Virus record (IMG/VR): IMGVR_UViG_2703718777_000015
Length of the DNA stretch: 64,000 nt
Direction: 5' to 3' (one strand)
Source: a virus
Lineage: Duplodnaviria > Heunggongvirae > Uroviricota > Caudoviricetes
Shown: piece by piece, positions 1 through 64,000 of the stretch
Layout of the letters: each line of letters starts with the position of its first letter
Position numbering within the stretch: the first letter of the stretch is position 1
Made by a program: the position numbers and the translations under genes
Notes under the pieces: generated by a model
The model's input: the letters and a program-made list of their open reading frames with translations, nothing else
Databases searched by the model: none
Told to the model about the DNA's origin: nothing

Positions 1-10
1 TGGTACCGAG

Positions 11-36
11 TTCTCTTAAACCAAGGTTTAGGATTG
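11..36. other. cix-type crossover site for the Cin invertase
   Basis: Imperfect inverted repeat TTCTCTTAAACC-AA-GGTTTAGGATTG overlapping the 3' end of cin, same architecture as hix/gix sites; coordinates approximate. Confidence 0.55.
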
Positions 37-588
37 AAATGATGACGCCGGAAACTTCTTATAAAGCGTGGAAACAGCCACATCATAGATGATTGCAACC
101 TGCTTACGGGGGATGCCCTTCTCCAGCAATCGCCGCATTTGCTGCCATGTTTCTTCCTGGTATTTAGGCCGACGCCCACCTATACGACCTTCTGCGCGAG
201 CTACATCAAGTCCAGCGCGTGTACGTTCAACGATAAGCTCACGTTCCATTTCTGCCAGCGCCCCCATTACGTGAAAGAAAAAGCGCCCCATTGGTGTACT
301 GGTGTCGATGGAGTCAGTGAGACTCCGGAAATTAATGCCTCTGTCACGCAGCTCTTCCACCAGCACAACTAAGTGACGCATGCTGCGCCCAAGACGGTCT
401 AACTTCCATACGACCAGGGTATCACCTCTGGAAAGCATACGGAGTACCTTTTTTAACCCAGGGCGCTCAGCCTTTTTGCCGCTCGCCTTGTCCTCAAAAA
501 TTAGCTCACATCCTGCGCTTTCAAGAGCGTTTCGTTGTAAAGCAGTGTTTTGTTCATTTGTTGATACGCGTACATAGCCTATTAGCAT
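28..588 (-). CDS. cin: Serine-recombinase DNA invertase Cin (Hin/Gin/Pin family)
   Basis: 186-aa ORF starting MLIGYVRVSTNEQ (catalytic Ser motif), near-identical in layout to Gin/Cin invertases. Confidence 0.9.
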   Translation of the reverse strand: MLIGYVRVSTNEQNTALQRNALESAGCELIFEDKASGKKAERPGLKKVLRMLSRGDTLVVWKLDRLGRSMRHLVVLVEELRDRGINFRSLTDSIDTSTPMGRFFFHVMGALAEMERELIVERTRAGLDVARAEGRIGGRRPKYQEETWQQMRRLLEKGIPRKQVAIIYDVAVSTLYKKFPASSFQS

Positions 589-715
589 ATTTTCTGCTCA
601 CTATCGTTATTTATAGCAAGCTGCGGATTTTAATTAACAAAAACCAGTATGTGTGGAAATCACAAAGTACATACCGTTTCCCAATGATATTTAATTCACT
701 ATTAAGGAAATAGTT

Positions 716-997
716 ATGTGTGATTTCACAATAATGCTCCTCTCCATCCTTGGCGGGGTGCATTCGTTTCTGAATGGGGTTTGTGAAAAACGTTACGAAG
801 CGTCATGCAGGCAATTGATGGCCGAGTGTATTGCTGCCGTACTTGCAGGCTTTATAGGCATGTATTTCGCGGAATATAAGGGTATGGATGAAAGTCTTCA
901 GAATTGCGTGACTATTATTTGCAGCATCAATAACAGGCTCATTCTTGAAAAGTTACAAAGGATTATCGATTCGTACCTCAATAGAAATGCCTCTTAA
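716..997 (+). CDS. Small hydrophobic protein in lysis-determinant region (holin-like?)
   Basis: 93-aa ORF with hydrophobic segments, upstream of lydA/lydB-like genes. Confidence 0.35.
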   Translation: MCDFTIMLLSILGGVHSFLNGVCEKRYEASCRQLMAECIAAVLAGFIGMYFAEYKGMDESLQNCVTIICSINNRLILEKLQRIIDSYLNRNAS

Positions 998-1064
998 GCA
1001 ACAAATGACCGGTTGAGAAGTTACTTTGCATACCATTACCTCCTGACAACGTAGGAGGGAACTT

Positions 1065-1394
1065 GTGCTTGACACACAGGAATTAGCTCCAGTTGCTATT
1101 GCGCTCCTGCTTTCAGTAATTGGTGGGATAGGCACGTTCCTGATGGATGTCCGAGACGGTCGCCAGTCTGGCAATTTGTTGGGATTGGTTACGGAGATCT
1201 TTGTTGCAGTGACAGCTGGCGCGGTGGCGTACCTATTGGGGCAACACGAGGGCTGGGAGTTATCAATTACGTACTTAATGGTAACGATAGCCAGCAATAA
1301 CGGTCATGAGGTGATTTCAGGGATGAAACGAGTGAATATCGATAGCATTCTGAATGTTCTTACAAGTTTGGTGAAAAAGGGAGGCGGAAAATGA
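1065..1394 (+). CDS. lydA: Holin-like membrane protein (LydA-like)
   Basis: 109-aa ORF with two predicted TM segments, immediately upstream of and overlapping the 147-aa lydB-like ORF; GTG start in track. Confidence 0.5.
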   Translation: MLDTQELAPVAIALLLSVIGGIGTFLMDVRDGRQSGNLLGLVTEIFVAVTAGAVAYLLGQHEGWELSITYLMVTIASNNGHEVISGMKRVNIDSILNVLTSLVKKGGGK

Positions 1395-1834
1395 TTGGCT
1401 GGGGTGTATGCGTTCTTGCGTTAGCCTTAGCCGATCGCTATTTGCTAAAACGCAAGGACATCACGCATTTAGAACTTGGTGATGTGGAAATTAAACCGGG
1501 TTTCATCCGGGTGCCGTTCAAATACCGGTCTAAATTCCCGTTTTTGCGCGGCGCAACGGTCAGATATTGGATCCGCGATGTTCAGAAGCCGACGACAGTG
1601 ATTGAAGGCGAACAACGTTGTCTGACGTCGGCTGAACAGGGCGAAAACAGTGAATGGTTGTACATACCCACTGAATATATGGGTAAAGGAGAGCGACTGT
1701 GGCATTTCAACGTCATGGTTACGCATGGCGACTCGTTCATTAACCCGTTGTATCGGATTTTCCCTGTTACTCAGCAAATCCGCAGAAGTTACGTAATAAA
1801 TCTCGCACAGGATGTGTCAGATGACGAAAAATAA
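1391..1834 (+). CDS. lydB: Antiholin-like protein (LydB-like)
   Basis: 147-aa ORF, position and size match P1 LydB; translationally coupled to preceding ORF. Confidence 0.5.
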   Translation: MIGWGVCVLALALADRYLLKRKDITHLELGDVEIKPGFIRVPFKYRSKFPFLRGATVRYWIRDVQKPTTVIEGEQRCLTSAEQGENSEWLYIPTEYMGKGERLWHFNVMVTHGDSFINPLYRIFPVTQQIRRSYVINLAQDVSDDEK

Positions 1835-2423
1835 GTATGCAACGGTCGATTTTGACCAGGTTAATGAAAAGGGGCTGAAATCCCTTATCGCGGCGATCAA
1901 TAAAACCGGTGTTACGGTAATTGAGGTTGACTCCAGCAACCGCGCAACAACGAAAGATGGCGTTAAAGTTAAAACCGCAAAGCTGGTTCTTAACGACGGA
2001 CAAATTCTTGCCATACAGGTAAACGATACTGGCGATATATCGTCTGTGAAGCTGAATGGAAAAGCAATTCCTAACGCTCAGTCGCCGGATATCAAGACGC
2101 TTGGTACCGTCATGGGACAGGCGGCCCGCAAAAACTCCGCAAAATTCCAGAAATCACTGATCGCCAAAGCGAAGCGTGTTGCCAATCCGGTAGACAAGAA
2201 ACCGGCAGTTAAATCCAACTTTCAGCGCCTGCAAGAAGCAAAACAGCGGAATGCTCAGGTGGTTGCCGCTTATAAGTCCGCGCAGAATTCGGTGTCTTTC
2301 AATCAACAGCAGATCACTGATTTGCGGGCGAAGCTGGATAAGGAGACGGGCCGACTCAATAACGAAAAGGCACGGAATGGCGAACTCAAACGTCGTCTTA
2401 AGCAACTGAAAGCAGGAAATTAA
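1821..2423 (+). CDS. hdf: Hdf, homolog of a DarA fragment; first gene of darA operon
   Basis: ORF 1812..2423, likely start at second Met; shares KNSAKFQ-containing segment with the downstream 639-aa DarA-like protein. Confidence 0.6.
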   Translation: MTKNKYATVDFDQVNEKGLKSLIAAINKTGVTVIEVDSSNRATTKDGVKVKTAKLVLNDGQILAIQVNDTGDISSVKLNGKAIPNAQSPDIKTLGTVMGQAARKNSAKFQKSLIAKAKRVANPVDKKPAVKSNFQRLQEAKQRNAQVVAAYKSAQNSVSFNQQQITDLRAKLDKETGRLNNEKARNGELKRRLKQLKAGN

Positions 2424-2424
2424 C

Positions 2425-4344
2425 ATGGAACAGTTCAATATCAATAAAGGGGTGACGATCAAGCCTGGGCTTGACGTGCTTCCCCCGCCAGTGACTGATG
2501 ATGAATATCGCGCATTAATGGCCGGTGAGGACCGCTATCTGATGACGGAATCCAACACCCTGGAGGAAATCGAGGCTACGTTCTTCTATGACACGCCGAT
2601 CCACTGGTGTGCTACGGATTTACTGGAGGCGATTAGTTCTACTCGTTTGCAGTTACACCGGACCATGCAGGCATTTGTCCGGGCATTGAACCAGAAGCTG
2701 AATGGTACCGGAATCTCTGCGGGGAGTGATAAAACGGGGGATGTGGCCCAGAGCGGCGCGCGCGCGATCGGCGGCGCTGAAATTGGCCGGGCACGTAACG
2801 TTAACGGGCTGCCGGTCCTGCCAGCCATTATTCCGCTCAGTGATGGTCAGACTATCAGCATTCTGTTTCATAGCCCGACAGCGGAAAACCGGATCACCAA
2901 TAGCGATACGCTGGTTGCTTTCCAGTTCTTACTGAATAAAAAAGACGTTACTCACACCGTTGCTCCGATGAGTGGACGTGATATGACGCTGGCGCAGGTC
3001 ACCATGAAACTTGCCAACCTTGCAGAGAAAAACTCGGCAAAATTCCAGCGTGCGCAGAAGAAGAAAAAAGCCCTTGTTGATGAAATAACCCAACTACAGG
3101 CTGACAGTGACCAGAAAGAGGATGCCATGAGCGACCTCGCGGATCAGGTGGCAGCGGTAGAAGGGCAGAAGGCAGATCTGGAGCAGAAAATTAACGCTGT
3201 TGCATCGGAAGCGGATTCTCTTTATGAAGAGAATGAGCGTTTGCAGACGGAGATTGATCAGCTCAATCGCACTGGTGGGCGCGATACCATTGCTCCAGCG
3301 GGGATGACTGGTGGGCACTCTCGCGCGCTGACGGATCGCCTTGCCAGTATCAAAAATCGTATGCATATGGACGGGGAAGCGACGCTCAGTAATGGTGCAT
3401 CAATGAAGCAATTCATTGGGGATGGCGAAGGGTATATCCAGTTAACCGATCCGGATGGCAGCGTATACATGATCAAGGCTAAATCCATACAGGGTGTGGA
3501 CATGGCAGATGCGATCGGCAAGCTGTTTAAAGCCTATAAAGCGGGTAATGTATCGGAATATCTGGTCCAACCAGAAGAACATAAACCGGAAAACGTCGAA
3601 CCTGAACCAGCGGAGGATACCGGTAGCTCTTCGCCTGAACCAGAAGTCTCTGTAGGTGCATATCGATATGCCCTGCAAATGCGTCCGGCGGCCCCTGGCG
3701 CAATACCTGAAGGTAACAAAGCGATTCTGCCGCGCCCTGATGAAGGTGACCCGTATTATGAATATGCACGCTACGGCATTGCTACTTACGATACCCCGCT
3801 TTCTGATCAGCAAATGAGTGAGTACGACCTGAAGTTATTGCCTCGCGAGGATTCTTTCGACTTCCTGGCGAAGACACTTACTAATGGTCCGTTTGGCAAA
3901 TATGCACAAAAAGCTCTGGAGCTGGCCACCAGCTCACCAGACGAGTTCCGCGTAATGCTGAAAACTCAGTTTCAAAAAACTTTCCCCAATATTGCGTTTC
4001 CTGGGGGAGCTGGCACCGAGAAAATGGTGCAGAGCATGATCAATGCATTGCAGGCCGAAGTCGGTGAGATTACTCAGCCAGAACCGGCCCCGGCACAGCC
4101 TGATGAAACGGTTAGCGAAGCAGATGCAGAGGCTAATAAAGCCATTGAATATCTCAATAACGTGATGGATATGAAAAGCACTGACATGGCGGAGATCCGT
4201 AATGCCCGGGGTAATGTCCGGGAAGCGATTGCAGCCCTTCAGGCTGCCGGGCGTTTTGAGGAAAACGAAGAGCTGGTTAATGGCGCTGCTCGCCACCTGG
4301 CTGATCTGCTGGTAGCAATCCAGAAAGCGGGGGTAGCGGCATGA
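2425..4344 (+). CDS. darA: DarA-like capsid-internal antirestriction protein
   Basis: 639-aa ORF in hdf-darA-ddrA-ddrB arrangement characteristic of P1. Confidence 0.7.
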   Translation: MEQFNINKGVTIKPGLDVLPPPVTDDEYRALMAGEDRYLMTESNTLEEIEATFFYDTPIHWCATDLLEAISSTRLQLHRTMQAFVRALNQKLNGTGISAGSDKTGDVAQSGARAIGGAEIGRARNVNGLPVLPAIIPLSDGQTISILFHSPTAENRITNSDTLVAFQFLLNKKDVTHTVAPMSGRDMTLAQVTMKLANLAEKNSAKFQRAQKKKKALVDEITQLQADSDQKEDAMSDLADQVAAVEGQKADLEQKINAVASEADSLYEENERLQTEIDQLNRTGGRDTIAPAGMTGGHSRALTDRLASIKNRMHMDGEATLSNGASMKQFIGDGEGYIQLTDPDGSVYMIKAKSIQGVDMADAIGKLFKAYKAGNVSEYLVQPEEHKPENVEPEPAEDTGSSSPEPEVSVGAYRYALQMRPAAPGAIPEGNKAILPRPDEGDPYYEYARYGIATYDTPLSDQQMSEYDLKLLPREDSFDFLAKTLTNGPFGKYAQKALELATSSPDEFRVMLKTQFQKTFPNIAFPGGAGTEKMVQSMINALQAEVGEITQPEPAPAQPDETVSEADAEANKAIEYLNNVMDMKSTDMAEIRNARGNVREAIAALQAAGRFEENEELVNGAARHLADLLVAIQKAGVAA

Positions 4345-4706
4345 CACTATCAGCTATTGAGTTAATGGATCTCAGCGATAAGTTGGATGCTCTGATGTCC
4401 AAAGCGGCTACCGCGAGTGGCATGGAGTTGCTGGATATCAGCGATGAAATTGACCAGATCATGCAACAGATGGGGTACGGCGCGTCCGGCGGCAGTAGTG
4501 GCGAGGAAAAACAACCTTCGGTACATGATGGTGTGCCAAAACTGGTTGCTGATTTCCTGGCTGATAAATTCGTCGATCAGAGCACAGATGCATTTATCGG
4601 TACCTTGCAGGACTTGAGTCAATATGTTGGCACATACATCGACCTGGACCAGGTTAAACAGCACACGGCGGCATGGATAGCCGCCAACATTAAAGAGGCA
4701 GCATAA
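4341..4706 (+). CDS. ddrA: DdrA-like protein (darA operon)
   Basis: 121-aa ORF overlapping darA stop. Confidence 0.55.
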   Translation: MTLSAIELMDLSDKLDALMSKAATASGMELLDISDEIDQIMQQMGYGASGGSSGEEKQPSVHDGVPKLVADFLADKFVDQSTDAFIGTLQDLSQYVGTYIDLDQVKQHTAAWIAANIKEAA

Positions 4707-4718
4707 GGCGTAACAGGG

Positions 4719-7706
4719 ATGAGCTTAAGCGATCAGGTGGTTATGGCCACCAGCATAGAAACGCTGATCGAGCTGCTAAAGAACCTGCCCGATTATGGGC
4801 GGGTTTCGTATGTGGTGACAGCGAAGGGAGACGAGGTAAAAACAGCGTTTGATATCGTCGATGCCTCGGCTCTTTTGGTATCCAATACTCTGGACGGGAA
4901 AATTAATCCGGACTATCCCCAGGAACTTCAGCCGCGCGACCGGACCCGCGCATCCAGCCTTCTTCAGGTTAACCAGATATCCAAAGATTTGCGACCTGCT
5001 CAGCTTACCGATTCCGGTTTATCCAGCCATGGCGCGCCGATAATTGGTGAGGACAATGCCGTTGAGTCGGGTAATGGACGGACCATGGGGATCATTAAAG
5101 CCTATCAGGACGGCAATGCGGATCGGTATCGGGAGTATCTGATTGAACATGCGACCGAATTCGGCATACGACCTGAAAAGGTTGAATCAATGACGGCCCC
5201 GGTACTGGTGCGCCGCCGGTTAACTAAGGTTGACCGCGTTCAGTTTGCCAAGGACTCAAATATTTCTGATCTTCAGGAAATGGCAGCCAGTGAAAAGGCT
5301 TTTGTTGATGCCGACAACATAACTTCGGCGATGATGGCGCTGTTTAACCCGTCAGAAAGCGGAGATCTGCTTAGCCGCAGTAATGACGCGTTTATCCGCG
5401 GATTCATGACGCAAGTTGGTGCCACACAGGCTGCTGGCCTTGTAACGGAAGATGGGCGACCAACACGGCAACTTGTAGACCGTATACAAAACGCGATCTT
5501 TGCCAAGGCATATAAGGATGCGCGCCTAGTAAGGATGGTTGCAGAAGAACCTGATCCAGATATGCGTAATGTTCTGACGGCGCTTAATGCGGCAGCCAAT
5601 GATTTTGTCCAGATGCAGGCTTTATCAGGTGAAGCGCACAAGCAGGCTGTGACAACTATTGTTGATGGTATTGAGACAGCGGATAGTCTCGATAAAAAGG
5701 CGCTGGCGGCATTGAAAGATGCGGTAGACCTGGTAAGGCAATCGAAGGAGTCAGGCCAACATATTACCGATGTTATTGCTCAGGGGGATATGTTCAGCGA
5801 AACAGCCCCGGAAGTGAAAGCTCTCGCGTTGTTCATCGTCGCGAATAACCGTAGCGCGAAGCGTATGGCCACCGCCTTTAAATTGATGGCTCAACGTATC
5901 AATGATGAGTTACAGCACCAGGGCCAGGCGCTGGGGGATATGTTTGGCGGTGGTGATGTGTCGTTACAGGATATCCTTCGCCAGGTGTCTCAGGAACTGG
6001 AAAACGAAGGCATGCAAGGGATATCCGGCGGTCTTTTCGAGTCCGTTTCCGGCGGTAGTTACAACGGTGTTGCTCCATATACCAGTTTGCTATTACATCG
6101 GGCATCCGGCATCAAAGACATTATTCATCTGATCAGGCTGCTTTCCCGTACAGATCCCCAGGATGAACAGCTTGTACAAGTGCTTGCGCATTTTGTTCGA
6201 ATGCCTGTTGCCGACGTGAAAAAATGGTGCCGATTATTCGGTATCAGCAATTCGTTACTTCGCGGCTTGTTAAATCACGCATCCTCCCTTGGGCGCGATG
6301 GCTTTGACGAGATAGCGCAGGCGATAAAAAACGGAGATATGCCACCAGCTATTGACTGGTTTTCCATTCGCCCAACCAGGGTGAAAGCATTCCTTAGCGC
6401 GGCGCATTCGGCATCACCATTGGCAGAAATGGTTCAGAGGTTGTCGCTCATATTCACAGACCATACCGCGTTGGGTGATCTGACTCTGGACGAGATGAAA
6501 GAAGCCTCCATTCAGTGGGCCGATCAACAAAATGAGGTTAACTCAGACTTCTTGCCAGCATTCAGGAAGGCCGTTAGTAAAGCGGATGATGCCCGTGGAA
6601 TTCTGAAGGCATTTAAGGCATTGCAAAGTCGGGTTAATAAACATGTCGGTGATATTGATGGGGTAACGGCGGAAGGCAGGGATATCCTTAAAGAGCACGG
6701 CATAACGCCAGAGTTTATTGATGAGATCAGGACGGATATGCAGCGTGAGGTCGTATCGTCCCTGCAAATTGTAGCCAGAGCGTTGGCGGATGCTAATCCG
6801 AAGAGTGCGGCCATTGTTAACCGGGTTATTGGTGATATTGAAGCATCGGAGGGCATGGGGGCGCTGAAACTCTTCCTTTCGCGAGCGTTTAATCCTAACG
6901 GCAATATTCTCCCTGGCATTATTGGTGAGGCTAAAAAGTATGTCAGTGAAGAAGAACTTGAGCAGCTTGACCAACTACTTAAGCGATTCTCATATAACCC
7001 GCAGACACGCTGGCAAATGAATCAGCGAAGTATGGGTTCGGTCCACGAGAAAGTGTTATCTGCCATGAACAGTGCGATCGCAAACTCATCCGTATCTGAA
7101 GAAAAAGCTCTTGAGTGGGCCGACTCTTTTATCACGGAAGAAGTGGAAGAAGCCCGCGCTGGACAGAATGGTGGGATAGACCTGCGCAAGGAACTTGCTG
7201 ATATTTATCGCCTGACCGGCGGGAAAATATCGACCTTATCAAAAGTGGTTCACCACCAGGGAAGGGCATATGCAAATCTAAATGGTGTTGTTGCTGTCAA
7301 TTTGAACGATGAAAATGCAAGTGCACTGTGGCACGAGCTGGGTCATCATCTTGAGTACAGTAACCCTGGTTTGTTAGAGAAAGCCCGGTCATTCCTGAAG
7401 GCCAATGTTGAAGGAGATAAGCCATCTTTCGTTAATATCGGTGGGCGTGGCAAGCCTGAATGGTGCTTCAGATCTCGATTGAGTAATATTTATATGGCGA
7501 AGGTATACCCGCCAGTCTCAGTGAGTAACTCCGGGAAAATTCGGCAGAAATCACCGACCATTTCCAAAACGTCAGCAACGGAAGTATTCTCTATGGCTCT
7601 TCAGTTGTATCATGACAAAGAGGCCGCTGCCGCATCACTGATGAATGGTGACGGATTGCTGGAACTGTTATTAGGTGTGGCAAAGGAGCTAAATAATGCA
7701 GATTAA
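4719..7706 (+). CDS. ddrB: DdrB-like large antirestriction-associated protein
   Basis: 995-aa ORF following ddrA, no IS element between them. Confidence 0.55.
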   Translation: MSLSDQVVMATSIETLIELLKNLPDYGRVSYVVTAKGDEVKTAFDIVDASALLVSNTLDGKINPDYPQELQPRDRTRASSLLQVNQISKDLRPAQLTDSGLSSHGAPIIGEDNAVESGNGRTMGIIKAYQDGNADRYREYLIEHATEFGIRPEKVESMTAPVLVRRRLTKVDRVQFAKDSNISDLQEMAASEKAFVDADNITSAMMALFNPSESGDLLSRSNDAFIRGFMTQVGATQAAGLVTEDGRPTRQLVDRIQNAIFAKAYKDARLVRMVAEEPDPDMRNVLTALNAAANDFVQMQALSGEAHKQAVTTIVDGIETADSLDKKALAALKDAVDLVRQSKESGQHITDVIAQGDMFSETAPEVKALALFIVANNRSAKRMATAFKLMAQRINDELQHQGQALGDMFGGGDVSLQDILRQVSQELENEGMQGISGGLFESVSGGSYNGVAPYTSLLLHRASGIKDIIHLIRLLSRTDPQDEQLVQVLAHFVRMPVADVKKWCRLFGISNSLLRGLLNHASSLGRDGFDEIAQAIKNGDMPPAIDWFSIRPTRVKAFLSAAHSASPLAEMVQRLSLIFTDHTALGDLTLDEMKEASIQWADQQNEVNSDFLPAFRKAVSKADDARGILKAFKALQSRVNKHVGDIDGVTAEGRDILKEHGITPEFIDEIRTDMQREVVSSLQIVARALADANPKSAAIVNRVIGDIEASEGMGALKLFLSRAFNPNGNILPGIIGEAKKYVSEEELEQLDQLLKRFSYNPQTRWQMNQRSMGSVHEKVLSAMNSAIANSSVSEEKALEWADSFITEEVEEARAGQNGGIDLRKELADIYRLTGGKISTLSKVVHHQGRAYANLNGVVAVNLNDENASALWHELGHHLEYSNPGLLEKARSFLKANVEGDKPSFVNIGGRGKPEWCFRSRLSNIYMAKVYPPVSVSNSGKIRQKSPTISKTSATEVFSMALQLYHDKEAAAASLMNGDGLLELLLGVAKELNNAD

Positions 7707-8004
7707 AATCGCAGCGCCATTAGGCGGAGATGCCATTATCGAATTTGATGATAATGAAGAAGTTTCCGGGCGTTTAAGCATTATCTCCGGTGACATTACC
7801 GAGGACATGATCGCTGAAGCCATAGCTGGAGCAAATCCCAATAGCTATATGGGATTCGTTAACACCCTTGATGCTCCCGCAAGTGATGTTCTCCGAACGC
7901 TGCATCTTTATGCTGGCTGGTTTGTTGATTGGCCTGTTGTAGATGGTGGCGATGAGGACGACGACGATGATTTTGGTGATCATATAGACCAGATCATATA
8001 TTAA
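7696..8004 (+). CDS. Acidic small protein, last gene of darA operon
   Basis: 102-aa ORF overlapping ddrB stop, Asp-rich C-terminus. Confidence 0.4.
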   Translation: MQIKIAAPLGGDAIIEFDDNEEVSGRLSIISGDITEDMIAEAIAGANPNSYMGFVNTLDAPASDVLRTLHLYAGWFVDWPVVDGGDEDDDDDFGDHIDQIIY

Positions 8005-8006
8005 AG

Positions 8007-8033
8007 AAATCCCGCCAATCGGCGGGATTTTTA
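8007..8033. terminator. Bidirectional intrinsic terminator between convergent operons
   Basis: Hairpin AAATCCCGCC-AATC-GGCGGGATTT followed by T-run; approximate coordinates. Confidence 0.55.
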
Positions 8034-8035
8034 CC

Positions 8036-9130
8036 TCACGAGAAGCTCTTTTCTGATGTCAGCCAACAGTGCTCGTGCAAATCTCTTGGTGGTTTTTCGA
8101 CAAATGCCTCTTCAGCCACATCCTGCCAGGGGATTTGTTTAGCCCATTCAGCTATAGCGTTATGGTTTGCCGAGAATAACGGTATTGTATAGGCCTTCAG
8201 CCAGTCTAATGTGCTGGAGTTGTGTTTTTGAGCGTGATGTTTCGCATGGTGTTTGGCGATCACGATCGTAGGCACTACCCATTTACTACCGTCAGTCATT
8301 GTGAAGTGCATATTACGGGGAACAGATGACTTTTCCATCAACTCCCGAATCCCGGGAAATTTCCCCAAGATCAATCGGCGATATTCATCGCTATTGCGCC
8401 CACCAAACTCTTTGGCTTTGAATTCAAGATATGCTTCAGAAACGAGAGGTGAATCCTCTGTGTTTAGAGTTATCGCCGTGAAAAAACCAGCAGGATTGTT
8501 TTTACTATGGGCCAACCGGTGATGCGAATCATAAAAGTACCCTTTCTCGCGTTCCGATGGTTTCGACAGCAACAGCAGGCGCGAGTCATAATTGGTTAAA
8601 TTGCCAGTTATCACTGCATGAGCGCGATCGCTGATTTCCGCCGAGTTAATAACGATGAAAAGATCGTGCGGTCCAGTAAAACCAGCCAGAGACACTTCGT
8701 TATTCAGACAATAGGTTATATAGACGCATCCCCATATTTCACTGATATGCACCAACCCTTTGTCAGGGTGCATTCTGAAATGATTGCCAAGAAAAGGGTG
8801 TTTTTGGGTAACTTGCTCCCAATAACGGAACATATAGTCAATTATTGTTTTTCGACTATCGTTAATAGCAGGAGAAACAACCACTGTACGGGAACACGAA
8901 TACAGTATTGTTTGCAGGATGCTAATCACTGCCACAATAGAGGTTTCCCCAATACCATGTGGTGTGGTGGCAGTGACTTTGGCTCCGGTGTTCTTTATCG
9001 CGTTAATAATTTTTGCTTGATGAGGTGTTAACTCAATATCAAGCAACTCTTTCGCTGCCAGTTCCCAATTGTCTTTATACTGTTCTATCAGTGCTAACCA
9101 GGCAGGTTCATTCTGTATACGATTAGTCAC
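8036..9130 (-). CDS. Terminase large-subunit ATPase-domain paralogue with degenerate Walker A/B motifs
   Basis: 364-aa ORF; clear similarity to PacB (28367..29851) N-terminal half (e.g. GYFYDSHHRLA vs [24 protein letters not shown] vs [13 protein letters not shown]); P-loop reads PHGIGETS (PacB GHGTGKSD), Walker B reads IVINSAE (PacB YIIDEAS); no nuclease domain. Confidence 0.6.
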   Translation of the reverse strand: MTNRIQNEPAWLALIEQYKDNWELAAKELLDIELTPHQAKIINAIKNTGAKVTATTPHGIGETSIVAVISILQTILYSCSRTVVVSPAINDSRKTIIDYMFRYWEQVTQKHPFLGNHFRMHPDKGLVHISEIWGCVYITYCLNNEVSLAGFTGPHDLFIVINSAEISDRAHAVITGNLTNYDSRLLLLSKPSEREKGYFYDSHHRLAHSKNNPAGFFTAITLNTEDSPLVSEAYLEFKAKEFGGRNSDEYRRLILGKFPGIRELMEKSSVPRNMHFTMTDGSKWVVPTIVIAKHHAKHHAQKHNSSTLDWLKAYTIPLFSANHNAIAEWAKQIPWQDVAEEAFVEKPPRDLHEHCWLTSEKSFS

Positions 9131-9917
9131 TTTCCACCTCTTCCGTGGTGTTTTCTTGCAGTTCTGTTAATGCAGCACGACACAGGTTCCGGGCCTTGGC
9201 TATAGCCACACTTTTGACTTCATCTGTCATCGTGCAGGTAATGTACTGATCGAGTTCTTCAGCGCGGATGATGCTTTTGCCAATCAGAAACTGTATTTGC
9301 CAGAGCAGATCGGCATCCATAATCAGAATTTCTGCCGGGCCTTCAGGGCCAGCCGGGAAGGAAACATAAGACTGTTTGCCAAGGCCGATAACTCGACAAC
9401 TTGCTTCAAGAATTGCGCGCTTGAGGTCTGACTTTGTAACTGAAACAGGTTGATTTTCACCTGCGATTACGCCGTTGACATGGATGTGGAAGGGCATGTA
9501 GCTTGAAATTCGCTCTACTTTCCATACGCCAGCAAGCGATCCTTCATGCAGCACAATGGGGGTAACAGCGAGTTTCATCTCACCATATAACTGCTGGCAG
9601 ATAGCTGGATTGCTGAATACATCCAAAGGTTCACACTCAAACAGCGGTGCAATCTGCATGAGGTCCATCATGGTCATACCTGGGGTACGAGCGGTAATGA
9701 ATCTGCGCATGCCAGTATCCATTGTTCGCCAGATAGCTACACCATGCTTTTTGCTCACTTCTTCAGTAAAGCCAAGGTGGCACATGATGGTTTTTTCGAT
9801 AGCCAGATCAGAGATAGAAACCTTTTCGCCTGGCACTCCATCATTATTGATGGTCACTTCGACACTCTGGCCATTACGTAGGCGGTATTGAATGGTTTTA
9901 GTATTTTGTGCTGTCAT
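9123..9917 (-). CDS. Hypothetical protein, upstream partner of terminase-like gene
   Basis: 264-aa ORF overlapping the start of the 364-aa ORF by 8 bp (operon). Confidence 0.45.
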   Translation of the reverse strand: MTAQNTKTIQYRLRNGQSVEVTINNDGVPGEKVSISDLAIEKTIMCHLGFTEEVSKKHGVAIWRTMDTGMRRFITARTPGMTMMDLMQIAPLFECEPLDVFSNPAICQQLYGEMKLAVTPIVLHEGSLAGVWKVERISSYMPFHIHVNGVIAGENQPVSVTKSDLKRAILEASCRVIGLGKQSYVSFPAGPEGPAEILIMDADLLWQIQFLIGKSIIRAEELDQYITCTMTDEVKSVAIAKARNLCRAALTELQENTTEEVESD

Positions 9918-10114
9918 AGTCTTTTCTCTGCTTAAAAACTGATGTATTGCGCCTTCAGGTTGGTTAGGAATGTTTTCCCACCAGCGAAAGCAATATCTCG
10001 GGGTGTTCTATTCGTTAAAAGCGCGTGCCATTGCCAACTTTGGCGTTTTTGAGCGAGTTCGTGCTTTTGTCGGCGTCTGGACCACCGCTTTTCTTTCAGT
10101 CGTTTTTTACACAT

Positions 10115-10603
10115 TCAAAACGGAATATCGTCGTCAAAGTCCATTGGAGGTTCGTTATTGGCGTTGCTCTGAGGTTTACCGCCACCACTGTATTGCTGGT
10201 GGTTTTGAGGTTGGTTTGATTGCCCCCAGCCATTTGAGGACTGTGAATCGTCACGGCGAGCGCCGATCATTTGCATGGTGCCGCCCTGGCTGACGATAAT
10301 TTCCGTCGTGTAACGTTCTACACCGGCGTCATCTGTCCACTTACGGGTTTTAAGTTTCCCTTCGATGTAGACCTGAGAACCTTTTCGTAAATATTCACTC
10401 GCAATTTCAGCAAGTTTTCCGAACAAAACGACTTTATGCCATTCTGTTTGCTCTTTCTGTTGGCCCGTTTGCTTGTCGCGCCATGATTCATTCGTTGCGA
10501 TGCTGAGTCTTCCGACCGCGCCGCCATTTGGTATATACCTGATCTCCGGGTCTTGCCCCAGGGTACCAATCAGGATGACTTTGTTTACACCGCGTTGTGC
10601 CAC
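10115..10603 (-). CDS. ssb: Single-stranded DNA-binding protein
   Basis: 162-aa ORF with OB-fold SSB sequence and acidic C-terminal tail DFDDDIPF. Confidence 0.92.
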
Positions 10604-10622
10604 TTATCTTACCTAATAAAAT

Positions 10623-10639
10623 AAATTAATTAGAGCAAT
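10623..10639 (-). promoter_or_regulatory. C1 repressor operator (ATTGCTCTAATTAATTT)
   Basis: 17-bp match to P1 C1 operator consensus ATTGCTCTAATAAATTT in ssb/lyz intergenic region; approximate coordinates. Confidence 0.5.
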
Positions 10640-10772
10640 AATGTATATCTTTGAAACGTAGCTAACAAGTGATTTGCATTATCCTGTGCCTTCTAAAGGG
10701 ATCGAGTCAGTCGGTATTGGCTGTGAATGAGTGTTTGTCCTGGAGCGTAAAAAATTCGCTTATGAGGTCTTT

Positions 10773-11330
10773 ATGAAGGGAAAAACAGCCGCAGGAGGCG
10801 GTGCAATTTGCGCTATCGCGGTGATGATTACCATCGTGATGGGTAATGGCAATGTGCGAACCAACCAGGCAGGGCTTGAGCTGATTGGTAACGCTGAAGG
10901 TTGCCGACGTGATCCATACATGTGCCCGGCAGGGGTATGGACTGACGGGATCGGTAATACACACGGGGTAACGCCGGGTGTGCGAAAAACAGACCAGCAA
11001 ATCGCCGCTGATTGGGAAAAGAATATCCTGATCGCTGAACGCTGTATTAATCAGCACTTCCGGGGCAAAGACATGCCCGATAATGCCTTCAGTGCAATGA
11101 CAAGCGCGGCATTCAATATGGGATGCAATAGCTTACGAACCTACTACAGCAAAGCGCGAGGCATGCGAGTAGAAACGTCCATCCACAAGTGGGCGCAGAA
11201 AGGGGAATGGGTGAATATGTGTAACCATCTCCCTGATTTCGTGAACAGTAACGGCGTGCCCCTGCGAGGTTTAAAGATTCGCCGTGAAAAAGAACGCCAG
11301 CTTTGCCTGACGGGACTGGTCAATGAATAA
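10773..11330 (+). CDS. lyz: SAR endolysin (T4-lysozyme-like) Lyz
   Basis: ORF 10731..11330; likely start at internal Met giving 185 aa with N-terminal Gly/Ala-rich signal-anchor-release segment and lysozyme catalytic core. Confidence 0.85.
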   Translation: MKGKTAAGGGAICAIAVMITIVMGNGNVRTNQAGLELIGNAEGCRRDPYMCPAGVWTDGIGNTHGVTPGVRKTDQQIAADWEKNILIAERCINQHFRGKDMPDNAFSAMTSAAFNMGCNSLRTYYSKARGMRVETSIHKWAQKGEWVNMCNHLPDFVNSNGVPLRGLKIRREKERQLCLTGLVNE

Positions 11331-11577
11331 ACTCCGGCAGCTCCGCCGACTTTCGACAATGAAGTTATCGCTGGCGGCGATAGTTTTCGACTCGATTTTC
11401 ATGGCGGTATATGTGCTCAATGAGACGTGGCCACTGGAACCGCTATTGTATGCTGGGCTTCGGCTGTGCCTGACATTTTTGAGCATGGCTGCAAGATTGA
11501 TGCAGCAGAAAGAAACCGCTTCAGATTGTCCACGCCGCGCGGTGCGCAAATATATGGCACGCAGGCGAAGGCGATAA
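11323..11577 (+). CDS. Small membrane protein translationally coupled to lyz
   Basis: 84-aa ORF starting inside the lyz stop region (ATGAATAA), one hydrophobic helix and Arg-rich tail. Confidence 0.3.
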   Translation: MNKLRQLRRLSTMKLSLAAIVFDSIFMAVYVLNETWPLEPLLYAGLRLCLTFLSMAARLMQQKETASDCPRRAVRKYMARRRRR

Positions 11578-11588
11578 TAGTTAACGAG

Positions 11589-11617
11589 AACCCCGGCATC
11601 CGCCGGGGTTATTTTTG
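11589..11617 (+). terminator. Rho-independent terminator after lysis gene
   Basis: Hairpin AACCCCGGC-ATCC-GCCGGGGTT followed by ATTTTTGG; approximate coordinates. Confidence 0.6.
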
Positions 11618-11621
11618 GTGG

Positions 11622-14352
<2,731 letters not shown>

Positions 14353-14418
14353 TTAATTAGAATAATTCACATCGTGTTTGAACGGAATTTAACACTAGTC
14401 ACTTGTTAAGGATTACCA

Positions 14419-17400
14419 ATGAACAAGCTATCTATGGGGGTATTTCGCTGTTCAAGTGTCAGCGAAATATTGAAATATATTAGGGCAATAACATCTCACC
14501 GAGCGCCGATTAAATACGGCGTGGAAAAGGTGGAAGGCAAAAGCTATGACCGACTGCGCCGGGAGGCGAATCAGAAGGCGATAGATTTGCTTAATTCGCT
14601 GGTGGACGGCGCGACACTGACAGATGAACAGCGCCAGATCCTGGCTGGGTACACCGGTGAAGGCGGCATTGGCGGGTCCGTCTCCGAATATTACACACCA
14701 AAGCCGATCGCTGAAGGTGTCTGGGAGATCATGAAGCTCTACGGCGCGGACGTAGGTAACACTCTGGAACCATCGGCGGGAACCGGCGTTTTTAATGAGA
14801 CAAAACCGGTTGGTACGGTGATGACCGCGACTGAGATCAGCAGTGTTTCCGGTCGTATAAACCAGTTGTTACACCCGGAAGACAGCGTACAGATTTCCCC
14901 GTTCGAACAGCTGGCTATAAGCACTCCTAACGATTCATTCGACCATGTTGTGGGTAACGTTCCGTTCGGCGGTCGTGATAACACACGCAACATCGATAAG
15001 CCTTACGCAGAAGAAACGGACATGGGTTCTTACTTCATGCTCCGCATGCTGGACAAGATAAAGCCAGGCGGATTCATGTGCGTGATTGTGCCGCCGTCCA
15101 TTGTTTCAGGTTCAAACATGAAGCGGTTACGCCTGCGCTTATCCCGTAAAGCTGAATTTCTTGGCGCTCACCGCTTGCCTACCGGTACTTTTGACGCAAA
15201 CGGGACCAGTACAGTCGTTGATGTGGTGCTGATGCGCAAACATCCGGCAGAGATGGCTGAGAAAATCCCCCTGGTGGATGAAAGCACTCTTGAATCGGCA
15301 AATGTGCTTTGGCCAACGTTTATTTCTGGCAAGTGGTTTGAAAAGGATGGCCGCCGGTTTGTTCATGGTACCCAGGAAAAGGGCTTCCAGGGGCGTATTG
15401 AGGTTCGTGCCGACGGGCAGATTGATAACCAGGCTCTTAAAGCGAAGCTGATTCATCGTTTCGAAAGTCGTATCGACTGGTCTTTGCTCGATATGGCTGA
15501 ACCGTTACCGACCGCAGATGTTGTTGATGAAGGGGAAATGCGCCTGATTAATGGCGTATGGCAAAAATATGCTGGTGGTCGCTGGATTGAAGCTGATGCC
15601 GGGAAGGAACTTAAGATCGATGCTGCCAGTTATGGCGCGGATAGCTGGGAGGCTCTTCAGCGTAACCTGACTACAACAGAAGGCCGTCTCGGCATGACAT
15701 TTACCCAGATGGCAAATGTCCGCGATAAGTACACCACATCAATCAGCGACGATATGGTGCAGCTGGTGGACTGGATTAACAGCCAGCCTGAAAAATACCG
15801 TGAACGCTTGTATCGCGGGGCGATGATTGGCCGGATGTTAATTGAATATCAGGACATGAAGGCCGCCGGGCATAGTGCTGAACAAATCGAACAGCAGCGC
15901 CTTTCTCTGGTATCCCGTTTGCAGGCAGAGATTGACCGTTTTGGTAACCCCGGTCGCGGTCCGATAGCGAAATTATCGGGGAGCGGTGCGCGCGCCTGGT
16001 TTGCTTTCCGTGGTGCAATTAAGCTGGATGGCACTATTTCTGACGAGCTGACAGGAAAGCTGGTTACGCATGATTCCAGCGCAAGTTATGACTCCACCAG
16101 CTATCAGGACACCCTGCGTTATCTCTACAGTGATCTCACTCGCGATCCAATCCAGCTCGATGATTTCCGCCTTGCGTTTACCGGCGAACTGCCAGCCAGT
16201 GATGAAGAGTTGCTTAATTTATTGGCCAGCACCCCTGGTATTGCGGTTTCACCGTATGGCGGGATTGTTCCGTTCGCCCGCGCCACCAGCGGCGACATTA
16301 ACGAGATAGTGGCTCCAAAACAGGAATTCCTTGCCACACTCCCCGACGGTCCAGTAAAGAACAACGTCCTTAATCAGCTGGCAGCGATCGAAGAGAAGCG
16401 CATCAAGACGCCAGCAGAGAATATCCGCTTTAAGCTCAATAGCCGTTGGTTCGACCGCTCCGTCATTCTGGAGTTTTTGCAGGAAAACGGCTATCCGGAT
16501 CTGCGCTATGTGCAGTCAGTGCAGCTGGAAGGCGACGAAATGGTTTCTGACACCTATCACGGTGGTGATGGTCTGTTCGTCGGGCACCGATACGGTGTCG
16601 TCCAGCGCAAGGATAAAGAAACAGGCGAGATCCACTACGAGTGGGACCGTAAATCAGGTGAAAACGCGACCGGGTTCCCGGCACAGCTGGAAAAGTATCT
16701 CAATGGTGCGCGTATCGGTGGCAAAGATAGCGCGACGGCGAACGGCTACCGCGAGCAGATGGCACTGCTTGAGGACCAGTTCAATAAGTGGATCAAGACG
16801 CACGATCGCTACGATGAGCTGGTTGCCAAATACAACGATGTTTTCAATAGCAATATTCCGTATGAACACTCTGGTGATCCGCTTGGGTTGAAGGGATTAA
16901 GCGGTAAGCGTCAGCCATTTGATTACCAGAATAGCGAGGTGCGCCGACTGTCCGAAGATGGGCGCGGCATCCTGGGCTTCGGCACCGGGCTGGGTAAAAC
17001 CACGACCGCGCTGGCGCTTGAGGCGTTCAACTATGAGAACGGTCGTTCCACCCGTACTGCGTATGTAGTGCCTAAATCAGTGCTGGAAAACTGGTATTAC
17101 GAAGCAAAAGAGTTTCTGAGTGAAGAGGCATTCAGTAACTACCTGTTCGTCGGTCTTGATGTGCTGATGGATGGCGATCAGATTCGCCAGGTGCCGGTGC
17201 TCGATGAGAACGGTAAACCTGTCGTTGGTGCAGATGGCACTCCCGTTATGCGCGATGCCCTTAAGCTGGCAGATGAAGCCACTATCACGGCGCGGATGAA
17301 CGCGATCCCGCACTCAAACTACCGTGCAGTCGTGTTTACCAAAGAACAATACGCCCGCATTCCGCTACGTGATGACACCGTAGATGAGCATGCACAAGAC

Positions 17401-20400
17401 ATGCTTTATGACTTCGTTGCTGCCGGGCGTGTGGCCAGCGCAATGGACTCCGATTCCCATCGCAAAGAGGCGGCGCGTCGCCGGGTATTGTCGGAGTATT
17501 CAGATACCGGTACCGAAAAAGCAGAGAAGTATCCGTACTTTGAGGATATGGGCTTCGACAGCGTGATTGCTGACGAAGGCCACAACTACCGCAATAGCTA
17601 TAAAAATGGTCGCGAAGCGTCACAGCTGGCCTATCTGCCCACCAGCGCGGTGGCGCAATCGGCGCGAGATATGGCAATCAAAAACGCGTACCTGATGAAA
17701 AAGAATGGTGGGCGTGGACCGGTTCTCCTGACTGCAACGCCAGTCGTTAACACCCCGATCGATGCATACAACATGCTTTCTCATGTTCTGCCGAAGGAAT
17801 ACTGGCAGAAGATGGGGATCTACGGTCCTGATGACTTCGTTAAATTCTTCGGCAAGACCAGGCTGGAAACGGTACAGAAAATCAGCGGTGAAGTTGAAGA
17901 AAAAATGGCGCTGGTGGGCTTTGAAAACCTTGATGCGCTGCGCGGCATATTCCATCGCTGGACAACGCTTAAAACGGCGGAAGACGTTAAGGATACCGTG
18001 GAGATCCCGGAGCTGGACGAACACCAGCAGGATGCACCACTTACTGAAGAACAACTGGCGGCGTATGAAGAATTGCGTCAGCAGGCGGAAGCGGCGGCCA
18101 AAGCCAACAATGGCGTAACGACCTCGGTCGATGAAGACGGAGTGATTGAGCACGAGAAAGCCCGTCCGATCTTCTCAATAATCAGGGATATGGACCGCGT
18201 ATGTACTGACATGGACCTGTACTATCGCCGGATCACCTATCGTTTCCTGCCGGAGTACGCCGATGCGGTGCAGCAGCTGGCGGACAGTTTGCCCAAACAA
18301 GCCACCAGCGAAGACGACGACAGTGATGATTCAATCACGCAGCAATCGCAATACTCCCTGATAGATAAGGGCGAGTTTATTCAGTTGCAGGTTCCGGAAG
18401 CGTTCGAGCAGGAAGTGAATAAGCGCTTGGCCAAGTTTGGCATTGACGAACAGACCGTAACTCACCCCGTTACGCCCAAATACGTGAAGCTGATCGCCAC
18501 GCTGAAGGAGTTTTTCCCGGAAGGTAAGCAAATCATCTTCACGGACGAAAAAACGCAGCACCAGAAGCTCAAGCGCATTATCTGCAATGCTCTTAACCTT
18601 GAACCTTCAAAGGTGGGGATCCTGAATGCTCAGACGGTTGCCGAGGCAGGTAAAACCGGTAAGAAACTGAAAGCGGTTAAACCGCCGAAAGAGTTACCGG
18701 ATGAACCAACAGATGCACAGATAGCGAAATACAACGAGCAAATGGCTCTGTATGACGCCTATATCGCGCAGCAGAATGAAATGTCGTTGGGCGGTCTGGA
18801 AAAGATTGCAGCCGACTTCCAGGAGGGCCGGACTCCGATCATCATCTGCAACAAAAAGGCAGAGGTGGGTATCAACCTGCATCGAGGAACGACTGACATC
18901 CATCATCTGACGTTGCCATGGACACCAGCCAGTATCGCACAGCGTAACGGTCGCGGTGCCCGAGTTGGCTCCAACCGTGCAAGCGTTCGCGTTCACTACT
19001 ACTGCGGCAAGGGTTCTTTCGATGAATACCGACTGAAGACGCTGAAGCGTAAAGCAGGCTGGATCTCCGATATCCTCCGTTCAGATAAGTCAGAAATGGA
19101 GAACGCCGACGCCAACGATATGATCGAAATGCAGATGTATACCGCTAAGGATGATGGCGAACGTCTGGCAATGATGCAGGTTCAAATGGATAAGGCGAAA
19201 GCCGCGCAACGCGCTCGCCAGAAAGAACAGGCTACTATCGACCTTCAGAACTACATCAAGGCGCAGCACGCAGCTGGCGAGGATGTGGAGGTACTTACCG
19301 CTGAATTAGAGCGAAGCAAAGCGGAACTTGAAAAGACCACCGCCGAGGTAGCTAAATTCAAACAGGCGGTAATGGCCAAAGCAGCTGATAACGCAGACTG
19401 GAAAGCCCGCTGGGGTAGCGTCCATCACACAGACCGTACGTTGTTAGCACAGTATCGCGCGTCGTTGAAAAGCGCCATTCAGCGCAAGGCTAATATCTCT
19501 CAAGCCATCTCCCGCTATGAGAAATTATTGAACCGTACTCAGAAGGCCGCGACGGATATCAAACGCCTGCGCCCGCTGGTGGAGGATGCAATAAATAAAG
19601 GCATTCTGGATGTTGATCCTGACCTGGTTAACCATGCGAGTGGGTTCCTTGTTATCGGCGATCGCTCATGGCGTGTAGGCCAATACTACGATTGTGCCGG
19701 TGATATCGTTCGCATTAAGTCGCTGGACTTCGACAGCCAGCGCGCAGACGTGGAGATTATCTTTACCTTCAAAGGTACCAAATCGGGTAACTGGGATGTG
19801 AAGACGCTGGATAAACAGGTTGATGTAACTCCCGATGAAGATGCTGTTATGCAGAAAATCAGTGGTGGCGTCTCCATCGCCGGGATTAACGACATCATTT
19901 CCTGTGACGATTTCTACCGTTTCCAGCAGCGCGGCATGATCAAAATCACTGACTCATACGGCGTTCAGACTACAGAGTCAGGCTATAGCATCGATTTTGT
20001 TGGTACCTATACGGACCCACTGAAGCATGCGGTTTACCCGGATCGCCGTGACGGCGCGCTGAAGTCGTCAATTGCAAAATGGGTGCTTGGTATGATGTCG
20101 GAAGGGAATAACCGCCAGATCCGTTCGGCAGAAACATTCCTGGTTGAACTGTTTGGCTCCAATTATGGCGATGTAATCGCGTCATACGGAGATACGCTAT
20201 CCCCTGAAGCAATTCAGGAGAAAATAGCGGATGCGATCGCCAGAATGCCGGAAAAAACAAGCCAGGGGGCTACTCGTAACGGGGATTCTGAACTTGAAGT
20301 CACCAATGCCATTTTCGGTACCAATGAGTTCCGGGCGTCAGATTATGAGATCACCACAGCACAGTTTGGCACCATTGGCATTTACAGCAATAAAGACGAG

Positions 20401-21186
20401 ATCAAACAGTCAATGGACGCTGCAAGCGCGCGCATTGCAGCAGAACGCAAAGCCAATCTGAATCATGCAGTTTCCGCGCTGACTCAATCGTGGGTAACAG
20501 CAATCAGGGAGGCCGCCACCACAGGAAAAATCACACCGGCAATTGCGGATGTCGTAAACGACGGCTCTAAATTTATGGATGCCTATAAAATGGATGCGGT
20601 GCAGTTGCCATCAGCCTATGGTCAACTCAGCTATCGCATGACCTACAACCTGGTATCAATGTTTTCCGACCTTGCCATCCTTGGGCTGGTGGATCTTAAC
20701 GAGGTTACGCCGGAATTGCTCAGCATGCGCAAGAATCATGTGGAGATATTGCAGAGAATTAACACGGTTCTTGCTGGGCGCTCCGATGAAGAGAAACAGG
20801 CCGACGCTGATCGGATAAACCTGGCCCTTGGCAACATCACGGAGGAAGAGATTGCCGCCAGAAACGAGAAACAAGAAGAGTTATCATCAATACAGGGTGA
20901 TGCCACCAGCATAGCTCAGTCTCTTGGTCTGAATTATCGCGTATCCACCGCCGACCTGAAGATGATGTACGCACCAAAATTCGCCGCTGGCGAGGTATTT
21001 GGGCTTCAGGAAGCCTCAGGCATGAAAGGCGTTCTTTTCCGTGCGAAAGACGCAATCAAGGCGAAATTCGGCGCTCGCTGGCTGCCAGCGAAGGCGAAGA
21101 ACAGCGATTTCCCGGGTAACTGGTGGATTATCGAGACAAAACACAACGTGGCGGACGTTCTGGCCGTCATCCAACAATACGCATAA
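14419..21186 (+). CDS. darB: DarB antirestriction protein (methyltransferase-helicase fusion, packaged in capsid)
   Basis: 2255-aa ORF; N-terminal N6-methyltransferase-like region and central SF2 helicase motifs (GTGLGKTT, DEGHNYRN). Confidence 0.85.
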   Translation: MNKLSMGVFRCSSVSEILKYIRAITSHRAPIKYGVEKVEGKSYDRLRREANQKAIDLLNSLVDGATLTDEQRQILAGYTGEGGIGGSVSEYYTPKPIAEGVWEIMKLYGADVGNTLEPSAGTGVFNETKPVGTVMTATEISSVSGRINQLLHPEDSVQISPFEQLAISTPNDSFDHVVGNVPFGGRDNTRNIDKPYAEETDMGSYFMLRMLDKIKPGGFMCVIVPPSIVSGSNMKRLRLRLSRKAEFLGAHRLPTGTFDANGTSTVVDVVLMRKHPAEMAEKIPLVDESTLESANVLWPTFISGKWFEKDGRRFVHGTQEKGFQGRIEVRADGQIDNQALKAKLIHRFESRIDWSLLDMAEPLPTADVVDEGEMRLINGVWQKYAGGRWIEADAGKELKIDAASYGADSWEALQRNLTTTEGRLGMTFTQMANVRDKYTTSISDDMVQLVDWINSQPEKYRERLYRGAMIGRMLIEYQDMKAAGHSAEQIEQQRLSLVSRLQAEIDRFGNPGRGPIAKLSGSGARAWFAFRGAIKLDGTISDELTGKLVTHDSSASYDSTSYQDTLRYLYSDLTRDPIQLDDFRLAFTGELPASDEELLNLLASTPGIAVSPYGGIVPFARATSGDINEIVAPKQEFLATLPDGPVKNNVLNQLAAIEEKRIKTPAENIRFKLNSRWFDRSVILEFLQENGYPDLRYVQSVQLEGDEMVSDTYHGGDGLFVGHRYGVVQRKDKETGEIHYEWDRKSGENATGFPAQLEKYLNGARIGGKDSATANGYREQMALLEDQFNKWIKTHDRYDELVAKYNDVFNSNIPYEHSGDPLGLKGLSGKRQPFDYQNSEVRRLSEDGRGILGFGTGLGKTTTALALEAFNYENGRSTRTAYVVPKSVLENWYYEAKEFLSEEAFSNYLFVGLDVLMDGDQIRQVPVLDENGKPVVGADGTPVMRDALKLADEATITARMNAIPHSNYRAVVFTKEQYARIPLRDDTVDEHAQDMLYDFVAAGRVASAMDSDSHRKEAARRRVLSEYSDTGTEKAEKYPYFEDMGFDSVIADEGHNYRNSYKNGREASQLAYLPTSAVAQSARDMAIKNAYLMKKNGGRGPVLLTATPVVNTPIDAYNMLSHVLPKEYWQKMGIYGPDDFVKFFGKTRLETVQKISGEVEEKMALVGFENLDALRGIFHRWTTLKTAEDVKDTVEIPELDEHQQDAPLTEEQLAAYEELRQQAEAAAKANNGVTTSVDEDGVIEHEKARPIFSIIRDMDRVCTDMDLYYRRITYRFLPEYADAVQQLADSLPKQATSEDDDSDDSITQQSQYSLIDKGEFIQLQVPEAFEQEVNKRLAKFGIDEQTVTHPVTPKYVKLIATLKEFFPEGKQIIFTDEKTQHQKLKRIICNALNLEPSKVGILNAQTVAEAGKTGKKLKAVKPPKELPDEPTDAQIAKYNEQMALYDAYIAQQNEMSLGGLEKIAADFQEGRTPIIICNKKAEVGINLHRGTTDIHHLTLPWTPASIAQRNGRGARVGSNRASVRVHYYCGKGSFDEYRLKTLKRKAGWISDILRSDKSEMENADANDMIEMQMYTAKDDGERLAMMQVQMDKAKAAQRARQKEQATIDLQNYIKAQHAAGEDVEVLTAELERSKAELEKTTAEVAKFKQAVMAKAADNADWKARWGSVHHTDRTLLAQYRASLKSAIQRKANISQAISRYEKLLNRTQKAATDIKRLRPLVEDAINKGILDVDPDLVNHASGFLVIGDRSWRVGQYYDCAGDIVRIKSLDFDSQRADVEIIFTFKGTKSGNWDVKTLDKQVDVTPDEDAVMQKISGGVSIAGINDIISCDDFYRFQQRGMIKITDSYGVQTTESGYSIDFVGTYTDPLKHAVYPDRRDGALKSSIAKWVLGMMSEGNNRQIRSAETFLVELFGSNYGDVIASYGDTLSPEAIQEKIADAIARMPEKTSQGATRNGDSELEVTNAIFGTNEFRASDYEITTAQFGTIGIYSNKDEIKQSMDAASARIAAERKANLNHAVSALTQSWVTAIREAATTGKITPAIADVVNDGSKFMDAYKMDAVQLPSAYGQLSYRMTYNLVSMFSDLAILGLVDLNEVTPELLSMRKNHVEILQRINTVLAGRSDEEKQADADRINLALGNITEEEIAARNEKQEELSSIQGDATSIAQSLGLNYRVSTADLKMMYAPKFAAGEVFGLQEASGMKGVLFRAKDAIKAKFGARWLPAKAKNSDFPGNWWIIETKHNVADVLAVIQQYA

Positions 21187-21219
21187 CAGGAGCGCCCGGT
21201 TCGCCGGGCGTCGCATAAT

Positions 21220-21660
21220 ATGGCCACACTATCTGATACAATAAAACCGAATAAAACATATCTTGAGGCGGTACTCCGTACAGCGTTGTTAGGAAAGACA
21301 GAAGACGAATACGTTGATTTCTTCCTGTCAGGGCTACGCGGGCGATTACTGAAAAATCCCCGCCTGTACCGCAGCTATGGTCCATACTGGCCGGAAATTA
21401 AAAAATTATTACTGGAGCGCGGTTATGGTAATTTCGGTCGTCTCGTTGACCGTGACGTTCGCAAAATTTACCGTTATGACCGTCCGGCGCTGACGCTCAT
21501 AGCCGCGACGCTCTACAGCCAGGAGCGTTTTGATAATGGTCAGATATACTCAGCCTGGCATTTACTGCCAGTGCCTGAAGAGGTTGACGACCAGGACTAT
21601 GAGTTTGAGTCTTACGATTTGGAAGTTGAAGCCTTGGCACAGGCTGGAGAGAAAACTTGA
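21220..21660 (+). CDS. ulx: Ulx-like protein downstream of darB
   Basis: 146-aa ORF, darB-ulx-lxc order. Confidence 0.5.
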   Translation: MATLSDTIKPNKTYLEAVLRTALLGKTEDEYVDFFLSGLRGRLLKNPRLYRSYGPYWPEIKKLLLERGYGNFGRLVDRDVRKIYRYDRPALTLIAATLYSQERFDNGQIYSAWHLLPVPEEVDDQDYEFESYDLEVEALAQAGEKT

Positions 21661-21905
21661 AAAAGCGATACTACACAGTAAAGCATGGGACGCTACGAGC
21701 ATTACAAGAGTTTGCTGACAAGCATAACGTTGAGGTGCGCAGGGAAGGGGGAAGTAAAGCTCTGCGCATGTACCGTCCGGACGGAAAATGGCGGACGGTC
21801 GTCGATTTCAAAACTAACAGCGTTCCCCAGGGCGTCCGCGACCGGGCATTCGAGGAATGGGAGCAGATCATCATAGATAACGCATTGCTCCTGAATGCTG
21901 ATTAA
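21657..21905 (+). CDS. lxc: Lxc-like C1 co-repressor
   Basis: 82-aa ORF overlapping ulx stop. Confidence 0.5.
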   Translation: MKKRYYTVKHGTLRALQEFADKHNVEVRREGGSKALRMYRPDGKWRTVVDFKTNSVPQGVRDRAFEEWEQIIIDNALLLNAD

Positions 21906-21910
21906 GAACT

Positions 21911-21937
21911 CTCCGGCCTAGGGAGATTAGGCCGGAG
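21911..21937. terminator. Bidirectional terminator hairpin between lxc and SIR2-like gene
   Basis: Inverted repeat CTCCGGCCTA...TAGGCCGGAG between convergent genes; approximate. Confidence 0.5.
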
Positions 21938-21946
21938 ATAAATATA

Positions 21947-23251
21947 CTATATAAACTTAGATATAATATCGTGAATCTGTTGTAGCGGGATTTCTTCCAT
22001 CTTACTCTTAATAAGAGAGCGGTTAGATGCTGTCAGTGAAGGCCATTTTGTTTTCCAGGCTAGATATGCTCGCCATGAGTAGCCTGTTTCGTAAGGTTTA
22101 TTCATATAAGTCATTGAGTGTTCAACCGCATGTATGTATTTTTTCTCAAAGTTGGTTCCTTTTACTTCAAATAAACTACCGAAATAAATAAGCCATTTTG
22201 CCAGGTGTTCATACTGCTCCCATGCGCCAGACTCTTTAGTAAGATCTATTTTTTTATCTATTATATCACAAAAAACATTTAATACCTTTTCATCATTCCA
22301 GCTATATCCAGATGATGAAATGGAGGAAATGATATGATAAAAAGAATCCTCTAACTTCAAGAACTCTATTTTATACTCTCTTCCGTTTTTTATTACCGAT
22401 TTGATTGAGTGCCTCAATTTGTCTTTTATTTTTTTTGCTTCTGGAATTTTCTTGTTAAGTTTTCTAAAGAAATCAGACACCTCTGTTTTATCTATAACCC
22501 TAATCCCAAAGCAGGAAAAATAGTAATCTTTAATAGGTTGCAATAGTTTCCCTCGGGAAATAAGGAAAATATTGGAGGACATTACGTTGTCCCGTGAAAA
22601 TACCTTATATTCATTTATAATCGCCTTGAGGTTCGCGTCACTTAGAGAATAGCCAAGAATAACAATAGTGTTTTCATGTAGAACTGTGCTTAGTTTATTT
22701 GAAAAGTAAGAATTACCATTTATAAATCTGAAATAATCCTCGCTAGTAACAACCATATCTGATGGGGAGTCTATAGAGCCGTGAACATGGTAGACTTTAA
22801 CCTCACAATTATATTTTGGAATTGGCAGGCCGGGGGTGATTGTACACGTTCGATTCTCTCCAGCCAGTTTTTCTGCTAACTTGTCATAATTTGTCGTAAT
22901 TACTTTAAATGTGTTTTCTTTGAAAAAGTCTTGAATATATTCAATTGATGGATCAAGTTCGATTGAGGCTATGATTTTCTCAATCTCCTGGTAAATATTT
23001 TTCCCCGAAAGTATAAATTTTAGTGCAATAACCTGAGCAGCCTCTTCAAGGCTAAGGTCTTTTGCTTTTCCATCAGGAAATAATTCCTCTTTGAGTGAGT
23101 CACCATCCTTCAATAAACCGCACAGTTGCTCCAATAAAGATTGCCAACTTGGGGCTTTATCATCAGAAACAGCCTTTGAAAATCCAGTGCCTGTAAGAAA
23201 GCACAGCCTATGTGTAGCTGCTGCATAGGCAATTTCTATATACTCGCTCAT
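21947..23251 (-). CDS. SIR2_2-family (sirtuin-like) protein with unknown C-terminal domain; candidate NAD-depleting defence effector
   Basis: 434-aa ORF; motifs FLTGTGFS...PSWQSLLEQL, VITTNYDKLAE (N121), VYHVHGS (H157), IVILGYSLSD typical of SIR2_2 domains (ThsA/DSR-like); markedly AT-rich compared with flanks; sits at the P1 res/mod position. Confidence 0.7.
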   Translation of the reverse strand: MSEYIEIAYAAATHRLCFLTGTGFSKAVSDDKAPSWQSLLEQLCGLLKDGDSLKEELFPDGKAKDLSLEEAAQVIALKFILSGKNIYQEIEKIIASIELDPSIEYIQDFFKENTFKVITTNYDKLAEKLAGENRTCTITPGLPIPKYNCEVKVYHVHGSIDSPSDMVVTSEDYFRFINGNSYFSNKLSTVLHENTIVILGYSLSDANLKAIINEYKVFSRDNVMSSNIFLISRGKLLQPIKDYYFSCFGIRVIDKTEVSDFFRKLNKKIPEAKKIKDKLRHSIKSVIKNGREYKIEFLKLEDSFYHIISSISSSGYSWNDEKVLNVFCDIIDKKIDLTKESGAWEQYEHLAKWLIYFGSLFEVKGTNFEKKYIHAVEHSMTYMNKPYETGYSWRAYLAWKTKWPSLTASNRSLIKSKMEEIPLQQIHDIISKFI

Positions 23252-23307
23252 TACTTACTCCATTTACTTATAGTTCTACGGAGAAGTATACCCTAATGCA
23301 TTGACGT

Positions 23308-23961
23308 TTATAGATAATTTCCTTTTCCTGTTAATACTCCCTTAGGCACCTGTTTTTGTGCCAGCGTTTGGGTTCCGCGAATTATGTTAATCAGAGGGCT
23401 TAGTAACGATGGTTCCTGGCGTGCCTCAACTTCTCCAGCCATTGCCCTGATGTAGTCTGCGCTGGCAACGTTGTTGTATTCCGTCGCAAAGCAACATAGT
23501 AACGTCAGAACATGCTCTGTCGTTATTTCGCTCCAGTTGATGTTGAAAAATTCATCGCCTTTTTTGTCGTGTTCGGAATCGAAGATGCTTTGGTGGAGGA
23601 TGTATTTGCCGGATTCTTTGCGCGGTAACTTGATCGCTTTCTGGCGTTCCAATTCCTTGTAAATCTGCATTGCTTCAATCAGTACCGGCCTGCCGTTCAT
23701 AAAGGGATCTCGCAACCTTACACGCTGGCCAACTCGACCAGTAATAAAGCTGTTTTCCTCTTCCACCAGCACGATAAAACCCTTTTCCTCTTTTTCTCGC
23801 AATTCGCGCAGCAGCTGGAGTTCCATGTCGCGGCGGCGTTCAGGGTAGCTGGTCCGCTCAGCCATTATCAGCTCATTGTTGATCCATGCAGCAGTCATTG
23901 ACGCCGGTTTGCCGACGCTCATTGAAACAACGCATATTTTCTTATCCATAGCGCCCCACAA
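23308..23961 (-). CDS. Hypothetical protein; either Mat (maturation) homolog or partner of the SIR2-like gene
   Basis: 217-aa ORF between ref and the SIR2-like gene, same strand, backbone-like GC content. Confidence 0.4.
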   Translation of the reverse strand: MWGAMDKKICVVSMSVGKPASMTAAWINNELIMAERTSYPERRRDMELQLLRELREKEEKGFIVLVEEENSFITGRVGQRVRLRDPFMNGRPVLIEAMQIYKELERQKAIKLPRKESGKYILHQSIFDSEHDKKGDEFFNINWSEITTEHVLTLLCCFATEYNNVASADYIRAMAGEVEARQEPSLLSPLINIIRGTQTLAQKQVPKGVLTGKGNYL

Positions 23962-24136
23962 AAAAGAAAAGCCACCAGCGGCGGCTTAGCAATACAACTG
24001 AAGGTAGCGCCCGGTACTCAGACTGTGCCGTCCATGGAATATTTGAAAAGGGATCCATCCGTACCGGGCGTGTGATGATTCTGACTGAAGTCACTTGTCA
24101 GTTGTCAATTATTTCAGATTAAAAATAATATATTTA

Positions 24137-24697
24137 TTAGTGCATGATGTTTGCCATCTCATAGGCGTCAGCCAGCAACTCCATCTCTGACTTGTTAAGC
24201 AAGGTGAATTCTTTCTTGCCTCCAACCACACCATCGGCATGAACAGGGACCAGCCAAGGGTATTTTTCTCTTACTTCAGCCGGTGCTGCATGCTGGTGGT
24301 GCCATCTGCAAAGGGGCAATTGCTTTTTGTGACAACCCGGCGCGGTACGACCGGAGATATGGTGCAGAGACACCTCTTCAGATATTACTCCATGCATGTA
24401 GCAGGCAATGCAGGGGAGAGCGCCAAGAGCATTGGCGATGCGCCGTTCCTCCGCCGTTGGTGTTCTCCCCTTCAAGCCACGAGATTTTATTTTTACCGCG
24501 CTTTTCCGCGTTTTGCTGGCTGGTGGGCGCTCTTTCTGTTTAGCGATACGGCGGTCGATAGTATCCCGCATTTTCTGATATTGCGATTCTCGCCAGGCGG
24601 GGTCAGCCAACTTTTCCCGTTGCCGAGCGATCGCTCGTTCTCTGGCTGCCTTCTGCCACTCGCGGCGCTGTTCAATTTTTTGTTCGATTGTTTTCAT
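24137..24697 (-). CDS. ref: Ref recombination-enhancement HNH endonuclease
   Basis: Track ORF 24137..24802; start at Met36 gives 186 aa; C-terminal Cys/His HNH-type motif. Confidence 0.8.
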   Translation of the reverse strand: MKTIEQKIEQRREWQKAARERAIARQREKLADPAWRESQYQKMRDTIDRRIAKQKERPPASKTRKSAVKIKSRGLKGRTPTAEERRIANALGALPCIACYMHGVISEEVSLHHISGRTAPGCHKKQLPLCRWHHQHAAPAEVREKYPWLVPVHADGVVGGKKEFTLLNKSEMELLADAYEMANIMH

Positions 24698-24702
24698 ATG
24701 GC

Positions 24703-24728
24703 AAAAAAAAGGCGGCCTAATGGCCGCC
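24703..24728 (-). terminator. Intrinsic-terminator-like hairpin plus T8 immediately upstream of ref start codon
   Basis: GGCGGCC-ATTA-GGCCGCC followed by TTTTTTTT then GCCATATG (reconstructed from the ORF-track N-terminal extension AIRPPFFCHM). Confidence 0.5.
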
Positions 24729-24789
24729 AATGATGTCAAGGAGTGAAGTAATGGCAACGTCTTCGTAGTTGACAAAAACTGCGGCTCAA

Positions 24790-24812
24790 TTATAACAATC
24801 AATTAGAGCAAT
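24790..24812 (-). promoter_or_regulatory. C1 operator overlapping putative ref promoter
   Basis: ATTGCTCTAATTGATTG followed by TTATAAT on minus strand; approximate. Confidence 0.5.
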
Positions 24813-24943
24813 GGTAGATATTTTGTTTATCGCGAATCACATTTTTTCACTTCAGTACCTGTGTGCTATACTCCTTCTTGATTGATTGGATGCGGAATAC
24901 AACCCCGCTCTTTTGTGCAGCCTGGCTCCTTGCCAGGCTTTTT

Positions 24944-25255
24944 TTATTTCATCATGGAAGCTGTTAACGCTTTGGACCTTGCTGAACTGATTGAAAGGAC
25001 ATTGTTAACCTTACCCAAGAGTTCGCCAAACTCAGACATCACTTTAGCAAAACCGCGCCGTGCTTCTTCCTCGGTGGCATTCATCACGAAATGTTCAGCA
25101 CTACGCATACTTTTGACAGGAAACGCAACGGATATTGAGTCAATATCAGGCATTCTATCGTTCAGCTTTACAGTGACAATGACGGCTGGCGACTGAATAT
25201 TGGTGCTTACAGACAGCACTACATATTTTCCGTCGATGTTGAAATCCTTCCTCAT
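24944..25255 (-). CDS. cra: Cra-like small protein downstream of cre
   Basis: 103-aa ORF between cre and ref. Confidence 0.45.
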   Translation of the reverse strand: MRKDFNIDGKYVVLSVSTNIQSPAVIVTVKLNDRMPDIDSISVAFPVKSMRSAEHFVMNATEEEARRGFAKVMSEFGELLGKVNNVLSISSARSKALTASMMK

Positions 25256-25271
25256 ATGTCACCATAAATAT

Positions 25272-25288
25272 CAAAGAATTAGAGCAAT
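25272..25288 (-). promoter_or_regulatory. C1 operator-like site between cre and cra
   Basis: ATTGCTCTAATTCTTTG on minus strand; approximate. Confidence 0.4.
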
Positions 25289-25305
25289 CATTTACGCGTT
25301 AATGG

Positions 25306-26337
25306 CTAATCGCCATCTTCCAGCAGGCGCACCATTGCCCCTGTTTCACTATCCAGGTTACGGATATAGTTCATGACAATATTTACATTGGTCCAGCCAC
25401 CAGCTTGCATGATCTCCGGTATTGAAACTCCAGCGCGGGCCATATCTCGCGCGGCTCCGACACGGGCACTGTGTCCAGACCAGGCCAGGTATCTCTGGCC
25501 AGAGTCATCCTTAGCGCCGTAAATCAATCGATGAGTTGCTTCAAAAATCCCTTCCAGGGCGCGAGTTGATAGCTGGCTGGTGGCAGATGGCGCGGCAACA
25601 CCATTTTTTCTGACCCGGCAAAACAGGTAGTTATTCGGATCATCAGCTACACCAGAGACGGAAATCCATCGCTCGACCAGTTTAGTTACCCCCAGGCTAA
25701 GTGCCTTCTCTACACCTGCGGTGCTAACCAGCGTTTTCGTTCTGCCAATATGGATTAACATTCTCCCACCGTCAGTACGTGAGATATCTTTAACCCTGAT
25801 CCTGGCAATTTCGGCTATACGTAACAGGGTGTTATAAGCAATCCCCAGAAATGCCAGATTACGTATATCCTGGCAGCGATCGCTATTTTCCATAAGTGAA
25901 CGAACCTGGTCGAAATCAGTGCGTTCGAACGCTAGAGCCTGTTTTGCACGTTCACCGGCATCAACGTTTTCTTTTCGGATCCGCCGCATAACCAGTGAAA
26001 CAGCATTGCTGTCACTTGGTCGTGGCAGCCCGGACCGACGATGAAGCATGTTTAGCTGGCCCAAATGTTGCTGGATAGTTTTTACTGCCAGACCGCGCGC
26101 CTGAAGATATAGAAGATAATCGCGAACATCTTCAGTTTCTGCGGGAAACCATTTCCGGTTATTCAACTTGCACCATGCCGCCCACGACCGGCAAACGGAC
26201 AGAAGCATTTTCCAGGTATGCTCAGAAAACGCCTGGCGATCCCTGAACATGTCCATCAGGTTCTTGCGAACCTCATCACTCGTTGCATCGACCGGTAATG
26301 CAGGTAAATTTTGGTGTACGGTCAGTAAATTGGACAT
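25306..26337 (-). CDS. cre: Cre tyrosine recombinase
   Basis: 343-aa ORF matching Cre essentially throughout (MSNLLTVHQNLPALPVDATSDEVRKNLMDMFRDRQAFSEH...MVRLLEDGD). Confidence 0.97.
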   Translation of the reverse strand: MSNLLTVHQNLPALPVDATSDEVRKNLMDMFRDRQAFSEHTWKMLLSVCRSWAAWCKLNNRKWFPAETEDVRDYLLYLQARGLAVKTIQQHLGQLNMLHRRSGLPRPSDSNAVSLVMRRIRKENVDAGERAKQALAFERTDFDQVRSLMENSDRCQDIRNLAFLGIAYNTLLRIAEIARIRVKDISRTDGGRMLIHIGRTKTLVSTAGVEKALSLGVTKLVERWISVSGVADDPNNYLFCRVRKNGVAAPSATSQLSTRALEGIFEATHRLIYGAKDDSGQRYLAWSGHSARVGAARDMARAGVSIPEIMQAGGWTNVNIVMNYIRNLDSETGAMVRLLEDGD

Positions 26338-26755
26338 TTAACACTCAGATAATGGTTTTAAGTAAAGTGTACAGGATCGGCTCTGCCTTTACCTGTTTAT
26401 GGTTCTCGTCATAGAAACGCCAGCGACCGCGCGTGCGTTCTATTTTCTCTTCACCGCGCGATAATGACAGTTGACAACTATCACGATCAAACCCTTTTTC
26501 CCGCCAGTAACCACGGTTTTTCTCAAGCTCAAGATGAGTGGACACTTTAGCAGCTGAATATCCCATTTTTCACCTCTGATTGATTGGTGGTGCTAAGTGC
26601 GCTACGCGAAATCTGGAGCACTAACACTGCCAACATTTCGCAGATTTTACGTAGCGCAACCTTGATCAAATGATCAAGTGATCACTATTTGACCTGATAA
26701 GGTATTGAACTGTATGGATTTACAGGTAAATTGATCATGTTCAATAACCCTTAAG

Positions 26756-26789
26756 ATAACTTCGTATAATGTATGCTATACGAAGTTAT
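26756..26789. other. loxP site
   Basis: Exact ATAACTTCGTATA-ATGTATGC-TATACGAAGTTAT about 420 bp upstream of cre; coordinates approximate to a few bp. Confidence 0.93.
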
Positions 26790-26909
26790 TAGGTCCGAAG
26801 AGGAGTTTACGTCCAGCTGCGCATAAAAATCAAGAAATATTAGAGCAATAAATTTTGAGAGAAAAATCCCACTCCACCAGCCAAAAACTGGATTGTTTTT
26901 CATAGTTGT

Positions 26910-26936
26910 TTGACAATTGCTCTAATAAATTATAGT
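26910..26936 (+). promoter_or_regulatory. C1-operator-overlapped promoter directed toward coi/c1
   Basis: TTGACA then ATTGCTCTAATAAATTA then TATAGT; approximate. Confidence 0.5.
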
Positions 26937-27170
26937 TTTGCCGCCGTTTCGTAATACGACTTTGGATTCACTATTTAATGTGTCTTCAGCGTTGTAGAGC
27001 GGCTCAGAAGGAAATGAGCAAACAGGGAAACCTTATACAACGGCATTACAGCTATGCATTGCTCATCTTACACACAGCGCAATGTTGTTAGATTACCCCA
27101 GCATGGATCATGGGTGAAACAGTAGGTCAGAGCTTCAGGCTCTGTGTTGTCAATACAGTGAGGCATAATT

Positions 27171-27380
27171 ATGGCTTTCATTCCACCAACCATCGACGAC
27201 GTTAGACATTGCTCTAACGCTTTATCTGTAGACCCCGCCGAAACCGACGCTGCCCGCGCCATTGCTGAACACTACTCAAAGATATCCAATCAGGAGTACC
27301 GCATCACCCAAGACGACCTGGATGATCTCACTGACACAATCGAATATCTCATGGCCACTAACCAGCCAGACTCACAATAA
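27171..27380 (+). CDS. coi: Coi, C1 inactivator
   Basis: 69-aa ORF directly upstream of c1. Confidence 0.8.
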   Translation: MAFIPPTIDDVRHCSNALSVDPAETDAARAIAEHYSKISNQEYRITQDDLDDLTDTIEYLMATNQPDSQ

Positions 27381-27396
27381 ATGCACTAATAAATCT
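27380..27396 (+). promoter_or_regulatory. C1 operator variant (AATGCACTAATAAATCT)
   Basis: Operator-like 17-mer between coi and c1; approximate. Confidence 0.4.
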
Positions 27397-27490
27397 ATTA
27401 TTTTCGTTGGATCCTTCTATAATGGTGGCCAACAACTCCCAGTGTAATCCGCTGTGAGTTGTTGGCCATGTCAATTCTGGAGGAGGATCA

Positions 27491-28342
27491 ATGATAAATT
27501 ATGTCTACGGCGAACAACTGTACCAGGAGTTCGTCAGCTTCAGGGATCTCTTTCTAAAAAAAGCTGTTGCACGCGCCCAACACGTTGATGCCGCCAGCGA
27601 CGGTCGTCCTGTTCGCCCGGTTGTCGTTCTGCCGTTCAAAGAAACGGACAGCATTCAGGCTGAAATTGATAAATGGACTTTAATGGCGCGGGAACTGGAA
27701 CAGTACCCAGACCTCAATATCCCAAAGACTATTTTATATCCAGTGCCTAACATCCTTCGCGGTGTGCGTAAGGTTACAACTTATCAGACAGAAGCTGTGA
27801 ACAGCGTCAACATGACCGCTGGCCGCATTATTCATCTGATTGATAAGGACATTCGCATCCAGAAAAGCGCGGGGATCAATGAGCACAGTGCGAAATACAT
27901 AGAGAACCTGGAAGCAACAAAAGAGCTAATGAAGCAGTACCCGGAGGATGAAAAATTCCGTATGCGTGTACACGGCTTTAGCGAAACAATGCTGCGCGTC
28001 CATTACATTTCCAGTAGCCCTAACTACAATGATGGTAAATCAGTTAGTTACCATGTGCCGCTGTGTGGTGTGTTTATCTGCGATGAAACTCTCCGTGATG
28101 GAATCATCATCAACGGTGAATTCGAGAAAGCAAAATTTAGCCTTTATGACTCTATAGAACCGATCATCTGCGACCGCTGGCCGCAGGCAAAAATATATCG
28201 CCTGGCAGATATTGAAAATGTAAAAAAACAAATTGCCATCACTCGCGAAGAGAAAAAGGTCAAATCAGCCGCATCAGTTACGCGCAGCCGTAAAACTAAG
28301 AAGGGGCAGCCAGTAAACGACAACCCCGAAAGCGCGCAATAG
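27491..28342 (+). CDS. c1: C1 immunity repressor
   Basis: 283-aa ORF MINYVYGEQLYQEFVSFRDLF... matching P1 C1. Confidence 0.95.
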   Translation: MINYVYGEQLYQEFVSFRDLFLKKAVARAQHVDAASDGRPVRPVVVLPFKETDSIQAEIDKWTLMARELEQYPDLNIPKTILYPVPNILRGVRKVTTYQTEAVNSVNMTAGRIIHLIDKDIRIQKSAGINEHSAKYIENLEATKELMKQYPEDEKFRMRVHGFSETMLRVHYISSSPNYNDGKSVSYHVPLCGVFICDETLRDGIIINGEFEKAKFSLYDSIEPIICDRWPQAKIYRLADIENVKKQIAITREEKKVKSAASVTRSRKTKKGQPVNDNPESAQ

Positions 28343-28366
28343 TTTCTATCCGGCATGGTCAATGAG

Positions 28367-29851
28367 TTATTCATTAAGCCATGCCAGAGCTTCATCAACC
28401 TGCGCTTCGTCTTCGACGCTAAGCACTTCATCCTGGGGAACATAATCCGCCAGCATAGCGAAACAATATGTATCCCAATGGTCTGGTGAGTGCAGGTTGA
28501 GTTTTTTCTTCATATCCTCCTTACTCATCACCTTCCATTGACCTGCGGAGTTAATCCCTACAGGGATTTTCGACGCTTCCTCAATAGTTTCATTACCCTT
28601 ATCCAGTCTCATACGACCAGATTTTACGGCCTCTGCGGCTTGAACGTTGGCATAAGCACGTTTATCAAAGTACAGGCTCTTATCTTCACGGCTATGCATC
28701 TTTTTACCCCAGCGTATACGCTGTACGGTAATACCATAATACTCGTACATCAGATCCGCCGTTGCTTTACCCAGGCCATCGCCGTCTATCGCTATGGTGA
28801 TATTTGGGAATCGCTCAGGATTGCATTCTGCGAAAATTTTGGCGGCAAGCTGCGTTTCTGTAACGTCTGTGTATTCCAGCATTCGATAGTTGATTACACG
28901 GCGTTTATTTCGCTGGCCGGACACCATCATGATATTGATAACGGACTTATCCCGTCCCGTACCACCAGCAACGTCCACACATGCAAGCCAGCCCCATCCT
29001 TTGGCAATCTTGACTTTCCGCCGCGTTGCACGTTCAACCTCATCACGTCCAAGAAGGAAGCCATCCTGTGATTTAGGGAATAGGCCGCGTACCTTAATCA
29101 TGTACATAGGGTTATCACGCCCGCCGTACTCCGCCAGCTTCATTTTGATAAATGCTGGCGTTACCAGCGGTGATTCCTCACTGTTAAGCGTGATCGCCGT
29201 ATAAACGCCATCAGGGTTACCAGGACGCTTGGCCAGTTTATGGTGTGTATCGTAGAAATAGCCGCTTGGGCGTGTAGGCTGTGACAGTAATAAGATGCGG
29301 TTATCCTGTCCGGTAAGAGCACCGGTGATGATACCGAAAGCTCTATCACTGACACCGGAGGCTTCATCGATAATATACAGAAGATGATCTGCGTGTTCAC
29401 CGGCGAGAGCTTCTTCACTTCCCAGACGAAAGCCCTTCGGTACTACAGTCCATACACCTTTACCAGTAACCTCATAGAAAGCGGTTTCTGTCAGAACAAA
29501 ATAATCAGCAAGCCATGGGAAACGGCTGGTGGCAGTAGCCCAGTTTATCTTGATGTACTTGAATATACCGGTCATTACCTGCTGAATTTTGTTCGCAACG
29601 ATAATGGCGCGGGCACCGGGATACATGATTATGAACAACATGATCATGATAGAAGTCATGTCTGATTTCCCGGTACCGTGACCAGACGAAACAGATGTCT
29701 TGCTACCCTGTTCCTGCACAGACTCAATAATCAGATCCTGCTGCCAGGTAGGTGTTTTGCCGAACAAAACATCAGCGGCAGCAATCCAGTCATAACGATA
29801 TAGCGCCACCAGCTCGCGCCAACGTGGATCCGTTACGCAACTTCTGGCCAT
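28367..29851 (-). CDS. pacB: Terminase large subunit PacB
   Basis: 494-aa ORF with terminase ATPase motifs and C-terminal nuclease region, downstream of pacA. Confidence 0.9.
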
Positions 29852-31044
29852 TAATCATCATCCCCGTATAGCTTGCGGGTAACTTCTTCGTCTTCCTCCT
29901 CGTCTTCGTCCAGGTCTTGTTCCAGCCATGGGTCGTTTGATACACCTTCAGTATCAACATCTCCATAACCGCCTGTATCAACGATATCGGCGATTTCTTC
30001 CCTACGCTGCTCAATCCACAATGCGGCATCGGCGCGGCGGTTGGCGGCCCGTTCTCGCGCAACTTTGTCCAGATCTTCAAGAGAAGGGCCACCGACGGCT
30101 GTTTGCCTTTCCTCATCATCGGTATTGGTCTTCGGAGCACGCAGATCGGCTTTGATTTGCTCCAGCATCAGGGGCGGCACTTTCCCGCCATGCGCCTCGA
30201 TGAATTCAGCTGCTTCCAGCACTGACCAGTTATTTTCACGCTTTCGTTCGTATGCCAGCTTAACAATGCCAGCTTGCCCCATAGACAAAGCGTGCTTTTC
30301 CGCCTCCCGGCTTTCTTTTCGATAGTTATTCCGGATGCTGTAAATGGTGTTGATCAGGCTGCTTATCTGCGCGGAACAGCTGTTTAGCATGCTCGCGATA
30401 CGGTATTCAGGCGGAGTACCTTCATCATCGTCCTTTTGCTGATCGCGCATTTCCTGCACCAGGCGAATACACGTATCCCTGGCGTTCTCCAGCATAAGGA
30501 GATGAGAAAGAGACTTTTCAAGAAGAGTGGTTTCCAGAACATCGGCCCCGGACCGACGCAACATAGCGCGCGCGGCCTTCCGCGCTTCAACGTTATCTAT
30601 CAGGTAATCGCCAGCTTCGAATTCAAAGCGTTCACCATCATCATCCAGGGTGTCGCGTTCCAGGCGATCACGTAAGGTCCGGTGGGCGCGGGTGATCACG
30701 TCATGATCATCTGAACGATCATTTATGCGCTTATTTTGGCGCTTCGCATTCTCGACTGCGGCACTGACAACGGCATTAACTCTCTGTTTTTCCGCTATTT
30801 CAGCCGCAATATGATCACCTGCATGTTGATCATTAGAGTGATCAATGATCATGCTTTTTAGTGGCTTCCTGACTGGCTTATTTGGCTTGCGGCTGTCCGC
30901 AGTCCTGGTGTCTTCTTTGAAGGCACGGAGATAACGACGTGCGGTATTAGGGTTAAGATTAAACTCGGCGGCATACTGTGCGATGGTGTAACCACCATCT
31001 CGCGCCAGGCGAGCAAAATTCTTTTTGTGATCGTCCCAGGTCAC
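29851..31044 (-). CDS. pacA: Terminase small subunit / pac-recognition protein PacA
   Basis: 397-aa ORF with HTH N-terminus and acidic C-terminus; contains the pac hexamer clusters. Confidence 0.9.
30660..30855. other. pac packaging site (two clusters of TGATCA/GATC hexamers)
   Basis: Four GATC-containing hexamers at about 30666-30720 and four at about 30813-30850 inside pacA; approximate. Confidence 0.6.
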
Positions 31045-31129
31045 TTATGCTTCCTTTCGTAAAAACTCTTTTTGACGCGAGGGTAACGAAAGTCACATGT
31101 CAAAAGGCCCGGAACGGGCAAGCAATCAA

Positions 31130-31582
31130 TCAGATACGTGCGGATGTGGCATTACCGTAATGACGGTGCTGACGGGCCACCTTATTGAAAAGTTGACGCG
31201 CCATTACCCAAGGCTGGTGCTCCCGGCGTTCCTTTTCGTCCTGCGTCATATAGAGTTCGTTCTGGAGTTTTTCATCAAACCGGCGCGGAGCGCGGCTACG
31301 GCGAAAGAATTCAGGATTCAGAGAGTGGATCTGAAATCTACGTGGGCGTGTACTGTCATCAATCAAAACAGACGAATACTTAGACACAGCGATAGCCTTT
31401 AAGCGCAGATAAACATCGCGCTTATCGACATCCAGATGCGGGTATTCCTTTTCAAGAATTGCTGCGAGTTCTTTCGCTGATAGAAGAGATTTAGTGCGGA
31501 TCATGTAATCCGCAATCTCGTACGATGTTATTCGTGAGTGTTTTATTTCCATGAAGTGGCGTCCCTGCCAGTTAAGTAACAT
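31130..31582 (-). CDS. lpa: Late promoter activator Lpa
   Basis: 150-aa ORF between pacA and pdcB with operator upstream. Confidence 0.6.
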   Translation of the reverse strand: MLLNWQGRHFMEIKHSRITSYEIADYMIRTKSLLSAKELAAILEKEYPHLDVDKRDVYLRLKAIAVSKYSSVLIDDSTRPRRFQIHSLNPEFFRRSRAPRRFDEKLQNELYMTQDEKERREHQPWVMARQLFNKVARQHRHYGNATSARI

Positions 31583-31651
31583 CCTGTCACCTACTGATTA
31601 GCCCATGTCAACTAATCAACGTGGAATATAATACCATCGATTAAAGAAATA

Positions 31652-31668
31652 GCAATACATTAGAGCAA
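31652..31668 (-). promoter_or_regulatory. C1 operator upstream of lpa
   Basis: ATTGCTCTAATGTATTG on minus strand; approximate. Confidence 0.5.
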
Positions 31669-31670
31669 TT

Positions 31671-32714
31671 TTATCTAACACTCGACGAGTGACTTGTGAT
31701 AGCGCCGACTCCAAGCGCGTAATCAAAGAACAATCGTTGATGCATCGCCAGCCTACCGTGCGTCTTCTCCCAATTATCGCGGTCACGCTCAATATCACGC
31801 TGGCATGACTGGCACAGAGGAATTGCGTAAATGTCATGCGCGCATAATCGACTATGACGAACGATATAAGGCGTAATGTGAGCGCCAGCTCCCGCCGCTC
31901 CACACCCACAGCATGGACGGGAAGCAACAAAGTCCATGTACTCAGGTAATTTTAGCGATTGCAGTTTTGGTATTTTGAAATGCGCCATGCCAGGGTCGGA
32001 GTCAACATCCACAGAGCATACTTTTGCACGCATCGGCGCGGCGCGTTCTTCCATCATCTGAACATATGCTGTAGCGCGATCGTCATACGGGCGAATATCC
32101 GCCTCTTTCAGAGGTCCGCTATCCTGCGTTGCGGCTTTCATCTTATTTATTGATATACGGCAAACTTCTTCCGGCATCAGGTGCATCATGTTGCGCATGA
32201 AAGCCCACCAGCACAGTTCCTGAATACTTAAATCATGGCCATCTGAAAGCCCCATTTCCTGACGGGCGACATCCAGTATCCAGTTAACGCGATTATTATG
32301 CAGCGTTTCTTTCAGCTCATTAAAACCACGCATCCGGTAATGGTTATCGTGATGCCAGCACAACAACACCGCGCTATTGTCTCGTTCAGCGTGGACAATA
32401 TGGTTGTCACACCAACTACGATCTGCGGCCTGGCATTGACCCTCTTTCCTACGCAACCACGCCACCAGCGCGTCAATTCCACCAATACGGCGAAACAGTT
32501 CATCGCTGTTAAAAAACGGCTGCAACGCCTCATTTGTTGCCATAGTTTGCTCGGAAACAACGAGGCCGTCGTCCATGTGCTCGATTAACTCACGCGGCAC
32601 CGGCTCCATAATAAATTTACGGCCAGCCTCCACCAGCTTTCTGACTTCCTGATCCACTTTGAATGTGGCGACGCCAAGCTCTTTTTGTACAAAGGGAGTA
32701 ATTACGGCTTTCAC
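31671..32714 (-). CDS. pdcB: PdcB-like protein (post-doc region)
   Basis: 347-aa ORF downstream of doc. Confidence 0.45.
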
Positions 32715-32741
32715 ATCACACCTTTCATCACTGATTGGGCT

Positions 32742-32942
32742 TTATCTGCTGCCCGGCATTCTCTGTTTAAGCACAACCATTTCCTGACGGCATAACACAG
32801 CAATAGCGGTCCTGGCACCAATTTGCTTACCAACCAGGTATTGCTTTACCTCGCGGCGACTCACGCCATCAAGAAGCATCTTTAACGCTCTACGGGACAA
32901 TTTGTTGTATTTACGTGCCATTGATCTACTCCGCAGAACCAT
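32742..32942 (-). CDS. Small basic protein downstream of doc (pdcA-like)
   Basis: 66-aa ORF overlapping doc stop. Confidence 0.3.
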
Positions 32943-33306
32943 ACAATCTACGTAACGTGGCGGCGACAGTAGATACAGATATCTCTCCGGTCGCAGCCCC
33001 TACGGTAAGGTCTACCAGTTCAGGGGAGTCAAATACCTGCACCCCGTTACGGCGTAGAAATAACAGCGCACTGTTTAGCGCGGTACGCTTATTGGCATCA
33101 TTGAATATATGCCCTCTCGCTGTAGCCACCAGGTAGGTGGCGGAGACTTCGAAAAGGTCGGTGATCTCTTCGTAGGCAACTCTGGCCTGAACTCTCCCGA
33201 TAATGGCCTCTGCCCTACCCGGATCTGACATTCCCGGCAGGCCGCCGTAGCGGTTTATATTCGCATCATGAAGCGCAATAAGTTCTTCCGGTGATATATG
33301 CCTCAT
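32926..33306 (-). CDS. doc: Doc toxin (Fic-fold kinase) of phd-doc addiction module
   Basis: 126-aa [28 protein letters not shown]... matching P1 Doc. Confidence 0.95.
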
Positions 33307-33527
33307 TATCGGTTAACCAGTTCCTTGTTGGTGGAGTCCAGGGTGTCAAACAGGGATGCAAATTCAGCATCCAGCGCCGCTTTTTTGTAGGCTTCGAAAG
33401 TAGCCTTGCTGACAATTACTGCTGGCTCACGGCCTCTGCGGGTGATTTCAACCTCTTCCCCGGCTTCAACATTGTTGAGCACTTCAGAAAGGTTGCCGCG
33501 CGCGGTACGGAAGTTAATGGATCGCAT
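33306..33527 (-). CDS. phd: Phd antitoxin
   Basis: Track ORF 33306..33533; start at third codon gives the 73-aa Phd sequence; overlaps doc start. Confidence 0.9.
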
Positions 33528-33599
33528 AAACACCTCGTGTACTCGTTATGTGTACACAATTATAAACTTCACAGGCATAAAGCACCAGCACTTTGCAGC

Positions 33600-33989
33600 T
33601 TAAATCACCGGACAATCATCAAATTCCCCACTTCGGGCATCATTGATGACATGAGTGATCACACCAAAAACAGCATTACTGCCCGTGTATCCATCGTCAT
33701 CTACTGGTAACGCCTCTTTCTTCCCGGTGCTTAAATCCTCCAGGTGCTGGCGCGGATACTTCCTGTATCTCTTTATGCGATATTCACCCTCCATAGCGCA
33801 CACAAGCAGAGAACCATCAACCGGAGTAAGCGAGGAATCAACCACCAGCAAAGCACCCTGCAATATTCCCTCACGGTGATGGCTATCAGCTGCCCGCATG
33901 AAGTAGGTTGCTGATGGATGCCTGATTAGTTGCTGATCAAGAGAAATTCGGCTTTCAACATAATCCGCCGCAGGAGAAGGGAAGCCCAT
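33600..33989 (-). CDS. humD: HumD, UmuD'-like S24 peptidase-family protein
   Basis: 129-aa ORF with UmuD-like C-terminal domain; LexA box immediately upstream. Confidence 0.85.
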   Translation of the reverse strand: MGFPSPAADYVESRISLDQQLIRHPSATYFMRAADSHHREGILQGALLVVDSSLTPVDGSLLVCAMEGEYRIKRYRKYPRQHLEDLSTGKKEALPVDDDGYTGSNAVFGVITHVINDARSGEFDDCPVI

Positions 33990-34008
33990 AGCGTTTTCAC
34001 CTCAATAA

Positions 34009-34028
34009 TACTGTTCATTTATACAGTA
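34009..34028. promoter_or_regulatory. LexA (SOS) box TACTGTTCATTTATACAGTA
   Basis: CTGT-N8-ACAG palindrome 20-40 bp upstream of humD start, in divergent intergenic region; approximate. Confidence 0.7.
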
Positions 34029-34163
34029 TACATTAAAGAGACACCTTTGGTGCAAACGCGTTACGTACATCAACAACCGCTGATGATTTTGTGCGCTTTG
34101 CTACTATTCATCACCAACGGATCAGCGTAACCTCGTTGCCAATCAGTTAATAAGGAATTAGCT

Positions 34164-34616
34164 ATGCCTAATGGCATTCCTCTCGATCCTGTATTGCCCA
34201 AAAATTTTGACTGCACTCCTAACGAGAAACGCTCTAAAGCTCAGCTGGACGCCTGGTGGGACCATCCCTATGGGGTTACAGAACATGACGGGAAAATTGT
34301 TGTTTATTGTCTGAATGGTGGCGCGTGGGACCGTCCATCCGTGCTTGGTTTGGCAAATAACTATGATGAAGCCTGTGAACTTGCCGAAAGACAGCAGGCT
34401 AGATGGGTGAAAACACGGTCACAGCCGACATTCATGTTTTCAAAAGAACCGCCATTTATACTGGCGAGGATGCCGCAGCGACCGGATCATCAACAAGAAA
34501 TTGTTGCTGAATTTTCCTCAAGGGATGAGATGAATCTCTTCTCATTAAAGCAGGAAGAAAGGGAGCGCGTCGAAGTGTCTCCAACTCTCGACCACAACCG
34601 GATGAACCTGGCCTAA
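34164..34616 (+). CDS. Hypothetical protein divergent from humD (possibly LexA-regulated)
   Basis: 150-aa ORF sharing the LexA-box intergenic region. Confidence 0.4.
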   Translation: MPNGIPLDPVLPKNFDCTPNEKRSKAQLDAWWDHPYGVTEHDGKIVVYCLNGGAWDRPSVLGLANNYDEACELAERQQARWVKTRSQPTFMFSKEPPFILARMPQRPDHQQEIVAEFSSRDEMNLFSLKQEERERVEVSPTLDHNRMNLA

Positions 34617-34742
34617 CTCGCCTGGTACAGCAAAGAATTAGAGATGTCTATTGCCCGACTTGAAAACGAAAAAGCCGCTATCCAAGCCCAGCATGAAGCT
34701 GTCATTGCCAGGATACGAGAAGTTCAAAACGGTTAACTACCG

Positions 34743-35006
34743 CTATTTCTTTACGGCATCATCTTTCTGATATGCCGGATCGCTCCCTTTTGGCAACTGG
34801 AGGCTTAACTGCCAGTAGTGCCGTAGCCGTTCCATGAAATAGGTGCGCAGATTCTCTGGTTGCTCGCGGGCTACCTGTTCAGCTATGACAGGTATGTTCA
34901 ATCGCTCTTTGTACGCCACACCGCTGGCAGCCAGATCAACGTTAACCTTATCCCGTTCTTCCTGACTTTTAGCTGCAATATTCCAATCGTACATATCAAA
35001 TCCCAT
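34743..35006 (-). CDS. hot: Hot, homolog of DNA polymerase III theta subunit
   Basis: 87-aa ORF with [39 protein letters not shown] closely resembling E. coli HolE. Confidence 0.75.
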
Positions 35007-35656
35007 CCAGAATAATTGAGTAACGACTATTATTTAACCAGCAAAGTAACTTTTAATTTTTTTTCTTCTCCCATTGATTTTTGTGCACAGCTTATCTGCC
35101 TTGCCGTGCGCAGAATCAACTTTTTTCTTCCTGATTTATCCACAAAGTTATGCACTTGCAAGAGGGCCATTTTCTAAATATTGTGATGTTTCACAAATGA
35201 AATGAATTTTGATTAATGAAGATAAGGAGAAAATTTGAGATGCAATCATGACGTTAATAGATAGGGTCTGCATTACAGACCCCACCCGCATCAAGGAATT
35301 AGCCGTTCCCTGATGTTGTTCCGAAAACATGTGCCGTAAGCTCACGTTAACGACTTTCTTTCACCGAATCCAACTATATAAGGGTTGGGTTTCTACGTCA
35401 ACGTGAGCAAGTGCTCCTTTACATTTGACAAGGAACCACCTTAATGACTGCTTTTTTTCAGTTCCTGAGTGCATTTTTAGATGCGCCTGTTATTAGCCAG
35501 ATTCTGGCTATTATCCTCATCATCGTTTTGATTTTGCTTTTAAGGTCAGTAAAAAATGGAATTATGCACTGGCTTACTTAATGTTTCAGTGAAACATTAA
35601 AATCTCCTTGATGTGGAAACAATCATTTTCTGTATGTGCTGGTGGGTACCTGTAGT

Positions 35657-36019
35657 TCAGCTTTCGTTGGCATTTAACTTCGTCTTTGCTTTCTCCACCA
35701 GCAACTTCCAGATGCCTATTTCATTAGCAGCCGCCTTGATGGCGGCATAAAAAGCATCTTGCTGATCGTAACGCTGAATCTGTTTTTTCAGTTTTGCCTC
35801 CACCAATTTAATTTCATTACGTGCTTTCTGAAGCCGCCGCGCCGCCCGGTTACGTCTGTTCTTGTATAGCGCGTTAATCTCTGACAATTGCTTTAATTTA
35901 CCAGCCTGACTGCGGATTATCGCCTCTCTGACTTCTGCCGTGCGTCTCATCTGATCTCTTAAGAGTTCACCGTTTTCGATAATTCTTTCAAGGTGTTTGA
36001 TGTGATCTGCAACTCTCAT
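35657..36019 (-). CDS. Coiled-coil protein
   Basis: 120-aa ORF, Arg/Lys/Glu-rich heptad-like sequence. Confidence 0.4.
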   Translation of the reverse strand: MRVADHIKHLERIIENGELLRDQMRRTAEVREAIIRSQAGKLKQLSEINALYKNRRNRAARRLQKARNEIKLVEAKLKKQIQRYDQQDAFYAAIKAAANEIGIWKLLVEKAKTKLNANES

Positions 36020-36948
36020 ACTTCACCCTCGCTTGTATCGCCAGCATCCACCAACGGCAATAAAGCCATGGCCATCTTATGAACCAACAGAGCATCGATA
36101 ATGCCAAGCGTATGCCCCGGCTTAATGTTTAATGCCGCCTCAAGGTGACACCTTTCTAGGTCACTTTTCTCGGCTTGTTTATGATGATCTGGCGTAATAA
36201 CGTCGCCCAAAACACGGCTAATTCTTTCTCGTAATTGCTGGGTGCCAGCACACTTGACCGCTGTATCGTGGAGGCGGTTAACCAGTTCGCGATAAACATG
36301 CGGCTTAATTCGGATACGTTCACCGGGGACGCCCTTTCCTTTCGCTGGCACCGAACTATCCGGAATGTCCGGATAGTTGCCAGCCTCGTAAGCTACCCGC
36401 AGCCAGTGCATGAATGTTTCAGTGGACACACAACCACAGTCCACATCGATTTTCCCGCGTTGCTGTTCCAGCCATTGCCCAAAATCCAACCTGTAAGTCT
36501 TACTTTCAAGTTCATCACCATTGAACTCGACTTTCTGCGACGCTATGAGAGCTGATTCGTATTGTTCGCGAGTGACAACTGACTGGTATTCATCGCTATC
36601 AAGGTCACCAATTGGAAGCTCAATCTCACAACAAAAATTGCGCCCAAAGAAAGTGTCTTTTTTGTGGTCTGAGCCAAAAGCAAAAGTCGCGCATGGTGCC
36701 ATTAAATTGACACTGGGTAGGTAACAATAACTCATTCCATCAGGCCACCCGCCGCACTTAGGCAGCTCCTTCACTAACAAGTCGATAAGCTTCATTTTTT
36801 TATCATCTTTGCAAGCCGCCAAAGCCATTTGGGCAAGTGCCAATACTTCATCGGCCGTATATCCAGCACCGTGACCATACATTTCGATACGGGAAATAGT
36901 CTCTGATATACGCTCTTCAGTGATTCTGGTCATTTCTTTTTGCGCCAT
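36016..36948 (-). CDS. Hypothetical protein
   Basis: 310-aa ORF overlapping neighbours (operon). Confidence 0.45.
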   Translation of the reverse strand: MAQKEMTRITEERISETISRIEMYGHGAGYTADEVLALAQMALAACKDDKKMKLIDLLVKELPKCGGWPDGMSYCYLPSVNLMAPCATFAFGSDHKKDTFFGRNFCCEIELPIGDLDSDEYQSVVTREQYESALIASQKVEFNGDELESKTYRLDFGQWLEQQRGKIDVDCGCVSTETFMHWLRVAYEAGNYPDIPDSSVPAKGKGVPGERIRIKPHVYRELVNRLHDTAVKCAGTQQLRERISRVLGDVITPDHHKQAEKSDLERCHLEAALNIKPGHTLGIIDALLVHKMAMALLPLVDAGDTSEGEV

Positions 36949-37304
36949 TTCTTTTCACATTCCTTAGTCCATTTTTCAATGTTCATTTTGGCAATATCAG
37001 TCATTCCATCACCTAAGAAATACTTTCTCCGGTATGTCTTGCACTTAAACCACACTACAACAGCCACCAGCCAGAAAATAAAAGGCCATACAGCAATACC
37101 AACGACAGCCGCGATAAAGCCCAATATCCATAAATGAAGCTCTCCAACTTCTGTTTCCGGCAATATTCTTAAAGAATTAAACAGCAGGCTGAACGAATGG
37201 TCGTATGCATTGGCAGTATAAGACATGCAATCCATATAATTAAAGTCATAGCCTGCGGCTGCCGCCCATAATGGGCGGTCAAGAAAATGTTTTAGTGTCA
37301 TCAT
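36930..37304 (-). CDS. Small membrane protein
   Basis: 124-aa ORF with hydrophobic helix and Lys-rich tail. Confidence 0.4.
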   Translation of the reverse strand: MMTLKHFLDRPLWAAAAGYDFNYMDCMSYTANAYDHSFSLLFNSLRILPETEVGELHLWILGFIAAVVGIAVWPFIFWLVAVVVWFKCKTYRRKYFLGDGMTDIAKMNIEKWTKECEKKWRKKK

Positions 37305-37310
37305 ATTAAT

Positions 37311-37700
37311 TTAAGGTTCAGACCAGTTATCTTCAATAGCAATGCTTAATCTTTGTAGCCATTCTGCTAATTTCAGCATTGCTTCTCTTTCGCTTAAACC
37401 ACGAGGAAAATCATCAAGCGATATTGTTGGCTTGAAGCCCCCGTAATTATCCATTTCAACGGTCAGATTTTGCTCCAGTACGGTATTCCTTACGCGGCTA
37501 TTGTGGCGAAGCAAATATACTGAACGTGATTTATTGGTTTTGTGGTCGAGCTGATATTCGGTAAGTATCATCTGGCTTTTGCCATGACTATTACCTCTCC
37601 ACATACTTACCTCACTTAATAAAACAACTCCATGCGTAGTTGATGATTTTTTCCCACGTAATATAAATCTGCACTCCGGCAGTAAAACCAAAGCCAACAA
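37311..37700 (-). CDS. Hypothetical protein
   Basis: 129-aa ORF. Confidence 0.35.
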   Translation of the reverse strand: MLALVLLPECRFILRGKKSSTTHGVVLLSEVSMWRGNSHGKSQMILTEYQLDHKTNKSRSVYLLRHNSRVRNTVLEQNLTVEMDNYGGFKPTISLDDFPRGLSEREAMLKLAEWLQRLSIAIEDNWSEP

Positions 37701-38097
37701 TTGCTGAAAAAATCAAAACATTTACTTTTGACATTATAAATTTTCTCTCGGTGTCGTAGGTGATAGCACCATAATTGATAATTTAGTGAGTTAGCAGTTC
37801 CATTTTTTGGATGATTTCCGCATGAGCATCATCGTTGTCAACACTTAACTCGTTTAATGCCTCTCGCACTACATCAACTTCTTCTGGTTGGAAGAAGTCA
37901 TCTCGGTTGTCACCAAATAGAACCGAAACAAGCCTTCCACCAGCAACATCAAGATTGGCGCTAACAGGTGGCTCTTTACCATCCTCAAATCGACTACAAA
38001 AGTTATTTTTCCCATCGTTACCACCAGCGACAAATTGAATACAAACCCAGTGCTGCCGCCATCACAATTCCTACCGTTGCGAATGCTTCAGGCCAGC

Positions 38098-39369
38098 TCA
38101 TTGACCTGCCTCCTGGGGAGGTTCTGGTAGCAGCATCCAGAACAAGGCGTTCCCTAACCACGATAAAGTGCCGTCGCTCAACTCCACGTATTCCCCTTGC
38201 ACCTGTCCTGCCATATACTCACTGTGCTTTGAATAAATTAAAATCCAATCATCTTGAGCGGGCATTCGCTCACTACAGCTTATCCAACCATCCGGAGTTA
38301 CCGGAGAATTGCCATTTACCAAGTCAGCTCGAACATATAGCGTGTCATCATGGTGCTGATTGTGGCTGCACCACGTTAATTCGCTTAACTCGCCATCTTC
38401 TGGCCATACTCCAGCTGTTTGCAGCCAGATATGGGCTGGCGCATCCTGGCAAGGTGTATTAACTGGAAACTTGTAAGTTTGGCTTACAGGTTGGATACCC
38501 TGAAGCATGGCAGCGTGGCAGGCATCCTCTACGCCCTTAACTGCATCTGCGCAGTAGTTATAGCGATTGCATTCCACTAACTTCTGCTTGAGATTTTCAA
38601 TTGCTTGCGCGACATCAGCCTGTATTTCCGGAACTGGCGGAACGGCTGTCTGCTGCTCTCGAACGTCATTAGTCGCTATCGGTTCTGCTGCCAACTGACT
38701 GGCATATTTGTTAATGGTAACGATAAGCTCTTGCTCAGCCTCATCCAGACAATCACCGATACCTCGCCTGTCACCGTCAAAATCATCGAAATCGGCACGA
38801 ACCCTGGCAACCTTCATAATTGCTGACAGCACCTCACCTGGAATTACCGGAGAGTTGCCAGCCAGTCTACGCAAAACAGCCTTAACAGCCTCAATACGGT
38901 CATCATCAACTTTTTCTACAATATTGGAATTTAAATACTTCGAAGCCTTGCTATGCCAATCGCTGGTTTTAGGGTCTTGTCCATCCATCAAACGCCAAGC
39001 TTCAGCGATTAACTCATAGCCAGTAACAGTGGCTTCCTGCGCATCACCAATCAGTTGTGTGATCTCTCTTTCAAGCATGCTTAGAGCGTTAGGCATTGGT
39101 TTTTCTTCAGGTACTACTGGCACTGGAGGGGCGGCATAAACAGGAATAACGTCCGGTTGCTCTTTATTGCTTTCATCCGTTAAAGCCCAGAATAATTTCC
39201 CGGCCGGATGTTTGAAAATATAAGCAACTGGTTCTGCTTCCAGTGATGCCAGCGCGATTTTGTATACTTCCAGATCCATTTGTGCAGTTACTAAATCAGG
39301 ATAACGATCCATAACCGTTATATTGCGCTTAATTATCTCTATTAATTGTTCTTTAGTAAAAGTGGTCAT
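38098..39369 (-). CDS. Hypothetical phage protein
   Basis: 423-aa ORF. Confidence 0.45.
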   Translation of the reverse strand: MTTFTKEQLIEIIKRNITVMDRYPDLVTAQMDLEVYKIALASLEAEPVAYIFKHPAGKLFWALTDESNKEQPDVIPVYAAPPVPVVPEEKPMPNALSMLEREITQLIGDAQEATVTGYELIAEAWRLMDGQDPKTSDWHSKASKYLNSNIVEKVDDDRIEAVKAVLRRLAGNSPVIPGEVLSAIMKVARVRADFDDFDGDRRGIGDCLDEAEQELIVTINKYASQLAAEPIATNDVREQQTAVPPVPEIQADVAQAIENLKQKLVECNRYNYCADAVKGVEDACHAAMLQGIQPVSQTYKFPVNTPCQDAPAHIWLQTAGVWPEDGELSELTWCSHNQHHDDTLYVRADLVNGNSPVTPDGWISCSERMPAQDDWILIYSKHSEYMAGQVQGEYVELSDGTLSWLGNALFWMLLPEPPQEAGQ

Positions 39370-39379
39370 TCGTTATGCC

Positions 39380-39658
39380 TCAATACACAAAATCTGTTTT
39401 AAATTCATGGTTACATTCTGGGCAGCATGTTTCGTAATCTTTTATTTCTTCACATGCCTGTTTTGCTCCAGAAAATTCCCAGAAATCAGCATCGCAAAGC
39501 AGATCGAAATTGTGGCCGCATTTTGGGCATTCAGTATCAAGTGATAAACTCCAGTAAGCAGGTGTGTTTTTGTCCATATCACTCTCCTTTGATGCGAATG
39601 CCTGCGGCGCGTGGCACATTAACTTCCACGATGCGCACTGTTGGTTTGTACATCTCAA
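39380..39658 (-). CDS. Small zinc-ribbon protein
   Basis: ORF with two CxxC pairs (CPKCGH...CCPECNH); true start probably an internal Met because the track ORF overlaps the next gene. Confidence 0.35.
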   Translation of the reverse strand: MRCTNQQCASWKLMCHAPQAFASKESDMDKNTPAYWSLSLDTECPKCGHNFDLLCDADFWEFSGAKQACEEIKDYETCCPECNHEFKTDFVY

Positions 39659-40073
39659 TCGCTGTCAGCCAGTCAGCTCCTGTCATGCGCTTTTCCGCAT
39701 CGCCATTAGTCCACTGAACCGGTACACCAATAGCCTTCATCGCGATTTCTATTTCCCCGGCAATGGCGCTTTTTCCGCAACCAGTAAAACCAGAAACAAC
39801 GACAAGAACTTCACCTTTGGCTGGTTTTATTTCCCGATCTTCCAGTTCTGCAATGCGCTTTTTGTCTGCTTCCCGTTCATCAAGTAGTGCCAGCACGGTT
39901 TCTGGTCCGGCCAGAAATTTGAAGGCGTTGAGCGCATCAATATCCACACCGTAATCTTTAAGTTCCTGTTCACTTAACAAATCATCATCAACTGGCAACA
40001 TTAACAGGCGTTCCATTGCTGGAGTTGCACGTTCTGCCGCCTCACGCAGTGCCTGGTAATTAATTTCGCTCAC
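39579..40073 (-). CDS. Ead/Ea22-like phage accessory protein
   Basis: 164-aa ORF; N-terminus INYQALREAAERATP paralogous to next gene. Confidence 0.45.
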   Translation of the reverse strand: MSEINYQALREAAERATPAMERLLMLPVDDDLLSEQELKDYGVDIDALNAFKFLAGPETVLALLDEREADKKRIAELEDREIKPAKGEVLVVVSGFTGCGKSAIAGEIEIAMKAIGVPVQWTNGDAEKRMTGADWLTAIEMYKPTVRIVEVNVPRAAGIRIKGE

Positions 40074-40759
40074 TGGTTGCCTCCTTTGCGAAGCTCAGCG
40101 GCGAAGGCTACTGCGTGATCATGATGTTCAAGTGTGTATGCACACTCCGCAAACATCTCCACGCCCTGCGCCCGTACTTCAGCCAGGCATTTGCGAAACT
40201 CGGAAACGTACTGTTCGACGCTCATTCCCCAGCTAAGTGGACATTCATTGAATGTTTCGCCTTCGTGCTCTTCATCAGGTAGCTCTTTGGTAAAGAACTC
40301 ACGCTCAATGGCGTGGAGTGTGTCAGCAAAACGACGTAAGTTACTCAAACCTACCGTAATGGAGAATTCAGGAGCATCACATCCGACGCCCATCTGCTGA
40401 TAAACGGCGGTTTTGAAGGCCTTAAGCCCCGCATTCTCCGCCACCAGCGCCGCGAGATTAGTCTCAAGCTCTGCAATTCGGCACATAGCATCAATATTTG
40501 TGTCCTCCAGGCGCTTAATTTCACCAAGCAGCTCCAGTGCAACCTTTGGGTTGAACGCGGCAACATAACGAGCGTTGTTCTCTGCATTTTTCTGTCCATC
40601 AAAGCCGGTCCATTTGATAACGTCTTCACATCGTTCATCACCGGGCGTGTGCACCGCATAAGTACCAGTATCCGTCGAAATAAATGCGACCCATTCGTCT
40701 GGTGTTGCCTTTTCTGCCGCCTCACGCAGTACCTGATAGTCAATTGTCATTCTCGCCAT
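40070..40759 (-). CDS. Ead/Ea22-like phage accessory protein (paralogue)
   Basis: 229-aa ORF; N-terminus IDYQVLREAAEKATP. Confidence 0.45.
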   Translation of the reverse strand: MARMTIDYQVLREAAEKATPDEWVAFISTDTGTYAVHTPGDERCEDVIKWTGFDGQKNAENNARYVAAFNPKVALELLGEIKRLEDTNIDAMCRIAELETNLAALVAENAGLKAFKTAVYQQMGVGCDAPEFSITVGLSNLRRFADTLHAIEREFFTKELPDEEHEGETFNECPLSWGMSVEQYVSEFRKCLAEVRAQGVEMFAECAYTLEHHDHAVAFAAELRKGGNQ

Positions 40760-41391
40760 CCTTCACAGTTGTAATCACTACAGCCTTCAAAATCATATGG
40801 GCTGTACTGCCAGGTTATTTTTCCGCAATGCGGACAATTCCAACGCACCTTCCCGCTTCGCGACTTCTTTCTTCTGTTCTGCTCTTTCAACCAGTCAGGC
40901 ATGACCAAACCTGCGCCCTGAACCATTGTTCTGCGGTTAAAGTTATTGATATTGAACGTCCGGCGCTTTGCTGCATCAGCAATGGAAAATGGCAACCAAA
41001 CTATTCCTGGTTCGTTTTTGTTGGCGACGCTAAAGATGGTCGCTTTACTGAAGTCATCTGTTGGCAATCCACCGTGTTGAAGCCAGTAAACATCGTTGCC
41101 GTTCCAGCTACCTTTTTTGTAGGCCACATACGCAGTGCAATCTGACTCAATCGGGCTTTCTGTAGGGATGTACTGGCAATCAACGTGCCACACAGCCATT
41201 GCATCCACACTATCGGCACAAACAGGCTGATCGATATCTCGCCCACAATTCCAGGCTTTTTGGGCTTCTTCCAGCGTGTAAACATGAGCGCGATCGATAT
41301 CAGAACTGTAACCATTGCCGTTATGGCAATGGAATGAGGCGTTATTACCCACAGTTTCACGCAAGCACATCATGTAAAAACGGTTACTCAC
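40747..41391 (-). CDS. Hypothetical protein with C-terminal Cys cluster
   Basis: 214-aa ORF, CPHCG...C..C C-terminus. Confidence 0.4.
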   Translation of the reverse strand: MSNRFYMMCLRETVGNNASFHCHNGNGYSSDIDRAHVYTLEEAQKAWNCGRDIDQPVCADSVDAMAVWHVDCQYIPTESPIESDCTAYVAYKKGSWNGNDVYWLQHGGLPTDDFSKATIFSVANKNEPGIVWLPFSIADAAKRRTFNINNFNRRTMVQGAGLVMPDWLKEQNRRKKSRSGKVRWNCPHCGKITWQYSPYDFEGCSDYNCEGWRE

Positions 41392-41599
41392 TGGATGCCT
41401 CCCAGCAAATTTGTCTTATATAAGAACTGTTAACGCGCTTTACTTTCCCGTCGAACTCCAGTTTCTTTAGACGACGCAAAACGTATGCCGTTTTGAGTGT
41501 GCGATATTTATCCCTAAGCCAGTTGGTCACGACGTAAGTCATACAGCGCCCGTGTTCTTCCAACACCCGAACTATTTCTTCGTCGGTTGGCTTGCTCAT
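41384..41599 (-). CDS. Small putative DNA-binding protein
   Basis: 71-aa ORF. Confidence 0.3.
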   Translation of the reverse strand: MSKPTDEEIVRVLEEHGRCMTYVVTNWLRDKYRTLKTAYVLRRLKKLEFDGKVKRVNSSYIRQICWEASSE

Positions 41600-41817
41600 T
41601 TTGTCGCTCCTTCAGCTTTCTCTACTTTCGCTGCCATGATTTCCAGCTTTTGTGCTGCCGATGCCGCTAACCTGTGAAATTCTTCATCTGTTTCAACTGG
41701 AATTGGTACAAACCTGACACCAATTTGAGCAAGGCTATGCGCCATTTCGAGACTTGCTCTTAACTCTGCTGGGGATGCTTTATTCAGGCCGACTTCCTCA
41801 CAAATAACAGATTGCAT
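41596..41817 (-). CDS. Small hypothetical protein
   Basis: 73-aa ORF. Confidence 0.3.
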   Translation of the reverse strand: MQSVICEEVGLNKASPAELRASLEMAHSLAQIGVRFVPIPVETDEEFHRLAASAAQKLEIMAAKVEKAEGATK

Positions 41818-41826
41818 ACGCTCGCC

Positions 41827-42552
41827 CTACTGAATACGCTCAAACTCGATTACCCACACCCAGGGATTAGCGTTCCAGCTTTCTTCACCATAGATGGATT
41901 CCCACAGGCGCTGGAACGCAACCTTGGCCATTGCGAAATCCCCCTTGGGAGTAAGGAATGTTCCCGGGTGATCAGGAAGCAAACTTCCAGCAGGCGGAAC
42001 GCCCTCATCCCTTGCATCGCATTCGCTGATATTGTTCAACCGCTCAACGCGCACGTTGGTAATTTCCAACAGGATGCGTGATGCCCATCGCGGCATGTGA
42101 ATTGATGGACGCCACCCACCATCAAACTTTTCATTCACAGTGTGAGGTTTCCAGTCGGCATCATCGGGTATCGACCATAAACCGTAATCACCAGGCTTTT
42201 GCTCACAACTGGCCCGATAAATCCTTGCTGCGTTCTTCTCATCGCCACGACAAAGGTTGTCGTTCCAGTCCACACTGCAACCATCTTCATTGCCTAATAT
42301 CGCCCATGTTTCACGAACCCAAATTCGATCGCCGACGATACCAAAGGGGCAATTGAAAACACTGCTTACACCATCAGCCCCGTACCACTGAAAACCTGCA
42401 CCAATTTCCCTAACCATCACTGGTGCTTCTGGACCAACTTCCGCAGGCTGATTTTTCATTATCCGCCGCGTCTGCGTTTTCCTTCCTTCGAGGATGGCTC
42501 GGACCATCTCATCGTTGAAAATCATGCCGCGCTCTTTCACTTCGCCTTTCAT
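41827..42552 (-). CDS. Hypothetical phage protein
   Basis: 241-aa ORF. Confidence 0.4.
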   Translation of the reverse strand: MKGEVKERGMIFNDEMVRAILEGRKTQTRRIMKNQPAEVGPEAPVMVREIGAGFQWYGADGVSSVFNCPFGIVGDRIWVRETWAILGNEDGCSVDWNDNLCRGDEKNAARIYRASCEQKPGDYGLWSIPDDADWKPHTVNEKFDGGWRPSIHMPRWASRILLEITNVRVERLNNISECDARDEGVPPAGSLLPDHPGTFLTPKGDFAMAKVAFQRLWESIYGEESWNANPWVWVIEFERIQ

Positions 42553-42729
42553 GCATCCCCCTTACCCATGCGCGACGATGCCGCCAAAAGTGATAGAGAA
42601 CAGCCAGAAATAGATCGCGGCCATAATGATTTTGAATGCCGTGTTCATATTTTCAGCTCCTGTGATTGATTGGATACATGCCGCGCCTTGCGGCATGTTT
42701 TTATTTTCACTTTCTCTGTTTTAAAAATC

Positions 42730-42746
42730 AAGATTTATTAGAGCAA
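42730..42746 (-). promoter_or_regulatory. C1 operator (ATTGCTCTAATAAATCT)
   Basis: Near-consensus operator between pap-like gene and downstream late genes; approximate. Confidence 0.5.
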
Positions 42747-43253
42747 TTACTGTTGATGGAGAAGCGCGTTTTCATACTCCCTGACCATTAACGTAAGTAC
42801 GCCGTGACTCCTGAAAACACGCGCCACTTCAATCTTATCTTCCAGCGCGAACGCGATTTTACTTAGACCAATTTTCTTAAGGAGAGCAATCTTTGCTGGG
42901 CCGTCATTTCTGTCATCGGTGGCAGGACGCATAGATAGCAAAGGCTCAGCCCCGTTTGTTACGTGCTTACGCAACCAGGCTCGTGTTTTATCCCTGGCTA
43001 TCTCACAGCGCCCGGTTACAAACCAGACCGTGTAAACGTTAAATAACTGGCGCACCATATCAATAACTGGAGTGATGGGAGCATCAGTGTCACAGGCAAG
43101 GTTAAACTCGTTCCAGTGCTCTGTTAATGCACCTTTGCCAGGTGGTGGAAGCAAATGCAGCCTGTCTTCCGTTGCCTCTGATATCGTCCCATCAATATCG
43201 ACTATGACGATATACGGACGTTCCTGGTGTGCGTGTTTATTGAAAATACTCAA
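42747..43253 (-). CDS. pap: HAD-superfamily phosphatase (Pap-like)
   Basis: 168-aa ORF with DIDGT motif near N-terminus. Confidence 0.5.
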   Translation of the reverse strand: MSIFNKHAHQERPYIVIVDIDGTISEATEDRLHLLPPPGKGALTEHWNEFNLACDTDAPITPVIDMVRQLFNVYTVWFVTGRCEIARDKTRAWLRKHVTNGAEPLLSMRPATDDRNDGPAKIALLKKIGLSKIAFALEDKIEVARVFRSHGVLTLMVREYENALLHQQ

Positions 43254-43326
43254 ATGCCCTCCTCATTGGACGAAAAAAATGCTGGTGGGACGCACTCCAC
43301 CAGCATTAAAAGTGACACTGTAACTA

Positions 43327-57179: not shown

Positions 57180-57631
57180 CCTCTCACTCCATTATTTAAC
57201 GAATAAAAAAGCTGCGGTGCCGGGTGCCTCCCGGTATCCTTTGGCTGGTTATCTACCGTGGACGGGGAAACAAGGAGAAATAATGGACAGATATAACCAT
57301 TTCCCCGCGTGCGCTTAGCCGCATTCACCGCAACGGAAAGAGCATTCTTGGTGGACCTGTAGATTGGGATATGACCCCGTTACGCCAATGTTCTCAACGT
57401 TGTAGTGCCGGTTACGGTTCCGGCCAGGCCTCTTCCTCAACGTGGTGTTCTCCATACGGACTACCGTTTATTGGTCGTTCCTGCGGTTTATGTTGTGAAG
57501 CCAGATGCTTATCTTCTGGTTGCTTCAAAGAGCTGCACTTCCTCACAACGGTAAGGGTACTTCGTAGGGATTCGAACCCTCTGCCAAGCTCGGCGATCTC
57601 CGACGTCGCAAAATACCCTTACCTGTTGTGC

Positions 57632-57706
57632 TGGTGCCGATTAACGGACTCGAACCGCTGACATCCTGCTTACAAGGCAGGCGCTCTACCAACTGAGCTA
57701 AACCGG
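57632..57706 (-). tRNA. tRNA-Thr (anticodon UGU)
   Basis: Cloverleaf with GCTCAGTTGGTAGAGC D-arm, CTTGTAA anticodon loop, GGTTCGAGTCC T-arm, encoded CCA; approximate. Confidence 0.7.
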
Positions 57707-57708
57707 CA

Positions 57709-57784
57709 TTGGCGATGGTGGATGGATTTGAACCATCGACCCGTTGATTAACAGTCAACCGCTCTAACCGCTGAGCTACACCAT
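57709..57784 (-). tRNA. tRNA-Asn (anticodon GUU)
   Basis: Cloverleaf with CTGTTAA anticodon loop, GGTTCAAATCC T-arm, encoded CCA; approximate. Confidence 0.7.
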
Positions 57785-58439
57785 CACTTGCCGGGTACGT
57801 CTCCGGCGAGGGCTTCCACCTCCGTATGCTTTTCGGCGCACCGCGCCCTGGCTGCAATTCGGTAACAGGGGATGCATAACCCTGGCTTCCAGCGTGATTA
57901 GCGCTTTCAGCATGACGGGATATACCCGTAAATTCGTGGAACTGTACCCAAAGTGCTGTTAAGCACCGCTGTTACGCTGAAAAGAAGACGCAACAGGAAA
58001 GGACGCTGACCAACAGATGGCCCCTTCTCGTTCATCTGGTTAATCACACCAGCGCCCTTACCTGTTGTGCCTCCCCGTTCCCTAATACACAGACGGGGAC
58101 ACTCTGCGGTCGATTTTTTGACGGGGGGCGACTCATACCCCGTGGCGTCTGGCTTCTTAGGCCGCTACCATCATCAGATCATCGTTTGCATTTACTTTAA
58201 TGGTCAGTTTCTAAACCGCCGCAAAGTCGCTAACCATGACGAAAACCCTGAAAAAAACGCCCACCCGAAGATGGGCAAACTGGAAGCTCGTAACGCACTT
58301 CGGAGTTGCCACTTAGGCGCATGGTCAACCTGGCAACTCGGTGGTTTGTCTGGGAGGACTAGGCCCAGCCATGCTTACCGCCGCGCCTGTCGCGGCTAAC
58401 AGCTAAATCGCTTTATAAATCACGATTCATTGAGGCGAT

Positions 58440-58467
58440 ATTACACTAATAAATTTATTAGGGCAAT
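58440..58467. promoter_or_regulatory. Palindromic double C1 operator (ATTACACTAATAAATTTATTAGGGCAAT)
   Basis: Two overlapping inverted operator half-matches at head of the tRNA-plp-ban transcription unit; approximate. Confidence 0.5.
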
Positions 58468-60476
58468 ATAGCTAAAACGTCATGAGCTACACCTCGAGTG
58501 TCCCCCTTACAAGACACAGAACGTCTGGCAAAAAGAGGTTCCACTCTGAAGCCACTGTCATGATAAAGCTCTCTGATATTTGGCGCGCCACTGTTAGTAA
58601 TGAGAACCTTTGCACCTCGGCGATGAGCATCCGTCAACAGAGACACCAGGCGTTTTTGCTCTTCAAACTTAAAGTCATGACCGGAATAGTTCGTGAACCC
58701 CTCTGTATTGGGGAGCGGTTCATACGGCGGATCGCAAAAGATGACATCTCCTTCTCCGGCAGCTTCAATCACCGCTGAAAAATCACCACATACAAACTCA
58801 GACCGCCCTTCCGCACCGAGGAAGGCTTCCATCTCCTGCAATGGGAAATACGGAGTTTTATACTTCCCATAACCGACATTGAACTCACCGGCCTGGTTGT
58901 AACGCGTCAATCCGTTAAAACAATGTCGGTTCAGGAACAAAAACGCCGCTGCGCGATGTAAATCATCATAGACTTGTTTGTTAAACGCATTCCGTACTGC
59001 CAGGTATCCTTCCTGTGTGTTGTAGTCCTGGAAGAAACGATGTGCCAGAGTGATAAGTGAATGCGCCTCGCGTTGCAGAGTCTTGTAAAAGTTAATCAGG
59101 TCAGCATTCACATCATTTAGCAGATTTTCATGGTATCCGGCATTCATGAAGACAGCTCCGCCACCAACGAAAGGTTCAATCAGGCGCTTCCCTTCTGGCA
59201 AATAGCGAAAGATTTGTTCCAGAACACCAAATTTTCCACCAGCCCATTTGAATATGGACCGTTCGAATTCTGCCGCTGGTTTAACTTTTCGCTCTTTTGT
59301 TTCACTTCCTTCTTTCTGCCGACATACGGCCTTAGTAATCCGATCGCCAATCCAGCGCATTACTGGTATTGCCATACTATTGCCGATCGCTTTGTAACGC
59401 GGTCCGTCAGCTGCAAGCATCGCGGCCTCTTCTTCGCTTAAATCTGGATAGTGATTGCGAAGATATGCCAGTTCATCTGAATTAACTTTTTTACGCTTTT
59501 CCGTCGGGATCAACGTATGCCCATCAGGAAAACCTTGCAGCCTTTCACATTCGACAGGGGTAAGACGGCGCATTCTACCGTCACCGAGCAATACAATTGG
59601 GGCTTCATGGTTACATGTCAAAGTTGGTGCCGAATTATCTGTTTTTATCTCAGCCCCTCCTTGCCCATGTGCCATGGCAATTATGTTTGAATCATCGCAA
59701 GATCTGATAGCGATGTTTGAAGTATATCGGGTAGTTTCCTTCCCCTCGCCTCTGCTCGGCGCAATATCCCGGCGCACGCTTTCGAACTCAAAAAGTACCG
59801 TTGCGGGATCGAGGTCTGTTCGAGCACTTGCGACAACAAACACGCGTCGGCGTCGTTGTGCCACTCCGAAGTATTGGGCATCAAGGATTCTCCAGGCCAC
59901 CTTTCGCTGCGGTCCATAAATACAACCACACTGCGGCCACTTTGGAGCATGGCAACCGGTTTTGACATCCCACCGCCAGAACGCGTTACTTTTTCCTGAT
60001 TCAGGTCGATTACCAAGTTCGAATGGCGCATCTTCTCCAGCCAATCCGGCAAGGAAACATCCGAACGCGTTATCTGCTGATGACAGGACTCCTGGGACAT
60101 TTTCCCAGACGATAACGGCTGGTTTGAGAAATGACTCAGCCCGTTTGTCGTCAATTGCATTTGCAAGCTCCACATACTTTAAAGTTAGCGCGCCGCGTTC
60201 ATCATCAAGCCCACCACGTAAGCCCGCGATACTGAATGCCTGACAAGGCGTACCCCCGACGAGCACATCAGGGGATTCGATTTCCCCAGCCAGGACTTTT
60301 TTGGCAAGTTTTGTCATGTCGCCAAGGTTGGCGACATGGGGCCAGCGGTGCGCAAGAACGGCAGATGGAAAAGGCTCGATTTCAGCAAACCACGCCGGAC
60401 GCATACCCAACGGTTCCCAGGCAATACTCGCGGCTTCAATTCCACTGCAAACAGATCCATAGCACAGCTCTTTCAC
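58458..60476 (-). CDS. dmt: Dmt, fused C5-cytosine / N6-adenine DNA methyltransferase
   Basis: 672-aa ORF; N-terminal C5-MTase motifs ([14 protein letters not shown]) and C-terminal Dam-like motifs (FKWAGGK, DPPY). Confidence 0.85.
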
Positions 60477-61378
60477 TGCTTAGCCTCTCCACCAAGGGCA
60501 TTTACCAGAGCATCAACCAGGCACGAAATTTCACTGGTCAACAGGAAGAAATCTGCGTCCAGTCGCTGCGCAACATCTTCACTATCAATATCAGAGTTCT
60601 GCTCAAGCAATTCATCCGCAAATTTGACGCTGGTAAGGCTGAAGTTATGGTCCAGTGTAAATTTAATGCGGTTCTGCCAGTCGAGTGCCAACTTAGTGAC
60701 GAGCTTGCCAGCTTCCAGGTGTGTGGAAATTTCATCGCTTCCCAAATCCTGCTTTTTCACTCGGGCAATACCGCCATCCTCAAGCACTGCCTTAAGTTCT
60801 GCCGCATCCCCCATTTGAAATCCCTGTGGAGCACTACCATCACGTACCCAGTCGGTCAGCGTTAATTCAATGGGATTTTCAACACTTAGGGGAACAACAG
60901 GAAGAGAACCCAGAGATTTACGCATAAGCGCGAGCATATCCTCTGCCTGCCGCGTGCTGGCATTGATATAGATACGTTTAGTTGAACCGTCGTAGATCGC
61001 CTGGATAACAGAAAACTTTGAAAAAGCCCGTGGCAGAAGAGAATGCAGAACTTCGTCTTTCAGGGAGTCCTTCTCTGTTTTCTTCAGTTTACGCGCTTGT
61101 TCTTGCTCAAGTTTTTCAATTTTTTCTTGAATAGCTCGCTGGATAACCGGCGGGGGAAGAATTTTTGTTTCGCGCTTTGCTTCAACAAGGATAAAACCAT
61201 TTCCATGCATAGCGATAACTTCGGAATTATCACCAAATGGAGATACAAAACCGAACTTGGCCATATCCTGACTACCGCATGGCGTGAAAAGGATCATTTT
61301 CTTTTTATCTTCTAAGTCGGTCAGATCCGCCTCACGAGAAAGTTTATAAATAGTAATGTTTTTCCAGTGCTTAAACAT
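60473..61378 (-). CDS. hrdC: HrdC, RdgC-like recombination-associated protein
   Basis: Track ORF 60473..61492; start at internal Met gives about 301 aa closely resembling E. coli RdgC ([38 protein letters not shown]). Confidence 0.8.
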
Positions 61379-61727
61379 GTTGTAACCCTTGAATATCAAC
61401 CACAGAAAGCTCGTCTTTGTAGAAAAAGGCCAGGTTGTGGCACCCCCTCGTTTGAGCGTATGAGCTGGGACCAATTTCGTTCTTCCAGACAAATGGCTTC
61501 AAATCCGTACGGCGAAGCATAAAAACGCGATTTGTTCCGCTCTGATTCCCAATGAGGCAAAAGCCTTCTTTCACCTTGATAGCCTGCAAGTTGTCGAGTT
61601 CACCGCTGGTTACACGGCTATCGAACTCCTTGCGGCTTATTAGCTCCATCTGCATCTGACGACTCCAAACAAATGCCCATTGAAGGGCGATGGCTGAATG
61701 GTACCGAAAACACGACATAAAAAACAA
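61371..61727 (-). CDS. Hypothetical protein upstream of hrdC
   Basis: 118-aa ORF with C1 operator just upstream. Confidence 0.35.
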
Positions 61728-61741
61728 TATTTATTAGAGCA
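61725..61741 (-). promoter_or_regulatory. C1 operator (ATTGCTCTAATAAATAT)
   Basis: Near-consensus operator upstream of minus-strand operon ending in dmt; approximate. Confidence 0.5.
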
Positions 61742-61824
61742 ATTTTGCAATAAGTAAACGCCATACAGACCACAAATAAACTAAGTTAAAATAACGAAAA
61801 TCAGAGCAAATCATTGGTGATGAC

Positions 61825-62109
61825 GTGGCAAGTATTGCAACAAAAGACAGCATTTGTTCGGGGCACGGAGGATTCCCATCCAGGCCTCCCGTAGAGAGCG
61901 AACCACTACTTAAAGTCAACGGAGTCGAAGTGTTAGTTGATGGTAAGCAATATGCACAGCATACCGATGGGAACAGCACGCACGGCGGGCAAGCTATATC
62001 AACCAGGGCATGGTTTACCGTCAACAGGAAAGGGATCGTATGCGTTGGTGATCCTGTTTCATGCGGCTCTACCGTTGCAGCCGGAGACGGCCTGGTTCAG
62101 GTAAGTTAG
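61825..62109 (+). CDS. PAAR-like spike-tip protein (tentative)
   Basis: 94-aa ORF with CSGHGGFP and STHGG motifs reminiscent of PAAR repeats. Confidence 0.4.
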   Translation: MASIATKDSICSGHGGFPSRPPVESEPLLKVNGVEVLVDGKQYAQHTDGNSTHGGQAISTRAWFTVNRKGIVCVGDPVSCGSTVAAGDGLVQVS

Positions 62110-62117
62110 GAGATATC

Positions 62118-62906
62118 ATGCTGGAAAAAGACTACCAGTTATCCGCATATAAAAAATTGGCCGCCGCCGGTGGGATGAAAACACCTGGTGCCATAACATC
62201 GGCACGAAACAGTGCTAACACAGCAAAACTGTTTGCAGAAGAATTGACCGGATTAATTCTGGATACAATTGTCTATCCCGACACTATTACCAGCTATGTT
62301 TCAACGATCAGAACAACCGCAACCGGTTTAACGAATATTGGAGGGCTGGCAACTCAGCACGCGGACCTGTTGGCTGGTTATGCTGATCTGTCAATGCTCC
62401 TTCAACTCGATATTGGTTGGGATGTTTACTGTCGTGCTAATGAGCGAGAAGTTTCAGAACTGCCGATCTCTATTGCCATTGGTGATGTGACTATTACTAA
62501 ATCGCTTGAGGACGCTGTAAACGCGCTTAATACATCAAGTTTAGTCGCTGCTATGGGGGAGATTAACCAGACCCTTAACACTGGCTCAGGAAGCTCGTCA
62601 GGCTCTGGTTCAGGCGGCGGCACTGCCACTCCCCCACCAGCACTAACAGAAGAGCAAATTGAATCTCTGAAAGTAGCAACTGAACAGTTTGGGGTTGTTT
62701 TCAACCAGACAACAGCACCCACAACTGCGTTACAACAGCAGTATGAACGAGCGAATGAAAGCGCCAACGTAGCCATAACTGCTTATAACCATGCTATCGG
62801 TACCGCGCTTGCGGAAGCATCAGCAAATAAGGCCAGCACAGCCAGCGCAGTCGCCGCTTTGGTTCCTGATTCTGTTCTTGATGAATTAAACAAAGCGGCA
62901 CGGTAA
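62118..62906 (+). CDS. Hypothetical protein with Gly/Ser-rich linker
   Basis: Track ORF 62061..62906; probable start at MLEKDYQ. Confidence 0.4.
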   Translation: MLEKDYQLSAYKKLAAAGGMKTPGAITSARNSANTAKLFAEELTGLILDTIVYPDTITSYVSTIRTTATGLTNIGGLATQHADLLAGYADLSMLLQLDIGWDVYCRANEREVSELPISIAIGDVTITKSLEDAVNALNTSSLVAAMGEINQTLNTGSGSSSGSGSGGGTATPPPALTEEQIESLKVATEQFGVVFNQTTAPTTALQQQYERANESANVAITAYNHAIGTALAEASANKASTASAVAALVPDSVLDELNKAAR

Positions 62907-62945
62907 CAAAGGACTTCATTGATAATTTTTCTTCAGGAGGAAGAC

Positions 62946-63368
62946 ATGTCATTCTTTTCTACGTTAAAAACAGCTTTGTCTTTGAAGGAGAAACTTGCTG
63001 CTACTGGTGTTCTTGTTCTGATTTGCGCACTTGTTGGTGCTGGGTTTGCGTGGGAACGTCATCAGCTAAAGCAAGCCATGGAGAAAATTGGCAGTCTTGA
63101 TCAGGCTGTTAAGGAACGTGATAAGTCAATAATGGATCTTAACCAGACCATTGAGACGATGAACAAAGCAGAGCAACATTTTCACAGCCAGGAAGTGAAA
63201 AATGAATCAGAACAAGCCAAGTATGCTGACAGGCAAATGGAACGAAAAGCTGAAGTTCAGAAACAACTTGTTGCGGCGGGTAATGTTCGCCAGCGTATTC
63301 CTGCTGACACTCAGCGGTTGCTCCGGGAGTCGATCAGCGAATTTAACGCCGACGCCGACAAAGGTTAA
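62946..63368 (+). CDS. Putative i-spanin (Rz-like): TM anchor plus periplasmic coiled coil
   Basis: Track ORF 62919..63368; N-terminal TM helix then coiled coil; overlapped out-of-frame by lipoprotein ORF. Confidence 0.5.
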   Translation: MSFFSTLKTALSLKEKLAATGVLVLICALVGAGFAWERHQLKQAMEKIGSLDQAVKERDKSIMDLNQTIETMNKAEQHFHSQEVKNESEQAKYADRQMERKAEVQKQLVAAGNVRQRIPADTQRLLRESISEFNADADKG

Positions 63369-63534
63369 CCACCCTGCCCCAAAAAGTGCATTTATGTGCA
63401 GGATGCCAGAGTTTAGCAGTGAATATTTTGATGATCTGCCAGCGTATATCCTCGATACAGAAACGATGCTGATGGGGATTAACAGGAAGAATCGCAACGT
63501 TAATGATTACAACCGCGCTATCAGCGGTAACTAA
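63283..63534 (+). CDS. Putative o-spanin (Rz1-like outer-membrane lipoprotein)
   Basis: Track ORF 63202..63534; internal start MFASVFLLTLSGC gives lipobox; overlaps 3' end of i-spanin gene. Confidence 0.5.
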   Translation: MFASVFLLTLSGCSGSRSANLTPTPTKVNHPAPKSAFMCRMPEFSSEYFDDLPAYILDTETMLMGINRKNRNVNDYNRAISGN

Positions 63535-63545
63535 AAGGGATTTTT

Positions 63546-63938
63546 ATGTCTGATAAAGTAACAGTAAAGCAAACTATCAACAAAGCGACTTCAATCTACA
63601 AAATTGAGCACATCACTGTTGGCAAGCCAGGATCTGAACAATACCGTCATGCTTTCGAGCTTGCCGATCAGCTTGGTTTAAAACACCCGGATTGCATCGA
63701 GCATGTATTTCCGACCTATGCTGATGAGCAATGTACTCATGTTCTTACCGAAGAGGATTTTTTCAGCACTGAAGAACGAGAAGGCGTTGATCGTTGCATT
63801 GGTGTGATTTGCTCTTCAGTGAGTTATGAGTTATTCCCTAATGTCCATGAAAATGGTGGTATTGGATACCAATTTCTGTACGAAGGCGATGAGCTTAAAT
63901 GTTATGAACATGGTCTTCTTATCGAGAGCGTAGAATAA
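63546..63938 (+). CDS. Hypothetical protein
   Basis: 130-aa ORF. Confidence 0.4.
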   Translation: MSDKVTVKQTINKATSIYKIEHITVGKPGSEQYRHAFELADQLGLKHPDCIEHVFPTYADEQCTHVLTEEDFFSTEEREGVDRCIGVICSSVSYELFPNVHENGGIGYQFLYEGDELKCYEHGLLIESVE

Positions 63939-64000
63939 TACGGCTTCCTTCCAACCGGCTTTATTGGCCGGTTTATTCAACTTATCCACAGCATAGATCC

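Follow-up and report, generated by a model that had tools for sequence, protein, structure and literature searches.

This locus raises the question of what a protein resembling the ATPase half of the phage's own large terminase subunit, PacB, is doing in an operon with ssb. The window (the whole 64,000-nucleotide stretch analysed, from IMG/VR record IMGVR_UViG_2703718777_000015, Caudoviricetes) belongs to a P1-type phage-plasmid and contains both proteins. The initial annotation described two adjoining minus-strand open reading frames of 364 and 264 aa, and both are present as claimed (Table 1). The RefSeq records annotate an identical 1095-nt CDS for the 364-aa protein, which is called the paralogue here; its current database labels are 'terminase large subunit' or 'hypothetical protein'. 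It is not encoded beside a small-subunit gene and is not in the late or packaging module: pacA-pacB is at 28367-31044, and the paralogue gene is within the ssb operon, 20 kb from pacA.

Table 1. Coordinates in the window of the paralogue gene, its domains and motifs, the rest of its operon, and PacB for comparison.
Feature	Position	Strand	Remarks
Gene for 364-aa PacB-derived pseudo-ATPase	8036..9130	-	GTG start; stop codon 8036-8038
TerL ATPase-domain fold, residues 1-262 (N-terminal helices, degenerate core, well-conserved lid)	8345..9130	-	AF2, Foldseek, conservation map
Walker A remnant PHGIGETS, residues 57-64	8939..8962	-	E62 codon gaa at 8945-8947
Walker B remnant LFIVINSA, residues 157-164	8639..8662	-	I161/N162 at PacB Asp-Glu positions
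Small C-terminal domain, residues ~265-364, in place of nuclease	8039..8338	-	phrog_17928 type
isaA, 264 aa	9123..9917	-	Stop codon overlaps paralogue start
ssb, first operon gene	10115..10603	-	Annotated ssb in P1
C1 repressor operator (ATTGCTCTAATTAATTT, 1 mismatch) = P1 Ossb/Op21	10623..10639	-	Directly upstream of ssb
Intrinsic-terminator-like hairpin, 10-bp stem (6 GC pairs), then T-rich tail	8007..8030	-	Just past paralogue stop
PacB of same element (494 aa, nuclease half present), comparison protein	28367..29851	-	Genuine terminase

The proposed relationship to the N-terminal ATPase half of PacB is confirmed by BLASTP, which aligns the paralogue to the PacB of the window with 34% identity over 276 aa (E 1e-54), the alignment stopping at about residue 262. 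The figure of about 50% identity given originally holds for the lid only (residues 191-262, 49%, 35/71); identity is 29% in the first 50 residues and 24-33% in the core. The two proteins have in common the Q-motif Gln and the sequences EE-LAG, GYFYDSHH, LN-E-SPLV and YGGR, and both belong to PHROG 5902. This family, which is labelled 'unknown function' and includes PacB, matches residues 2-364 of the 364 in the paralogue (E 1.3e-183), and the last ~90 positions of its profile are the C-terminal domain. There is also a match to the TerL family phrog_2 (E 9e-8). Neither the paralogue nor IsaA, the 264-aa product, has a Pfam, NCBIfam or PADLOC match; in PADLOC-DB 2.0 neither these two nor IsaB matched any model at E <= 0.1, and a sequence search of the PDB gave chance matches only.

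The features of PacB that are missing from the paralogue are the P-loop Lys, the Walker B Asp-Glu pair, the SQPT motif III and the RNase-H-like nuclease domain. Of the residues shared by 85% or more of PacB-type terminases, those that the paralogue has lost all fall within Walker A, Walker B or motif III. In Walker A, PHGIGETS lies opposite GHGTGKSD with E62 at the Lys position, as had been noticed at the outset; the G59/G61 scaffold is retained, and the first positions of the loop (T56, P57) offer no Lys that could compensate. The Walker B acidic pair is indeed lost, but the earlier alignment was shifted by one. Without gaps, LFIVINSA lies opposite LYIIDEAS, and Asp and Glu are replaced by I161 and N162. 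After correct alignment the catalytic residues of both motifs are still absent. PHGIGETS is unchanged in 21/21 close IMG/VR copies and the I-N pair is kept in the same proportion (21/21), with variation in the flanking residues (INS 17, INA 3); one further close copy has a Val-to-Ala change just before I161.

A phmmer query with the nuclease half of PacB found every genuine PacB ORF and 0 paralogue ORFs, which confirms that the nuclease is missing. The protein is nevertheless no simple truncation, since it has a distinct C-terminal domain instead. This domain of ~95 aa is unrelated to PacB, from which the paralogue also differs in being optional and in its early operon, inferred below to be C1-controlled.

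The AlphaFold2 (AF2) model of the paralogue has an overall pLDDT of 85.5, and the blocks covering residues 1-260 are mostly above 90 (88-98, except for the first at 79). Structure prediction had been suggested as a check on the terminase assignment, and it agrees: the best Foldseek matches of the model are Sf6 gp2 (4idh, E 2e-9), the P74-26 TerL ATPase (4znl) and T4 gp17 (2o0j). The C-terminal domain has a pLDDT of 45-77 across most of its length and ~31 at the extreme C-terminus. It contains a His-rich helix, HHAKHHAQKH, and conserved Trp residues, and aligns to positions 407-489 of the 511 in phrog_17928. Homologues of this domain occur as stand-alone proteins (P0120, P0150) and joined to DUF1351 in ORF36 of Xanthomonas phage CP2. 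It is concluded that the 364-aa product is a pseudoenzyme, which has kept the ATPase-domain fold but has lost both ATP chemistry and nuclease domain and is no longer tied to the late packaging operon, and that it is an old offshoot of the PacB-type large terminases that has gained a small C-terminal domain.

Relatives were collected with an exhaustive phmmer search; a word-indexed search had recovered 3 matches to the paralogue and, for its C-terminal domain, 2 fragments. Representatives were defined as clusters at 50% identity, and the ~145 best of at least 200 aa were compared. Twelve of these have neither the Walker A Lys nor the Walker B Asp-Glu nor a nuclease domain (they include P0004, P0006, P0008-10, P0013-14, P0041, P0043 and P0059), while GK[ST] is kept by all of the ~125 others, the Walker B DE by almost all and the nuclease half by most. 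The paralogue itself fits the definition of the dead group, having a PacB-type ATPase domain, no nuclease and neither set of Walker residues. The original description as a catalytically dead terminase-ATPase look-alike is thus borne out and extends to the whole family, most members of which are without the C-terminal domain. In a neighbour-joining tree 11/12 dead representatives group together, with P0043 elsewhere, and the monophyly of the clade is weakly supported (the core set has a bootstrap of 45/100, the full set of 12 one of 7/100). For the most distant members, P0009, P0041 and P0043, the contigs are too short to give gene context.

The 264-aa protein, initially listed as unknown, is IsaA, with 97% identity to residues 57-320 of P1 IsaA. 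IsaB of reference P1 turned out to be unrelated to the paralogue and is not a remnant of it. The AF2 model of IsaA (pLDDT 43) was unusable for a fold search; its gene has a dN/dS of 0.07-0.19. The isaA stop and paralogue start overlap in the sequence GTGACTAA, and the terminator-like hairpin faces the 3' end of the convergent hxr gene. There are 14 C1 operator sites in the window, compared to 0.27 expected by chance. No separate promoter for the paralogue was found at this locus. The sequence is consistent with the proposed co-transcription of the two genes beside ssb. Because isaA and the paralogue overlap at their stop and start codons, and the operon has a C1 operator in front and a terminator behind, we infer that ssb-isaA-paralogue is C1-controlled and made early in lytic growth, the evidence for C1 control being one operator and the P1 annotation. 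We would accordingly expect the operon to be off in the lysogen and expressed when the phage itself grows lytically. The GC content of the paralogue gene is 43-47%, compared to 45-50% for its flanks, with no foreign signature in base composition.

The paralogue was found in 100 of 5,426 complete E. coli genomes and pacB in 599, and ~83% of the pacB-bearing genomes are without the paralogue. In reference P1, the segment corresponding to 8005-9121 of the window is replaced by isaB and IS1, so there is no 364-aa gene. The paralogue gene is accessory. In relatives its slot contains other cargo or nothing, and in other elements it is occupied by a HipA-family toxin. An obligate two-gene system of IsaA and the paralogue was considered and rejected, since 335 E. 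coli genomes have isaA but 100 have the paralogue, and in many D6-like contigs doc/phd comes straight after isaA. Where the pair is present in D6-like elements, an IsaA homologue (47-48% identical) lies directly upstream of the paralogue (49-53% identical). Relatives, and the D6-like lineage as well, have a Tad2-like gene (PF11195, E 1.6e-22) immediately upstream of isaA. The paralogue gene also borders ddrB-hxr, the Dar anti-restriction operon. Two otherwise near-identical elements, L099 and L051, have PacB proteins that are 98.6% identical and paralogues that are ~48% identical over residues 1-240 and ~93% over residues 241-366. By this alignment, the ATPase-like domain of the paralogue is swapped between otherwise near-identical elements.

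The function of such a protein can be explained in several ways. A functionless pacB duplicate in decay would account for the loss of catalytic residues and nuclease domain, and is hardly credible given the state of the gene. Its dN/dS is 0.21-0.42; all the IMG/VR copies are intact (21/21 and 14/14, together 35/35), the E. coli copies match at full gene length (101/101), the dead state is retained across lineages only ~30-50% identical, and a new C-terminal domain has been acquired. On these measures the paralogue family is under selection and is no relic. The main rival to the reading preferred below is the leading idea of the initial annotation, that the dead domain might be an offensive dominant-negative, which would join or compete for the PacA/PacB-type terminase of a rival P1-like phage or satellite, poisoning the ring motor or sequestering the small subunit and so blocking packaging. 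The TerL fold, with its N-terminal helices, PacB-like lid and invariant Q-motif Gln38, is such that interaction surfaces could persist, and there is a precedent in packaging-directed defence in TerI, which binds TerS (10.1101/2025.02.27.640495). An accessory gene with presence/absence polymorphism and a hypervariable N-domain, in a hotspot that also takes a HipA-family toxin, is typical of conflict genes. However, behind a C1 operator with the early genes, the protein would encounter the PacAB of its own phage each time that phage grew lytically, and no immunity gene was seen to be linked to it. Defence genes of the TERi, Tab and Tai types use their own lysogen promoter, and none was found for the paralogue. 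There is also no hint of discrimination, since the paralogue is equally far from self and non-self PacB (34-37%). Judged from the sequences, we consider this role unlikely.

A modulator of the phage's own packaging, which by early binding to PacA, PacB or pac DNA would delay or tune pac cleavage and the headful series, or would act as an assembly factor, is difficult to reconcile with the distribution described above, in that most pacB-carrying E. coli genomes and the normally packaging reference P1 do without it. Furthermore, the allele of the N-domain is uncoupled from that of the resident PacB, which argues against a regulator tuned to that terminase, and the adjoining isaA and ssb were non-essential in a CRISPRi screen (PMC10695390). 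We regard it as quite unlikely, even though the protein is a paralogue of the resident terminase made ahead of the late pacAB, and in D6-like elements its gene shares a strand with pacAB, ~5 kb further downstream. It is very unlikely, in our estimation, that the role is in replication or recombination, with the dead ATPase domain anchored through the C-terminal domain on DNA that is replicating or coated with SSB, for example for concatemer handling or end protection. The domain is missing in most family members, and no DNA-binding motif was recognised in the paralogue. Gene neighbourhood does point this way: the gene is within the ssb operon, in Xanthomonas phage CP2 the C-terminal domain family is found next to Erf, an exonuclease and SSB, in Cronobacter phage JK004 it follows DnaB, and distant paralogues overlap or adjoin genes for Ref-type RecA-dependent nucleases. 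All of these, however, are simply genes of the 'early region'.

The reading that we tentatively prefer is that the paralogue may be an ATP-blind mimic of the terminase, expressed early, which would act through binding; the likeliest form is a decoy or shield in anti-defence. Its genomic setting suggests that its partner most likely belongs to a conflict of the phage with its host or with other phages, and that it does not take part in DNA packaging, because it is probably switched on early together with anti-defence genes. Tad2/DUF2829 proteins are Thoeris sponges, and the Tad2 preprint notes that anti-defence genes co-localise in phage genomes (10.1101/2023.05.01.538930). EcAvs2 is activated by the terminase ATPase domain alone and contacts the terminase-bound ATP, and SeAvs3 reads terminase active-site residues and ATP (10.64898/2026.04.30.721860). 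Because a Tad2-like gene occurs in the operon in relatives, Dar adjoins it, and sensors read the terminase ATPase domain and its ATP, a counter-defence role appears at least as likely as the dominant-negative or regulator originally suggested. The difference between PacB (98.6%) and the N-domain (~48%) in L099 and L051 argues that the target lies outside the resident terminase.

As a counter-defence mimic of the terminase, the paralogue would act stoichiometrically. Made before the late PacB, it would occupy or mask the factors that read the terminase ATPase domain, for which the candidates are the host sensors Avs1-3 or Upx, and terminase-directed inhibitors from resident prophages or satellites. 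Without bound ATP and active-site residues, the mimic itself would give no activating signal, and the swapping of ATPase-like domain alleles would represent an arms race with those factors. That a mimic derived from the immune-recognised domain blocks terminase-reading immunity (Avs1-3, Upx or the terminase-targeting inhibitors) without triggering it, and diversifies in such a race, is conceivable from these analogies, if doubtful. Avs sensors are activated by ligand binding, and a bound mimic might trigger rather than block them; by analogy, Ksap1, Ksap2 and vs.8 are known as triggers rather than inhibitors. Guilt by association is a weak argument, and the HipA-family toxin in the same slot looks more like defence cargo. 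The C-terminal domain is found beside replication and recombination genes, which may indicate a different role.

Related proteins are known. T4 vs.8 is, like the paralogue, a stand-alone paralogue of the ATPase domain of the phage's own terminase, without a nuclease domain and restricted to one phage lineage; it retains Walker A and B and triggers EcAvs2, whereas the P1-type paralogue has lost its Walker motifs (10.64898/2026.04.30.721860). Among 50,697 phage records there was no T4 record in the tblastn matches of the paralogue, and because of this lack of detected similarity to T4-type proteins the two look like independent derivations. Ksap2, the activator of KpAvs2, is likewise an accessory phage protein; it resembles the terminase ATPase domain structurally and is linked to terminase-sensing immunity (PMC11564622). 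It is suggested by the authors that these terminase-ATPase-like accessory proteins may be anti-defence (10.64898/2026.04.30.721860; PMC11564622).

Like the paralogue, pseudo-ATPases and pseudoenzymes generally have kept the fold and lost the catalytic residues under purifying selection. If the paralogue binds PacA or PacB, TerI of Listeria prophages, which is encoded on a mobile element and acts by binding, may be a functional analogue, and so may Ppi and Rpp of PICIs, terminase-directed interference proteins that work by binding and not by catalysis. Unlike the paralogue, terminase-directed interference proteins bind TerS, and they have small folds of unrelated kinds. TerI is moreover constitutive in the lysogen and has dedicated self-immunity genes (10.1101/2025.02.27.640495), whereas for the paralogue the C1 operator argues against expression in the lysogen and no linked immunity gene was seen. 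The literature searched contained no description of a pseudoenzyme paralogue of a viral packaging terminase and no paper on this protein; together with the absence of the gene from reference P1, this agrees with the initial remark that it is not described for P1.

Few tailed-phage proteins are as conserved as the large terminases, which are also a main target of pattern-recognition immunity in bacteria. A family under selection that has the terminase ATPase fold minus every catalytic residue represents a second, non-enzymatic use of this domain, and provides a natural 'ATP-blind' counterpart to T4 vs.8 and Ksap2. The analysis corrects the database labels of the paralogue, and places it in a genetically tractable phage of which both natural carriers and non-carriers exist. 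If the proposed role is true, the paralogue would be an antagonist of defence made out of the very viral protein that is recognised.

The 364-aa paralogue shares 34% identity with the PacB of the same element over 276 residues (BLASTP, E 1e-54), and the resemblance to the ATPase half of PacB noted in the initial annotation is significant. Identity varies along the protein: the N-terminal 50 residues have 29%, the core 24-33% and the lid (residues 191-262) 49%; the figure of about 50% quoted originally holds for the lid, from which it was taken, but not overall. Around residue 262 the alignment stops, with no nuclease half beyond it, as had been claimed. In Walker A, PHGIGETS aligns with GHGTGKSD, which places Glu62 at the position of the P-loop lysine, again as claimed. 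A lysine was also sought at the start of the loop and none is present, which rules out a 'deviant' Walker A. In Walker B, LFIVINSA aligns without gaps with LYIIDEAS, which places Ile161 and Asn162 at the Asp-Glu positions: the acidic pair is indeed lost, but the original alignment was one residue out. Neither Walker motif is intact in the correct alignment.

Positions of the features discussed (window coordinates)
Feature	Position	Strand	Remark
ssb	10115-10603	-
60-aa ORF	9932-10114	-	between ssb and isaA
isaA	9123-9917	-	264-aa ORF
Paralogue	8036-9130	-	364-aa ORF
PacB	28367-29851	-	494 aa
ddrB, hxr		+	convergent on ssb/isaA/paralogue

The AlphaFold2 model of the paralogue has an overall pLDDT of 85.5, with block means of 88-98 across most of residues 1-260 and low confidence over the C-terminal domain. 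The best PDB matches in Foldseek are terminase ATPase domains, namely Sf6 gp2 (E 2e-9), P74-26 and T4 gp17, and comparison with viral structure models gave terminase ATPase domains again. The structure prediction, proposed at the outset as a check, thus points to a terminase ATPase fold. Automatic annotation of either protein is unreliable, because PHROG 5902, labelled 'unknown function', holds both genuine PacB and the dead paralogue, and no Pfam terminase model is over threshold on the window PacB either. The gene is labelled 'terminase large subunit' in one phage record and hypothetical in RefSeq.

Searched exhaustively with phmmer, 1.84 billion representatives yielded 623 matches to the paralogue at E <= 1e-3. 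Among the best matches of at least 200 aa, 12 clusters have neither the Walker A lysine nor the Walker B Asp-Glu, and the nuclease domain is missing from all 12 as well; the description of a dead terminase-ATPase look-alike extends to a whole family. These proteins are 230-270 aa long, or longer where the C-terminal domain (364-366 aa) or a different tail (444 aa) is present, and the lysine is variously replaced by E, H, R, T, M, I or C. The remaining best matches (about 125) retain GK[ST], nearly all of them together with a Walker B DE. Most of the positions that are conserved at 85% or more in PacB-type terminases, yet not in the dead clade, belong to Walker A (56-63), Walker B (161, 162, 164) and motif III, SQPT-R (190, 192, 194), with about a dozen others scattered. 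The two groups have in common the Q-motif glutamine, the P-loop glycines, EE-LAG, GYFYDSHH, LN-E-SPLV and YGGR. A neighbour-joining tree places 11 of the 12 dead clusters together beside the PacB-type terminases, with weak bootstrap values. The members that could be placed lie on P1-like or phage-plasmid contigs, amid early and accessory genes, and at least one adjoins a genuine pacA-pacB pair. Distant dead-ATPase paralogues (L008 5336-6792; L017 3788-4429) overlap or neighbour genes for Ref-type RecA-dependent nucleases (PF16786).

Between P1-type paralogue alleles, pairwise dN/dS lies within 0.21-0.42 except for one pair (0.66); for isaA the range is 0.07-0.19. The IMG/VR copies are all intact (21/21 close copies, in each of which PHGIGETS is unchanged, and 14/14 at 47-53% identity). 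A decaying duplicate is contradicted by the selection data. The sole disrupted copy seen is in E. albertii pEA13_2 (L005 3501-4280, 5597-5899), where ISEc60 lies between the ATPase-like part and the C-terminal domain.

The window, with 97-98% identity to Punavirus P1 records, is a phage-plasmid of P1 type. Reference P1 (NC_005856) has no counterpart of 8005-9121, which holds the entire 364-aa gene and matches E. coli plasmid NZ_JBSQGZ010000009.1 at 100% identity. IsaB, found there instead, was considered as a relative and rejected, the sequences being unrelated. The interval between hxr and isaA, known as the variable region 'isaA-IS1-isaB' of P1-like phage-plasmids (PMC6906374, PMC9603915), is a cargo hotspot. 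Comparison of 8005-9121 with loci L025, L026, L027 and L001 found it empty in pYS169-2, and occupied by a HipA-family HTH toxin (YjjJ) in pYLMB49b, a 95-aa ORF in pF1273-3, isaB and IS1 in reference P1, and the terminase paralogue in the window. The paralogue occurs in 100 of 5,426 complete E. coli genomes, every match being of full gene length and 99 of 101 copies being on plasmids; in the same genomes isaA occurs in 335, full-length isaB in 20 and pacB in 599. With coverage of 80% or more of the query required, 162 plasmids in PLSDB carry a copy.

Just upstream of ssb is a C1 operator that departs from the consensus at one position. When up to 3 mismatches to this consensus are allowed, the window has 14 sites, where chance would give 0.27; together they outline the C1 regulon of the element (for example 26916-26932, 42731-42747, 58451-58467 and 61727-61743). 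On the coding strand no terminator was found within the ssb-isaA-paralogue run of genes; the stop codon of isaA overlaps the start codon of the paralogue (GTGACTAA, with GAGGTGGAAA in front of it), and a strong hairpin followed by a T run lies 3' of the paralogue stop. The proposed co-transcription with the 264-aa gene beside ssb is consistent with the overlap and the lack of an internal terminator. We infer that the lysogen would keep the paralogue repressed and that its expression would begin early in lytic growth. The 264-aa ORF is real, but is not of unknown identity, being 97% identical to P1 IsaA. It has no match in Pfam, and its AlphaFold2 model is poor. In reference P1 the stretch corresponding to the 60-aa ORF is read through, giving a 56-residue N-terminal extension and an IsaA of 320 aa; the annotated P1 start appears doubtful, because IsaA begins at a downstream ATG in the window and in RefSeq plasmids. 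In several related loci a Tad2-like gene (PF11195, E 1.6e-22 for the copy scanned, in L027) lies directly upstream of isaA in the same operon. This DUF2829 gene lies between ssb (or dut) and isaA (L027 3282-3959; L018, L021 3108-3517; L003 2057-2719; L004 1970-2671), a position held in the window by a 197-nt spacer only. Tad2/DUF2829 proteins are Thoeris sponges (10.1101/2023.05.01.538930).

Residues ~265-364 of the paralogue match phrog_17928. This C-terminal domain of ~95 aa is an independent mobile module: it stands alone in cluster representatives P0120 and P0150, precedes a dead ATPase domain in P0023, is joined to DUF1351 in ORF36 of Xanthomonas phage CP2 (L028 1774-3309; neighbours Erf, exonuclease and SSB), and stands alone after DnaB helicase in gene 35 of the P1-like Cronobacter phage JK004 (L029 3001-3297).

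In D6-like phage-plasmids isaA' (47-48% identity) overlaps paralogue' (49-53%). The two genes follow dut and a DUF2829 gene, precede doc/phd and lie ~5 kb downstream of the pacA-pacB of the same element. The PacB proteins of the two lineages share 57% identity, so the pair has diverged about as much as the backbone. Two D6-like elements have PacB 98.6% and IsaA 92% identical, whereas their paralogues are ~48% identical over 1-240 and ~93% over 241-366. The ATPase-like domain has therefore been exchanged independently of the resident terminase, with the C-terminal domain retained. Many related contigs have isaA' and no paralogue, so IsaA belongs to the backbone rather than being an obligate partner. 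On many P1/D6-like IMG/VR contigs (L065-L105) a homologue of IsaA (E 1e-14 to 1e-75) is found at much the same place, ~5-7 kb downstream of pacB, and the gene is thus widespread.

A full-text literature search found no description of the paralogue or its family, in line with the original remark that it was not described for P1. The closest published parallels, the terminase-ATPase-like accessory proteins vs.8 and Ksap2, are not homologous to it by sequence, and vs.8 keeps its Walker motifs whereas the paralogue has lost its own. We class it as a pseudoenzyme offshoot of the large terminase. It is a selected, non-catalytic paralogue of the terminase ATPase domain, an accessory gene of an early operon, and its ATPase-like domain is variable.

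The ATPase domain of terminase is sufficient to activate EcAvs2, and this sensor touches terminase-bound ATP via a bridging ATP; SeAvs3 reads ATP and active-site residues of terminase, and Upx is another sensor of the domain (10.64898/2026.04.30.721860; PMC11564622). T4 vs.8, with intact Walker motifs, is an EcAvs2 trigger (10.64898/2026.04.30.721860), and an anti-defence role for accessory proteins of this kind is put forward by the authors as a possibility (10.64898/2026.04.30.721860; PMC11564622). A dominant-negative action against competing terminases, as originally proposed, is rather unlikely and is ranked second, since the protein would be there during the phage's own packaging, and neither a linked immunity gene nor a lysogenic promoter was found, in contrast to the prophage terminase-interference system TERi, which has both. 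Regulation of the phage's own packaging is improbable, given that most P1-like elements lack the gene and that paralogue alleles are uncoupled from PacB alleles; a role in replication or recombination, suggested only by gene neighbours, is the least probable of these. The reading that we rank first, tentatively, is that the paralogue may be an ATP-blind mimic of terminase; made early, such a mimic would shield the phage against terminase-directed immunity.

What the first reader, a model, noticed from the sequence alone, without database searches (positions are those of the whole stretch)
21905..23310. The SIR2-like gene is a compositional island
By eye the SIR2-like ORF is strongly AT-rich (roughly mid-30s % GC, long runs such as aaaaaataaaagacaaattg) whereas the flanking genes (217-aa gene, ref, cre, darB) look like the roughly 45-50% GC backbone. 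The insert is bounded by a terminator hairpin on the lxc side and a short AT-rich promoter-like spacer on the other. This pattern is typical of a recently acquired cargo gene.
Basis: seen in the sequence. Interest (0 to 1): 0.6.

Follow-up and report, generated by a model that had tools for sequence, protein, structure and literature searches.

The report
AT-rich SIR2 cargo in P1 hotspot
The AT-rich island is real, but it is an ordinary swappable cargo cassette in the known res-mod hotspot of P1-like phage-plasmids, carrying an untested stand-alone SIR2 enzyme that most likely defends the host by destroying NAD+.

Summary
ORF 21947-23251 (minus strand) is 35.4% GC against 48.2% for the window. 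It is the lowest of 56 ORFs (z -4.9) and has deviant synonymous codon use (z 8.6).

The window is a P1-like phage-plasmid. The island (21906-23307) fills the mat-lxc slot where P1 carries res-mod. This is the published RD-1 hotspot, already described as AT-rich. The left breakpoint is exactly the lxc stop codon. The right one is graded across the last ~55 nt of mat. The hairpin and the 56-bp spacer belong to the cassette, not to the backbone.

"Recently acquired" is not supported:
- Every occupant examined is 32-38% GC, including P1 res.
- Homologues are AT-rich in every host, including 39% GC inside a 68% GC contig.
- The gene varies by up to 7% among 66 plasmids, and a second allele (59% amino-acid identity) occupies the same slot in 58 more.
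- No close donor exists outside P1-like elements.

The protein has a SIR2_2 domain with an invariant N-Y-D...H catalytic set and a private 180-aa alpha-solenoid. It is always a stand-alone gene. It probably acts as a DSR2-like abortive-infection NADase, but this is untested.

It is a new member of a known kind, of modest interest.

The parts
21657..21905 (+). lxc (C1 modulator). This is conserved P1 backbone, and its stop codon is the sharp left breakpoint.
   Evidence: Alignment with P1, RCS47, 673R5, JL22 and the allele-B plasmids is near-identical up to the stop codon and unalignable from 21906.
21906..23307 (.). The compositional island: a 1402-bp exchangeable cargo module in the mat-lxc (RD-1, res-mod) slot.
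   Evidence: GC is 35-36%. RCS47 has only 39 bp here, P1 has res-mod plus IS5 (6.3 kb), 673R5 has a RelA/SpoT cassette and JL22 has a PIN gene. No flanking direct or inverted repeats were found.
21910..21938 (-). Stem-loop (11-12 bp stem) between the convergent lxc and SIR2 genes. It is terminator-like for the SIR2 transcript and belongs to the cassette.
   Evidence: -22.2 kcal/mol, z -4.9, with a T-rich tail only on the minus strand. Each cargo variant has a different hairpin here, and the 93% variant of allele A has the same one.
21947..23251 (-). SIR2-family ORF of 434 aa.
   Evidence: One search gives the translation. Pfam SIR2_2 scores 83.8 bits against a cut-off of 24.5. It matches phrog_7567 over its full length, function unknown. 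AF2 mean pLDDT is 80.7.
22490..23251 (-). N-terminal SIR2 (NADase-type) domain, residues 1-254.
   Evidence: Foldseek top hits are the DSR2, ThsA and KomC SIR2 domains (E 1e-8 to 4e-11). phmmer against PDB gives the same set.
22883..22891 (-). Catalytic-pocket residues N121-Y122-D123.
   Evidence: Translates to NYD. All three are invariant in 40 homologues. They align with the DSR2 TTNYD motif. DSR2 N133/Y134/D135 are pocket residues, and the Y134A and D135A mutants lose NADase activity (PMC11263360).
22781..22783 (-). Catalytic His157.
   Evidence: VHG translation. Invariant in 40 homologues. It aligns with the DSR2 KVHG histidine, H171.
21950..22489 (-). C-terminal all-helical alpha-solenoid domain (residues 255-434), the presumed sensor.
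23252..23307 (-). 56-bp mat-SIR2 spacer with a GGAG ribosome-binding site (23261-23258). It is part of the SIR2 module.
   Evidence: Sequence. It is 55-56 of 56 identical in the 59%-identity allele B plasmids and absent from other cargo variants. No terminator-like site lies between mat and SIR2.
23307..23334 (-). Candidate sigma-70 promoter TTAACA-16 nt-TATAAA overlapping the mat stop codon (weak, inferred).
   Evidence: Read. It was missed by the scan because the -10 lacks the final T. It is conserved in SIR2 alleles A and B, while the -10 is degenerate in the P1, RCS47, JL22 and 673R5 versions.
23308..23961 (-). mat (maturation control), backbone gene. Its last ~55 nt (23308-23365) form the graded right junction.
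   Evidence: phrog_1837. Annotated as mat in relatives. Alignment identity is about 60-75% up to roughly 23365 and near-identical beyond. The variable part co-varies with cargo type.
24078..24145 (-). Conserved C1 operator Omat plus the Pmat/LPmat promoters upstream of mat. These are a possible read-through source of SIR2 transcription.
   Evidence: The alignment is near-identical to P1 in this stretch. Coordinates were read.

Best explanation
The island is a 1.4-kb exchangeable cargo cassette in the mat-lxc slot of a P1-like phage-plasmid. This is the slot where P1 itself carries the EcoP1I res-mod genes.

How cassettes move (inferred): they are swapped between P1-like elements by homologous recombination in the conserved flanks, lxc on one side and the body of mat on the other. 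SIR2 alleles are also swapped by recombination within the 5' end of the SIR2 gene.

Why it is AT-rich: the cassette comes from the AT-rich pool of mobile defence genes. Its AT-richness says nothing about how recently it arrived.

What it contains: its own ribosome-binding leader, one gene and its own terminator hairpin.

What the gene encodes: a stand-alone protein with an N-terminal defence-type SIR2 domain carrying an intact N121-Y122-D123...H157 pocket, and a family-specific 180-aa alpha-solenoid.

Most likely mechanism (inferred, not shown): in the lysogen the protein is idle. Binding of a protein from an infecting foreign phage to the solenoid activates the SIR2 domain. The domain then hydrolyses NAD+ and aborts the infection, as in DSR2. 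This protects the population that carries the P1-like plasmid.
For: Shown:
- P1 backbone synteny darB-ulx-lxc / mat-ref-c8-cre-cra at 96-98% identity.
- Sharp breakpoint at the lxc stop and a graded junction inside the mat 3' end.
- An 'empty' site of 39 bp in RCS47, and other cargos in P1, 673R5 and JL22, all 32-38% GC.
- The slot is the published RD-1 / region 1 hotspot, with low G+C already noted (PMC6906374; PMC9603915).
- No transposon-like repeats at the borders.
- The SIR2 cargo is in 124 of about 699 PLSDB plasmids that carry ulx-lxc: 66 with allele A and 58 with allele B. For comparison, P1-type res is in 108, the RelA/SpoT cassette in 52 and the PIN gene in 23.
- The spacer is shared between alleles whose ORFs are only 63% identical at the nucleotide level.
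- Alleles L017 and L018 are a mosaic: 96-99% identity over the first 300 nt, 74-91% over the rest.
- SIR2_2 domain and invariant catalytic residues.
- Structural neighbours are the anti-phage NADases DSR2, ThsA and KomC.
- The C-domain is an alpha-solenoid, as in the DSR2 sensor region (PMC11263360).
- The architecture is fixed and there is no conserved partner gene in seven contexts.
- Homologues sit beside a prophage integrase in E. coli and among nuclease, helicase and STAND genes in Halomonas, Vibrio and Paracidovorax.
Against: - No experiment on this protein or family was found in the searched literature.
- PADLOC and NCBIfam defence models match only the SIR2 domain.
- A DefenseFinder census of P1-like elements does not list it.
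- Expression in the lysogen is not established. There is no scan-grade promoter, and the upstream mat operon carries a C1 operator and a late promoter. The gene might therefore be expressed mainly in lytic growth, which fits a prophage-borne defence less well.
- I did not verify that every res, CapRel or PIN hit lies in this slot.
- Recombination in the flanks is inferred from sequence patterns only.
Confidence: 0.68

Rival explanations
1. One reading: the SIR2 gene was acquired recently by this lineage from a low-GC donor and has not yet ameliorated to the composition of the backbone.
For: There is a strong GC, GC3 and codon-usage contrast with a sharp edge. The gene is absent from the P1 and P7 references and from all 50,697 phage records.
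Against: - Allele A varies by up to 7% among 66 plasmids while the left flank stays about 99% identical.
- A 59%-identity allele shares the same slot and spacer.
- P1's own res is 34.7% GC.
- Homologues stay at 33-39% GC in hosts of 49-68% GC.
- The best relative outside the P1-like slot is 61% identical.
- The only chromosomal copy inspected, of two chromosomal places, lies in an integrated P1-like element.
Confidence: 0.12
2. The protein is a true sirtuin, that is, an NAD-dependent protein deacylase as RefSeq names it. It would modify a phage or host protein as a regulator of the P1 life cycle, placed downstream of the maturation-control gene mat.
For: RefSeq product name 'SIR2 family NAD-dependent protein deacylase'. 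It has the same orientation as mat with no terminator between them. Omat and LPmat lie upstream.
Against: - Only PF13289 (SIR2_2) matches, with no hit to the canonical sirtuin family.
- The six cysteines form no CxxC zinc motif (read).
- All sequence and structure neighbours are anti-phage NADases.
- The gene is dispensable, since most P1-like elements lack it.
- Homologues occur in unrelated non-P1 contexts.
Confidence: 0.05
3. The cassette serves the plasmid rather than the host. It would be either a post-segregational killing (addiction) module replacing the addictive res-mod, or a counter-defence enzyme that degrades NAD-derived immune signals, placed next to the anti-restriction genes darB and ulx.
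For: The slot normally holds res-mod, which also stabilises P1 (PMC6906374). The neighbours darB and ulx are anti-restriction genes. P1-like elements often carry the anti-Thoeris gene Tad2.
Against: There is no antitoxin-like partner ORF in the 1.4-kb module. Chromosomal homologues outside plasmids argue against a plasmid-stability role. No known SIR2-domain anti-defence protein came up in the structure searches.
Confidence: 0.07

Closest known systems
RD-1 / 'region 1 (res-mod)' variable hotspot of P1-like phage-plasmids (Venturini et al. 2019, PMC6906374; PMC9603915)
   Same: The position is the same: P1 3469-9749, between the mat and lxc stop codons. The same AT-rich against backbone contrast is seen, and different elements hold different unrelated cargo.
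   Different: Those papers do not mention a SIR2 occupant (0 occurrences of SIR2; sirtuin not found). Here the occupant is a single minus-strand gene with its own leader and hairpin. I find it in about 18% of PLSDB plasmids that carry ulx-lxc, in two deep alleles.
DSR2 (defence-associated sirtuin 2, Bacillus subtilis)
   Same: Single-protein system with an N-terminal SIR2 NADase domain that has the N-Y-D...H pocket. It is the top Foldseek hit. It is followed by an all-helical repeat region that in DSR2 binds the phage tail-tube protein.
   Different: DSR2 is about 1005 aa, with HTH, helix-bundle, six-HEAT-repeat and C-terminal domains, against 434 aa here. NCBIfam Dsr2 scores 30.6 bits against a cut-off of 1400. 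Identity is about 15-17% and confined to the SIR2 domain. The trigger here is unknown.
Thoeris ThsA
   Same: The SIR2 domain is similar in sequence and fold (PADLOC ThsA E 7e-18; PDB 7uxt, 6lhx and 8bto), with the same catalytic Asn/His dyad.
   Different: There is no SLOG/STALD signal-binding domain, since the C-terminus is a helical solenoid. There is no TIR-domain ThsB neighbour.
Other occupants of the same P1 slot: EcoP1I res-mod, the RelA/SpoT (CapRel-like) cassette of vB_EcoM-673R5, and the PIN-domain gene of JL22
   Same: Same slot, similar AT-richness (32-38% GC), each with its own hairpin after lxc, and each plausibly a defence or toxin gene.
   Different: The proteins and mechanisms are unrelated. 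res-mod is transcribed in the opposite direction, co-directional with lxc.
Homologous stand-alone SIR2 gene next to the integrase of a lambdoid prophage in E. coli (P0083)
   Same: 56% identity over the full length, the same two-domain architecture, 33% GC in a 49-52% GC context, and a position at a mobile-element edge typical of prophage cargo.
   Different: The carrier is an integrated prophage rather than a P1 plasmid, and it is too divergent to be the donor.

Membership tests
Cargo of the P1 RD-1 (res-mod) hotspot | Lies between the stop codons of mat and lxc in an otherwise syntenic P1-like backbone. | tested here: met
   P1 3469-9749 corresponds to window 21906-23307.
Cargo of the P1 RD-1 (res-mod) hotspot | Alternative, unrelated sequences occupy the same place in related elements, including an empty site. 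| tested here: met
   RCS47 has 39 bp, P1 has res-mod, 673R5 has RelA/SpoT, JL22 has a PIN gene, and there is SIR2 allele B.
Cargo of the P1 RD-1 (res-mod) hotspot | Low G+C relative to the backbone. | tested here: met
   35.4% against 48.2%. Other occupants are 32-38%.
Defence-type SIR2 NADases (Pfam SIR2_2, PF13289) | Domain score above the Pfam gathering threshold. | tested here: met
   83.8 bits against 24.5, residues 117-245.
Defence-type SIR2 NADases (Pfam SIR2_2, PF13289) | Catalytic Asn-Tyr-Asp motif and His present (ThsA N112/Y113/D114/H152; DSR2 N133/Y134/D135/H171). | tested here: met
   N121, Y122, D123 and H157 are invariant in 40 homologues and align to DSR2 and ThsA.
Defence-type SIR2 NADases (Pfam SIR2_2, PF13289) | NAD+ hydrolysis on phage infection, and protection from phage. 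| not testable with these tools
   No experimental report was found.
DSR2 (NCBIfam NF041819) | Full-length match to the ~1000-aa equivalog model (cut-off 1400 bits), with a long HEAT-repeat and C-terminal partner-binding region. | tested here: not met
   30.6 bits, SIR2 domain only. The protein is 434 aa. The C-domain is a short generic solenoid.
Thoeris (ThsA + ThsB) | SLOG/STALD ligand-binding domain fused to SIR2, and an adjacent TIR-domain ThsB gene. | tested here: not met
   The PADLOC ThsA match covers only profile positions 107-215. The C-terminus is all-helical. There is no neighbouring gene inside the island.
SIR2-HerA (Nezha) | Adjacent HerA-type ATPase gene. | tested here: not met
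   The island holds one ORF. No HerA gene lies next to the homologues in six other contexts. Only the Halomonas locus has a separate 401-aa + DUF87 pair about 1.4 kb away.
Canonical sirtuin protein deacylases (Pfam SIR2, PF02146) | Match to the canonical sirtuin model and a Cys4 zinc-binding module. | tested here: not met
   Only PF13289 is reported at E of 0.01 or better. There is no CxxC pair among the six cysteines.
PADLOC candidate PDC-S25 | Full-length match to the ~517-528-aa candidate model. | tested here: not met
   The match covers only protein residues 100-253 and profile positions 127-283 of 517.

The most novel reading that the evidence does not exclude
The 434-aa 'SIR2 plus private alpha-solenoid' proteins form an unrecognised stand-alone anti-phage system, in effect a miniature DSR.

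It is the commonest of the four occupants I counted in the classical P1 res-mod slot: about 18% of PLSDB plasmids that carry ulx-lxc, at least as many as carry the textbook EcoP1I-type res.

Its two deep alleles and mosaic variants would reflect sensor diversification against different phage triggers. The shared leader would act as a fixed expression socket for swapping alleles.
Probability: 0.55. Interest if true: 0.45.

Novelty: new member of a known kind. Interest (0 to 1): 0.3.

Why it matters
- It shows that a textbook locus, P1 res-mod, is a defence-gene socket. In natural P1-like plasmids it holds this uncharacterised SIR2 gene in at least as many PLSDB records as match the EcoP1I-type res gene.
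- It warns against reading AT-richness as evidence of recent transfer. Here it is a stable trait of a mobile gene family.
- If the protein proves to be a compact single-gene NADase defence, it would be a small, tractable model for how a short helical sensor switches on a SIR2 effector.
- It would also be relevant to how widespread P1-like plasmids in clinical and livestock E. coli shape phage susceptibility.

Tried and rejected
- A mean log-likelihood codon index and length-normalised chi2 did not separate the gene (z 0.1 and 0.35). The backbone has nearly flat codon usage and short genes are noisy. I replaced these with a simulation conditioned on amino-acid content.
- I tested whether the 207-aa gene upstream of the Pseudoalteromonas homologue is related to Mat, which would make mat a partner gene. 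There is no similarity (E 0.3) and no Pfam hit.
- I searched for a P1 late-promoter (-22 box AAGTGACTT) upstream of SIR2. There is none in the spacer or the mat 3' end.
- I looked for transposon or integrase signatures at the borders. Only short chance-level repeats were found.
- Rfam and tRNA scans found nothing in the island.
- I searched the phage collection for the gene at DNA and protein level. There were no P1-like hits, only 28-34% SIR2-domain matches in Streptococcus and Mycolicibacterium phages.
- The AFDB Foldseek library was unavailable.
- Literature searches for the RefSeq protein accessions and for SIR2 in P1-like elements gave nothing specific.
- A chance compositional fluctuation is rejected, because this is the unique minimum of the window.
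Full report
**1. The observation**

A sliding GC profile drops from 0.49-0.54 to 0.33-0.35 between about 21900 and 23300 and then recovers.
- The finding's interval is 35.7% GC and ORF 21947-23251 is 35.4%. The window is 48.2% and equal-length flanks are 50.7% and 49.1%.
- The lowest 1305-bp window of all 64 kb starts at 21938, and nothing else falls below 40%.
- Among 56 ORFs of at least 100 aa, this one has the lowest GC (z -4.9), and the lowest GC1, GC2 and GC3 (GC3 33.1%, z -3.3).
- With amino-acid content held fixed, its synonymous codon choice departs from the pooled backbone: chi2 117 against 41 +/- 9, z 8.6, 0 of 2000 simulations. Only darB, which is five times longer, scores higher.
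- The protein is also rich in K, I, S, Y and F and poor in A, R, G and V.

**2. Where this is**

The window is a P1-like phage-plasmid. The gene order is darB 14419-21186, ulx 21220-21660 and lxc 21657-21905 on the plus strand, then SIR2 21947-23251, mat 23308-23961, ref, c8, cre and cra on the minus strand. These match P1, RCS47 and other Punavirus records at 96-98% identity, with a gap exactly over the SIR2 region. P1 has res, mod and an IS5 at this place, coordinates 3469-9749.

**3. Breakpoints**

- Left side: in alignments with P1, RCS47, 673R5, JL22 and two plasmids carrying another SIR2 allele, similarity ends precisely at the lxc stop codon, window 21905.
- Right side: the 56-bp spacer is specific to the SIR2 cassettes. 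The last ~55 nt of mat (23308-23365) are only about 60-75% conserved and co-vary with the cargo. Near-identity resumes at about 23366.
- RCS47 is effectively an empty site, with 39 bp between the two stop codons.
- The hairpin at 21910-21938 is strong: 11-12 bp stem, -22 kcal/mol, z -4.9. Its T-rich tail lies on the SIR2 strand only.
- Every cargo variant brings a different hairpin, so the hairpin belongs to the cassette.
- No direct or inverted repeats, IS ends or recombinase genes flank the island. Exchange by homologous recombination in the conserved flanks is the simplest inference.

**4. This is a known hotspot**

Venturini et al. 2019 define RD-1 as P1 3469-9749 (res-mod). They describe it as replaced by different ORFs in each element and lying at boundaries between average-G+C and AT-rich DNA (PMC6906374). 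A 2022 survey lists res-mod as variable region 1 and links the variable regions with low G+C (PMC9603915). Neither paper mentions SIR2.

**5. Is it 'recent'?**

Four results argue against reading the composition that way.
1. All other occupants I measured are equally AT-rich: P1 res 34.7%, the rest of res-mod 35-39%, JL22 35.1%, 673R5 37.9%.
2. Homologous SIR2 genes keep a low GC in any host: 33% beside an E. coli prophage integrase (flanks 49-52%), 39% in a contig whose flanks are 68% GC, and 37% in Pseudoalteromonas.
3. The gene is in 66 PLSDB plasmids and 69 complete E. coli genomes at 92-100% identity.
   - A 93% variant differs at 60 synonymous and 29 non-synonymous codons, while its left flank is 98.9% identical.
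   - A further 58 plasmids carry a second allele of only 59% amino-acid (63% nucleotide) identity in the same slot and orientation. That allele has a virtually identical 56-bp spacer and an 85%-identical first ~85 nt, but a different hairpin.
   - Two allele-B genes are themselves mosaic: 96-99% identity over the first 300 nt and 74-91% thereafter.
4. Outside this slot the best relative is 61% identical. Of the two chromosomal places found, the one inspected is an integrated P1-like element with the same neighbours.

The gene family is a long-standing, recombining resident of the P1 accessory pool.

In PLSDB about 699 plasmids carry P1-type ulx-lxc. Counts of records matching each cargo:

| Cargo | Records |
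|---|---|
| SIR2 gene next to mat (alleles A + B) | 124 (~18%) |
| P1-type res | 108 |
| RelA/SpoT cassette | 52 |
| PIN gene | 23 |

I did not verify the slot position of every non-SIR2 hit.

**6. The protein**

- Pfam gives SIR2_2 (83.8 bits against a cut-off of 24.5) for residues 117-245 and nothing else.
- PADLOC, NCBIfam and PDB sequence searches hit only the SIR2 domains of PDC-S25, ThsA, LmuA, Dsr1/2 and KomC.
- PHROGs has a full-length family of unknown function, phrog_7567.
- Homologues of 53-61% identity and the same length occur across Gammaproteobacteria and some Betaproteobacteria.
- In an alignment of 40 homologues, N121, Y122, D123 and H157 are invariant (verified). They align with the DSR2 pocket N133/Y134/D135/H171 and the ThsA dyad N112/H152 (PMC11263360).
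- AlphaFold (pLDDT 80.7) gives a Rossmann-type SIR2 domain. Its best PDB neighbours are DSR2, ThsA and KomC, at E 4e-11 to 1e-8.
- A search of 1.84 billion cluster representatives with this domain alone found just 75 clusters. The full-length members are about 420-480 aa, and all 10 examined carry SIR2_2 at the N-terminus. The domain is therefore private to this architecture.
- No partner gene is conserved across seven genomic contexts. The neighbourhoods include a prophage integrase, HNH and PDDEXK nucleases, GmrSD, an SMC-like ATPase and STAND/TPR genes.

**7. Mechanism, and what is inferred**

Shown: the architecture, intact catalytic residues, stand-alone status, mobile and defence-type neighbourhoods, and allelic diversification.

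Inferred: the protein is an NADase held inactive until its solenoid binds a component of an infecting phage, after which NAD+ depletion aborts the infection. This works like DSR2, whose helical region binds the tail-tube protein. I put about 0.6-0.7 on this.

It is not a member of DSR2, Thoeris, SIR2-HerA or the canonical sirtuins. Defining features of each were tested and not met.

**8. Expression is open**

- The spacer supplies a GGAG ribosome-binding site 6 nt before the ATG.
- The consensus scan finds no promoter in the spacer and no terminator-like site between mat and SIR2.
- By eye there is a TTAACA-16-TATAAA element overlapping the mat stop codon. It is conserved in both SIR2 alleles and has a worse -10 in other cargo types. 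It lacks the conserved final T.
- Upstream of mat, the C1 operator and the Pmat/LPmat promoters are conserved. Read-through would tie SIR2 to derepression or late transcription.

**9. Verdict**

The compositional island is real and sharply mapped. It is an ordinary instance of a described hotspot, and the 'recent acquisition' inference does not hold.

What is modestly new is the occupant. It is an uncharacterised, compact SIR2-solenoid family that DefenseFinder-based surveys of P1-like elements do not report. Yet it is the commonest of the four occupants I counted.

Interest is 0.3, and the novelty class is a new member of a known kind.

Noticed in passing
L017:2279-3586 and L018:2273-3580 (plasmids NZ_CP067234.1, NZ_CP015837.1); corresponds to window 21906-23307: A second SIR2 allele (59% amino-acid identity to the window's) sits in the same slot in 58 further PLSDB plasmids. 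It shares the 56-bp spacer almost exactly but has different 3' hairpins. Two allele-B genes are mosaic: the first 300 nt are 96-99% identical and the rest 74-91%.
   Followed up: yes
window 23940-24110, minus strand: A terminator-like hairpin (23987-23969, followed by a T run) lies between the conserved Pmat/LPmat promoters and the 213-aa mat start (ATG 23949). A 2-bp indel next to it, relative to P1, would break the 250-aa Mat reading frame annotated in P1. This suggests that the short Mat is the real product and that the leader may attenuate transcription.
   Followed up: partly
window 56034-57785, minus strand: There are three phage tRNA genes: Met-type CAT anticodon, Thr-TGT and Asn-GTT. 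The SIR2 gene uses ATA (36% of Ile codons against 18%) and ACA (53% of Thr codons against 24%) about twice as often as the backbone. The phage tRNAs might therefore help express AT-rich cargo.
   Followed up: partly
L013:6001-7314 (metagenome contig, ERZ28656079): A 58%-identical homologue is 39% GC inside a contig whose flanks are 68% GC. It lies next to a phage-integrase-type gene and an HNH gene. This is an extreme case of the family keeping its AT-richness.
   Followed up: partly
window 14419-21186 (darB): darB has the strongest codon-usage deviation of any gene in the window (chi2 174 against 41 expected, z 14). Its GC3 of 57.7% lies above the backbone mean. The deviation may be partly an effect of its length.
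   Followed up: no
window 26600-27000 and 63546-63938: Two lesser AT-rich patches were seen: about 37% GC just beyond cra (the lox side), and an ORF of 130 aa with 41% GC and 34% GC3. Neither approaches the SIR2 island in length.
   Followed up: no
L021:9700-12667 (Halomonas, GCA_021404365.1): About 1.4 kb downstream of the Halomonas SIR2 homologue lie a 401-aa gene and a DUF87 (HerA-like) ATPase gene. They sit in what looks like a defence island with HNH, DUF4145, HSDR_N, FRG and STAND-TPR genes. Whether that pair is a separate SIR2-HerA-type system was not examined.
   Followed up: no
L005 (OP279344.1, 'P1 del res del mod'): This engineered P1 record carries two unrelated ORFs at 32.5% GC in the same slot. 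It was not treated as a natural variant.
   Followed up: no

Follow-up and report, generated by a model that had tools for sequence, protein, structure and literature searches.

SIR2 proteins are a known class of immune effectors, and the described members that come closest to the protein analysed here are assembled in different ways. DSR2, of about 1,000 amino acids, is a single protein in which an N-terminal SIR2 NADase is followed by a helical C-terminal region, and this helical-repeat region binds a phage protein. ThsA, which requires the TIR protein ThsB, ends in a SLOG domain whose ligand is a cADPR-isomer signal, and KomC is a 264-amino-acid, SIR2-only protein that belongs to a three-gene system with KomA and KomB. 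Closest by genomic position is CapRel^SJ46, a fused toxin–antitoxin encoded by the temperate phage SJ46 (Zhang et al., PMC9712102), which protects from its native promoter and has a phage major capsid protein as its direct trigger (PMC9712102). The slot that houses it, between lxc and mat of P1-like elements, has already been described as variable and low in GC, under the name 'RD-1 (res-mod)' by Venturini et al. (2019) and as 'region 1' of P1-like plasmids (PMC9603915); a SIR2 cargo is mentioned in neither.

Here we describe such a cargo in a P1-like phage-plasmid sequence of 64,000 nucleotides, the whole of which we refer to as the window. We consider it probable, at roughly 0.6, that this SIR2 gene is a self-contained, single-gene anti-phage immunity system carried as accessory cargo of the RD-1 hotspot. 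Both the class of effector and the variable nature of the locus are established knowledge; the compact architecture of the protein, a new C-terminal domain that is exclusive to it, a prevalence of about 19% in P1-like elements and the sharing of the slot with CapRel^SJ46 and EcoP1I make the gene a clean candidate that is easy to test.

The gene lies in the order darB-ulx-lxc / SIR2 / mat-ref-c8-cre, and the coordinates of all features are collected in Table 1. An earlier note on this DNA had reported a single open reading frame of 434 codons on the opposite strand, which is correct with respect to lxc and darB, whereas mat, ref and cre share the strand of the SIR2 gene. The same note placed the locus at 21940-23305, an interval that contains the complete reading frame and falls short of the inserted cassette at both ends. 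Phage RCS47, with only about 30 bp between lxc and mat, served to set the edges of the cassette; homology between the window and RCS47 ends at 21919 and restarts at 23312, which makes the cassette 1,392 bp long. The insertion point lies exactly between the lxc and mat stop codons, and the cassette has the SIR2 reading frame as its sole gene and otherwise contains two short flanking elements. Its position coincides with a sharp trough in GC content, 35.4% compared with 52% in darB and 48% across the whole window.

Table 1. Features of the SIR2 cassette and of the P1 backbone around it, in window coordinates
Feature	Coordinates	Strand	Details
darB	14419-21186	plus	P1 backbone
ulx	21220-21660		P1 backbone
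lxc	21657..21905	plus	P1 backbone; conserved left slot boundary
Hairpin	21910..21938	minus	11 bp, GC-rich, between the convergent SIR2 and lxc stops; -20.8 kcal/mol, z = -5.0
Inserted cassette	21920..23311		1,392 bp, 35.4% GC; missing from empty-slot phage RCS47
SIR2 gene	21947..23251	minus	Complete, ATG start, 434 aa plus stop; RefSeq WP_000006034.1
C-terminal domain	21950..22489	minus	aa 255-434; all-helical, HEAT/TOG-like solenoid
A8 homopolymer	22429..22436	minus	Gene nt 816-823, at the domain boundary
SIR2_2 NADase-type domain	22490..23251	minus	aa 1-254, N-terminal
H157 codon	22781-22783	minus	
N121 codon	22889-22891	minus	
GxG motif		minus	aa 21-23
Leader	23252..23311	minus	60 nt, cassette-borne, GGAG ribosome-binding site
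Candidate junction promoter	23307..23334	minus	TTAACA (3' end of mat)-16 nt-TATAAA (overlaps mat stop); inferred only
mat	23308..23961	minus	P1 backbone; conserved right slot boundary

The product is a two-domain protein with an N-terminal SIR2 domain and a helical C-terminal domain, filed in RefSeq as 'SIR2 family protein' (WP_000006034.1) and in PHROG as 'unknown function' (phrog_7567). The motifs that had been read from the translation are where they were said to be, with FLTGTGFS at residues 18-25, PSWQSLLEQL at 34-43, TTNYD at 119-123, HVHGS, which contains H157, at 155-159 and ILGYSLSD at 198-205, and the proposed SIR2_2 identity is borne out by the Pfam profile PF13289 (E=1.6e-23; score 83.8 bits, gathering cutoff 24.5; residues 117-245). 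In an alignment of 50 full-length homologues, T119, T120, N121, Y122, D123, H155, H157, G158 and S159 are invariant, so that both residues put forward as catalytic, N121 and H157, are conserved throughout. The catalytic Asn and His of reference proteins are N112/H152 in ThsA and N133/H171 in DSR2, and a PDB sequence search aligns H157 with DSR2 H171. On the PF13289 score and the conserved Asn/His pair, the protein is a predicted member of the immune NADase branch of the SIR2_2 superfamily.

A confident AlphaFold2 model built from the 50-sequence alignment (pLDDT 86.7, pTM 0.85) comprises an alpha/beta SIR2 domain at about residues 1-254 and an all-helical C-terminal domain at residues 258-432. 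Its structural relatives are led by KomC, with comparison scores of 23.0 in the KomBC complex and 22.2 alone, and by Streptococcus equi ThsA (22.0), followed by Avs5 (17.7 and 15.2), human FAM118B (17.0), PsSIR2 (16.6) and SIR2-HerA (12.4); classical deacetylase sirtuins score 10-13. The PDB sequence search recovers these proteins as well, with matches confined to the SIR2 core. Among viral structures in BFVD, there are weak matches to the SIR2 domain and none to the two domains together.

The C-terminal half had been called unrecognizable, and the 180 residues indeed match no Pfam family; their predicted structure is all-helical. Nine residues of this domain, five of them tryptophans, are invariant in the 50 homologues (W344, Q346, Y347, W353, W393, W399, W403, N410 and R411). 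An exhaustive search with its profile against 1.84 billion representative proteins returned only 94 clusters, in which every full-length match has 421-480 amino acids with the domain at about residues 255-450, the remainder being fragments. In all ten of the most divergent full-length matches, SIR2_2 is the only Pfam domain, and when 5.8 billion proteins were searched separately, the C-terminal domain came up solely together with PF13289 or as fragments. The possibility that it is a shuffled module also carried by other effectors was rejected, because neither of these two very large searches contains such a protein. As the domain is met only with SIR2, we regard the two domains as one obligate unit.

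Comparison with described defence systems drew among other things on NCBIfam models and on the PADLOC profile library of 2023, and for each named family tested, the protein lacks what defines membership. With DSR2 it shares the order of the domains and the aligned catalytic Asn and His, but it has less than half the length, its similarity is limited to residues 51-260, and DSR2 has no detectable homology to its C-terminal domain. The DSR1 and DSR2 family models span about 1,000-1,250 amino acids and a full-length match defines membership; the scores obtained, 30.6 for NCBIfam Dsr2 and 21.2 for Dsr1 with cutoffs of 1400, come from the SIR2 core only. KomC differs in that the protein described here stands without partner genes and has an additional 180-residue domain. 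SIR2-HerA (Nezha) would call for a HerA-type ATPase gene, which is absent from the cassette and its flanks, and Avs5 (SIR2-STAND) for a central STAND NTPase domain within the protein, whereas SIR2_2 is the only domain detected in the 434 residues and a P-loop domain is lacking. The short Argonaute gene and APAZ domain of SPARSA are likewise absent, and the PADLOC Aga_SIR2 models are unmatched. The Sir2-containing system of Vassallo was also rejected as an identity, since PD-T7-2 is a two-gene system of SIR2(DUF4917) and an ATPase.

The top PADLOC match is PDC-S25, which, like the gene analysed here, is a single-gene SIR2_2 protein in a mobile-element hotspot. Membership in PDC-S25 requires a near full-length match to profiles of 517/528 positions; our protein aligns only with positions 127-283 of the 517-position profile, which correspond to the SIR2 core, and reaches 83 bits there, whereas the true member pFR88 reaches 284.7 bits over positions 10-342. 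Identity with pFR88, the 'SIR2' clone of the Rousset P4 hotspot, was rejected as well, given that the two proteins are 25% identical in the SIR2 domain only and unrelated outside it. In Rousset et al. 2022, pFR88 is listed among the 'additional tested systems', outside the seven validated ones. This is a reason for caution that does not transfer directly to the present family.

The earlier assessment that the gene fits no named defence system is therefore upheld for Thoeris, DSR1/2, SIR2-HerA, Avs5, Lamassu and PDC-S25. Its description as possibly new holds for the function and for a family name; the gene itself is common and generically annotated, and its locus is known as RD-1. In the searchable open-access and bioRxiv literature, WP_000006034, A0A2X1NFF5, A0A1D7QAD5 and other accessions of the family are not mentioned, and no link is drawn between P1-like elements and SIR2.

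The argument for a defence role draws on the slot as much as on the protein, and may be put as effector homology combined with strong guilt by association. As the earlier note stated, reference P1 carries the EcoP1I res and mod genes between mat and lxc, with mod interrupted as mod::IS5. The slot is empty in RCS47, and in Salmonella phage SJ46 it holds one 373-amino-acid gene of the RelA/SpoT family, oriented like the SIR2 gene and matching PADLOC PDC-S33 over its full length; phage 673R5 carries the same gene annotated as two reading frames. Other occupants are an HTH protein with a hypothetical protein (Ro157c2YLVW), a YaaC-family protein with a hypothetical protein (CP083706), a DUF2971 protein assigned to PADLOC PDC-S31 (CP049847), an EAL-domain protein (CP091927) and a KilAC antirepressor / Icd module (CP100532). 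All alternative cargos examined start right after the mat stop and finish right after the lxc stop, each cargo type brings its own hairpin, and the final 60-130 nt of mat co-vary with the cargo. The SIR2 gene behaves as a typical RD-1 cargo in lying between the two stops, in its low GC and in being replaced by other cargos in relatives.

CapRel^SJ46 thus sits in this very slot of a P1-like phage, oriented like the SIR2 gene, and also resembles the SIR2 protein in joining an N-terminal toxic enzyme to a C-terminal regulatory/sensor domain in one polypeptide; it differs in that its enzyme is a tRNA-pyrophosphorylating toxSAS of unrelated fold, with no sequence similarity. Because EcoP1I, the validated CapRel^SJ46 and the SIR2 gene share one insertion point, the known 'variable region' becomes a defined defence hotspot, and this lends strong contextual support to reading the SIR2 gene as a defence gene.

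Members of the family outside P1-like elements point in the same direction. Homologues of 431-437 amino acids and 55-61% identity occur in Vibrio, Halomonas, Pseudoalteromonas, Marinobacter, Klebsiella, Pantoea, Pseudomonas, Delftia and Paracidovorax. An E. coli homologue stands alone at a lambdoid prophage end, where it directly follows the integrase, and that of Klebsiella oxytoca lies within a P4-like satellite. The Halomonas homologue is found in a defence-island-like region with HNH, DUF4145, HSDR_N, DUF87, FRG and AAA_16-TPR genes, the V. cholerae homologue shares a contig with GmrSD, and others have ordinary chromosomal settings. The positions at a prophage end, in a satellite and in defence-island-like regions again give contextual support for defence.

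Within P1-like elements the gene is frequent. The ulx-lxc flank is present in 674-699 of 5,426 complete E. coli genomes; among the genomes with this flank, 69 carry the allele of the window (clade A) and 62 a second one (clade B), in every case in the lxc-mat slot. PLSDB contains 127 plasmids that encode a family member and 696 with a P1-type mat, so that the family is found in about 18-19% of P1-like elements in both collections, and the exact WP_000006034.1 protein occurs on at least 1,000 contigs. By comparison, 50,697 phage records yielded no DNA match and no close protein match to the gene, the only distant matches to the SIR2 core being in phages of Gram-positive bacteria.

Clade B, which has sub-variants B1, B2 and B3, is 59% identical to clade A in amino-acid sequence. 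Over the 60-nt leader and about 20 nt at the start of the gene, the two diverged alleles are essentially identical, and beyond that point nucleotide identity falls to 50-70%. Synonymous sites are saturated (pS 0.73-0.85), which argues for separate import and not for divergence in place. The two domains differ in tempo, with a mean pairwise identity of 54% in the C-terminal domain and 70% in the SIR2 domain, and of 69% and 94%, respectively, between two close P1 alleles. Neither domain gives a signal of positive selection, as dN/dS (Nei-Gojobori) lies between 0.06 and 0.16 (0.06-0.09 for SIR2, 0.14-0.16 for the C-terminal domain), indicating purifying selection on both. Since synonymous divergence is also 1.8-2.5 times deeper in the C-terminal than in the SIR2 domain, the excess points to weaker constraint combined with mosaic ancestry through recombination.

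Taken together with the known effectors, a plausible mode of action can be outlined. The N-terminal SIR2 domain would be an NAD+ hydrolase of the ThsA/DSR2/KomC type, and the family-specific helical domain would hold the protein inactive and sense infection, for which binding to a protein from the incoming phage is the most plausible route. Once activated, possibly by oligomerization as in the closest structural relatives, the protein would bring about NAD+ depletion and abortive infection, and the lysogen population and its P1 element would be shielded from competing phages. The role of the gene would then be abortive infection or superinfection exclusion, as had been suggested from the sequence.

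Expression in the lysogen may come from the junction itself. A sigma-70 consensus scan called no promoter upstream of the SIR2 gene, and it missed the mat-end TTAACA/TATAAA pair because the -10 hexamer has A as its sixth base. Ahead of CapRel in SJ46 the counterpart reads TTAACA-16 nt-TATAAT, and the TTAACA in the 3' end of mat is conserved; on this sequence pattern, the pair is a candidate junction promoter that could drive any cargo of the slot. At the other end, the hairpin between SIR2 and lxc is likely to be a terminator that serves both convergent genes.

Several other readings of the same observations deserve weighing against single-gene immunity. The gene might be an orphan effector, inert unless it is helped by a distantly encoded partner, for example a signal-producing TIR/ThsB protein of the host or an SMC complex of the Lamassu LmuB/C type. 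The PADLOC profiles of ThsA (7e-18) and of the SIR2-type LmuA (2e-13 to 4e-19) do match the SIR2 domain, the LmuA profile, at 433 positions, is close in size to our protein, and an SMC_N/AAA_23 gene lies about 1 kb from one homologue. These matches end with the SIR2 domain (LmuA profile positions ~14-250 of 433), and the C-terminal domain, being an all-helical solenoid, does not have the alpha/beta SLOG fold of ThsA. Where ThsA requires ThsB and LmuA requires the SMC-like LmuB (and LmuC), the flanks here are the P1 core genes lxc and mat and no such partner is near. Neither annotation nor search of the flanks and of the window-specific, non-P1 segments reveals a TIR, HerA, pAgo or SLOG partner, in agreement with the earlier note, or an SMC partner; the reading frames of these segments have no relevant PADLOC or Pfam matches. 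TIR, HerA, Argonaute and SMC genes are also not listed in a closely related annotated plasmid that is ~99% identical over window positions 9914-34037. An all-against-all comparison of reading frames within 3 kb of the gene in six contexts found no family in common except the P1 backbone. Cassettes that hop among P1, lambdoid prophages and P4-like satellites should moreover be self-sufficient, and dependence on a distant partner is accordingly improbable. About equally improbable is that the protein is a true NAD-dependent protein deacylase or ADP-ribosyltransferase, as its RefSeq product name could be taken to mean, which modifies host or phage proteins on behalf of P1. Classical sirtuin deacylases are recognized by a PF02146 match and a Cys4 zinc-binding module; the protein shows neither, and its sequence lacks a CxxC zinc module.

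Two further alternatives assign the gene to the biology of P1 itself. It could be a plasmid-addiction module that replaces the stabilization conferred by res-mod, a fused toxin–antitoxin in which the C-terminal domain restrains the NADase and which mainly serves the maintenance of P1. The strict coupling of the two domains would suit such a module, as would the fused toxin–antitoxin nature of CapRel^SJ46 in the same slot and the description of res-mod as adding to P1 plasmid stability. Within a single polypeptide it is nevertheless hard to see how toxin and antitoxin could decay at different rates, and the family also occurs in chromosomal, non-plasmid contexts. We therefore regard addiction as the main function as unlikely, bearing in mind that CapRel itself senses phage, so that addiction and defence are not exclusive. 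Highly improbable, in our view, is a counter-defence gene by which P1 destroys NAD-derived immune signals or otherwise blunts host immunity in the manner of the adjacent darB and ulx. The SIR2 gene does adjoin the darB-ulx anti-restriction cluster and is co-oriented with, and immediately downstream of, the lytic-cycle gene mat, but other occupants of the slot are defence systems and not anti-defence systems, relatives occupy prophage ends and chromosomal settings resembling defence islands, and none of the structural relatives of the protein is known as an anti-defence protein.

Building on the single-gene immunity reading, a broader one can be offered tentatively, as a whole that we consider possible and no stronger than that. 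The family would be an uncharacterized group of compact, single-protein immune sensors, in which the tryptophan-rich, HEAT-like domain, seen nowhere besides SIR2 fusions among the 1.84 billion representative proteins, directly recognizes a conserved phage component and turns on the SIR2 NADase. The lxc-mat junction would act as a plug-in site at which single-gene defences in general are expressed; EcoP1I, CapRel^SJ46, SIR2 clades A and B, DUF2971/PDC-S31 and other cargos would be swapped there by recombination and transcribed from a promoter at the end of mat.

About 12% of complete E. coli genomes contain a P1-like phage-plasmid, and these elements spread antibiotic resistance. As about one-fifth of these elements carry the SIR2 gene, it may shape which phages, therapeutic ones included, can infect a sizeable share of clinical and livestock E. 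coli. If the gene functions in defence, the repertoire of SIR2 NADases would gain a minimal sensor–effector of 434 amino acids whose sensor domain is new. That domain is small enough for structural and trigger-mapping studies, and the lxc-mat hotspot can be mined for more single-gene systems.

Two smaller differences separate the window from its relatives, and a scan of the SIR2 region against Rfam gave no matches. The TnpB insertion of the reference plasmid is absent from the window, and the A8 tract at the domain boundary is A7 in plasmid p12579_1, which results in a frameshift.

The slot between lxc and mat that holds the SIR2 gene in the window is occupied in Salmonella phage SJ46 by CapRel^SJ46, a fused toxin-antitoxin and validated capsid sensor. 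In the equivalent from phage vB_EcoM-673R5 the annotation gives two ORFs, which suggests a frameshift or split. Five other P1-like plasmids carry further cargos in the slot, most of them candidate defence genes and most without a PADLOC match. The final 60-130 nt of mat (window 23308-23440) vary in step with the cargo, so that mat itself frequently contains the recombination boundaries. Its 3' end retains the motif TTAACA, and this motif and the sequence around the stop codon make up an arrangement resembling a promoter, TTAACA-16 nt-TATAA(T/A).

Features of the lxc-mat slot and of the window (L, P1-like slot loci, each in its own coordinates; CTD, C-terminal domain)
Feature	Location	Strand	Remarks
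CapRel^SJ46, 373 aa	L016 (phage SJ46) 2444-3565		slot cargo; PADLOC PDC-S33
CapRel^SJ46 equivalent	L010 (phage vB_EcoM-673R5) 1469-2568		slot cargo; two ORFs, 182 and 180 aa
HTH protein and hypothetical	L011 (Ro157c2YLVW) 1445-3019		slot cargo
KilAC antirepressor/Icd module	L022 (CP100532) 2386-4467		slot cargo
YaaC-family protein and hypothetical	L023 (CP083706) 2801-4350		slot cargo
DUF2971 protein	L024 (CP049847) 3275-4285		slot cargo; PADLOC PDC-S31
EAL-domain protein	L025 (CP091927) 3623-4312		slot cargo
A8 homopolymer	window 22429-22436		SIR2 gene nt 816-823; exactly at SIR2/CTD boundary
265-aa ORF	window 8036-8833	minus	inside RD-2 segment
C5-cytosine and N6-adenine (D12-class) DNA methyltransferase, fused, 648 aa	window 58458-60404	minus	PADLOC class, orphan methyltransferase

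Within the SIR2 gene itself, the A8 tract is reduced to A7 in plasmid p12579_1 (NC_017653), and the resulting frameshift leaves a 275-aa SIR2 fragment and a 137-aa ORF. Fragments consisting of the CTD only recur in E. coli, with 50 members in P0190 and with P0155 found on 37 contigs. The A7 allele and these fragments may reflect sequencing error, decay or phase variation.

Across window 1-26772, the sole other segment without homology to P1 positions 1-60000 is 8005-9121, which corresponds to the known RD-2 region, where P1 has isaA-IS1-isaB; the ORF in this segment gave no match in Pfam or PADLOC. The 221 aa of ref (window 24137-24802, minus strand) in the mechanical ORF list, as opposed to 186 aa in P1 and the PGAP annotation, are an ORF-calling artefact of an upstream TTG start, and a true length difference was rejected.

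Plasmid NZ_CP033848.1 is about 98-99% identical to the window, but differs at 34037-36045 and 38102-40422, and carries an InsQ/TnpB insertion that is missing from the window. Among the ORFs of the two differing window segments, only those for a DUF551 protein (423 aa) and for an Ead/Ea22-like protein have family matches. The fused methyltransferase is taken to be a P1 dmt-type gene.

What the first reader, a model, noticed from the sequence alone, without database searches (positions are those of the whole stretch)
23308..23961. 217-aa gene upstream of the SIR2 gene: conserved Mat or sensor partner?
This ORF is 56 bp upstream of and co-oriented with the SIR2-like gene, so the two could be one operon. 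Its position after ref and its backbone-like composition also fit the P1 maturation gene mat. The sequence alone does not tell me which, and the answer decides whether the candidate system is one gene or two.
Basis: inference. Interest (0 to 1): 0.5.

Follow-up and report, generated by a model that had tools for sequence, protein, structure and literature searches.

The report
P1 mat gene, not SIR2 partner
The ORF is the ordinary phage P1 backbone gene mat (particle maturation); it sits at the edge of a slot where P1-like plasmid-phages swap cargo, and the SIR2 gene in that slot here is a stand-alone one-gene module.

Summary
The ORF is real: minus strand, 23308-23961, 56 nt upstream of and co-oriented with the SIR2 gene. 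Its likely start is the ATG at 23949, giving 213 aa.

It is P1 Mat. It shares 204/213 residues with P1 Mat, has the same ref-mat-[cargo]-lxc synteny and the same Omat/Pmat/LPmat control region. Its first 170 codons show 18 synonymous and 2 non-synonymous codon differences from P1.

- mat occurs in 694 PLSDB plasmids, and this SIR2 gene in 66.
- mat matches 693 of 5,426 complete E. coli genomes, and 68 carry both genes.
- 19 phage records carry mat, and none carries the SIR2 gene.
- RCS47 has an empty slot. P1 has res/mod there, and other elements have GNAT, RelA/SpoT, DUF2971 or EAL genes.
- 70 full-length SIR2 orthologues in unrelated bacteria have no Mat homologue nearby and no conserved neighbour.

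The candidate system is therefore one gene. Co-transcription with mat remains possible, because no terminator and no good promoter lie in the gap.

Seen in passing: the Mat model has the fold of the large-terminase nuclease domain but lacks the strand-1 catalytic Asp. A second SIR2 allele, 59% identical, sits behind the same 56-nt spacer.

The parts
   Evidence: 204/213 residues identical to P1 Mat. PHROG 1837 matches full length, E 3e-113. The synonymous-to-non-synonymous pattern shows purifying selection.
23308..23436 (-). Variable 3' end of mat (last 43 codons), which borders the cargo slot
   Evidence: Nucleotide divergence is 9-45% here against 2-5% in codons 1-170. Homology to other plasmids breaks at many points inside this stretch. 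The protein still ends in a conserved VPxGxLTGKxNxL motif.
23969..23987 (-). G+C-rich hairpin followed by a T-run in the mat leader, between the promoters and the ATG
   Evidence: Found by the terminator-like scan. It is identical in P1 and RCS47. Its function is unknown.
24078..24108 (-). Pmat (-35 TTGACA at 24108-24103) and the overlapping late promoter LPmat, placed by homology to the P1 annotation
   Evidence: P1 features lie at L001 6767-6797. The region is nearly identical in the window.
24129..24146 (.). C1 repressor operator Omat, placed by homology; it overlaps the ref stop codon
   Evidence: The P1 protein_bind feature lies at L001 6818-6835. The sequence is conserved in the alignment.
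24137..24697 (-). ref (RecA-dependent nuclease), the upstream backbone neighbour
   Evidence: Pfam PF16786, E 1.4e-50. The P1 ref CDS maps to this position.
23252..23307 (-). 56-nt mat-SIR2 spacer with a GGAG Shine-Dalgarno sequence; it belongs to the SIR2 cargo, not to the backbone
   Evidence: Homology to P1 and RCS47 stops within a few bases of the mat stop codon. The spacer occurs in 124 PLSDB records; every listed one is annotated with a SIR2 gene or a hypothetical protein, never another named cargo. It is 55/56 identical in front of a 59%-identical SIR2 allele. It contains no terminator and only a weak promoter-like site.
21947..23251 (-). Stand-alone SIR2-family gene (434 aa): an N-terminal defence-type SIR2 domain plus a C-terminal all-helical domain; this is the cargo of the slot
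21910..21938 (.). 11-bp-stem hairpin between the SIR2 stop and the lxc stop (convergent gene ends), likely a terminator
   Evidence: Found by the terminator-like scan. It is absent from the empty site of RCS47 and differs in the second SIR2 allele.
21657..21905 (+). lxc, the backbone gene on the other edge of the cargo slot
   Evidence: Identical to RCS47 up to the lxc stop codon, after which the sequences diverge.

Best explanation
The ORF is the orthologue of bacteriophage P1 mat, a conserved backbone gene of P1-like phage-plasmids, and it is not a component of the SIR2 module. It is transcribed from its own P1-type control region. That region holds a sigma-70 promoter Pmat repressed by C1 at Omat, overlapped by the late promoter LPmat. 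mat forms the right-hand edge of a variable cargo slot (mat | cargo | lxc). Homologous recombination in the flanking backbone exchanges unrelated accessory genes in this slot. In this element the slot holds a single, self-contained SIR2-family gene that arrived with its own 56-nt leader and 3' hairpin. The candidate defence system is therefore one gene. What Mat does is inferred, not shown. Its confident model has the RNase H-like fold of the nuclease domain of large terminases. The family lacks the catalytic Asp of strand 1 and keeps only an acidic pair after strand 4. I therefore propose that Mat is a free-standing, probably non-catalytic terminase-nuclease-like protein that acts in DNA or particle maturation. 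It might do so by binding DNA, the PacA/PacB pacase or the portal. This would fit its historical name and the reported essentiality of amber mutants.
For: Identity:
- 204/213 residues match P1 Mat.
- The order cre-c8-ref-mat and the promoter/operator region match P1.
- Selection is purifying.

Backbone status:
- mat is in 694 PLSDB records, the SIR2 gene in 66, and both contiguously in 64.
- 19 phage records carry mat and none carries the SIR2 gene.
- 693 of 5,426 complete E. coli genomes match, and 68 carry both genes.

Slot contents elsewhere:
- RCS47 has an empty site with mat 39 nt from lxc.
- P1 has res/mod.
- Other elements have a GNAT gene, two hypothetical genes, DUF2971, EAL or RelA/SpoT genes.
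- The Mat protein next to the empty site is 99% identical to the window's.

SIR2 autonomy:
- tblastn of Mat against 85 loci that carry SIR2 orthologues gives nothing better than E = 4.
- The 128 flanking genes of 70 orthologues fall into 109 clusters, and the largest has 3 members from same-genus synteny.
- Mat hits no PADLOC model.

Mat fold and context:
- The model has pLDDT 90.3.
- Acidic residues make up 0-5% of strand-1 positions and 95-100% of positions 63-64 across 56 family members.
- Distant Mat homologues (57% and 40% identity) sit in phage morphogenesis regions without any SIR2 gene.
- The literature lists mat as an essential 'maturation control' gene, with EOP 0.28 under CRISPRi (PMC10695390).
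Against: No terminator and no convincing promoter separate mat from the SIR2 gene. The two genes may therefore share a transcript. If so, SIR2 expression would follow the C1-repressed/late mat promoters, which is odd for a lysogen-expressed defence gene. Within P1-like elements this SIR2 gene is almost always next to mat (64 of 66 records), though that follows from the fixed slot. The functional reading of Mat rests on a predicted structure. Catalytic positions were assigned from secondary-structure order, not from a superposition. There is no sequence-level similarity to PacB. In distant relatives the gene lies beside baseplate genes rather than packaging genes. The primary papers on mat (Lehnherr 2001; Lobocka 2004) could not be read.
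Confidence: 0.93

Rival explanations
1. Mat is a functional partner (sensor, regulator or antidote) of the SIR2 protein, so the candidate system has two genes.
For: The genes are co-oriented and 56 nt apart, with no terminator-like site between them. In P1-like plasmids this SIR2 gene is contiguous with mat in 64 of 66 records. The closest solved SIR2 folds, KomC and ThsA, belong to multi-gene systems.
Against: About 82-90% of mat-bearing replicons lack any SIR2 gene. The same Mat allele occurs beside an empty slot and beside unrelated cargo. 70 SIR2 orthologues outside P1 have no Mat homologue and no conserved neighbour. Mat hits no defence-system HMM. mat has its own phage-cycle control region and a reported essential lytic function.
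Confidence: 0.03
2. mat and the SIR2 gene form one transcription unit without any functional coupling. SIR2 has no promoter of its own and is expressed by read-through from Pmat/LPmat.
For: No terminator-like hairpin lies on the minus strand between 23308 and 23251. The best promoter-like site in or near the spacer scores only 8 of 12, with a 3-of-6 match at -35. A GGAG ribosome-binding site precedes the SIR2 ATG. The spacer is conserved at 96% or more across 124 plasmids and two very different SIR2 alleles, which suggests it carries signals that matter.
Against: Pmat is C1-repressed in P1, so a gene that depends on it would be silent in the lysogen, where a defence gene is expected to act. 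Other cargo genes in the same slot lie in either orientation, so the slot does not require the mat promoter. Weak or non-consensus promoters cannot be excluded by a consensus scan.
Confidence: 0.45
3. Mat is an active RNase H-fold nuclease, such as a Holliday-junction resolvase or an auxiliary packaging nuclease that clears branched DNA before packaging, and not a degenerate domain.
Against: No acidic residue is conserved in strand 1 in any of 56 family members, and that residue is the first metal ligand of this superfamily. Other candidate acidic positions (145, 138) are only 61-64% conserved.
Confidence: 0.2
4. The ORF is a decayed or truncated mat. The 2-bp deletion upstream removes the N-terminal 37 residues of the 250-aa protein annotated in P1, making a pseudogene.
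For: The window lacks 2 bp that P1 and RCS47 have, 10 nt upstream of the ATG at 23949. This puts the P1-annotated upstream start in another frame.
Against: The 213-aa form is what most records and PGAP annotate, and it is the length of homologues down to 21-40% identity. The PHROG profile is 212 positions long. The 213 codons are intact and under purifying selection. The 'extension' region contains the leader hairpin. The P1 250-aa annotation is therefore more likely over-extended.
Confidence: 0.02

Closest known systems
Bacteriophage P1 Mat (YP_006475.1, gene mat, 'maturation control'; Lehnherr et al. 2001, J Bacteriol 183:4105)
   Same: 96% identity over the 213 conserved residues. It has the same neighbours (ref upstream) and the same Omat/Pmat/LPmat region.
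   Different: The P1 record annotates a 250-aa product with a 37-residue N-terminal extension that cannot be translated here because of the 2-bp deletion. The C-terminal 43 residues carry 7 of the 9 substitutions. Downstream, P1 has convergent res/mod instead of a co-oriented SIR2 gene.
Nuclease (RNase H-like) domain of large terminase subunits (e.g. phage E217 TerL 8dkr, G20c 5m1f, T4 gp17 3cpe, Sf6 gp2 4idh)
   Different: Mat is a free-standing 213-aa protein with no ATPase domain. Sequence identity is 5-11%. The strand-1 catalytic Asp is absent in the whole family. There is no profile similarity to the element's own PacB.
Single-gene SIR2 defence candidates and SIR2 effectors of Thoeris (ThsA), Kongming (KomC) and Avs5 (this comparison concerns the neighbouring gene)
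   Different: It has no SLOG or STAND domain and carries an all-helical C-terminal domain instead. It has no conserved partner gene. All matches to full-length defence models are partial.
Accessory-gene hotspots of temperate phages and satellites (P2/P4 hotspots, Rousset et al. 2022) and gene flow in P1-like phage-plasmids (Pfeifer and Rocha 2024, PMC10879196)
   Same: A fixed interval between two conserved backbone genes carries mutually exclusive, unrelated cargo, including known defence genes such as EcoP1I res/mod in P1 itself.
   Different: I did not find the mat-lxc interval described as a named hotspot in the papers I could read. The slot's right boundary lies inside the 3' end of an essential gene.

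Membership tests
P1 Mat (maturation control protein) orthologues | Full-length sequence similarity to P1 Mat | tested here: met
   204/213 residues identical, E 3e-158. PHROG 1837 matches 1-213 against 1-212 of 212, E 3e-113.
P1 Mat (maturation control protein) orthologues | Conserved genomic position: downstream of ref, in the cre-c8-ref-mat block of a P1-like genome | tested here: met
   The window is collinear with P1 and RCS47 at 96% nucleotide identity from the mat stop codon through cre.
P1 Mat (maturation control protein) orthologues | Dual control region (C1 operator Omat, sigma-70 Pmat and late promoter LPmat) | tested here: met
   The annotated P1 elements align with the window, with only a few substitutions outside the hexamers. 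Promoter activity itself was not tested.
P1 Mat (maturation control protein) orthologues | Requirement for production of infectious particles | not testable with these tools
   Only literature is available. mat is listed as essential from amber mutants, with EOP 0.28 under CRISPRi knock-down (PMC10695390).
Two-gene SIR2 defence system with Mat as partner | The partner co-occurs with the effector across genomes | tested here: not met
   mat occurs without the SIR2 gene in about 570-630 of 694 PLSDB records and in all 19 phage records. SIR2 orthologues occur without mat in 85 loci.
Two-gene SIR2 defence system with Mat as partner | A conserved neighbour family of any kind next to SIR2 orthologues | tested here: not met
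   128 neighbours fall into 109 clusters, with a maximum size of 3 from same-genus synteny. The upstream genes in Halomonas and Pseudoalteromonas are unrelated to each other and to Mat.
Two-gene SIR2 defence system with Mat as partner | The partner resembles a known defence-system component | tested here: not met
   Mat has no PADLOC, Pfam or NCBIfam hit.
Large-terminase nuclease domain (RNase H-like fold) | Three-dimensional fold | tested here: met
   [not shown]
Large-terminase nuclease domain (RNase H-like fold) | Catalytic acidic triad, including the Asp on strand 1 | tested here: not met
   Acidic residues make up 0-5% of positions 5-11 in 56 homologues. Only positions 63/64 (95-100%) and 124 (71%) are acidic. 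Positions were assigned from the secondary-structure order, not from a superposition.
Large-terminase nuclease domain (RNase H-like fold) | Fusion to an N-terminal packaging ATPase, and sequence-profile similarity to terminases | tested here: not met
   Mat is a 213-aa single-domain protein. hhalign against the element's PacB gives probability 0.4%. The PDB sequence search finds only noise, NusG at E 0.35.
PADLOC PDC-S25 single-gene SIR2 candidate (neighbouring gene) | Match to the family HMM over its full length | tested here: inconclusive
   E 5.3e-24, but only residues 100-253 align to profile positions 127-283 of 517.
PADLOC PDC-S25 single-gene SIR2 candidate (neighbouring gene) | Protection against phage infection | not testable with these tools
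   I found no experiment. A text search for PDC-S25 returned 2 papers; the one listed is unrelated.

The most novel reading that the evidence does not exclude
Mat is a free-standing, catalytically degenerate copy of the terminase nuclease domain. It controls DNA packaging or particle completion in P1-like myoviruses, which would be a regulatory 'pseudo-terminase' not described for any phage. Because the SIR2 cargo lacks a promoter, the element would express its SIR2 NADase from the dual early/late mat promoter, that is during its own lytic cycle rather than in the lysogen.
Probability: 0.25. Interest if true: 0.5.

Novelty: already known. Interest (0 to 1): 0.15.

Why it matters
For the scan, the result settles how many genes the neighbouring candidate has. 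The SIR2 module is a single gene plus its 56-nt leader and 3' hairpin (about 21906-23307). mat should be excluded from any construct meant to test the system itself. It could still be kept as a native upstream context if the question is expression.

The result also marks the mat-lxc interval as a place to look for cargo in other P1-like phage-plasmids. These elements are common: 693 of 5,426 complete E. coli genomes carry a match.

The only new biology is incidental. A classical but mechanistically blank P1 gene gets a testable structural hypothesis, namely a terminase-nuclease fold with a degenerate active site.

Tried and rejected
- **Family searches for Mat.** Pfam, NCBIfam and PADLOC gave no hit. 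PHROGs gave only families of unknown function.
- **PDB sequence search.** A profile of Mat found only NusG at E 0.35, which I treat as noise.
- **Mat as a PacB paralogue.** hhalign of the Mat family against the element's PacB gave probability 0.4%, so there is no detectable sequence relationship. PacB itself has no Pfam hit.
- **Candidate partners of SIR2 elsewhere.** The co-oriented genes just upstream of the SIR2 orthologues in Halomonas (179 aa) and Pseudoalteromonas (207 aa) looked like possible partners. They are unrelated to each other and to Mat, and clustering of all 128 neighbours confirmed that no family is conserved.
- **RNA element in the spacer.** Rfam found nothing relevant. The fold of the spacer is not unusual, z = -1.2.
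- **Promoter for SIR2.** The standard scan found none on the minus strand near the spacer. A relaxed scan found only 8-of-12 matches.
- **Primary literature on mat.** Lobocka 2004, Lehnherr 2001 and Walker & Walker 1983 are not held. The P1 virion and knock-out paper does not mention mat.
- **Mat as a RuvC-type resolvase.** I considered this on first sight of the beta-beta-beta-alpha-beta topology. I downgraded it after the column counts showed no strand-1 acidic residue.

Full report
**Observation**

The window is a P1-like phage-plasmid. Around the finding the genes are as follows:

| Gene | Coordinates | Strand |
|---|---|---|
| darB | 14419-21186 | + |
| ulx | 21220-21660 | + |
| lxc | 21657-21905 | + |
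| SIR2_2-domain gene | 21947-23251 | - |
| ORF in question | 23308-23961 | - |
| ref | about 24137-24697 | - |
| c8 | 24944-25255 | - |
| cre | 25306-26337 | - |
| cra | 26345-26566 | - |

It is 217 codons from a TTG start, co-oriented with the SIR2 gene and separated from it by 56 nt (23252-23307). GC content is 0.44-0.50 over the ORF and 0.33-0.38 over the SIR2 gene.

One refinement concerns the start codon. The conserved start is the ATG at 23949 (213 aa), as annotated in RCS47 and by PGAP. The PHROG 1837 profile, 212 positions long, fits this length.

**Identity**

- The 213-aa product shares 204/213 residues (96%) with P1 Mat.
- Nucleotide homology to P1 and RCS47 runs from within a few bases of the mat stop codon through ref, c8 and cre at about 96%.
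- The P1-annotated C1 operator Omat, the sigma-70 promoter Pmat and the late promoter LPmat are conserved upstream.
- The gene is under strong purifying selection. In codons 1-170 there are 18 synonymous and 2 non-synonymous codon differences from P1, and 25 and 0 from the copy on plasmid pYJ4-b.
- The reference P1 record annotates a 250-aa Mat with a 37-residue N-terminal extension. The window lacks 2 bp that P1 and RCS47 have, 10 nt upstream of the ATG, and this puts the extension out of frame.
- Homologues down to about 20-40% identity are also roughly 185-245 aa, most about 200-225 aa. The 213-aa form is therefore the real product, and the P1 annotation is probably over-extended.

**Backbone gene or SIR2 partner**

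That test is met.

| Collection | Records or genomes with mat | With this SIR2 gene | With both contiguous |
|---|---|---|---|
| PLSDB plasmids | 694 | 66 | 64 |
| GenBank phage records | 19 | 0 | 0 |
| Complete E. coli genomes (5,426) | 693 matched the combined mat + SIR2 query | not counted separately | 68 |

The E. coli genome set overlaps PLSDB, so the two are not independent.

Counting a second, divergent SIR2 allele (described below), 124 PLSDB records have a SIR2 gene behind mat. About 82% of mat-bearing plasmids therefore still have none.

The interval between the mat stop codon and the lxc stop codon holds different cargo in different elements:

| Element | Cargo in the mat-lxc interval |
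|---|---|
| RCS47 | empty (39 nt) |
| P1 | EcoP1I res/mod |
| pCFSAN004176P_03 | GNAT acetyltransferase |
| pRHB27-C02_2 | two hypothetical genes |
| pUTME-8-1 | DUF2971 gene |
| MS14386 plasmid 2 | EAL-domain gene |
| SJ46 | RelA/SpoT gene |

These cargo genes lie in either orientation. The Mat protein beside the empty slot is 99% identical to the window's, so there is no SIR2-specific Mat allele.

I also ran the reverse test. Full-length orthologues of the SIR2 protein (43-61% identity, about 434 aa) are widespread in Proteobacteria. I fetched 85 loci that contain them.
- tblastn of Mat against all 85 loci found nothing better than E = 4.
- The 128 genes immediately flanking 70 full-length orthologues fall into 109 clusters. 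The largest has three members and reflects same-genus synteny.
- Two co-oriented upstream genes that looked like possible partners, in Halomonas and Pseudoalteromonas, are unrelated to each other and to Mat.
- Mat matches no PADLOC model.

The SIR2 gene is therefore a self-contained, one-gene module. mat is the backbone gene that happens to border its insertion slot.

**The operon question**

No terminator-like hairpin lies between mat and the SIR2 gene on the minus strand. The best promoter-like site in or near the spacer scores 8 of 12, with a poor -35 element. A GGAG ribosome-binding site precedes the SIR2 ATG. Read-through from Pmat/LPmat is therefore plausible.

The P1 record annotates the operator Omat as controlling mat expression and LPmat as a late promoter. 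Dependence on these promoters would make SIR2 a lytic-cycle gene, which is unexpected for a lysogen-expressed defence function. Sequence alone cannot decide this. RT-PCR or 5'-RACE would.

**What Mat is likely to do**

This section is inference.

The family does not keep the catalytic set of this fold.
- Positions 5-11, which form strand 1, are 0-5% acidic.
- Only the pair at positions 63-64 (95-100% D/E) and position 124 (71% D/E) are conserved.
- There is no profile similarity to the element's own large terminase PacB.

In more distant relatives (57% and 40% identity) the Mat homologue lies directly upstream of a baseplate/tail gene block, with no SIR2 gene.

The literature available to me lists mat as 'maturation control'. 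It records the gene as essential by amber mutation, citing Lehnherr et al. [quoted passage not shown] Under CRISPRi knock-down the EOP was 0.28 (PMC10695390).

My best mechanistic guess is a free-standing, probably non-catalytic terminase-nuclease-like protein that acts in DNA or particle maturation. An active nuclease is the main alternative. Confidence in this layer is low, about 0.3-0.4. It does not affect the main verdict.

**The neighbouring SIR2 gene, briefly**

- Pfam assigns a SIR2_2 domain.
- PADLOC's best hits are partial: PDC-S25 at 5e-24, ThsA at 7e-18 and LmuA at 2e-13.
- An all-helical C-terminal domain spans residues about 258-434.
- The same arrangement is already public. Plasmid NZ_CP033848.1 is 100% identical. 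In pMCR_SCKP-LL83 the gene was annotated as hypothetical, next to 'maturation control protein'.

**An unexpected detail**

A second SIR2 allele, only 59% identical in protein (pYJ4-b type, 57 PLSDB records), occupies the same slot. The 56-nt spacer in front of it is 55/56 identical to the window's. The 3' flank is unrelated. The spacer occurs in 124 PLSDB records. Every listed record is annotated with a SIR2 gene or a hypothetical protein there, and none with other named cargo.

Two readings are possible. The spacer may be under functional constraint. Alternatively, allele replacement may have used a crossover at the very conserved 5' end of the gene.

**Verdict**

The 'Mat' reading is right. 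The finding is an already known gene in an already sequenced arrangement, so its interest is low. The incidental structural hypothesis for Mat and the two-allele SIR2 slot are the only items worth a further look.

Noticed in passing
[not shown]
   Followed up: partly
window 23252-23307 and L095 4081-4136: Two SIR2 alleles, 59% identical in protein, occupy the same slot in P1-like plasmids (about 64 and about 57 PLSDB records). The 56-nt spacer in front of them is 55/56 identical, while the 3' flank is unrelated. The spacer occurs in 124 records, and no listed record shows other named cargo beside it.
   Followed up: partly
window 21906-23307; loci L001, L002, L088-L091, L096: The mat-lxc interval is a cargo hotspot. 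It is empty in RCS47 and holds EcoP1I res/mod in P1. In other P1-like elements it holds GNAT, RelA/SpoT, DUF2971, EAL, two hypothetical genes or SIR2, in either orientation.
   Followed up: partly
window 23308-23436 (-): The last 43 codons of mat are 9-45% divergent at the nucleotide level between elements, against 2-5% for codons 1-170. Homology breakpoints scatter through this stretch. The protein still ends in a conserved VPxGxLTGKxNxL motif.
   Followed up: partly
window 23950-23960 (-): A 2-bp deletion relative to P1 and RCS47, 10 nt upstream of the mat ATG, puts the 37-residue N-terminal extension of the P1 reference annotation (250 aa) out of frame. This indicates that the extension is not coding.
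   Followed up: yes
window 23969-23987 (-): An 8-bp-stem G+C-rich hairpin followed by TTCTTTTTT lies in the mat leader, downstream of Pmat/LPmat and upstream of the ATG. It is identical in P1 and RCS47. It could be the ref terminator or an attenuator of mat.
   Followed up: no
L094 6001-11544; L092 6001-11720: In distant relatives, Mat homologues (57% and 40% identity) sit directly upstream of and co-oriented with a baseplate/tail gene block (PHROG baseplate wedge, tail, baseplate and hub families). In P1 that block lies elsewhere.
   Followed up: partly
window 28367-29851 (-): The gene that other records annotate as terminase or putative large terminase (PacB; 494 aa, with a GHGTGKS Walker A-like motif) has no Pfam hit at E <= 0.1.
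   Followed up: no
[not shown]
   Followed up: no
window 24696-24762 (-): There is a sub-threshold Rfam match to suhB/mmgR (22.9 bits against a gathering score of 41; E 0.12) just upstream of the ref start. It is probably chance.
   Followed up: no

Follow-up and report, generated by a model that had tools for sequence, protein, structure and literature searches.

Does the 650-bp interval between hot and pmgV in phage P1 encode three small proteins, as the reference records have it, or a genetic element of a different kind? We addressed this question in a viral DNA stretch of 64,000 nucleotides (IMG/VR record IMGVR_UViG_2703718777_000015; hereafter the window) that represents a variant of P1 with 99.9% identity to AF234172. 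Positions 35007 to 35656 of the window correspond to the upfO-upfN-upfM interval of P1, flanked by hot and pmgV in a neighborhood of SOS and replication genes (lxr, humD, hot). In our best reading, the interval is a compact module that uses both DNA strands rather than a set of three small protein genes. The original prediction for this site contained neither the annotated minus-strand ORFs, the PupfN promoter within the hairpins, the homology to the nrdA upstream region and the palindrome at 35578-35600, nor an antisense relation between the two strands.

We compared three divergence classes of relatives, P1, P7 (about 92%) and c77 (about 77%), counting ORF integrity over 54 IMG/VR loci, the invariance of promoter hexamers over 20 distinct variants and that of the DnaA boxes over seven lineages. 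More distant relatives were not recovered by a word-indexed protein search, by HMMER run exhaustively against 1.84 billion representatives, by a scan with degenerate back-translated patterns, or by scanning genome and viral contigs with DNA 16-mers, where the matches to genomes were at chance level; each of these searches led back to the same three classes. A literature search found no transcript mapping of the hot-pmgV interval for either strand. The late promoter of hot, LPhot (35029-35052, minus strand, with its -10 element and -22 late operator), is annotated in AF234172 and M95666, where its transcription start is mapped to what is position 35020-35021 of the window; it provides context and lies outside the module described below.

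The annotated genes are all located on the minus strand (AF234172, NC_005856): upfO (35030-35170), upfN (35148-35345, a 65-codon ORF with a GTG start) and upfM (35361-35474). Intact copies of upfO and of upfN were present in 18 of the 54 loci each, and of upfM in 48. In the c77 class all three reading frames are interrupted by stop codons or frameshifts, upfN is frameshifted in P7 as well, and the substitutions in the three ORFs have no codon-position bias. PGAP, the annotation pipeline of NCBI, calls none of them. That UpfM, UpfN and UpfO are nevertheless three genuine small proteins, as AF234172 and NC_005856 state, could draw on a match of UpfM, and of UpfM only, to PHROG 31823 and on the resemblance of UpfO to E. 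coli YpaB. However, this PHROG family was built from P1 annotations, and UpfO is the counterpart of a YpaB call that overlies the nrdA promoter, so that the promoter DNA conserved beneath both accounts for their resemblance. We consider the three-protein interpretation extremely improbable and conclude from these comparisons that upfM, upfN and upfO are probably not genes; in E. coli, too, the "YpaB" ORF may be a side effect of promoter conservation. The original prediction had judged no ORF of 60 or more amino acids in this region to be credible. Taken literally this was incorrect, since upfN has 65 codons, but the frameshift in P7 and the stop codons in the 77% class bear out its substance. 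It had also held that conventional protein genes annotated across the homologous P1 region would speak against it; upfM, upfN and upfO are formally such annotations, yet the comparative data argue that they are wrong.

A different ORF, located on the plus strand, has fared better. The original prediction had placed a 45-codon ORF for a very hydrophobic peptide, preceded by a plausible ribosome-binding site, at about 35444-35581, and exact translation of this segment yields MTAFFQFLSAFLDAPVISQILAIILIIVLILLLRSVKNGIMHWLT, a predicted single-pass membrane peptide of 45 amino acids. In size and hydrophobicity this ORF, orf45, is in keeping with type I toxins, which are hydrophobic peptides of fewer than 60 amino acids with a predicted membrane-spanning helix; over its residues 16-33 the Kyte-Doolittle hydropathy averages 3.3. 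It was intact and of equal length in 54/54 loci and across all three classes, with 31 substitutions and no indels, whereas all three non-coding spacers around it carry indels. Under random sets of substitutions with the same spectrum it stays open in only 13% of the cases, and it is the sole conserved ORF outside the core of the interval. Its ribosome-binding site, AAGGA (35431-35435; GAGGA in c77), lies 9 nt upstream of the ATG and retains its GGA core within 33 nt of sequence with 31% divergence; folding of the full-length mRNA predicts the site to be mostly paired (probability of being unpaired 0.18-0.28). A conserved anti-Shine-Dalgarno partner was considered and rejected, as the pairing partner differs between the classes. 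The ORF has already been called elsewhere, by PGAP (WP_000123562.1) and in JL22 (gp107) and SJ46 (J46_0085).

Judged from the substitutions, selection on orf45 at the protein level is weak. Amino acid replacements are conservative and dN/dS is 0.45 (vs. 0.12 for hot), with similar values in the other frames, so that dN/dS does not discriminate as a coding test at this length; the BLOSUM score was not above simulation. Natural variants with frameshifted or IS1-truncated orf45 tails occur. Scans of orf45 against Pfam, PHROGs, NCBIfam and PADLOC gave no meaningful match and assigned it to no known toxin family. The spacers measure 75 nt from orf45 to pmgV and 437 nt upstream to hot; searches modeled on known type I loci used spacers of more than 400 nt upstream and more than 250 nt downstream (PMC2887945). 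We also inspected a perfect 11+11 palindrome that overlaps the orf45 stop codon (35578-35600). It is not conserved, as many P1-type variants have lost one of its nucleotides and c77 has diverged, and is probably not functional.

What could drive transcription toward orf45 is found at the left end of the interval. By sequence identity, the segment 35055-35174 (plus strand) is homologous to the regulatory region upstream of nrdA in E. coli: it is 82.6% identical to a chromosomal site that is present in 5426/5426 E. coli genomes between ypaB/yfaL and nrdA. Its P7 counterpart shows 90% identity with E. coli, and phage and host have evidently exchanged this DNA. The DnaA box that the original prediction had noticed near 35136 proved to be a perfect consensus match, TTATCCACA, at 35136-35144 (plus strand), a feature labeled "dnaA box" in M95666. 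A second box, TTATGCACT, follows at 35148-35156 on the same strand, and its TTATGCAC core is invariant in all lineages; AF234172 mentions two predicted DnaA boxes at the 35136-35156 site. As a bare motif the DnaA box occurs in the window at chance level (16 matches with at most one mismatch, 14.5 expected). The first box is invariant in seven lineages, the E. coli nrdA promoter included, and the same invariance across seven lineages extends to the second box and to the adjoining -35 element.

These consensus 9-mers lie just upstream of, and abut, the -35 hexamer of an nrdA-type sigma-70 promoter at 35156-35184 (TTGCAA at 35156-61, a 17-nt spacer and TATTGT at 35179-84), from which transcription is predicted to start at about 35191. 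The E. coli nrdA promoter has a matching geometry (TTGCAA-17-TATCTT), and its predicted start would leave a 5' UTR of about 108 nt before the nrdA ATG. In P1 and its relatives the -35 is invariant and the -10 keeps T1, A2 and T6 in all classes. The score of this promoter is only 8/12 and below the threshold of our promoter scan; M95666 labels it "nrdA-like promoter". With the nrdAB promoter of E. coli the P1 promoter has genuine sequence homology, which comprises DnaA boxes 1 and 2, the -35 TTGCAA, the GAGGGCCATTTTC spacer, the -10 position and some 80 bp further upstream. The two differ in that the homology ends at the -10, and the DNA transcribed in P1 is unrelated to nrdA. Comparison with the nrdA region found no P1 counterpart of the E. 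coli 5' UTR stretch CCCCCTATATATAGTGTT, which holds the NrdR boxes. To judge by its sequence conservation, the DnaA-box stretch is a real, conserved copy of this promoter, and its promoter activity is predicted. At the chromosomal nrd promoter, control by DnaA has been described (PMC2500167).

Downstream of this promoter lies the most constrained block of the interval, a conserved core at 35218-35410. Divergence between P1 and c77 amounts to 10.9% in the core and 22.5% in orf45 (for hot, dS is 0.43); along the interval it is strongly uneven, with 10-11% in the DnaA boxes and the core vs. 26-34% in the flanking spacers. On the plus strand, the core begins with a strong Shine-Dalgarno sequence, TAAGGAG (35223-29), followed by candidate leader mini-ORFs; this block, read from the sequence at 35223-35264, is invariant except for positions 35243 and 35253. 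One mini-ORF starts with TTG at a spacing of 5 nt from the Shine-Dalgarno sequence (35235-35264, MRCNHDVNR), and another with ATG at 35240 (MQS), its TGA overlapping the ATG of orf21; in c77, a CAA to TAA change turns the ATG 35240 ORF into a start-stop. The possible leader ORF orf21 (35248-35313, MTLIDRVCITDPTRIKELAVP) is intact in 54/54 loci and sits within the nucleotide-conserved core. Its dN/dS is about 1.0 (one synonymous vs. six non-synonymous codon changes), and selection for its sequence is improbable.

One might regard the entire interval as a recombination scar without function, in which a transducing phage-plasmid has picked up host nrdA promoter DNA and in which the ORFs and hairpins are due to chance and the conservation to recent common ancestry. 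Lytic growth does not require the region (PMC10695390), which belongs to the highly variable accessory region of P1-like elements (PMC9603915), two points that are also in line with the two-strand module favored below. It is interrupted by IS1 and IS903 insertions in several relatives; the exchange of the nrdA segment with the host and the chance-level motif counts fit the scar proposal as well. We nevertheless find it quite improbable. Neutral decay does not produce the heterogeneity in divergence just described, and orf45 is open in every locus while three overlapping or neighboring ORFs decay. Moreover, another lineage, the Cyrano-type phage-plasmids, carries an analogous locus of unrelated sequence but similar layout at the same position and behind the same nrdA-type promoter. 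There, a conserved hydrophobic ORF of 27 amino acids is accompanied by a convergent minus-strand RNA with a terminator, and the UTR of the ORF contains a match of 19-20 nt to this RNA. An apparent match to AgrB in Cyrano was sub-threshold and not reproduced.

The minus strand of the core carries the second candidate promoter. PupfN (35373-35401, -35 TTGACG at 35401-35396, 17 nt, -10 TATAGT at 35378-35373) is a putative leftward sigma-70 promoter with a 10/12 match to the consensus and a predicted start at about 35365; it is also predicted in AF234172, and both of its hexamers are invariant in all 20 distinct variants. Two further minus-strand promoters predicted in AF234172, P1upfM and P2upfM, are not conserved in c77 and were discarded. 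PupfN is embedded in the nested inverted repeat that the original prediction had read by eye at about 35336-35410, and whose presence we can corroborate with adjusted limits: 13-nt arms at 35340-35352 and 35396-35408, complementary at 12/13 positions, enclose an inner hairpin (35366-35375/35383-35392). The -10 of PupfN is situated in the loop of the inner hairpin and its -35 in the right outer arm. Folded as plus-strand RNA, the nested structure reaches -20.8 kcal/mol.

RNA initiated at PupfN would fold into three stem-loops between 35365 and 35260 (SL1, 35321-35352; SL2, 35289-35315; SL3, 35260-35287), and a conserved tail of this candidate antisense RNA may reach to about 35218. Its minimum free energy of -44 kcal/mol was attained by 0/200 shuffled sequences (z -4.2, vs. 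-2.2 for the plus strand), and in every class the minus-strand version of each of the three stems is the more stable one. Within the interval, folding reaches its global minimum (z -5.4) at the candidate RNA, a criterion by which type I antitoxins have been located (PMC2887945). Three substitutions are concentrated in the SL2 loop, and the stems contain one compensatory pair (35267/35279, T-A to C-G) together with two G.U to A-U changes. This covariation is insignificant with only five distinct sequences (125/500 shuffles), and it cannot reach significance because the relatives are limited to the same three classes. The change of C35341 to T in c77 keeps a G.U pair only in plus-strand RNA; it weakens SL1 on the minus strand and preserves the plus-strand inverted repeat. 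Rfam scans of both strands at 33000-38000 gave no match at E values up to 1 (including Rdl, Sok, IstR, OhsC, Sib, Orz and AgrB), and a scan of a c77 locus (L003) found no antitoxin or antisense RNA. The original prediction had offered a small RNA, a regulatory site or a membrane peptide as alternatives. The evidence favors all three together, with the qualification that support for a structured RNA is stronger on the strand that does not encode orf45.

The conserved core could also act at the level of DNA, for example through sites for a regulator of phage or host origin on the inverted repeat (35340-52 and 35396-408), with RNA folding as a by-product of palindromic sequence. The nearly invariant 13-bp arms bracket PupfN, and inverted repeats at promoters are typical of operators. 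Being 43 bp apart, the arms are too distant for a single dimer site, and the strongest conservation and folding lie to the left of the repeat, in SL2 and SL3. The strand asymmetry of the G.U pairs and the covarying pair are not needed by DNA sites, and neither P1 record annotates a C1 operator or another protein-binding site in the interval. We thus view a DNA-level element as decidedly unlikely.

A terminator scan of the minus strand between PupfN and hot revealed no clear intrinsic terminator, and the leftward RNA may therefore simply be the 5' leader of a sigma-70-dependent hot mRNA that allows expression outside the late phase, with orf45 as an independent gene and no toxin-antitoxin link. 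The annotation by Łobocka places PupfN upstream of minus-strand genes, and in both the P1 and the c77 class hot accompanies the module. Against this stands that such a leader would contain about 150 nt (35007-35133 plus 35174-35217) of poorly conserved sequence with indels, conservation being restricted to the part that overlaps the plus-strand unit. In addition, P7-type elements retain the core although hot is replaced by IS903 and other DNA, and an invariant DnaA-box promoter aimed into the RNA from the opposite side is left unexplained. As a full explanation of the leftward RNA we rate this as rather unlikely, while noting that it is compatible with an antisense role and not exclusive of it.

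We tentatively favor, with a confidence just short of even, an arrangement in which a sense mRNA for a small membrane peptide, transcribed from the DnaA-box promoter, is opposed by a cis-antisense RNA in an ldr/rdl- or hok/sok-like manner. According to this two-strand model, the captured host nrdAB promoter would drive rightward transcription from about 35191 and yield an mRNA with a leader of about 250 nt that contains the strong Shine-Dalgarno sequence and the tiny leader ORFs, with orf45 at its end. PupfN, positioned inside this leader, would give rise to the three-stem-loop RNA from 35365 to about 35260, or possibly 35218, which would be fully complementary to the orf45 leader; such an overlap requires that the orf45 mRNA starts upstream of 35365. 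The antisense RNA may keep orf45 expression low through pairing with the leader (blocking the leader ORFs and/or provoking cleavage of the duplex), through interference between the face-to-face promoters, or both. DnaA-ATP bound to the boxes would link the sense promoter to the state of host replication initiation, as at nrdAB, and the leftward RNA would continue as a long hot leader if it is not terminated after SL3. The firing of both promoters, the RNA ends, translation of orf45, its toxicity or other phenotype, and the regulation by antisense RNA and DnaA are all features that we infer.

A more far-reaching proposal, which we regard as speculative and unlikely to hold in full, is that the module operates as a replication-sensing, toxin-antitoxin-like switch, in which a captured promoter gated by DnaA-ATP is directed into an opposing antisense RNA gene and on into the peptide gene, so that the peptide is made only when the initiation or replication state changes, and that such a switch was assembled independently in the Cyrano-type elements, out of RNA and peptide sequences that are unrelated to those of P1 and behind this captured promoter. 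If this were true, it would imply selection for coupling the DnaA status to a membrane-active peptide, for instance in prophage-plasmid maintenance, the induction decision or the exclusion of competitors.

P1 serves as a reference among phages and as a standard tool of genetics, and it matters that three of its 117 annotated genes, all located in this interval, are probably artefacts and that one conserved small gene, orf45, is missing from its reference record. Should the model hold, P1 would possess a second module, addiction-like or serving the stress response, that is controlled by RNA, lies about 1.5 kb from phd-doc and is wired to DnaA and not to LexA. To our knowledge, DnaA has not been described as a control input of type I systems. 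The comparison also shows one specific host promoter, that of nrdAB, being borrowed repeatedly by a mobile element.

Among known systems, ldr/rdl of E. coli offers parallels. Its loci have a long 5' UTR, an antisense RNA that covers the UTR but leaves out the ribosome-binding site, and a small leader ORF (PMC4147584). The P1 module resembles LdrD/RdlD in its small hydrophobic peptide, predicted long 5' UTR, candidate cis-antisense RNA from a strong promoter and small candidate leader ORF inside the UTR, and this RNA, like that of ldr/rdl, would spare the ribosome-binding site and start codon of the peptide gene. There is also a local resemblance between the peptides, 8/15 identical residues between orf45 LDAPVISQILAIILI and LdrD LAAPVIAGILASMIV. 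The LdrD and LdrA sequences used for the comparison score at E values of 1e-24 to 1e-27 on the Pfam Ldr_toxin model. The shuffle p-value of orf45 was 0.0045 against LdrD and 0.11 against LdrA; a tblastn search with LdrD did not reach P1-like plasmids. As a candidate Ldr homologue, orf45 was rejected: it had no Pfam PF13940 or NCBIfam match at E values up to 1-10, and hhalign gave a probability of 7%. Nor does orf45 have the Ldr/Fst signature, in which a tryptophan directly behind the helix precedes a run of charged residues (PMC2887945): its W43 is invariant but sits about 10 residues past the helix, with only L-T or L-I after it. The RNAs differ as well, since Rdl measures about 60 nt and the candidate P1 antisense RNA, with its three stem-loops, about 105-150 nt, and the Rfam Rdl model is unmatched. 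The similarity of orf45 to Ldr at the sequence level is marginal.

The hok/sok system of plasmid R1 and its homologues combine, as is proposed for the P1 locus, a small membrane peptide with an antisense RNA directed against an upstream leader ORF region and a predicted sequestration of the toxin ribosome-binding site (PMC4147584). They differ from the P1 locus in lacking sequence or Rfam similarity to it, and mok overlaps hok, whereas the candidate leader ORFs of P1 end at least 130 nt upstream of orf45; a conserved, hok-like 5'-3' fold-back was not found in the orf45 mRNA. With the stress-promoter type I systems tisB/istR-1 and dinQ/agrB, the P1 module would share a promoter of the peptide gene that reports DNA or replication status and an antitoxin RNA acting far upstream of the start codon. 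The promoters of these two systems are controlled by LexA, in contrast to the DnaA-box promoter of P1, and their sRNAs are divergently encoded with short complementarity to the target, unlike the cis-overlap of P1, where trans complementarity of the antisense RNA to the orf45 initiation region is absent. The Cyrano-type analogue is closer to this kind of system than P1 is. Finally, face-to-face promoters with overlapping 5' UTRs occur at pR/pL of coliphage 186 and in the excludons of Listeria. The P1 interval is excludon-like in that its two predicted promoters converge at a distance of about 175 bp and the 5' regions directed toward orf45 and hot would overlap; it differs in that the predicted overlap consists of conserved, highly structured RNA and not of an ordinary leader.

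The window represents a bacteriophage P1 variant: in reverse orientation, its stretch 34700-36100 shares 99.9% identity with the P1 reference (AF234172/NC_005856). The interval 35007-35656 is flanked by two minus-strand genes, hot (34743-35006) and pmgV (35657-36019), and its neighbourhood, with hot (a homologue of Pol III theta), lxr (LexA-regulated), humD (a UmuD' homologue) and phd-doc, is an accessory island for replication, damage and maintenance. The pmgT-humD block is among the eight regions of high variability in P1-like elements (PMC9603915). In CRISPRi and deletion surveys, upfN, upfO, hot and their neighbours were non-essential for lytic growth; upfM lacks a PAM and hence was not targeted by CRISPRi (PMC10695390). 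Compared to reference P1, lxr (34164-34736, plus strand) carries an R4G change and a premature stop at codon 151 (CAG to TAG, 34614-34616), so that the P1 variant represented by the window has a truncated Lxr.

The P1 record covers part of the interval with three minus-strand genes of 'unknown protein function', upfO (35030-35170, 46 aa), upfN (35148-35345, 65 aa, GTG start) and upfM (35361-35474, 37 aa), and also lists the late promoter LPhot (35029-35052, minus strand) and three predicted minus-strand sigma-70 promoters (PupfN, P1upfM and P2upfM). The comparison with P1 that the original prediction had called for thus yields annotated protein genes, but their frames are broken in relatives. 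When collections of phages, plasmids and IMG/VR sequences were searched at the DNA level, matches to the interval came solely from P1-like phage-plasmids found in Escherichia, Salmonella and Shigella, which form three classes (P1-type, at least 98.6% identity; P7-type, about 92%; c77, about 77.5%); no additional class emerged from a pattern-based search or from a protein search against 1.84 billion representatives. Stop codons or frameshifts occur in all three upf frames in c77, and upfN is frameshifted by a 1-nt insertion in P7 and contains a 19-nt insertion in c77.

The plus strand holds the 45-codon frame that had been read by eye as a very hydrophobic peptide. This frame, orf45 (35444-35581), encodes MTAFFQFLSAFLDAPVISQILAIILIIVLILLLRSVKNGIMHWLT, has the proposed ribosome-binding site (AAGGA) 9 nt 5' of it, and is absent from the P1 reference annotation. 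Among 54 independent IMG/VR loci, it is intact and of the same length in every one, as compared to 48 for upfM (which is disrupted in every c77 copy) and 18 each for upfO and upfN. Between P1 and c77, orf45 has accumulated 31 substitutions over 138 nt without a single indel, while indels are found in each of the three non-coding spacers neighbouring it; random substitution sets of the same spectrum leave the frame open in just 13% of cases. Replacements are conservative up to residue 36 (I/V/L/F, R/K, D/N), and the last nine residues are variable. The dN/dS value of orf45 is 0.45 (0.12 for hot), a measure that fails to discriminate between frames at this length. The NCBI pipeline annotates exactly this frame in P1-like plasmids (WP_000123562.1), and it is also annotated in the JL22 and SJ46 records. 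We regard orf45 as probably a genuine gene, and it is highly improbable that upfM, upfN and upfO are genes; a re-annotation that removes these three and adds orf45 is well supported.

Natural isolates repeatedly show damage at the 3' end of orf45, with frameshifted or IS1-truncated C-termini. The frameshifts lie in an A-run at codons 37-38 and occur in one c77 copy as well; an IS1 insertion follows codon 36 in one isolate (among records L130 3001-3470, H21 NZ_AP026785.1, P0001, P0002 and P0004), and another plasmid carries IS1A inside the interval. The first 34-37 residues are retained in every damaged natural isolate. Near 35645 the homology between the classes stops. Two c77 elements (L003 and L006; 2160-2633) have hsdM of a type I restriction-modification system behind orf45 on the same strand, in place of pmgV, and a third c77 element (L005) has yet other neighbours; the module and hot therefore behave as a unit at a recombination junction.

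The other features of the original prediction were likewise located: the consensus DnaA box (TTATCCACA) lies at 35136-35144, and the nested hairpins consist of a 13-nt inverted repeat (35340-35352 / 35396-35408; 12 of 13 positions complementary) around an inner hairpin. No single hand-read feature exceeds chance by itself (16 DnaA-box-like 9-mers observed, 14.5 expected; three promoter-like sites observed, 2.7 expected), and the case consequently depends on the comparison with relatives. The only other perfect DnaA box in the window is found at 63982-63990. A perfect 11+11 palindrome at 35578-35600 (TTAATGTTTCA g TGAAACATTAA) shares bases with both the orf45 stop codon and the hexamers predicted for P1upfM/P2upfM; a 1-nt deletion disrupts it in most P1-type variants and it has diverged in c77, so that a function is improbable.

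For the DnaA box, this comparison reaches into the host chromosome. The P1 record remarks that 35119-35174 is like a piece of E. coli DNA containing two DnaA boxes, and the older record M95666 places an 'nrdA-like promoter' as well as a 'dnaA box' on the window plus strand, along with a mapped late transcription start. We found that 35055-35174 matches, with 82.6% identity, a site between yfaL/ypaB and nrdA in each of 5,426 complete E. coli genomes. The alignment spans DnaA box 1, box 2 (TTATGCACT), the -35 hexamer TTGCAA and the spacer GAGGGCCATTTTC, and stops at the -10, which occupies the same position in E. coli (TATCTT), P1 (TATTGT) and c77 (TACTGT). Hexamer geometry predicts an E. coli start about 108 nt upstream of the nrdA ATG, in agreement with the known start; the equivalent P1 start is predicted at about 35191. 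Both boxes and the -35 are invariant over seven lineages (P1, P7, c77, E. coli and three Cyrano-type elements), the pattern that selection on a DnaA-controlled promoter would be expected to leave. From sequence comparison, the identity of the DnaA-box stretch as a conserved copy of the nrdA promoter is well supported. Expression of nrdAB is repressed by DnaA-ATP (PMC2500167), and the P1 copy may be controlled by DnaA as well. The upstream segment of the P7 copy (window 35038-35130) shares 90% identity with E. coli and just 79% with P1, which argues that DNA was exchanged with the host more than once and implies recurrent exchange, or gene conversion, at this promoter between the phage-plasmid and its host. 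UpfO is the counterpart of the E. coli 'YpaB' ORF call (L007, 1168-1311), and both lie antisense over the nrdA-type promoter; their similarity as 'proteins' is due to the underlying promoter DNA. The chromosomal ypaB call may also be a by-product of this conserved DNA, because the frame decays in c77.

Divergence between P1 and c77 is distributed unevenly: 26% in 35007-35133, 10% in the DnaA box/-35 block, 34% plus 20 gap columns in 35174-35217, 10.9% in the core (35218-35410), 31% in 35411-35443, 22.5% in orf45 and 26% in 35582-35645. Together with a synonymous distance of 0.43 in hot, this indicates that the strongest constraint acts on nucleotides and not on codons. Within the core lies PupfN (35401 to 35373, minus strand; TTGACG, 17 nt, TATAGT; 10 of 12 consensus positions), both hexamers of which are unchanged in all 20 distinct variants. 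The nested hairpins overlie this promoter, with the -10 in the inner loop and the -35 in the right outer arm. The leftward RNA, predicted to begin at about 35365, forms three stem-loops, SL1 (35321-35352), SL2 (35289-35315) and SL3 (35260-35287), with a minimum free energy of -44 kcal/mol (z = -4.2; 0 of 200 shuffles), as compared to -30 kcal/mol (z = -2.2) for the same segment of the plus strand. In a sliding 110-nt profile, the interval reaches its global folding minimum at 35245-35354 of the minus strand (-43.2 kcal/mol, z = -5.4), a criterion previously used to find type I antitoxin RNAs (PMC2887945). Each stem is stabler on the minus strand in every class (minus versus plus: SL3 -20.4 versus -11.8, SL2 -9.2 versus -6.6, SL1 -10.1 versus -3.4) owing to G.U pairs. 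Between classes the stems are invariant or compensated (T-A to C-G at 35267/35279; two G.U pairs to A-U), and the seven-base SL2 loop holds three of the c77 differences; covariation is not significant (125 of 500 shuffles, five distinct sequences). One c77 change weakens SL1 and keeps a G.U pair in the plus-strand inverted repeat, so that the plus-strand RNA may be structured too. Since neither inspection of the tail (UAUCUAUUAA) nor a terminator scan found a convincing terminator after SL3, the leftward RNA may be short or may continue into hot. A nucleotide-constrained core that folds strand-asymmetrically behind an invariant promoter is well supported.

On the plus strand, the mRNA predicted from about 35191 has a leader of some 250 nt. 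A strong Shine-Dalgarno sequence (TAAGGAG, 35223-35229) opens the conserved core and is followed by a nine-codon TTG mini-ORF (35235, at the optimal 5-nt spacing) and by an ATG mini-ORF (35240-35251; MQS-stop, ATG-CAA-TCA-TGA), whose TGA overlaps the ATG of orf21 (35248-35313). In c77, CAA is changed to TAA in the latter mini-ORF, creating a start-stop element right behind the strong Shine-Dalgarno sequence. The orf21 frame is intact everywhere with a dN/dS of about 1; should it be translated, what counts would be translation itself and not the peptide. In every class, folding of the full-length mRNA is predicted to leave the Shine-Dalgarno core of orf45 largely paired (P unpaired 0.18-0.28), with differing partners. 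Outside their overlap, no significant complementarity links the candidate antisense RNA to the initiation region of orf45, and any control must therefore work via the shared leader. The small RNA, regulatory site or toxin-like membrane peptide originally suggested for this region thus find partial support in a conserved nrdA promoter copy, a folding core and an intact orf45; the two RNAs could stand in a regulatory sense/antisense relationship, and the peptide could be toxic.

In Cyrano-type phage-plasmids, the same nrdA-type promoter adjoins a humD homologue, and the DNA downstream of it has no sequence relation to that of P1. There, in an unannotated gap (1940-2460 in the locus from phage Cyrano, OV696614, L132; also in L133 and L134), about 90 nt of plus-strand RNA from the promoter end at a strong bidirectional terminator (2006-2035). 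A convergent minus-strand candidate sRNA comprises a stem-loop and the same terminator, and 19-20 nt of its 5' part (AGTCGCCAGATACTTA...) are complementary to a site (2247-2267) in the 5' UTR of a conserved 27-codon hydrophobic ORF (MVNLLFKIVPPMFAIIKAIIEYVNQRP, 2338-2421). This ORF has its own terminator and differs mostly synonymously among the three variants. An Rfam AgrB match in one variant only was sub-threshold (27.6 bits, E 0.2) and not reproduced. The layout is shared with divergent type I systems (dinQ/agrB), and the locus looks like an undescribed type I toxin-antitoxin locus. Two peptide and RNA units of unrelated sequence, each placed behind this captured promoter and in the same genomic position, raise the prior for a functional P1 unit of this kind.

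The P1 module is built from components of known kinds, parts of which were already noted in GenBank records. Locally, orf45 resembles LdrD (8 of 15 residues identical; pairwise E = 0.001, shuffle p = 0.0045); against LdrA, p is 0.11. Several tests speak against membership of the Ldr family: the Pfam Ldr model leaves orf45 undetected, hhalign gives 7% probability, tblastn with LdrD does not reach the P1-like plasmids, and the Trp-plus-charged-cluster signature of Ldr/Fst (PMC2887945) is absent. We accordingly do not file orf45 under Ldr; Rfam antitoxin RNAs gave no match to the P1 module, and our claim for it does not extend to membership of a named family. A DnaA-gated module fits the replication, damage and maintenance setting of the island, and we consider the fuller reading, a DnaA-gated and convergently evolved toxin-antitoxin system, unlikely. 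In its layout, with a long 5' UTR, a cis-antisense RNA that covers the UTR without taking in the ribosome-binding site, and a small leader ORF, the module corresponds to ldr/rdl and, more loosely, to hok/sok (PMC4147584).

Follow-up and report, generated by a model that had tools for sequence, protein, structure and literature searches.

In rRNA operons, RNase III stems flank 16S and 23S rRNA and the spacer tRNAs. In phage T7, RNase III cuts polycistronic RNAs at conserved hairpins, such as R1.1, that have an internal irregularity, and the tRNA cluster of phage T4 holds non-tRNA stable RNAs (species 1 and 2) that are co-processed within the array. RNase III processing of the lambda Q-dependent late RNA is said to have been reported by Daniels et al. 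in 1988. The locus analyzed here, in which two long hairpins frame a pair of tRNA genes, was compared with these systems.

The window, the whole 64,000-nucleotide stretch of DNA that was analyzed, is a P1-like plasmid prophage. At this locus, it was ~98.5–98.7% identical to phage P1 and collinear with it from 57359 to 58500. All the elements found (Table 1) lie on the minus strand within the leader of the C1-controlled ban operon; on the same strand, the P1 annotation contains the ban promoter and operator, a dicF-like region, and two tRNAs. The counterpart of Oban and Pban is the start of the transcript spanning all the listed leader elements, and the STnc100/PasD-like module is the last part of the non-coding leader segment. 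The terminator-like site is located between Pban and HP1, and thus, transcription of the hairpins needs read-through or another promoter. A simple scan of 56900–58600 retrieved no sigma-70-like promoter. HP3 is intact in P1, and the absence of its 5' arm from the window is part of a 255-bp difference from P1.

Table 1. Elements of the ban leader in the window, with the evidence for each.
Feature	Coordinates	Strand	Basis or remark
Inverted repeat, counterpart of P1 ban promoter and C1 operator Oban	58435..58472	-	P1 comparison
Intrinsic-terminator-like hairpin and T-run	58258..58277	-	inside counterpart of P1 'dicF-like' region (~58241-58342)
Small hairpin 'up1' CCCCGUCUGUGUAUUAGGGAACGGGG, directly 5' of HP1	58073..58098	-	kept in P1-like loci
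HP1, paralogous long hairpin upstream of tRNAs	57986..58072	-	fold, family alignment, covariation
tRNA-Asn(gtt)	57710..57785	-	ARAGORN and Rfam, 74.5 bits
tRNA-Thr(tgt)	57632..57707	-	ARAGORN and Rfam, 72.9 bits
HP2, the 'tRNA-like palindrome'	57544..57631	-	fold, homologues with same stem, covariation
HP2 5' arm GCACAACAGGUAAGGGUAUUUUG	57609..57631	-	direct-repeat copy 1 (57616-57631) makes up its first 16 nt
Small hairpin UCGG-AGAUCG-CCGA, second arm of predicted three-way junction in HP2 insert	57590..57603	-	fold
T-arm-like hairpin AGGG-UUCGAAU-CCCU in HP2 apical insert	57566..57580	-	sequence and fold
HP2 3' arm CGAAGUACCCUUACCGUUGUG	57544..57564	-	sequence and fold
Conserved 3' tail 't1' GAGGAAGUGCAGCUCUUUGAAGCAACCAGAAGAUAAGCAUCUGGCUUCACAAC	57492..57543	-	3' of HP2-type hairpins in P1-like and SSU5-like elements
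Orphan 3' arm GAAUGCUCUUUCCGUUGCG of third hairpin HP3	57329..57347	-	comparison with P1
STnc100/PasD-like sRNA module, U-run at end	57213..57332	-	Rfam 33 bits, below gathering score 47; 933W homologue

A sequence-only reading of the window had pointed to a 16-mer occurring at about 57616 and 58055 and bracketing the two tRNAs with about 270 bp of non-coding DNA. The repeat search found CCCTTACCTGTTGTGC exactly at 57616–57631 and 58055–58070, both on the plus strand, as its two occurrences in the window. The copies are spaced by 439 bp, and tRNA-Thr, tRNA-Asn, and 269 bp without a convincing gene lie between the 16-mers, as had been described. By our own estimates, the chance expectation for an exact 16-mer pair is ~0.5 anywhere in 64 kb, which is not rare, and ~0.007 for a pair less than 500 bp apart; the core CAACAGGWAAGG gave four matches against 0.41 expected. 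The long imperfect inverted repeat that was noted as ending in the first copy is also real, with CACAACGGTAAGGGTA (57544–57559) and TACCCTTACCTGTTGTG (57614–57630) as its arms. On the minus strand, it is predicted to fold as HP2, which is composed of a conserved ~21 bp stem with a single bulged A and an apical insert (type A); the fold has −45.9 kcal/mol and z = −4.8. The CCA of tRNA-Thr is followed immediately by the first base of HP2. The 5' arm of HP1 holds the second 16-mer copy, and HP1 has a U.U mismatch at the position of the U-A of HP2. Its predicted stem is ~33 bp (−42 to −60 kcal/mol, z of about −4.4 to −5.3). For HP1 and HP2 together, z ranged from −4.4 to −6.9, and none of 200 shuffles was as stable. 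HP1 and HP2 represent the same conserved phage RNA module, present in two copies, and the 16-nt repeat is the 5' arm that they have in common. The sequence-only reading had overlooked that both 16-mers serve as 5' arms, each in a long hairpin of its own. In the Rfam scan, HP1 gave a match to a mir-465-like hairpin.

Both hairpins carry the constant stem of a family, CACAAC(A)GGUAAGRGYR...YRCYCUUWCCGUUGUG, of which ~17–21 bp are constant. Two scans of viral contigs for the arms gave at least 120 loci each, and in the related loci examined, the stem was identical or near-identical to that of lambda and of ~230 distinct copies. The same arms with unrelated inserts were found in P1-like and SSU5-like phage-plasmids, and the family is present in many lambdoid late leaders in the order Q, hairpin, and holin/lysozyme genes. 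The lambda member (NC_001416, 44786–44864) lies 5 nt after the T-run of tR'. The positions of the hairpins recur: the hairpin can begin at the CCA of the last tRNA or overlap with it; it ends 1–3 nt upstream of a tRNA in loci L262 and L342; and it directly follows a terminator T-run in lambda, L032, L064, and L356. There are one to four copies per genome, all within one leader and invariably sense to the operon and the tRNAs, while the order of modules in the relatives is combinatorial. A junction consisting of GGUGAAU plus a hairpin follows the 3' arm in many members and also opens the STnc100-like module of the window. The members pair at the RNA level, keep to these positions, and are modular. 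On this evidence, the option 'RNA processing signal' of the sequence-only reading is favored, as a conserved RNA-level hairpin in many phages abuts 3' or 5' tRNA ends or terminators and its stem matches that of the hairpin after lambda tR'.

No family member was found near ileZ-argN-argO of 933W, despite the tRNAs in its late leader, in phi80, or in the examined regions of the E. coli K-12 cryptic prophages DLP12 and Qin. Owing to the absence from these K-12 regions, the published K-12 RNase III maps are of no help. The M3 RNA of phi80 was considered as a possible cargo and rejected; it is the annotated oop homologue, and its phage has no family member. Rfam at E ≤ 10 (55500–59000, the lambda leader, and 24 related loci) contained no family for the hairpin or the inserts, and a literature search by sequence words yielded nothing relevant to the hairpin. 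Scanning genome contigs (596 Gb) with CTWACCGTTGTGRKGAA, which has 14 specified bases, gave matches from all phyla, that is, matches by chance. ARAGORN gave no support for an intron-containing tRNA in L116.

Pairing of the arms was evaluated in 34 distinct arm pairs, in which 96.6% of the cells were paired compared with 36–50% when the 3' partners were slid. Compensatory changes were observed in four pairs, and none of 500 shuffles equaled the observed covariation score. In HP2-type stems, 98.6% of the cells were paired on the tRNA-sense strand and 92.7% on the opposite strand, with 30 and one G.U cells, respectively; the HP1 stem showed no strand asymmetry (90.6% vs 91.9%). A 44 aa ORF at 57412–57546, with its start (GUG/AUG) in the 3' arm, was rejected as a gene because the lambda frame ends after three codons, the t1 tail differs from the t2 tail, and the substitutions in SSU5-like elements are not synonymous-biased. 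The same covariation decides on another reading of the 3' arm, which in most variants reads UGCUCUUU, the start of the rrn boxA, and could therefore be a Nus-factor antitermination element. UGCUCUUU or UGCUCUUA was found in types B to H and in lambda, and in rrn operons, boxA elements lie beside RNase III stems and spacer tRNAs. However, the positions of the motif (columns 40–43) covary with the 5' arm, HP2 of the window reads ACCCUUAC and has no conserved single-stranded GCUCUUUA core, and the motif would be sequestered in a very stable stem once made. We rejected the boxA reading for its covariation with the opposite arm and regard it as extremely improbable.

A stem of at least 20 bp has the size of an RNase III substrate. 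The predicted stem was at least 20 bp in nine of nine variants folded, and the predicted stems of HP2 (21 bp) and HP1 (~33 bp) have the length of about two turns (~20 bp or more) of such substrates. We favor the reading of HP1 and HP2 as RNase III-type processing hairpins that free the leader tRNAs and small RNAs, to which we give about an even chance; cleavage by RNase III and its consequences are inferred. In the proposed mechanism, the C1-repressed ban promoter would drive a long, mostly non-coding minus-strand leader in the order dicF-like region with terminator, HP1, tRNA-Asn, tRNA-Thr, HP2, conserved tail, STnc100-like module with terminator, coding genes, and ban. The stem would be the site for a double-strand-specific endonuclease of the RNase III type, and its cutting would part the tRNAs and small RNAs from their neighbors in the polycistronic transcript, give exonucleases access for trimming back to the CCA end, and create a new 5' end on the downstream RNA. 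The RNase III stems of rRNA operons act in this way, and the same was reportedly described for the lambda late leader. In lambda, we take the RNase III cuts to be placed in the hairpin at 44786–44864, about +199 to +277 relative to the start of pR'. A literature search found no text that places these cuts, and the lambda late leader contains further helices of 10–16 bp besides the family hairpin.

The shared arms may also serve as short homologies for the loss or swap of modules. The P1-like contig L021 corresponds to the window minus the 439 bp between the 16-mers, and recombination at the shared arms is the simplest explanation of this difference. Comparing P1-like DNA with and without the tRNA pair thus confirmed that the 16-mers bound a presence/absence polymorphism, but not that they are an insertion scar. 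The sequence-only reading had offered the scar of a site-specific insertion of the tRNA cassette as one option; this option is not supported, since the repeats are identical 5' arms of two paralogous hairpins, with no target-site duplication. A related explanation is that the hairpins act as DNA, as folded single-strand recombination sites (integron attC/MITE-like) for tRNA or sRNA cassettes, with the 16-mers as a scar. Constant inverted arms around a variable center, an extrahelical base, the combinatorial module order, and the absence of exactly the inter-repeat segment from L021 agree with such sites, and with one mismatch, the outermost 7 nt (GCACAAC / GTTGTGC) fit the consensus of the attC core, RYYYAAC / GTTRRRY. 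However, the short-homology recombination above accounts for L021, and the lambda-like, P1-like, and SSU5-like hosts share no recombinase, nor is one adjacent. Extra tRNAs (e.g., Tyr) are inserted between Asn and Thr, away from the hairpin borders, and conservation of the 17-nt arms greatly exceeds that of attC sites. The orientation is uniformly sense, and the one to four copies confined to one leader are unlike a MITE. We consider a recombination site very unlikely.

The apical part of the hairpin is interchangeable, with at least ~52 unrelated insert clusters of 37–207 nt on nearly invariant arms. Among the matches listed, seven of the 52 clusters contained T-arm-like hairpins against 0.035 expected, including the type A of the window, type E, and the H/L260 types (two each). 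In the window, the T-arm-like motif that had been noted within the inverted repeat was located (Table 1), and it is part of the replaceable type-A insert and not of the constant stem. The type-A insert is predicted to form a tRNA-like three-way junction, in which the T-arm would be stacked on a 7-bp acceptor-like helix, UAUUUUG/CGAAGUA. The hairpin and this helix are the only tRNA-like parts of HP2, and there is no four-arm cloverleaf, in line with the sequence-only reading. ARAGORN reported nothing for HP2 in standard, lowered-threshold (-ps, -ps80), mitochondrial, intron, or tmRNA (-m) modes, and Rfam RF00005 had no match to 57544–57631 on either strand at E ≤ 10. HP2 belongs neither to tmRNA nor to YrlA; tmRNA-type Rfam matches were located elsewhere and far below threshold.

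These results also bear on the suggestion of a tRNA remnant, namely that the array once had a third tRNA, of which the element is what is left. The perfect T-arm-like hairpin, whose loop is UUCGAAU, and its location beside two real tRNAs agree with decay, as do the additional tRNAs (Tyr, Arg, and Ser) in related arrays, but these are found at other positions. The stem is common to hairpins with entirely different inserts and to lambda, which has no nearby tRNA; the distance from the acceptor-like strand to the T-arm is 28 nt compared with ~42 nt in a tRNA; the anticodon arm is absent; and no tRNA caller reported the element, even at lowered thresholds. Decay of a tRNA gene is a distinctly unlikely origin, and for the whole element, the stem of which is a shared scaffold unrelated to tRNA, it is largely refuted; a tRNA remnant is possible for the T-arm-like insert hairpin only.

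A plain RNase III site leaves unexplained both the ~52 unrelated inserts on nearly invariant arms and the enrichment of T-arm-like hairpins in them. Both count in favor of a rival in which the stem would be a carrier only and the apical insert the functional part, released or displayed as a small structured RNA. The type-A insert could then attract tRNA enzymes, e.g., RNase P, TruB, or TrmA, or serve as a decoy, and the cut could be made by RNase P instead of RNase III; the C4 RNA of P1 is a non-tRNA processed by RNase P. One variant contains a hammerhead core in its insert, which can be counted for a cargo and, as another RNA-cutting device at the same place, also for processing. On the other hand, 45 of the 52 clusters had no T-arm-like hairpin among the matches listed, and no tRNA, tmRNA, or YrlA model scored on HP2. 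The acceptor-like helix runs on as a paired stem, which is unfavorable for bacterial RNase P, the complementarity of the inserts to the rest of the window was at chance level, and no known Rfam family was found in 19 related loci scanned. We consider a functional insert on a carrier stem unlikely, and the broader proposal that phage leader RNAs share the constant stem as a universal 'socket', which presents interchangeable small structured RNAs and, once cut, releases them, is put forward as a similarly speculative idea. Such a socket would be formally like a pri-miRNA scaffold, with at least ~52 unrelated cargos including tRNA-like T-loop modules and a hammerhead ribozyme. If it is true, the cargos would be under diversifying selection, e.g., if they recruited host tRNA-processing enzymes or tRNA-targeting defense enzymes or served as decoys for them, and the T-arm-like insert of the window would be a functional tRNA mimic and not a passive loop.

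The preferred reading as an RNase III-type processing hairpin provides a testable model of how tRNAs and small RNAs are freed from the long transcripts of the P1 ban leader and of lambdoid late leaders. The mosaic, combinatorial tRNA arrays of phages would be explained by the exchange of modules at the shared arms. As an RNA motif, the family is widespread and combines a constant stem with dozens of unrelated inserts. The hairpin is without annotation in the records of P1, lambda, D6, SJ46, and 933W that were examined and is absent from Rfam, although P1 and lambda are among the best-studied phages. Doubtful ORFs, plp in P1 and orf-64 in lambda, overlie it, and recognizing the hairpin corrects genome annotation.

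Among known RNAs, YrlA and other bacterial Y RNAs (Rfam RF02553) resemble HP2 in having a long stem capped by a tRNA-like module with a T-arm. However, the YrlA model did not match HP2, and its one weak match in the window (25.6 bits; gathering score 69) falls on the two genuine tRNAs; the ORFs listed for 55000–60500 included no rsr gene. The STnc100/PasD prophage sRNAs of lambdoid late regions occupy the same neighborhood as the hairpin family, but they are separate downstream modules, and the hairpin lies outside the Rfam model. The T7 and T4 systems have no sequence similarity to the window, and the T7 sites lack large variable inserts. The stems of rRNA operons offer an analogy of mechanism, as the stable RNAs of a polycistronic precursor are framed by long double-stranded stems that allow their release; they pair across the stable RNA, whereas the window hairpins are each local, and the two kinds of stem are unrelated in sequence. 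In principle, however, the 5' arm of HP1, being identical to that of HP2, might also pair with the HP2 3' arm.

The closest counterpart is the lambda hairpin after tR', the stem of which is homologous, with 18/20 nt matching in the 5' arm and 18/24 nt in the 3' arm. The stem differences between lambda and the window fall mainly at positions that pair with each other, and lambda has a U.U mismatch where HP2 has the bulged A. In both cases, the hairpin is on the sense strand in the leader of a regulated phage operon, comes immediately after a structured 3'-end element, and carries an insert atop the stem, although the apical inserts are unrelated. The lambda hairpin follows a terminator, whereas in the window, two copies are located after and before the tRNAs.

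The 16-mer CCCTTACCTGTTGTGC was found by a repeat search of the window to occur exactly twice, and the tRNA-Thr and tRNA-Asn genes lie between the two copies, together with 269 bp containing no convincing gene. The inverted repeat noticed around the first copy was also real. On the minus strand, it folded into a hairpin (HP2) with a stem of approximately 21 bp and one bulged A (-45.9 kcal/mol, z = -4.8), and the stem was capped by a three-way junction carrying a small hairpin and AGGG-UUCGAAU-CCCU. The sequence-only reading had not obtained a cloverleaf, and this element is not a tRNA; ARAGORN (standard, relaxed, mitochondrial, intron, and tmRNA modes) and the Rfam tRNA model were silent. The second copy, whose pairing had been overlooked, is the 5' arm of another long hairpin (HP1), which changes the interpretation of the repeats: the direct repeat is the 5' arm common to HP1 and HP2. 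The 16-mers are not a target-site duplication, and the suggested scar of a tRNA cassette insertion is not supported.

The region shared 98.5-98.7% identity with phage P1, and the two were collinear over 57359-58500. Its P1 counterpart is the leader of the ban operon, which reads along the window's minus strand in the order of a C1-controlled promoter/operator, a "dicF-like region", trnA, trnT and, further on, tciABC, trnI, and ban. The "dicF-like region" of P1 gave no match to the Rfam DicF model at E ≤ 10. As this region contains a clean hairpin with a T-run, resembling an intrinsic terminator, HP1 and the tRNAs can be transcribed only if polymerase starting at Pban reads through it or if there is a second promoter; a simple sigma-70 scan for the latter found none. 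The tciA-tciB-tciC genes of P1 are replaced in the window by a 78-aa ORF and a 275-aa ORF, and for the latter, a near-identical protein of plasmid pVP441 is annotated as an SPFH-domain protein, whilst the annotation in phage Ro157c2YLVW is "putative serine protease". A third tRNA, with the anticodon CAT, scored only 42 bits with several non-standard pairs; it was called Met by ARAGORN, and its P1 homologue is annotated as tRNA-Ile2 (lysidine-type reading of CAT). In a P1-like IncY plasmid (CP142560.1, locus L254), a gene for a TnpB-family RNA-guided endonuclease (2876-4045) is inserted between dmt and the tRNA leader region, and the match to our query region is limited to the HP1 side (window 57841-58100).

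Features of the ban leader region and its surroundings in the window
Feature	Position	Strand	Remark
C1-controlled promoter/operator	~58435-58472	minus	P1 counterpart
"dicF-like region"	~58241-58342	minus	P1 counterpart
Terminator-like hairpin and T-run	58258-58277	minus	inside dicF-like region
HP1	57986-58072	minus	
16-mer, second copy	58055-58070		5' arm of HP1
tRNA-Asn(gtt)	57710-57785	minus	between 16-mers
tRNA-Thr(tgt)	57632-57707	minus	between 16-mers
16-mer, first copy	57616-57631		5' arm of HP2
HP2	57544-57631	minus	
upl/plp ORFs of P1	57371-57661	plus	L001 (P1 locus) 1659-2228
HP3, 3' arm only	57329-57347		
STnc100/PasD-like sRNA module	57213-57332	minus	Rfam RF02076, 33 bits, below gathering score of 47
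78-aa and 275-aa ORFs	56135-57179	minus	
Third tRNA (CAT)	56034-56108	minus	

A conserved tail lies downstream of HP2. The STnc100-like module at 57213-57332 ends in a U-run at ~57205 and overlaps at its 5' end the orphan 3' arm of a third hairpin, HP3. This family copy is complete in P1, immediately 5' of the module. The window and phage SJ46 are without 255 bp of P1, a segment comprising the greater part of upl and the beginning of plp. As the 25-nt repeat GTAACGGGKTCATATCCCAATCTAC stands at both edges of the segment in P1, its absence from the window is most simply explained by a deletion between the two copies. The P1 ORFs upl and plp ("putative lipoprotein") are annotated on the opposite strand over HP2 and the tail, antisense to trnT, and are probably not genes; the same is probable for orf-64 of lambda, which lies across tR' and the hairpin's 5' arm there.

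When the sequence downstream of the last tRNA was aligned among P1-like and SSU5-like phage-plasmids, both arms of HP2 were conserved, while the intervening 35-60 nt were entirely unlike in four groups. Scanning viral contigs with the 3' arm retrieved at least 120 loci, and a variant of the 5' arm used in the same way retrieved at least another 120. At least ~236 distinct copies in at least ~52 unrelated insert clusters (37-207 nt) shared the stem CACAAC(A)GGUAAGRGYR ... YRCYCUUWCCGUUGUG. The hairpin is often found immediately after a terminator T-run or abutting a tRNA, which may precede or follow it; examples of the latter are L262 and L342, where the tRNA starts 1-3 nt past the 3' arm. Rfam has no family for the stem or any insert among the loci scanned (window region, lambda leader, and related loci), and a full-text literature search for the arm sequences returned nothing relevant. 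The window carries two members, and the remnant of a third, of a family of phage RNA hairpins that is widespread but uncatalogued.

In an alignment restricted to the arms, with 34 distinct copies (N marking the insert and one-base register differences), standard pairs occupied 96.6% of cells, compared with 36-50% when the 3' partners were slid by 1-3 columns; the alignment was made by hand, and these figures lean on the register that we chose. Four pairs showed two-sided changes (e.g., G-C/A-U and C-G/U-A), with a covariation score reached by no shuffle, and the intermediates were wobble pairs (G.U or U.G) when read on the tRNA-sense strand. In HP2-type stems, this strand had 98.6% of cells paired versus 92.7% for the complement (30 versus 1 wobble cells); no such strand asymmetry was present in HP1 stems. 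The hairpin always has the orientation of the operon and the neighbouring tRNAs. Together, the pairing, covariation, strand preference, and constant orientation favour a structure acting in the transcript. The outer 7 nt resemble the core consensus of integron attC; an attC-like DNA site was rejected, as the copies share no recombinase, always have the same orientation, and are few in each genome. The 3' arm of most members (e.g., lambda 44848-44858) contains UGCUCUUU, the same as the first 8 nt of rrn boxA. A boxA was likewise rejected: HP2 lacks the motif, whose positions covary with those of the opposite arm, so the match is probably a by-product of pairing. A small ORF starting in the 3' arm was rejected for lack of conservation, and antisense pairing of inserts within the window was at chance level.

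T-arm-like hairpins, defined by a UUCRAHY loop on a 5-bp stem that closes with G-C, were present in 7 of the 52 insert clusters among the matches listed, against 0.035 expected from shuffled inserts; the "tRNA-like" look thus recurs in part of the family and is not due to chance. They occur, sometimes two per insert, in unrelated inserts (L017 2059-2200, L260, L319, L334, L342, and L271), and the type A insert of HP2 belongs to one of the seven clusters. A decayed tRNA, as had been offered for the whole element, was rejected because the stem is common to lambda and to copies with unrelated inserts. In type A, the T-arm adjoins a 7-bp acceptor-like helix (UAUUUUG/CGAAGUA), but 28 nt and a single small hairpin alone stand where the D and anticodon arms would be. 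T-arm-like inserts may be tRNA fragments captured in tRNA arrays, or they may be functional tRNA mimics; the latter is kept as the main rival and would be the novel case.

The layout of related loci is combinatorial: HP1 is followed by a tRNA set (Asn or Arg, together with Thr and in some cases Tyr), one or two hairpins whose inserts differ, and tails of two kinds, and some loci also have HP3 and tRNA-Ser(tga). The P1-like contig L021 matches the window through the upstream 16-mer and continues straight into an HP2-type hairpin, missing exactly the 439 bp between the 16-mers, which indicates that the arms also serve as short homologies for module loss or exchange. The gain of tRNA-Tyr between Asn and Thr, away from the hairpin borders, argues against cassette insertion at the hairpins. 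In another P1-like viral contig (L116, oriented ~7064-7190), tRNA-Thr keeps its 5' acceptor/D-arm and 3' T-arm/acceptor but has ~55 unrelated nt in place of its middle part, and ARAGORN makes no call even with introns allowed.

We propose that the stem is a site of RNase III-type processing. The analysis shows the family, its pairing, strand preference, positions, and modularity, and from these we infer the enzyme and what its cutting would bring about. In each of the variants that were folded, the predicted duplex was continuous over at least 20 bp and had a single irregularity. The stem is placed precisely where a stable-RNA module (tRNA end, terminator, or sRNA module) meets the rest of the polycistronic phage transcript. 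From what is established on E. coli tRNA 3' maturation, a stable hairpin right after CCA would block 3' exonucleolytic trimming unless it is cut. These points and the lambda precedent underlie the proposal. In a lambdoid locus (L064 2138-2184, IMGVR_UViG_3300000333_000017), the insert contains a hammerhead type I core, CUGAUGAGUCC...GGACGAAACGC...GUC (24.7 bits, E = 8e-4, below the gathering score of 34), which is at least consistent with the hairpin site as a place of RNA cutting. A plain RNase III site has no need of inserts that are unrelated in dozens of cases and yet sit on arms that hardly vary, and this diversity, with the T-loop hairpin enrichment, is the part that could prove new.

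As to its kind, the hairpin is most likely a processing hairpin of the ordinary sort and a homologue of the one in lambda. Lambda has the same hairpin (NC_001416, 44786-44864), starting 5 nt past the T-run of tR', the 6S RNA terminator. Daniels et al. (1988) are reported to have described RNase III processing sites in the lambda Q-dependent late transcript. The lambda leader has further, shorter helices besides this hairpin, so we infer the link, with the processing sites probably in a stem just beyond tR'. In other lambdoid contigs, the hairpin is flanked on one side by an antiterminator Q gene (Pfam Antiterm or Phage_antitermQ) and on the other by those for holin and lysozyme. Phage 933W has a clear STnc100 copy after stxB. 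STnc100/PasD has been sited in lambdoid late regions (2026 preprint), so modules are common to the P1 ban leader and lambdoid late leaders, and the hairpin family connects both with SSU5-like tRNA arrays.
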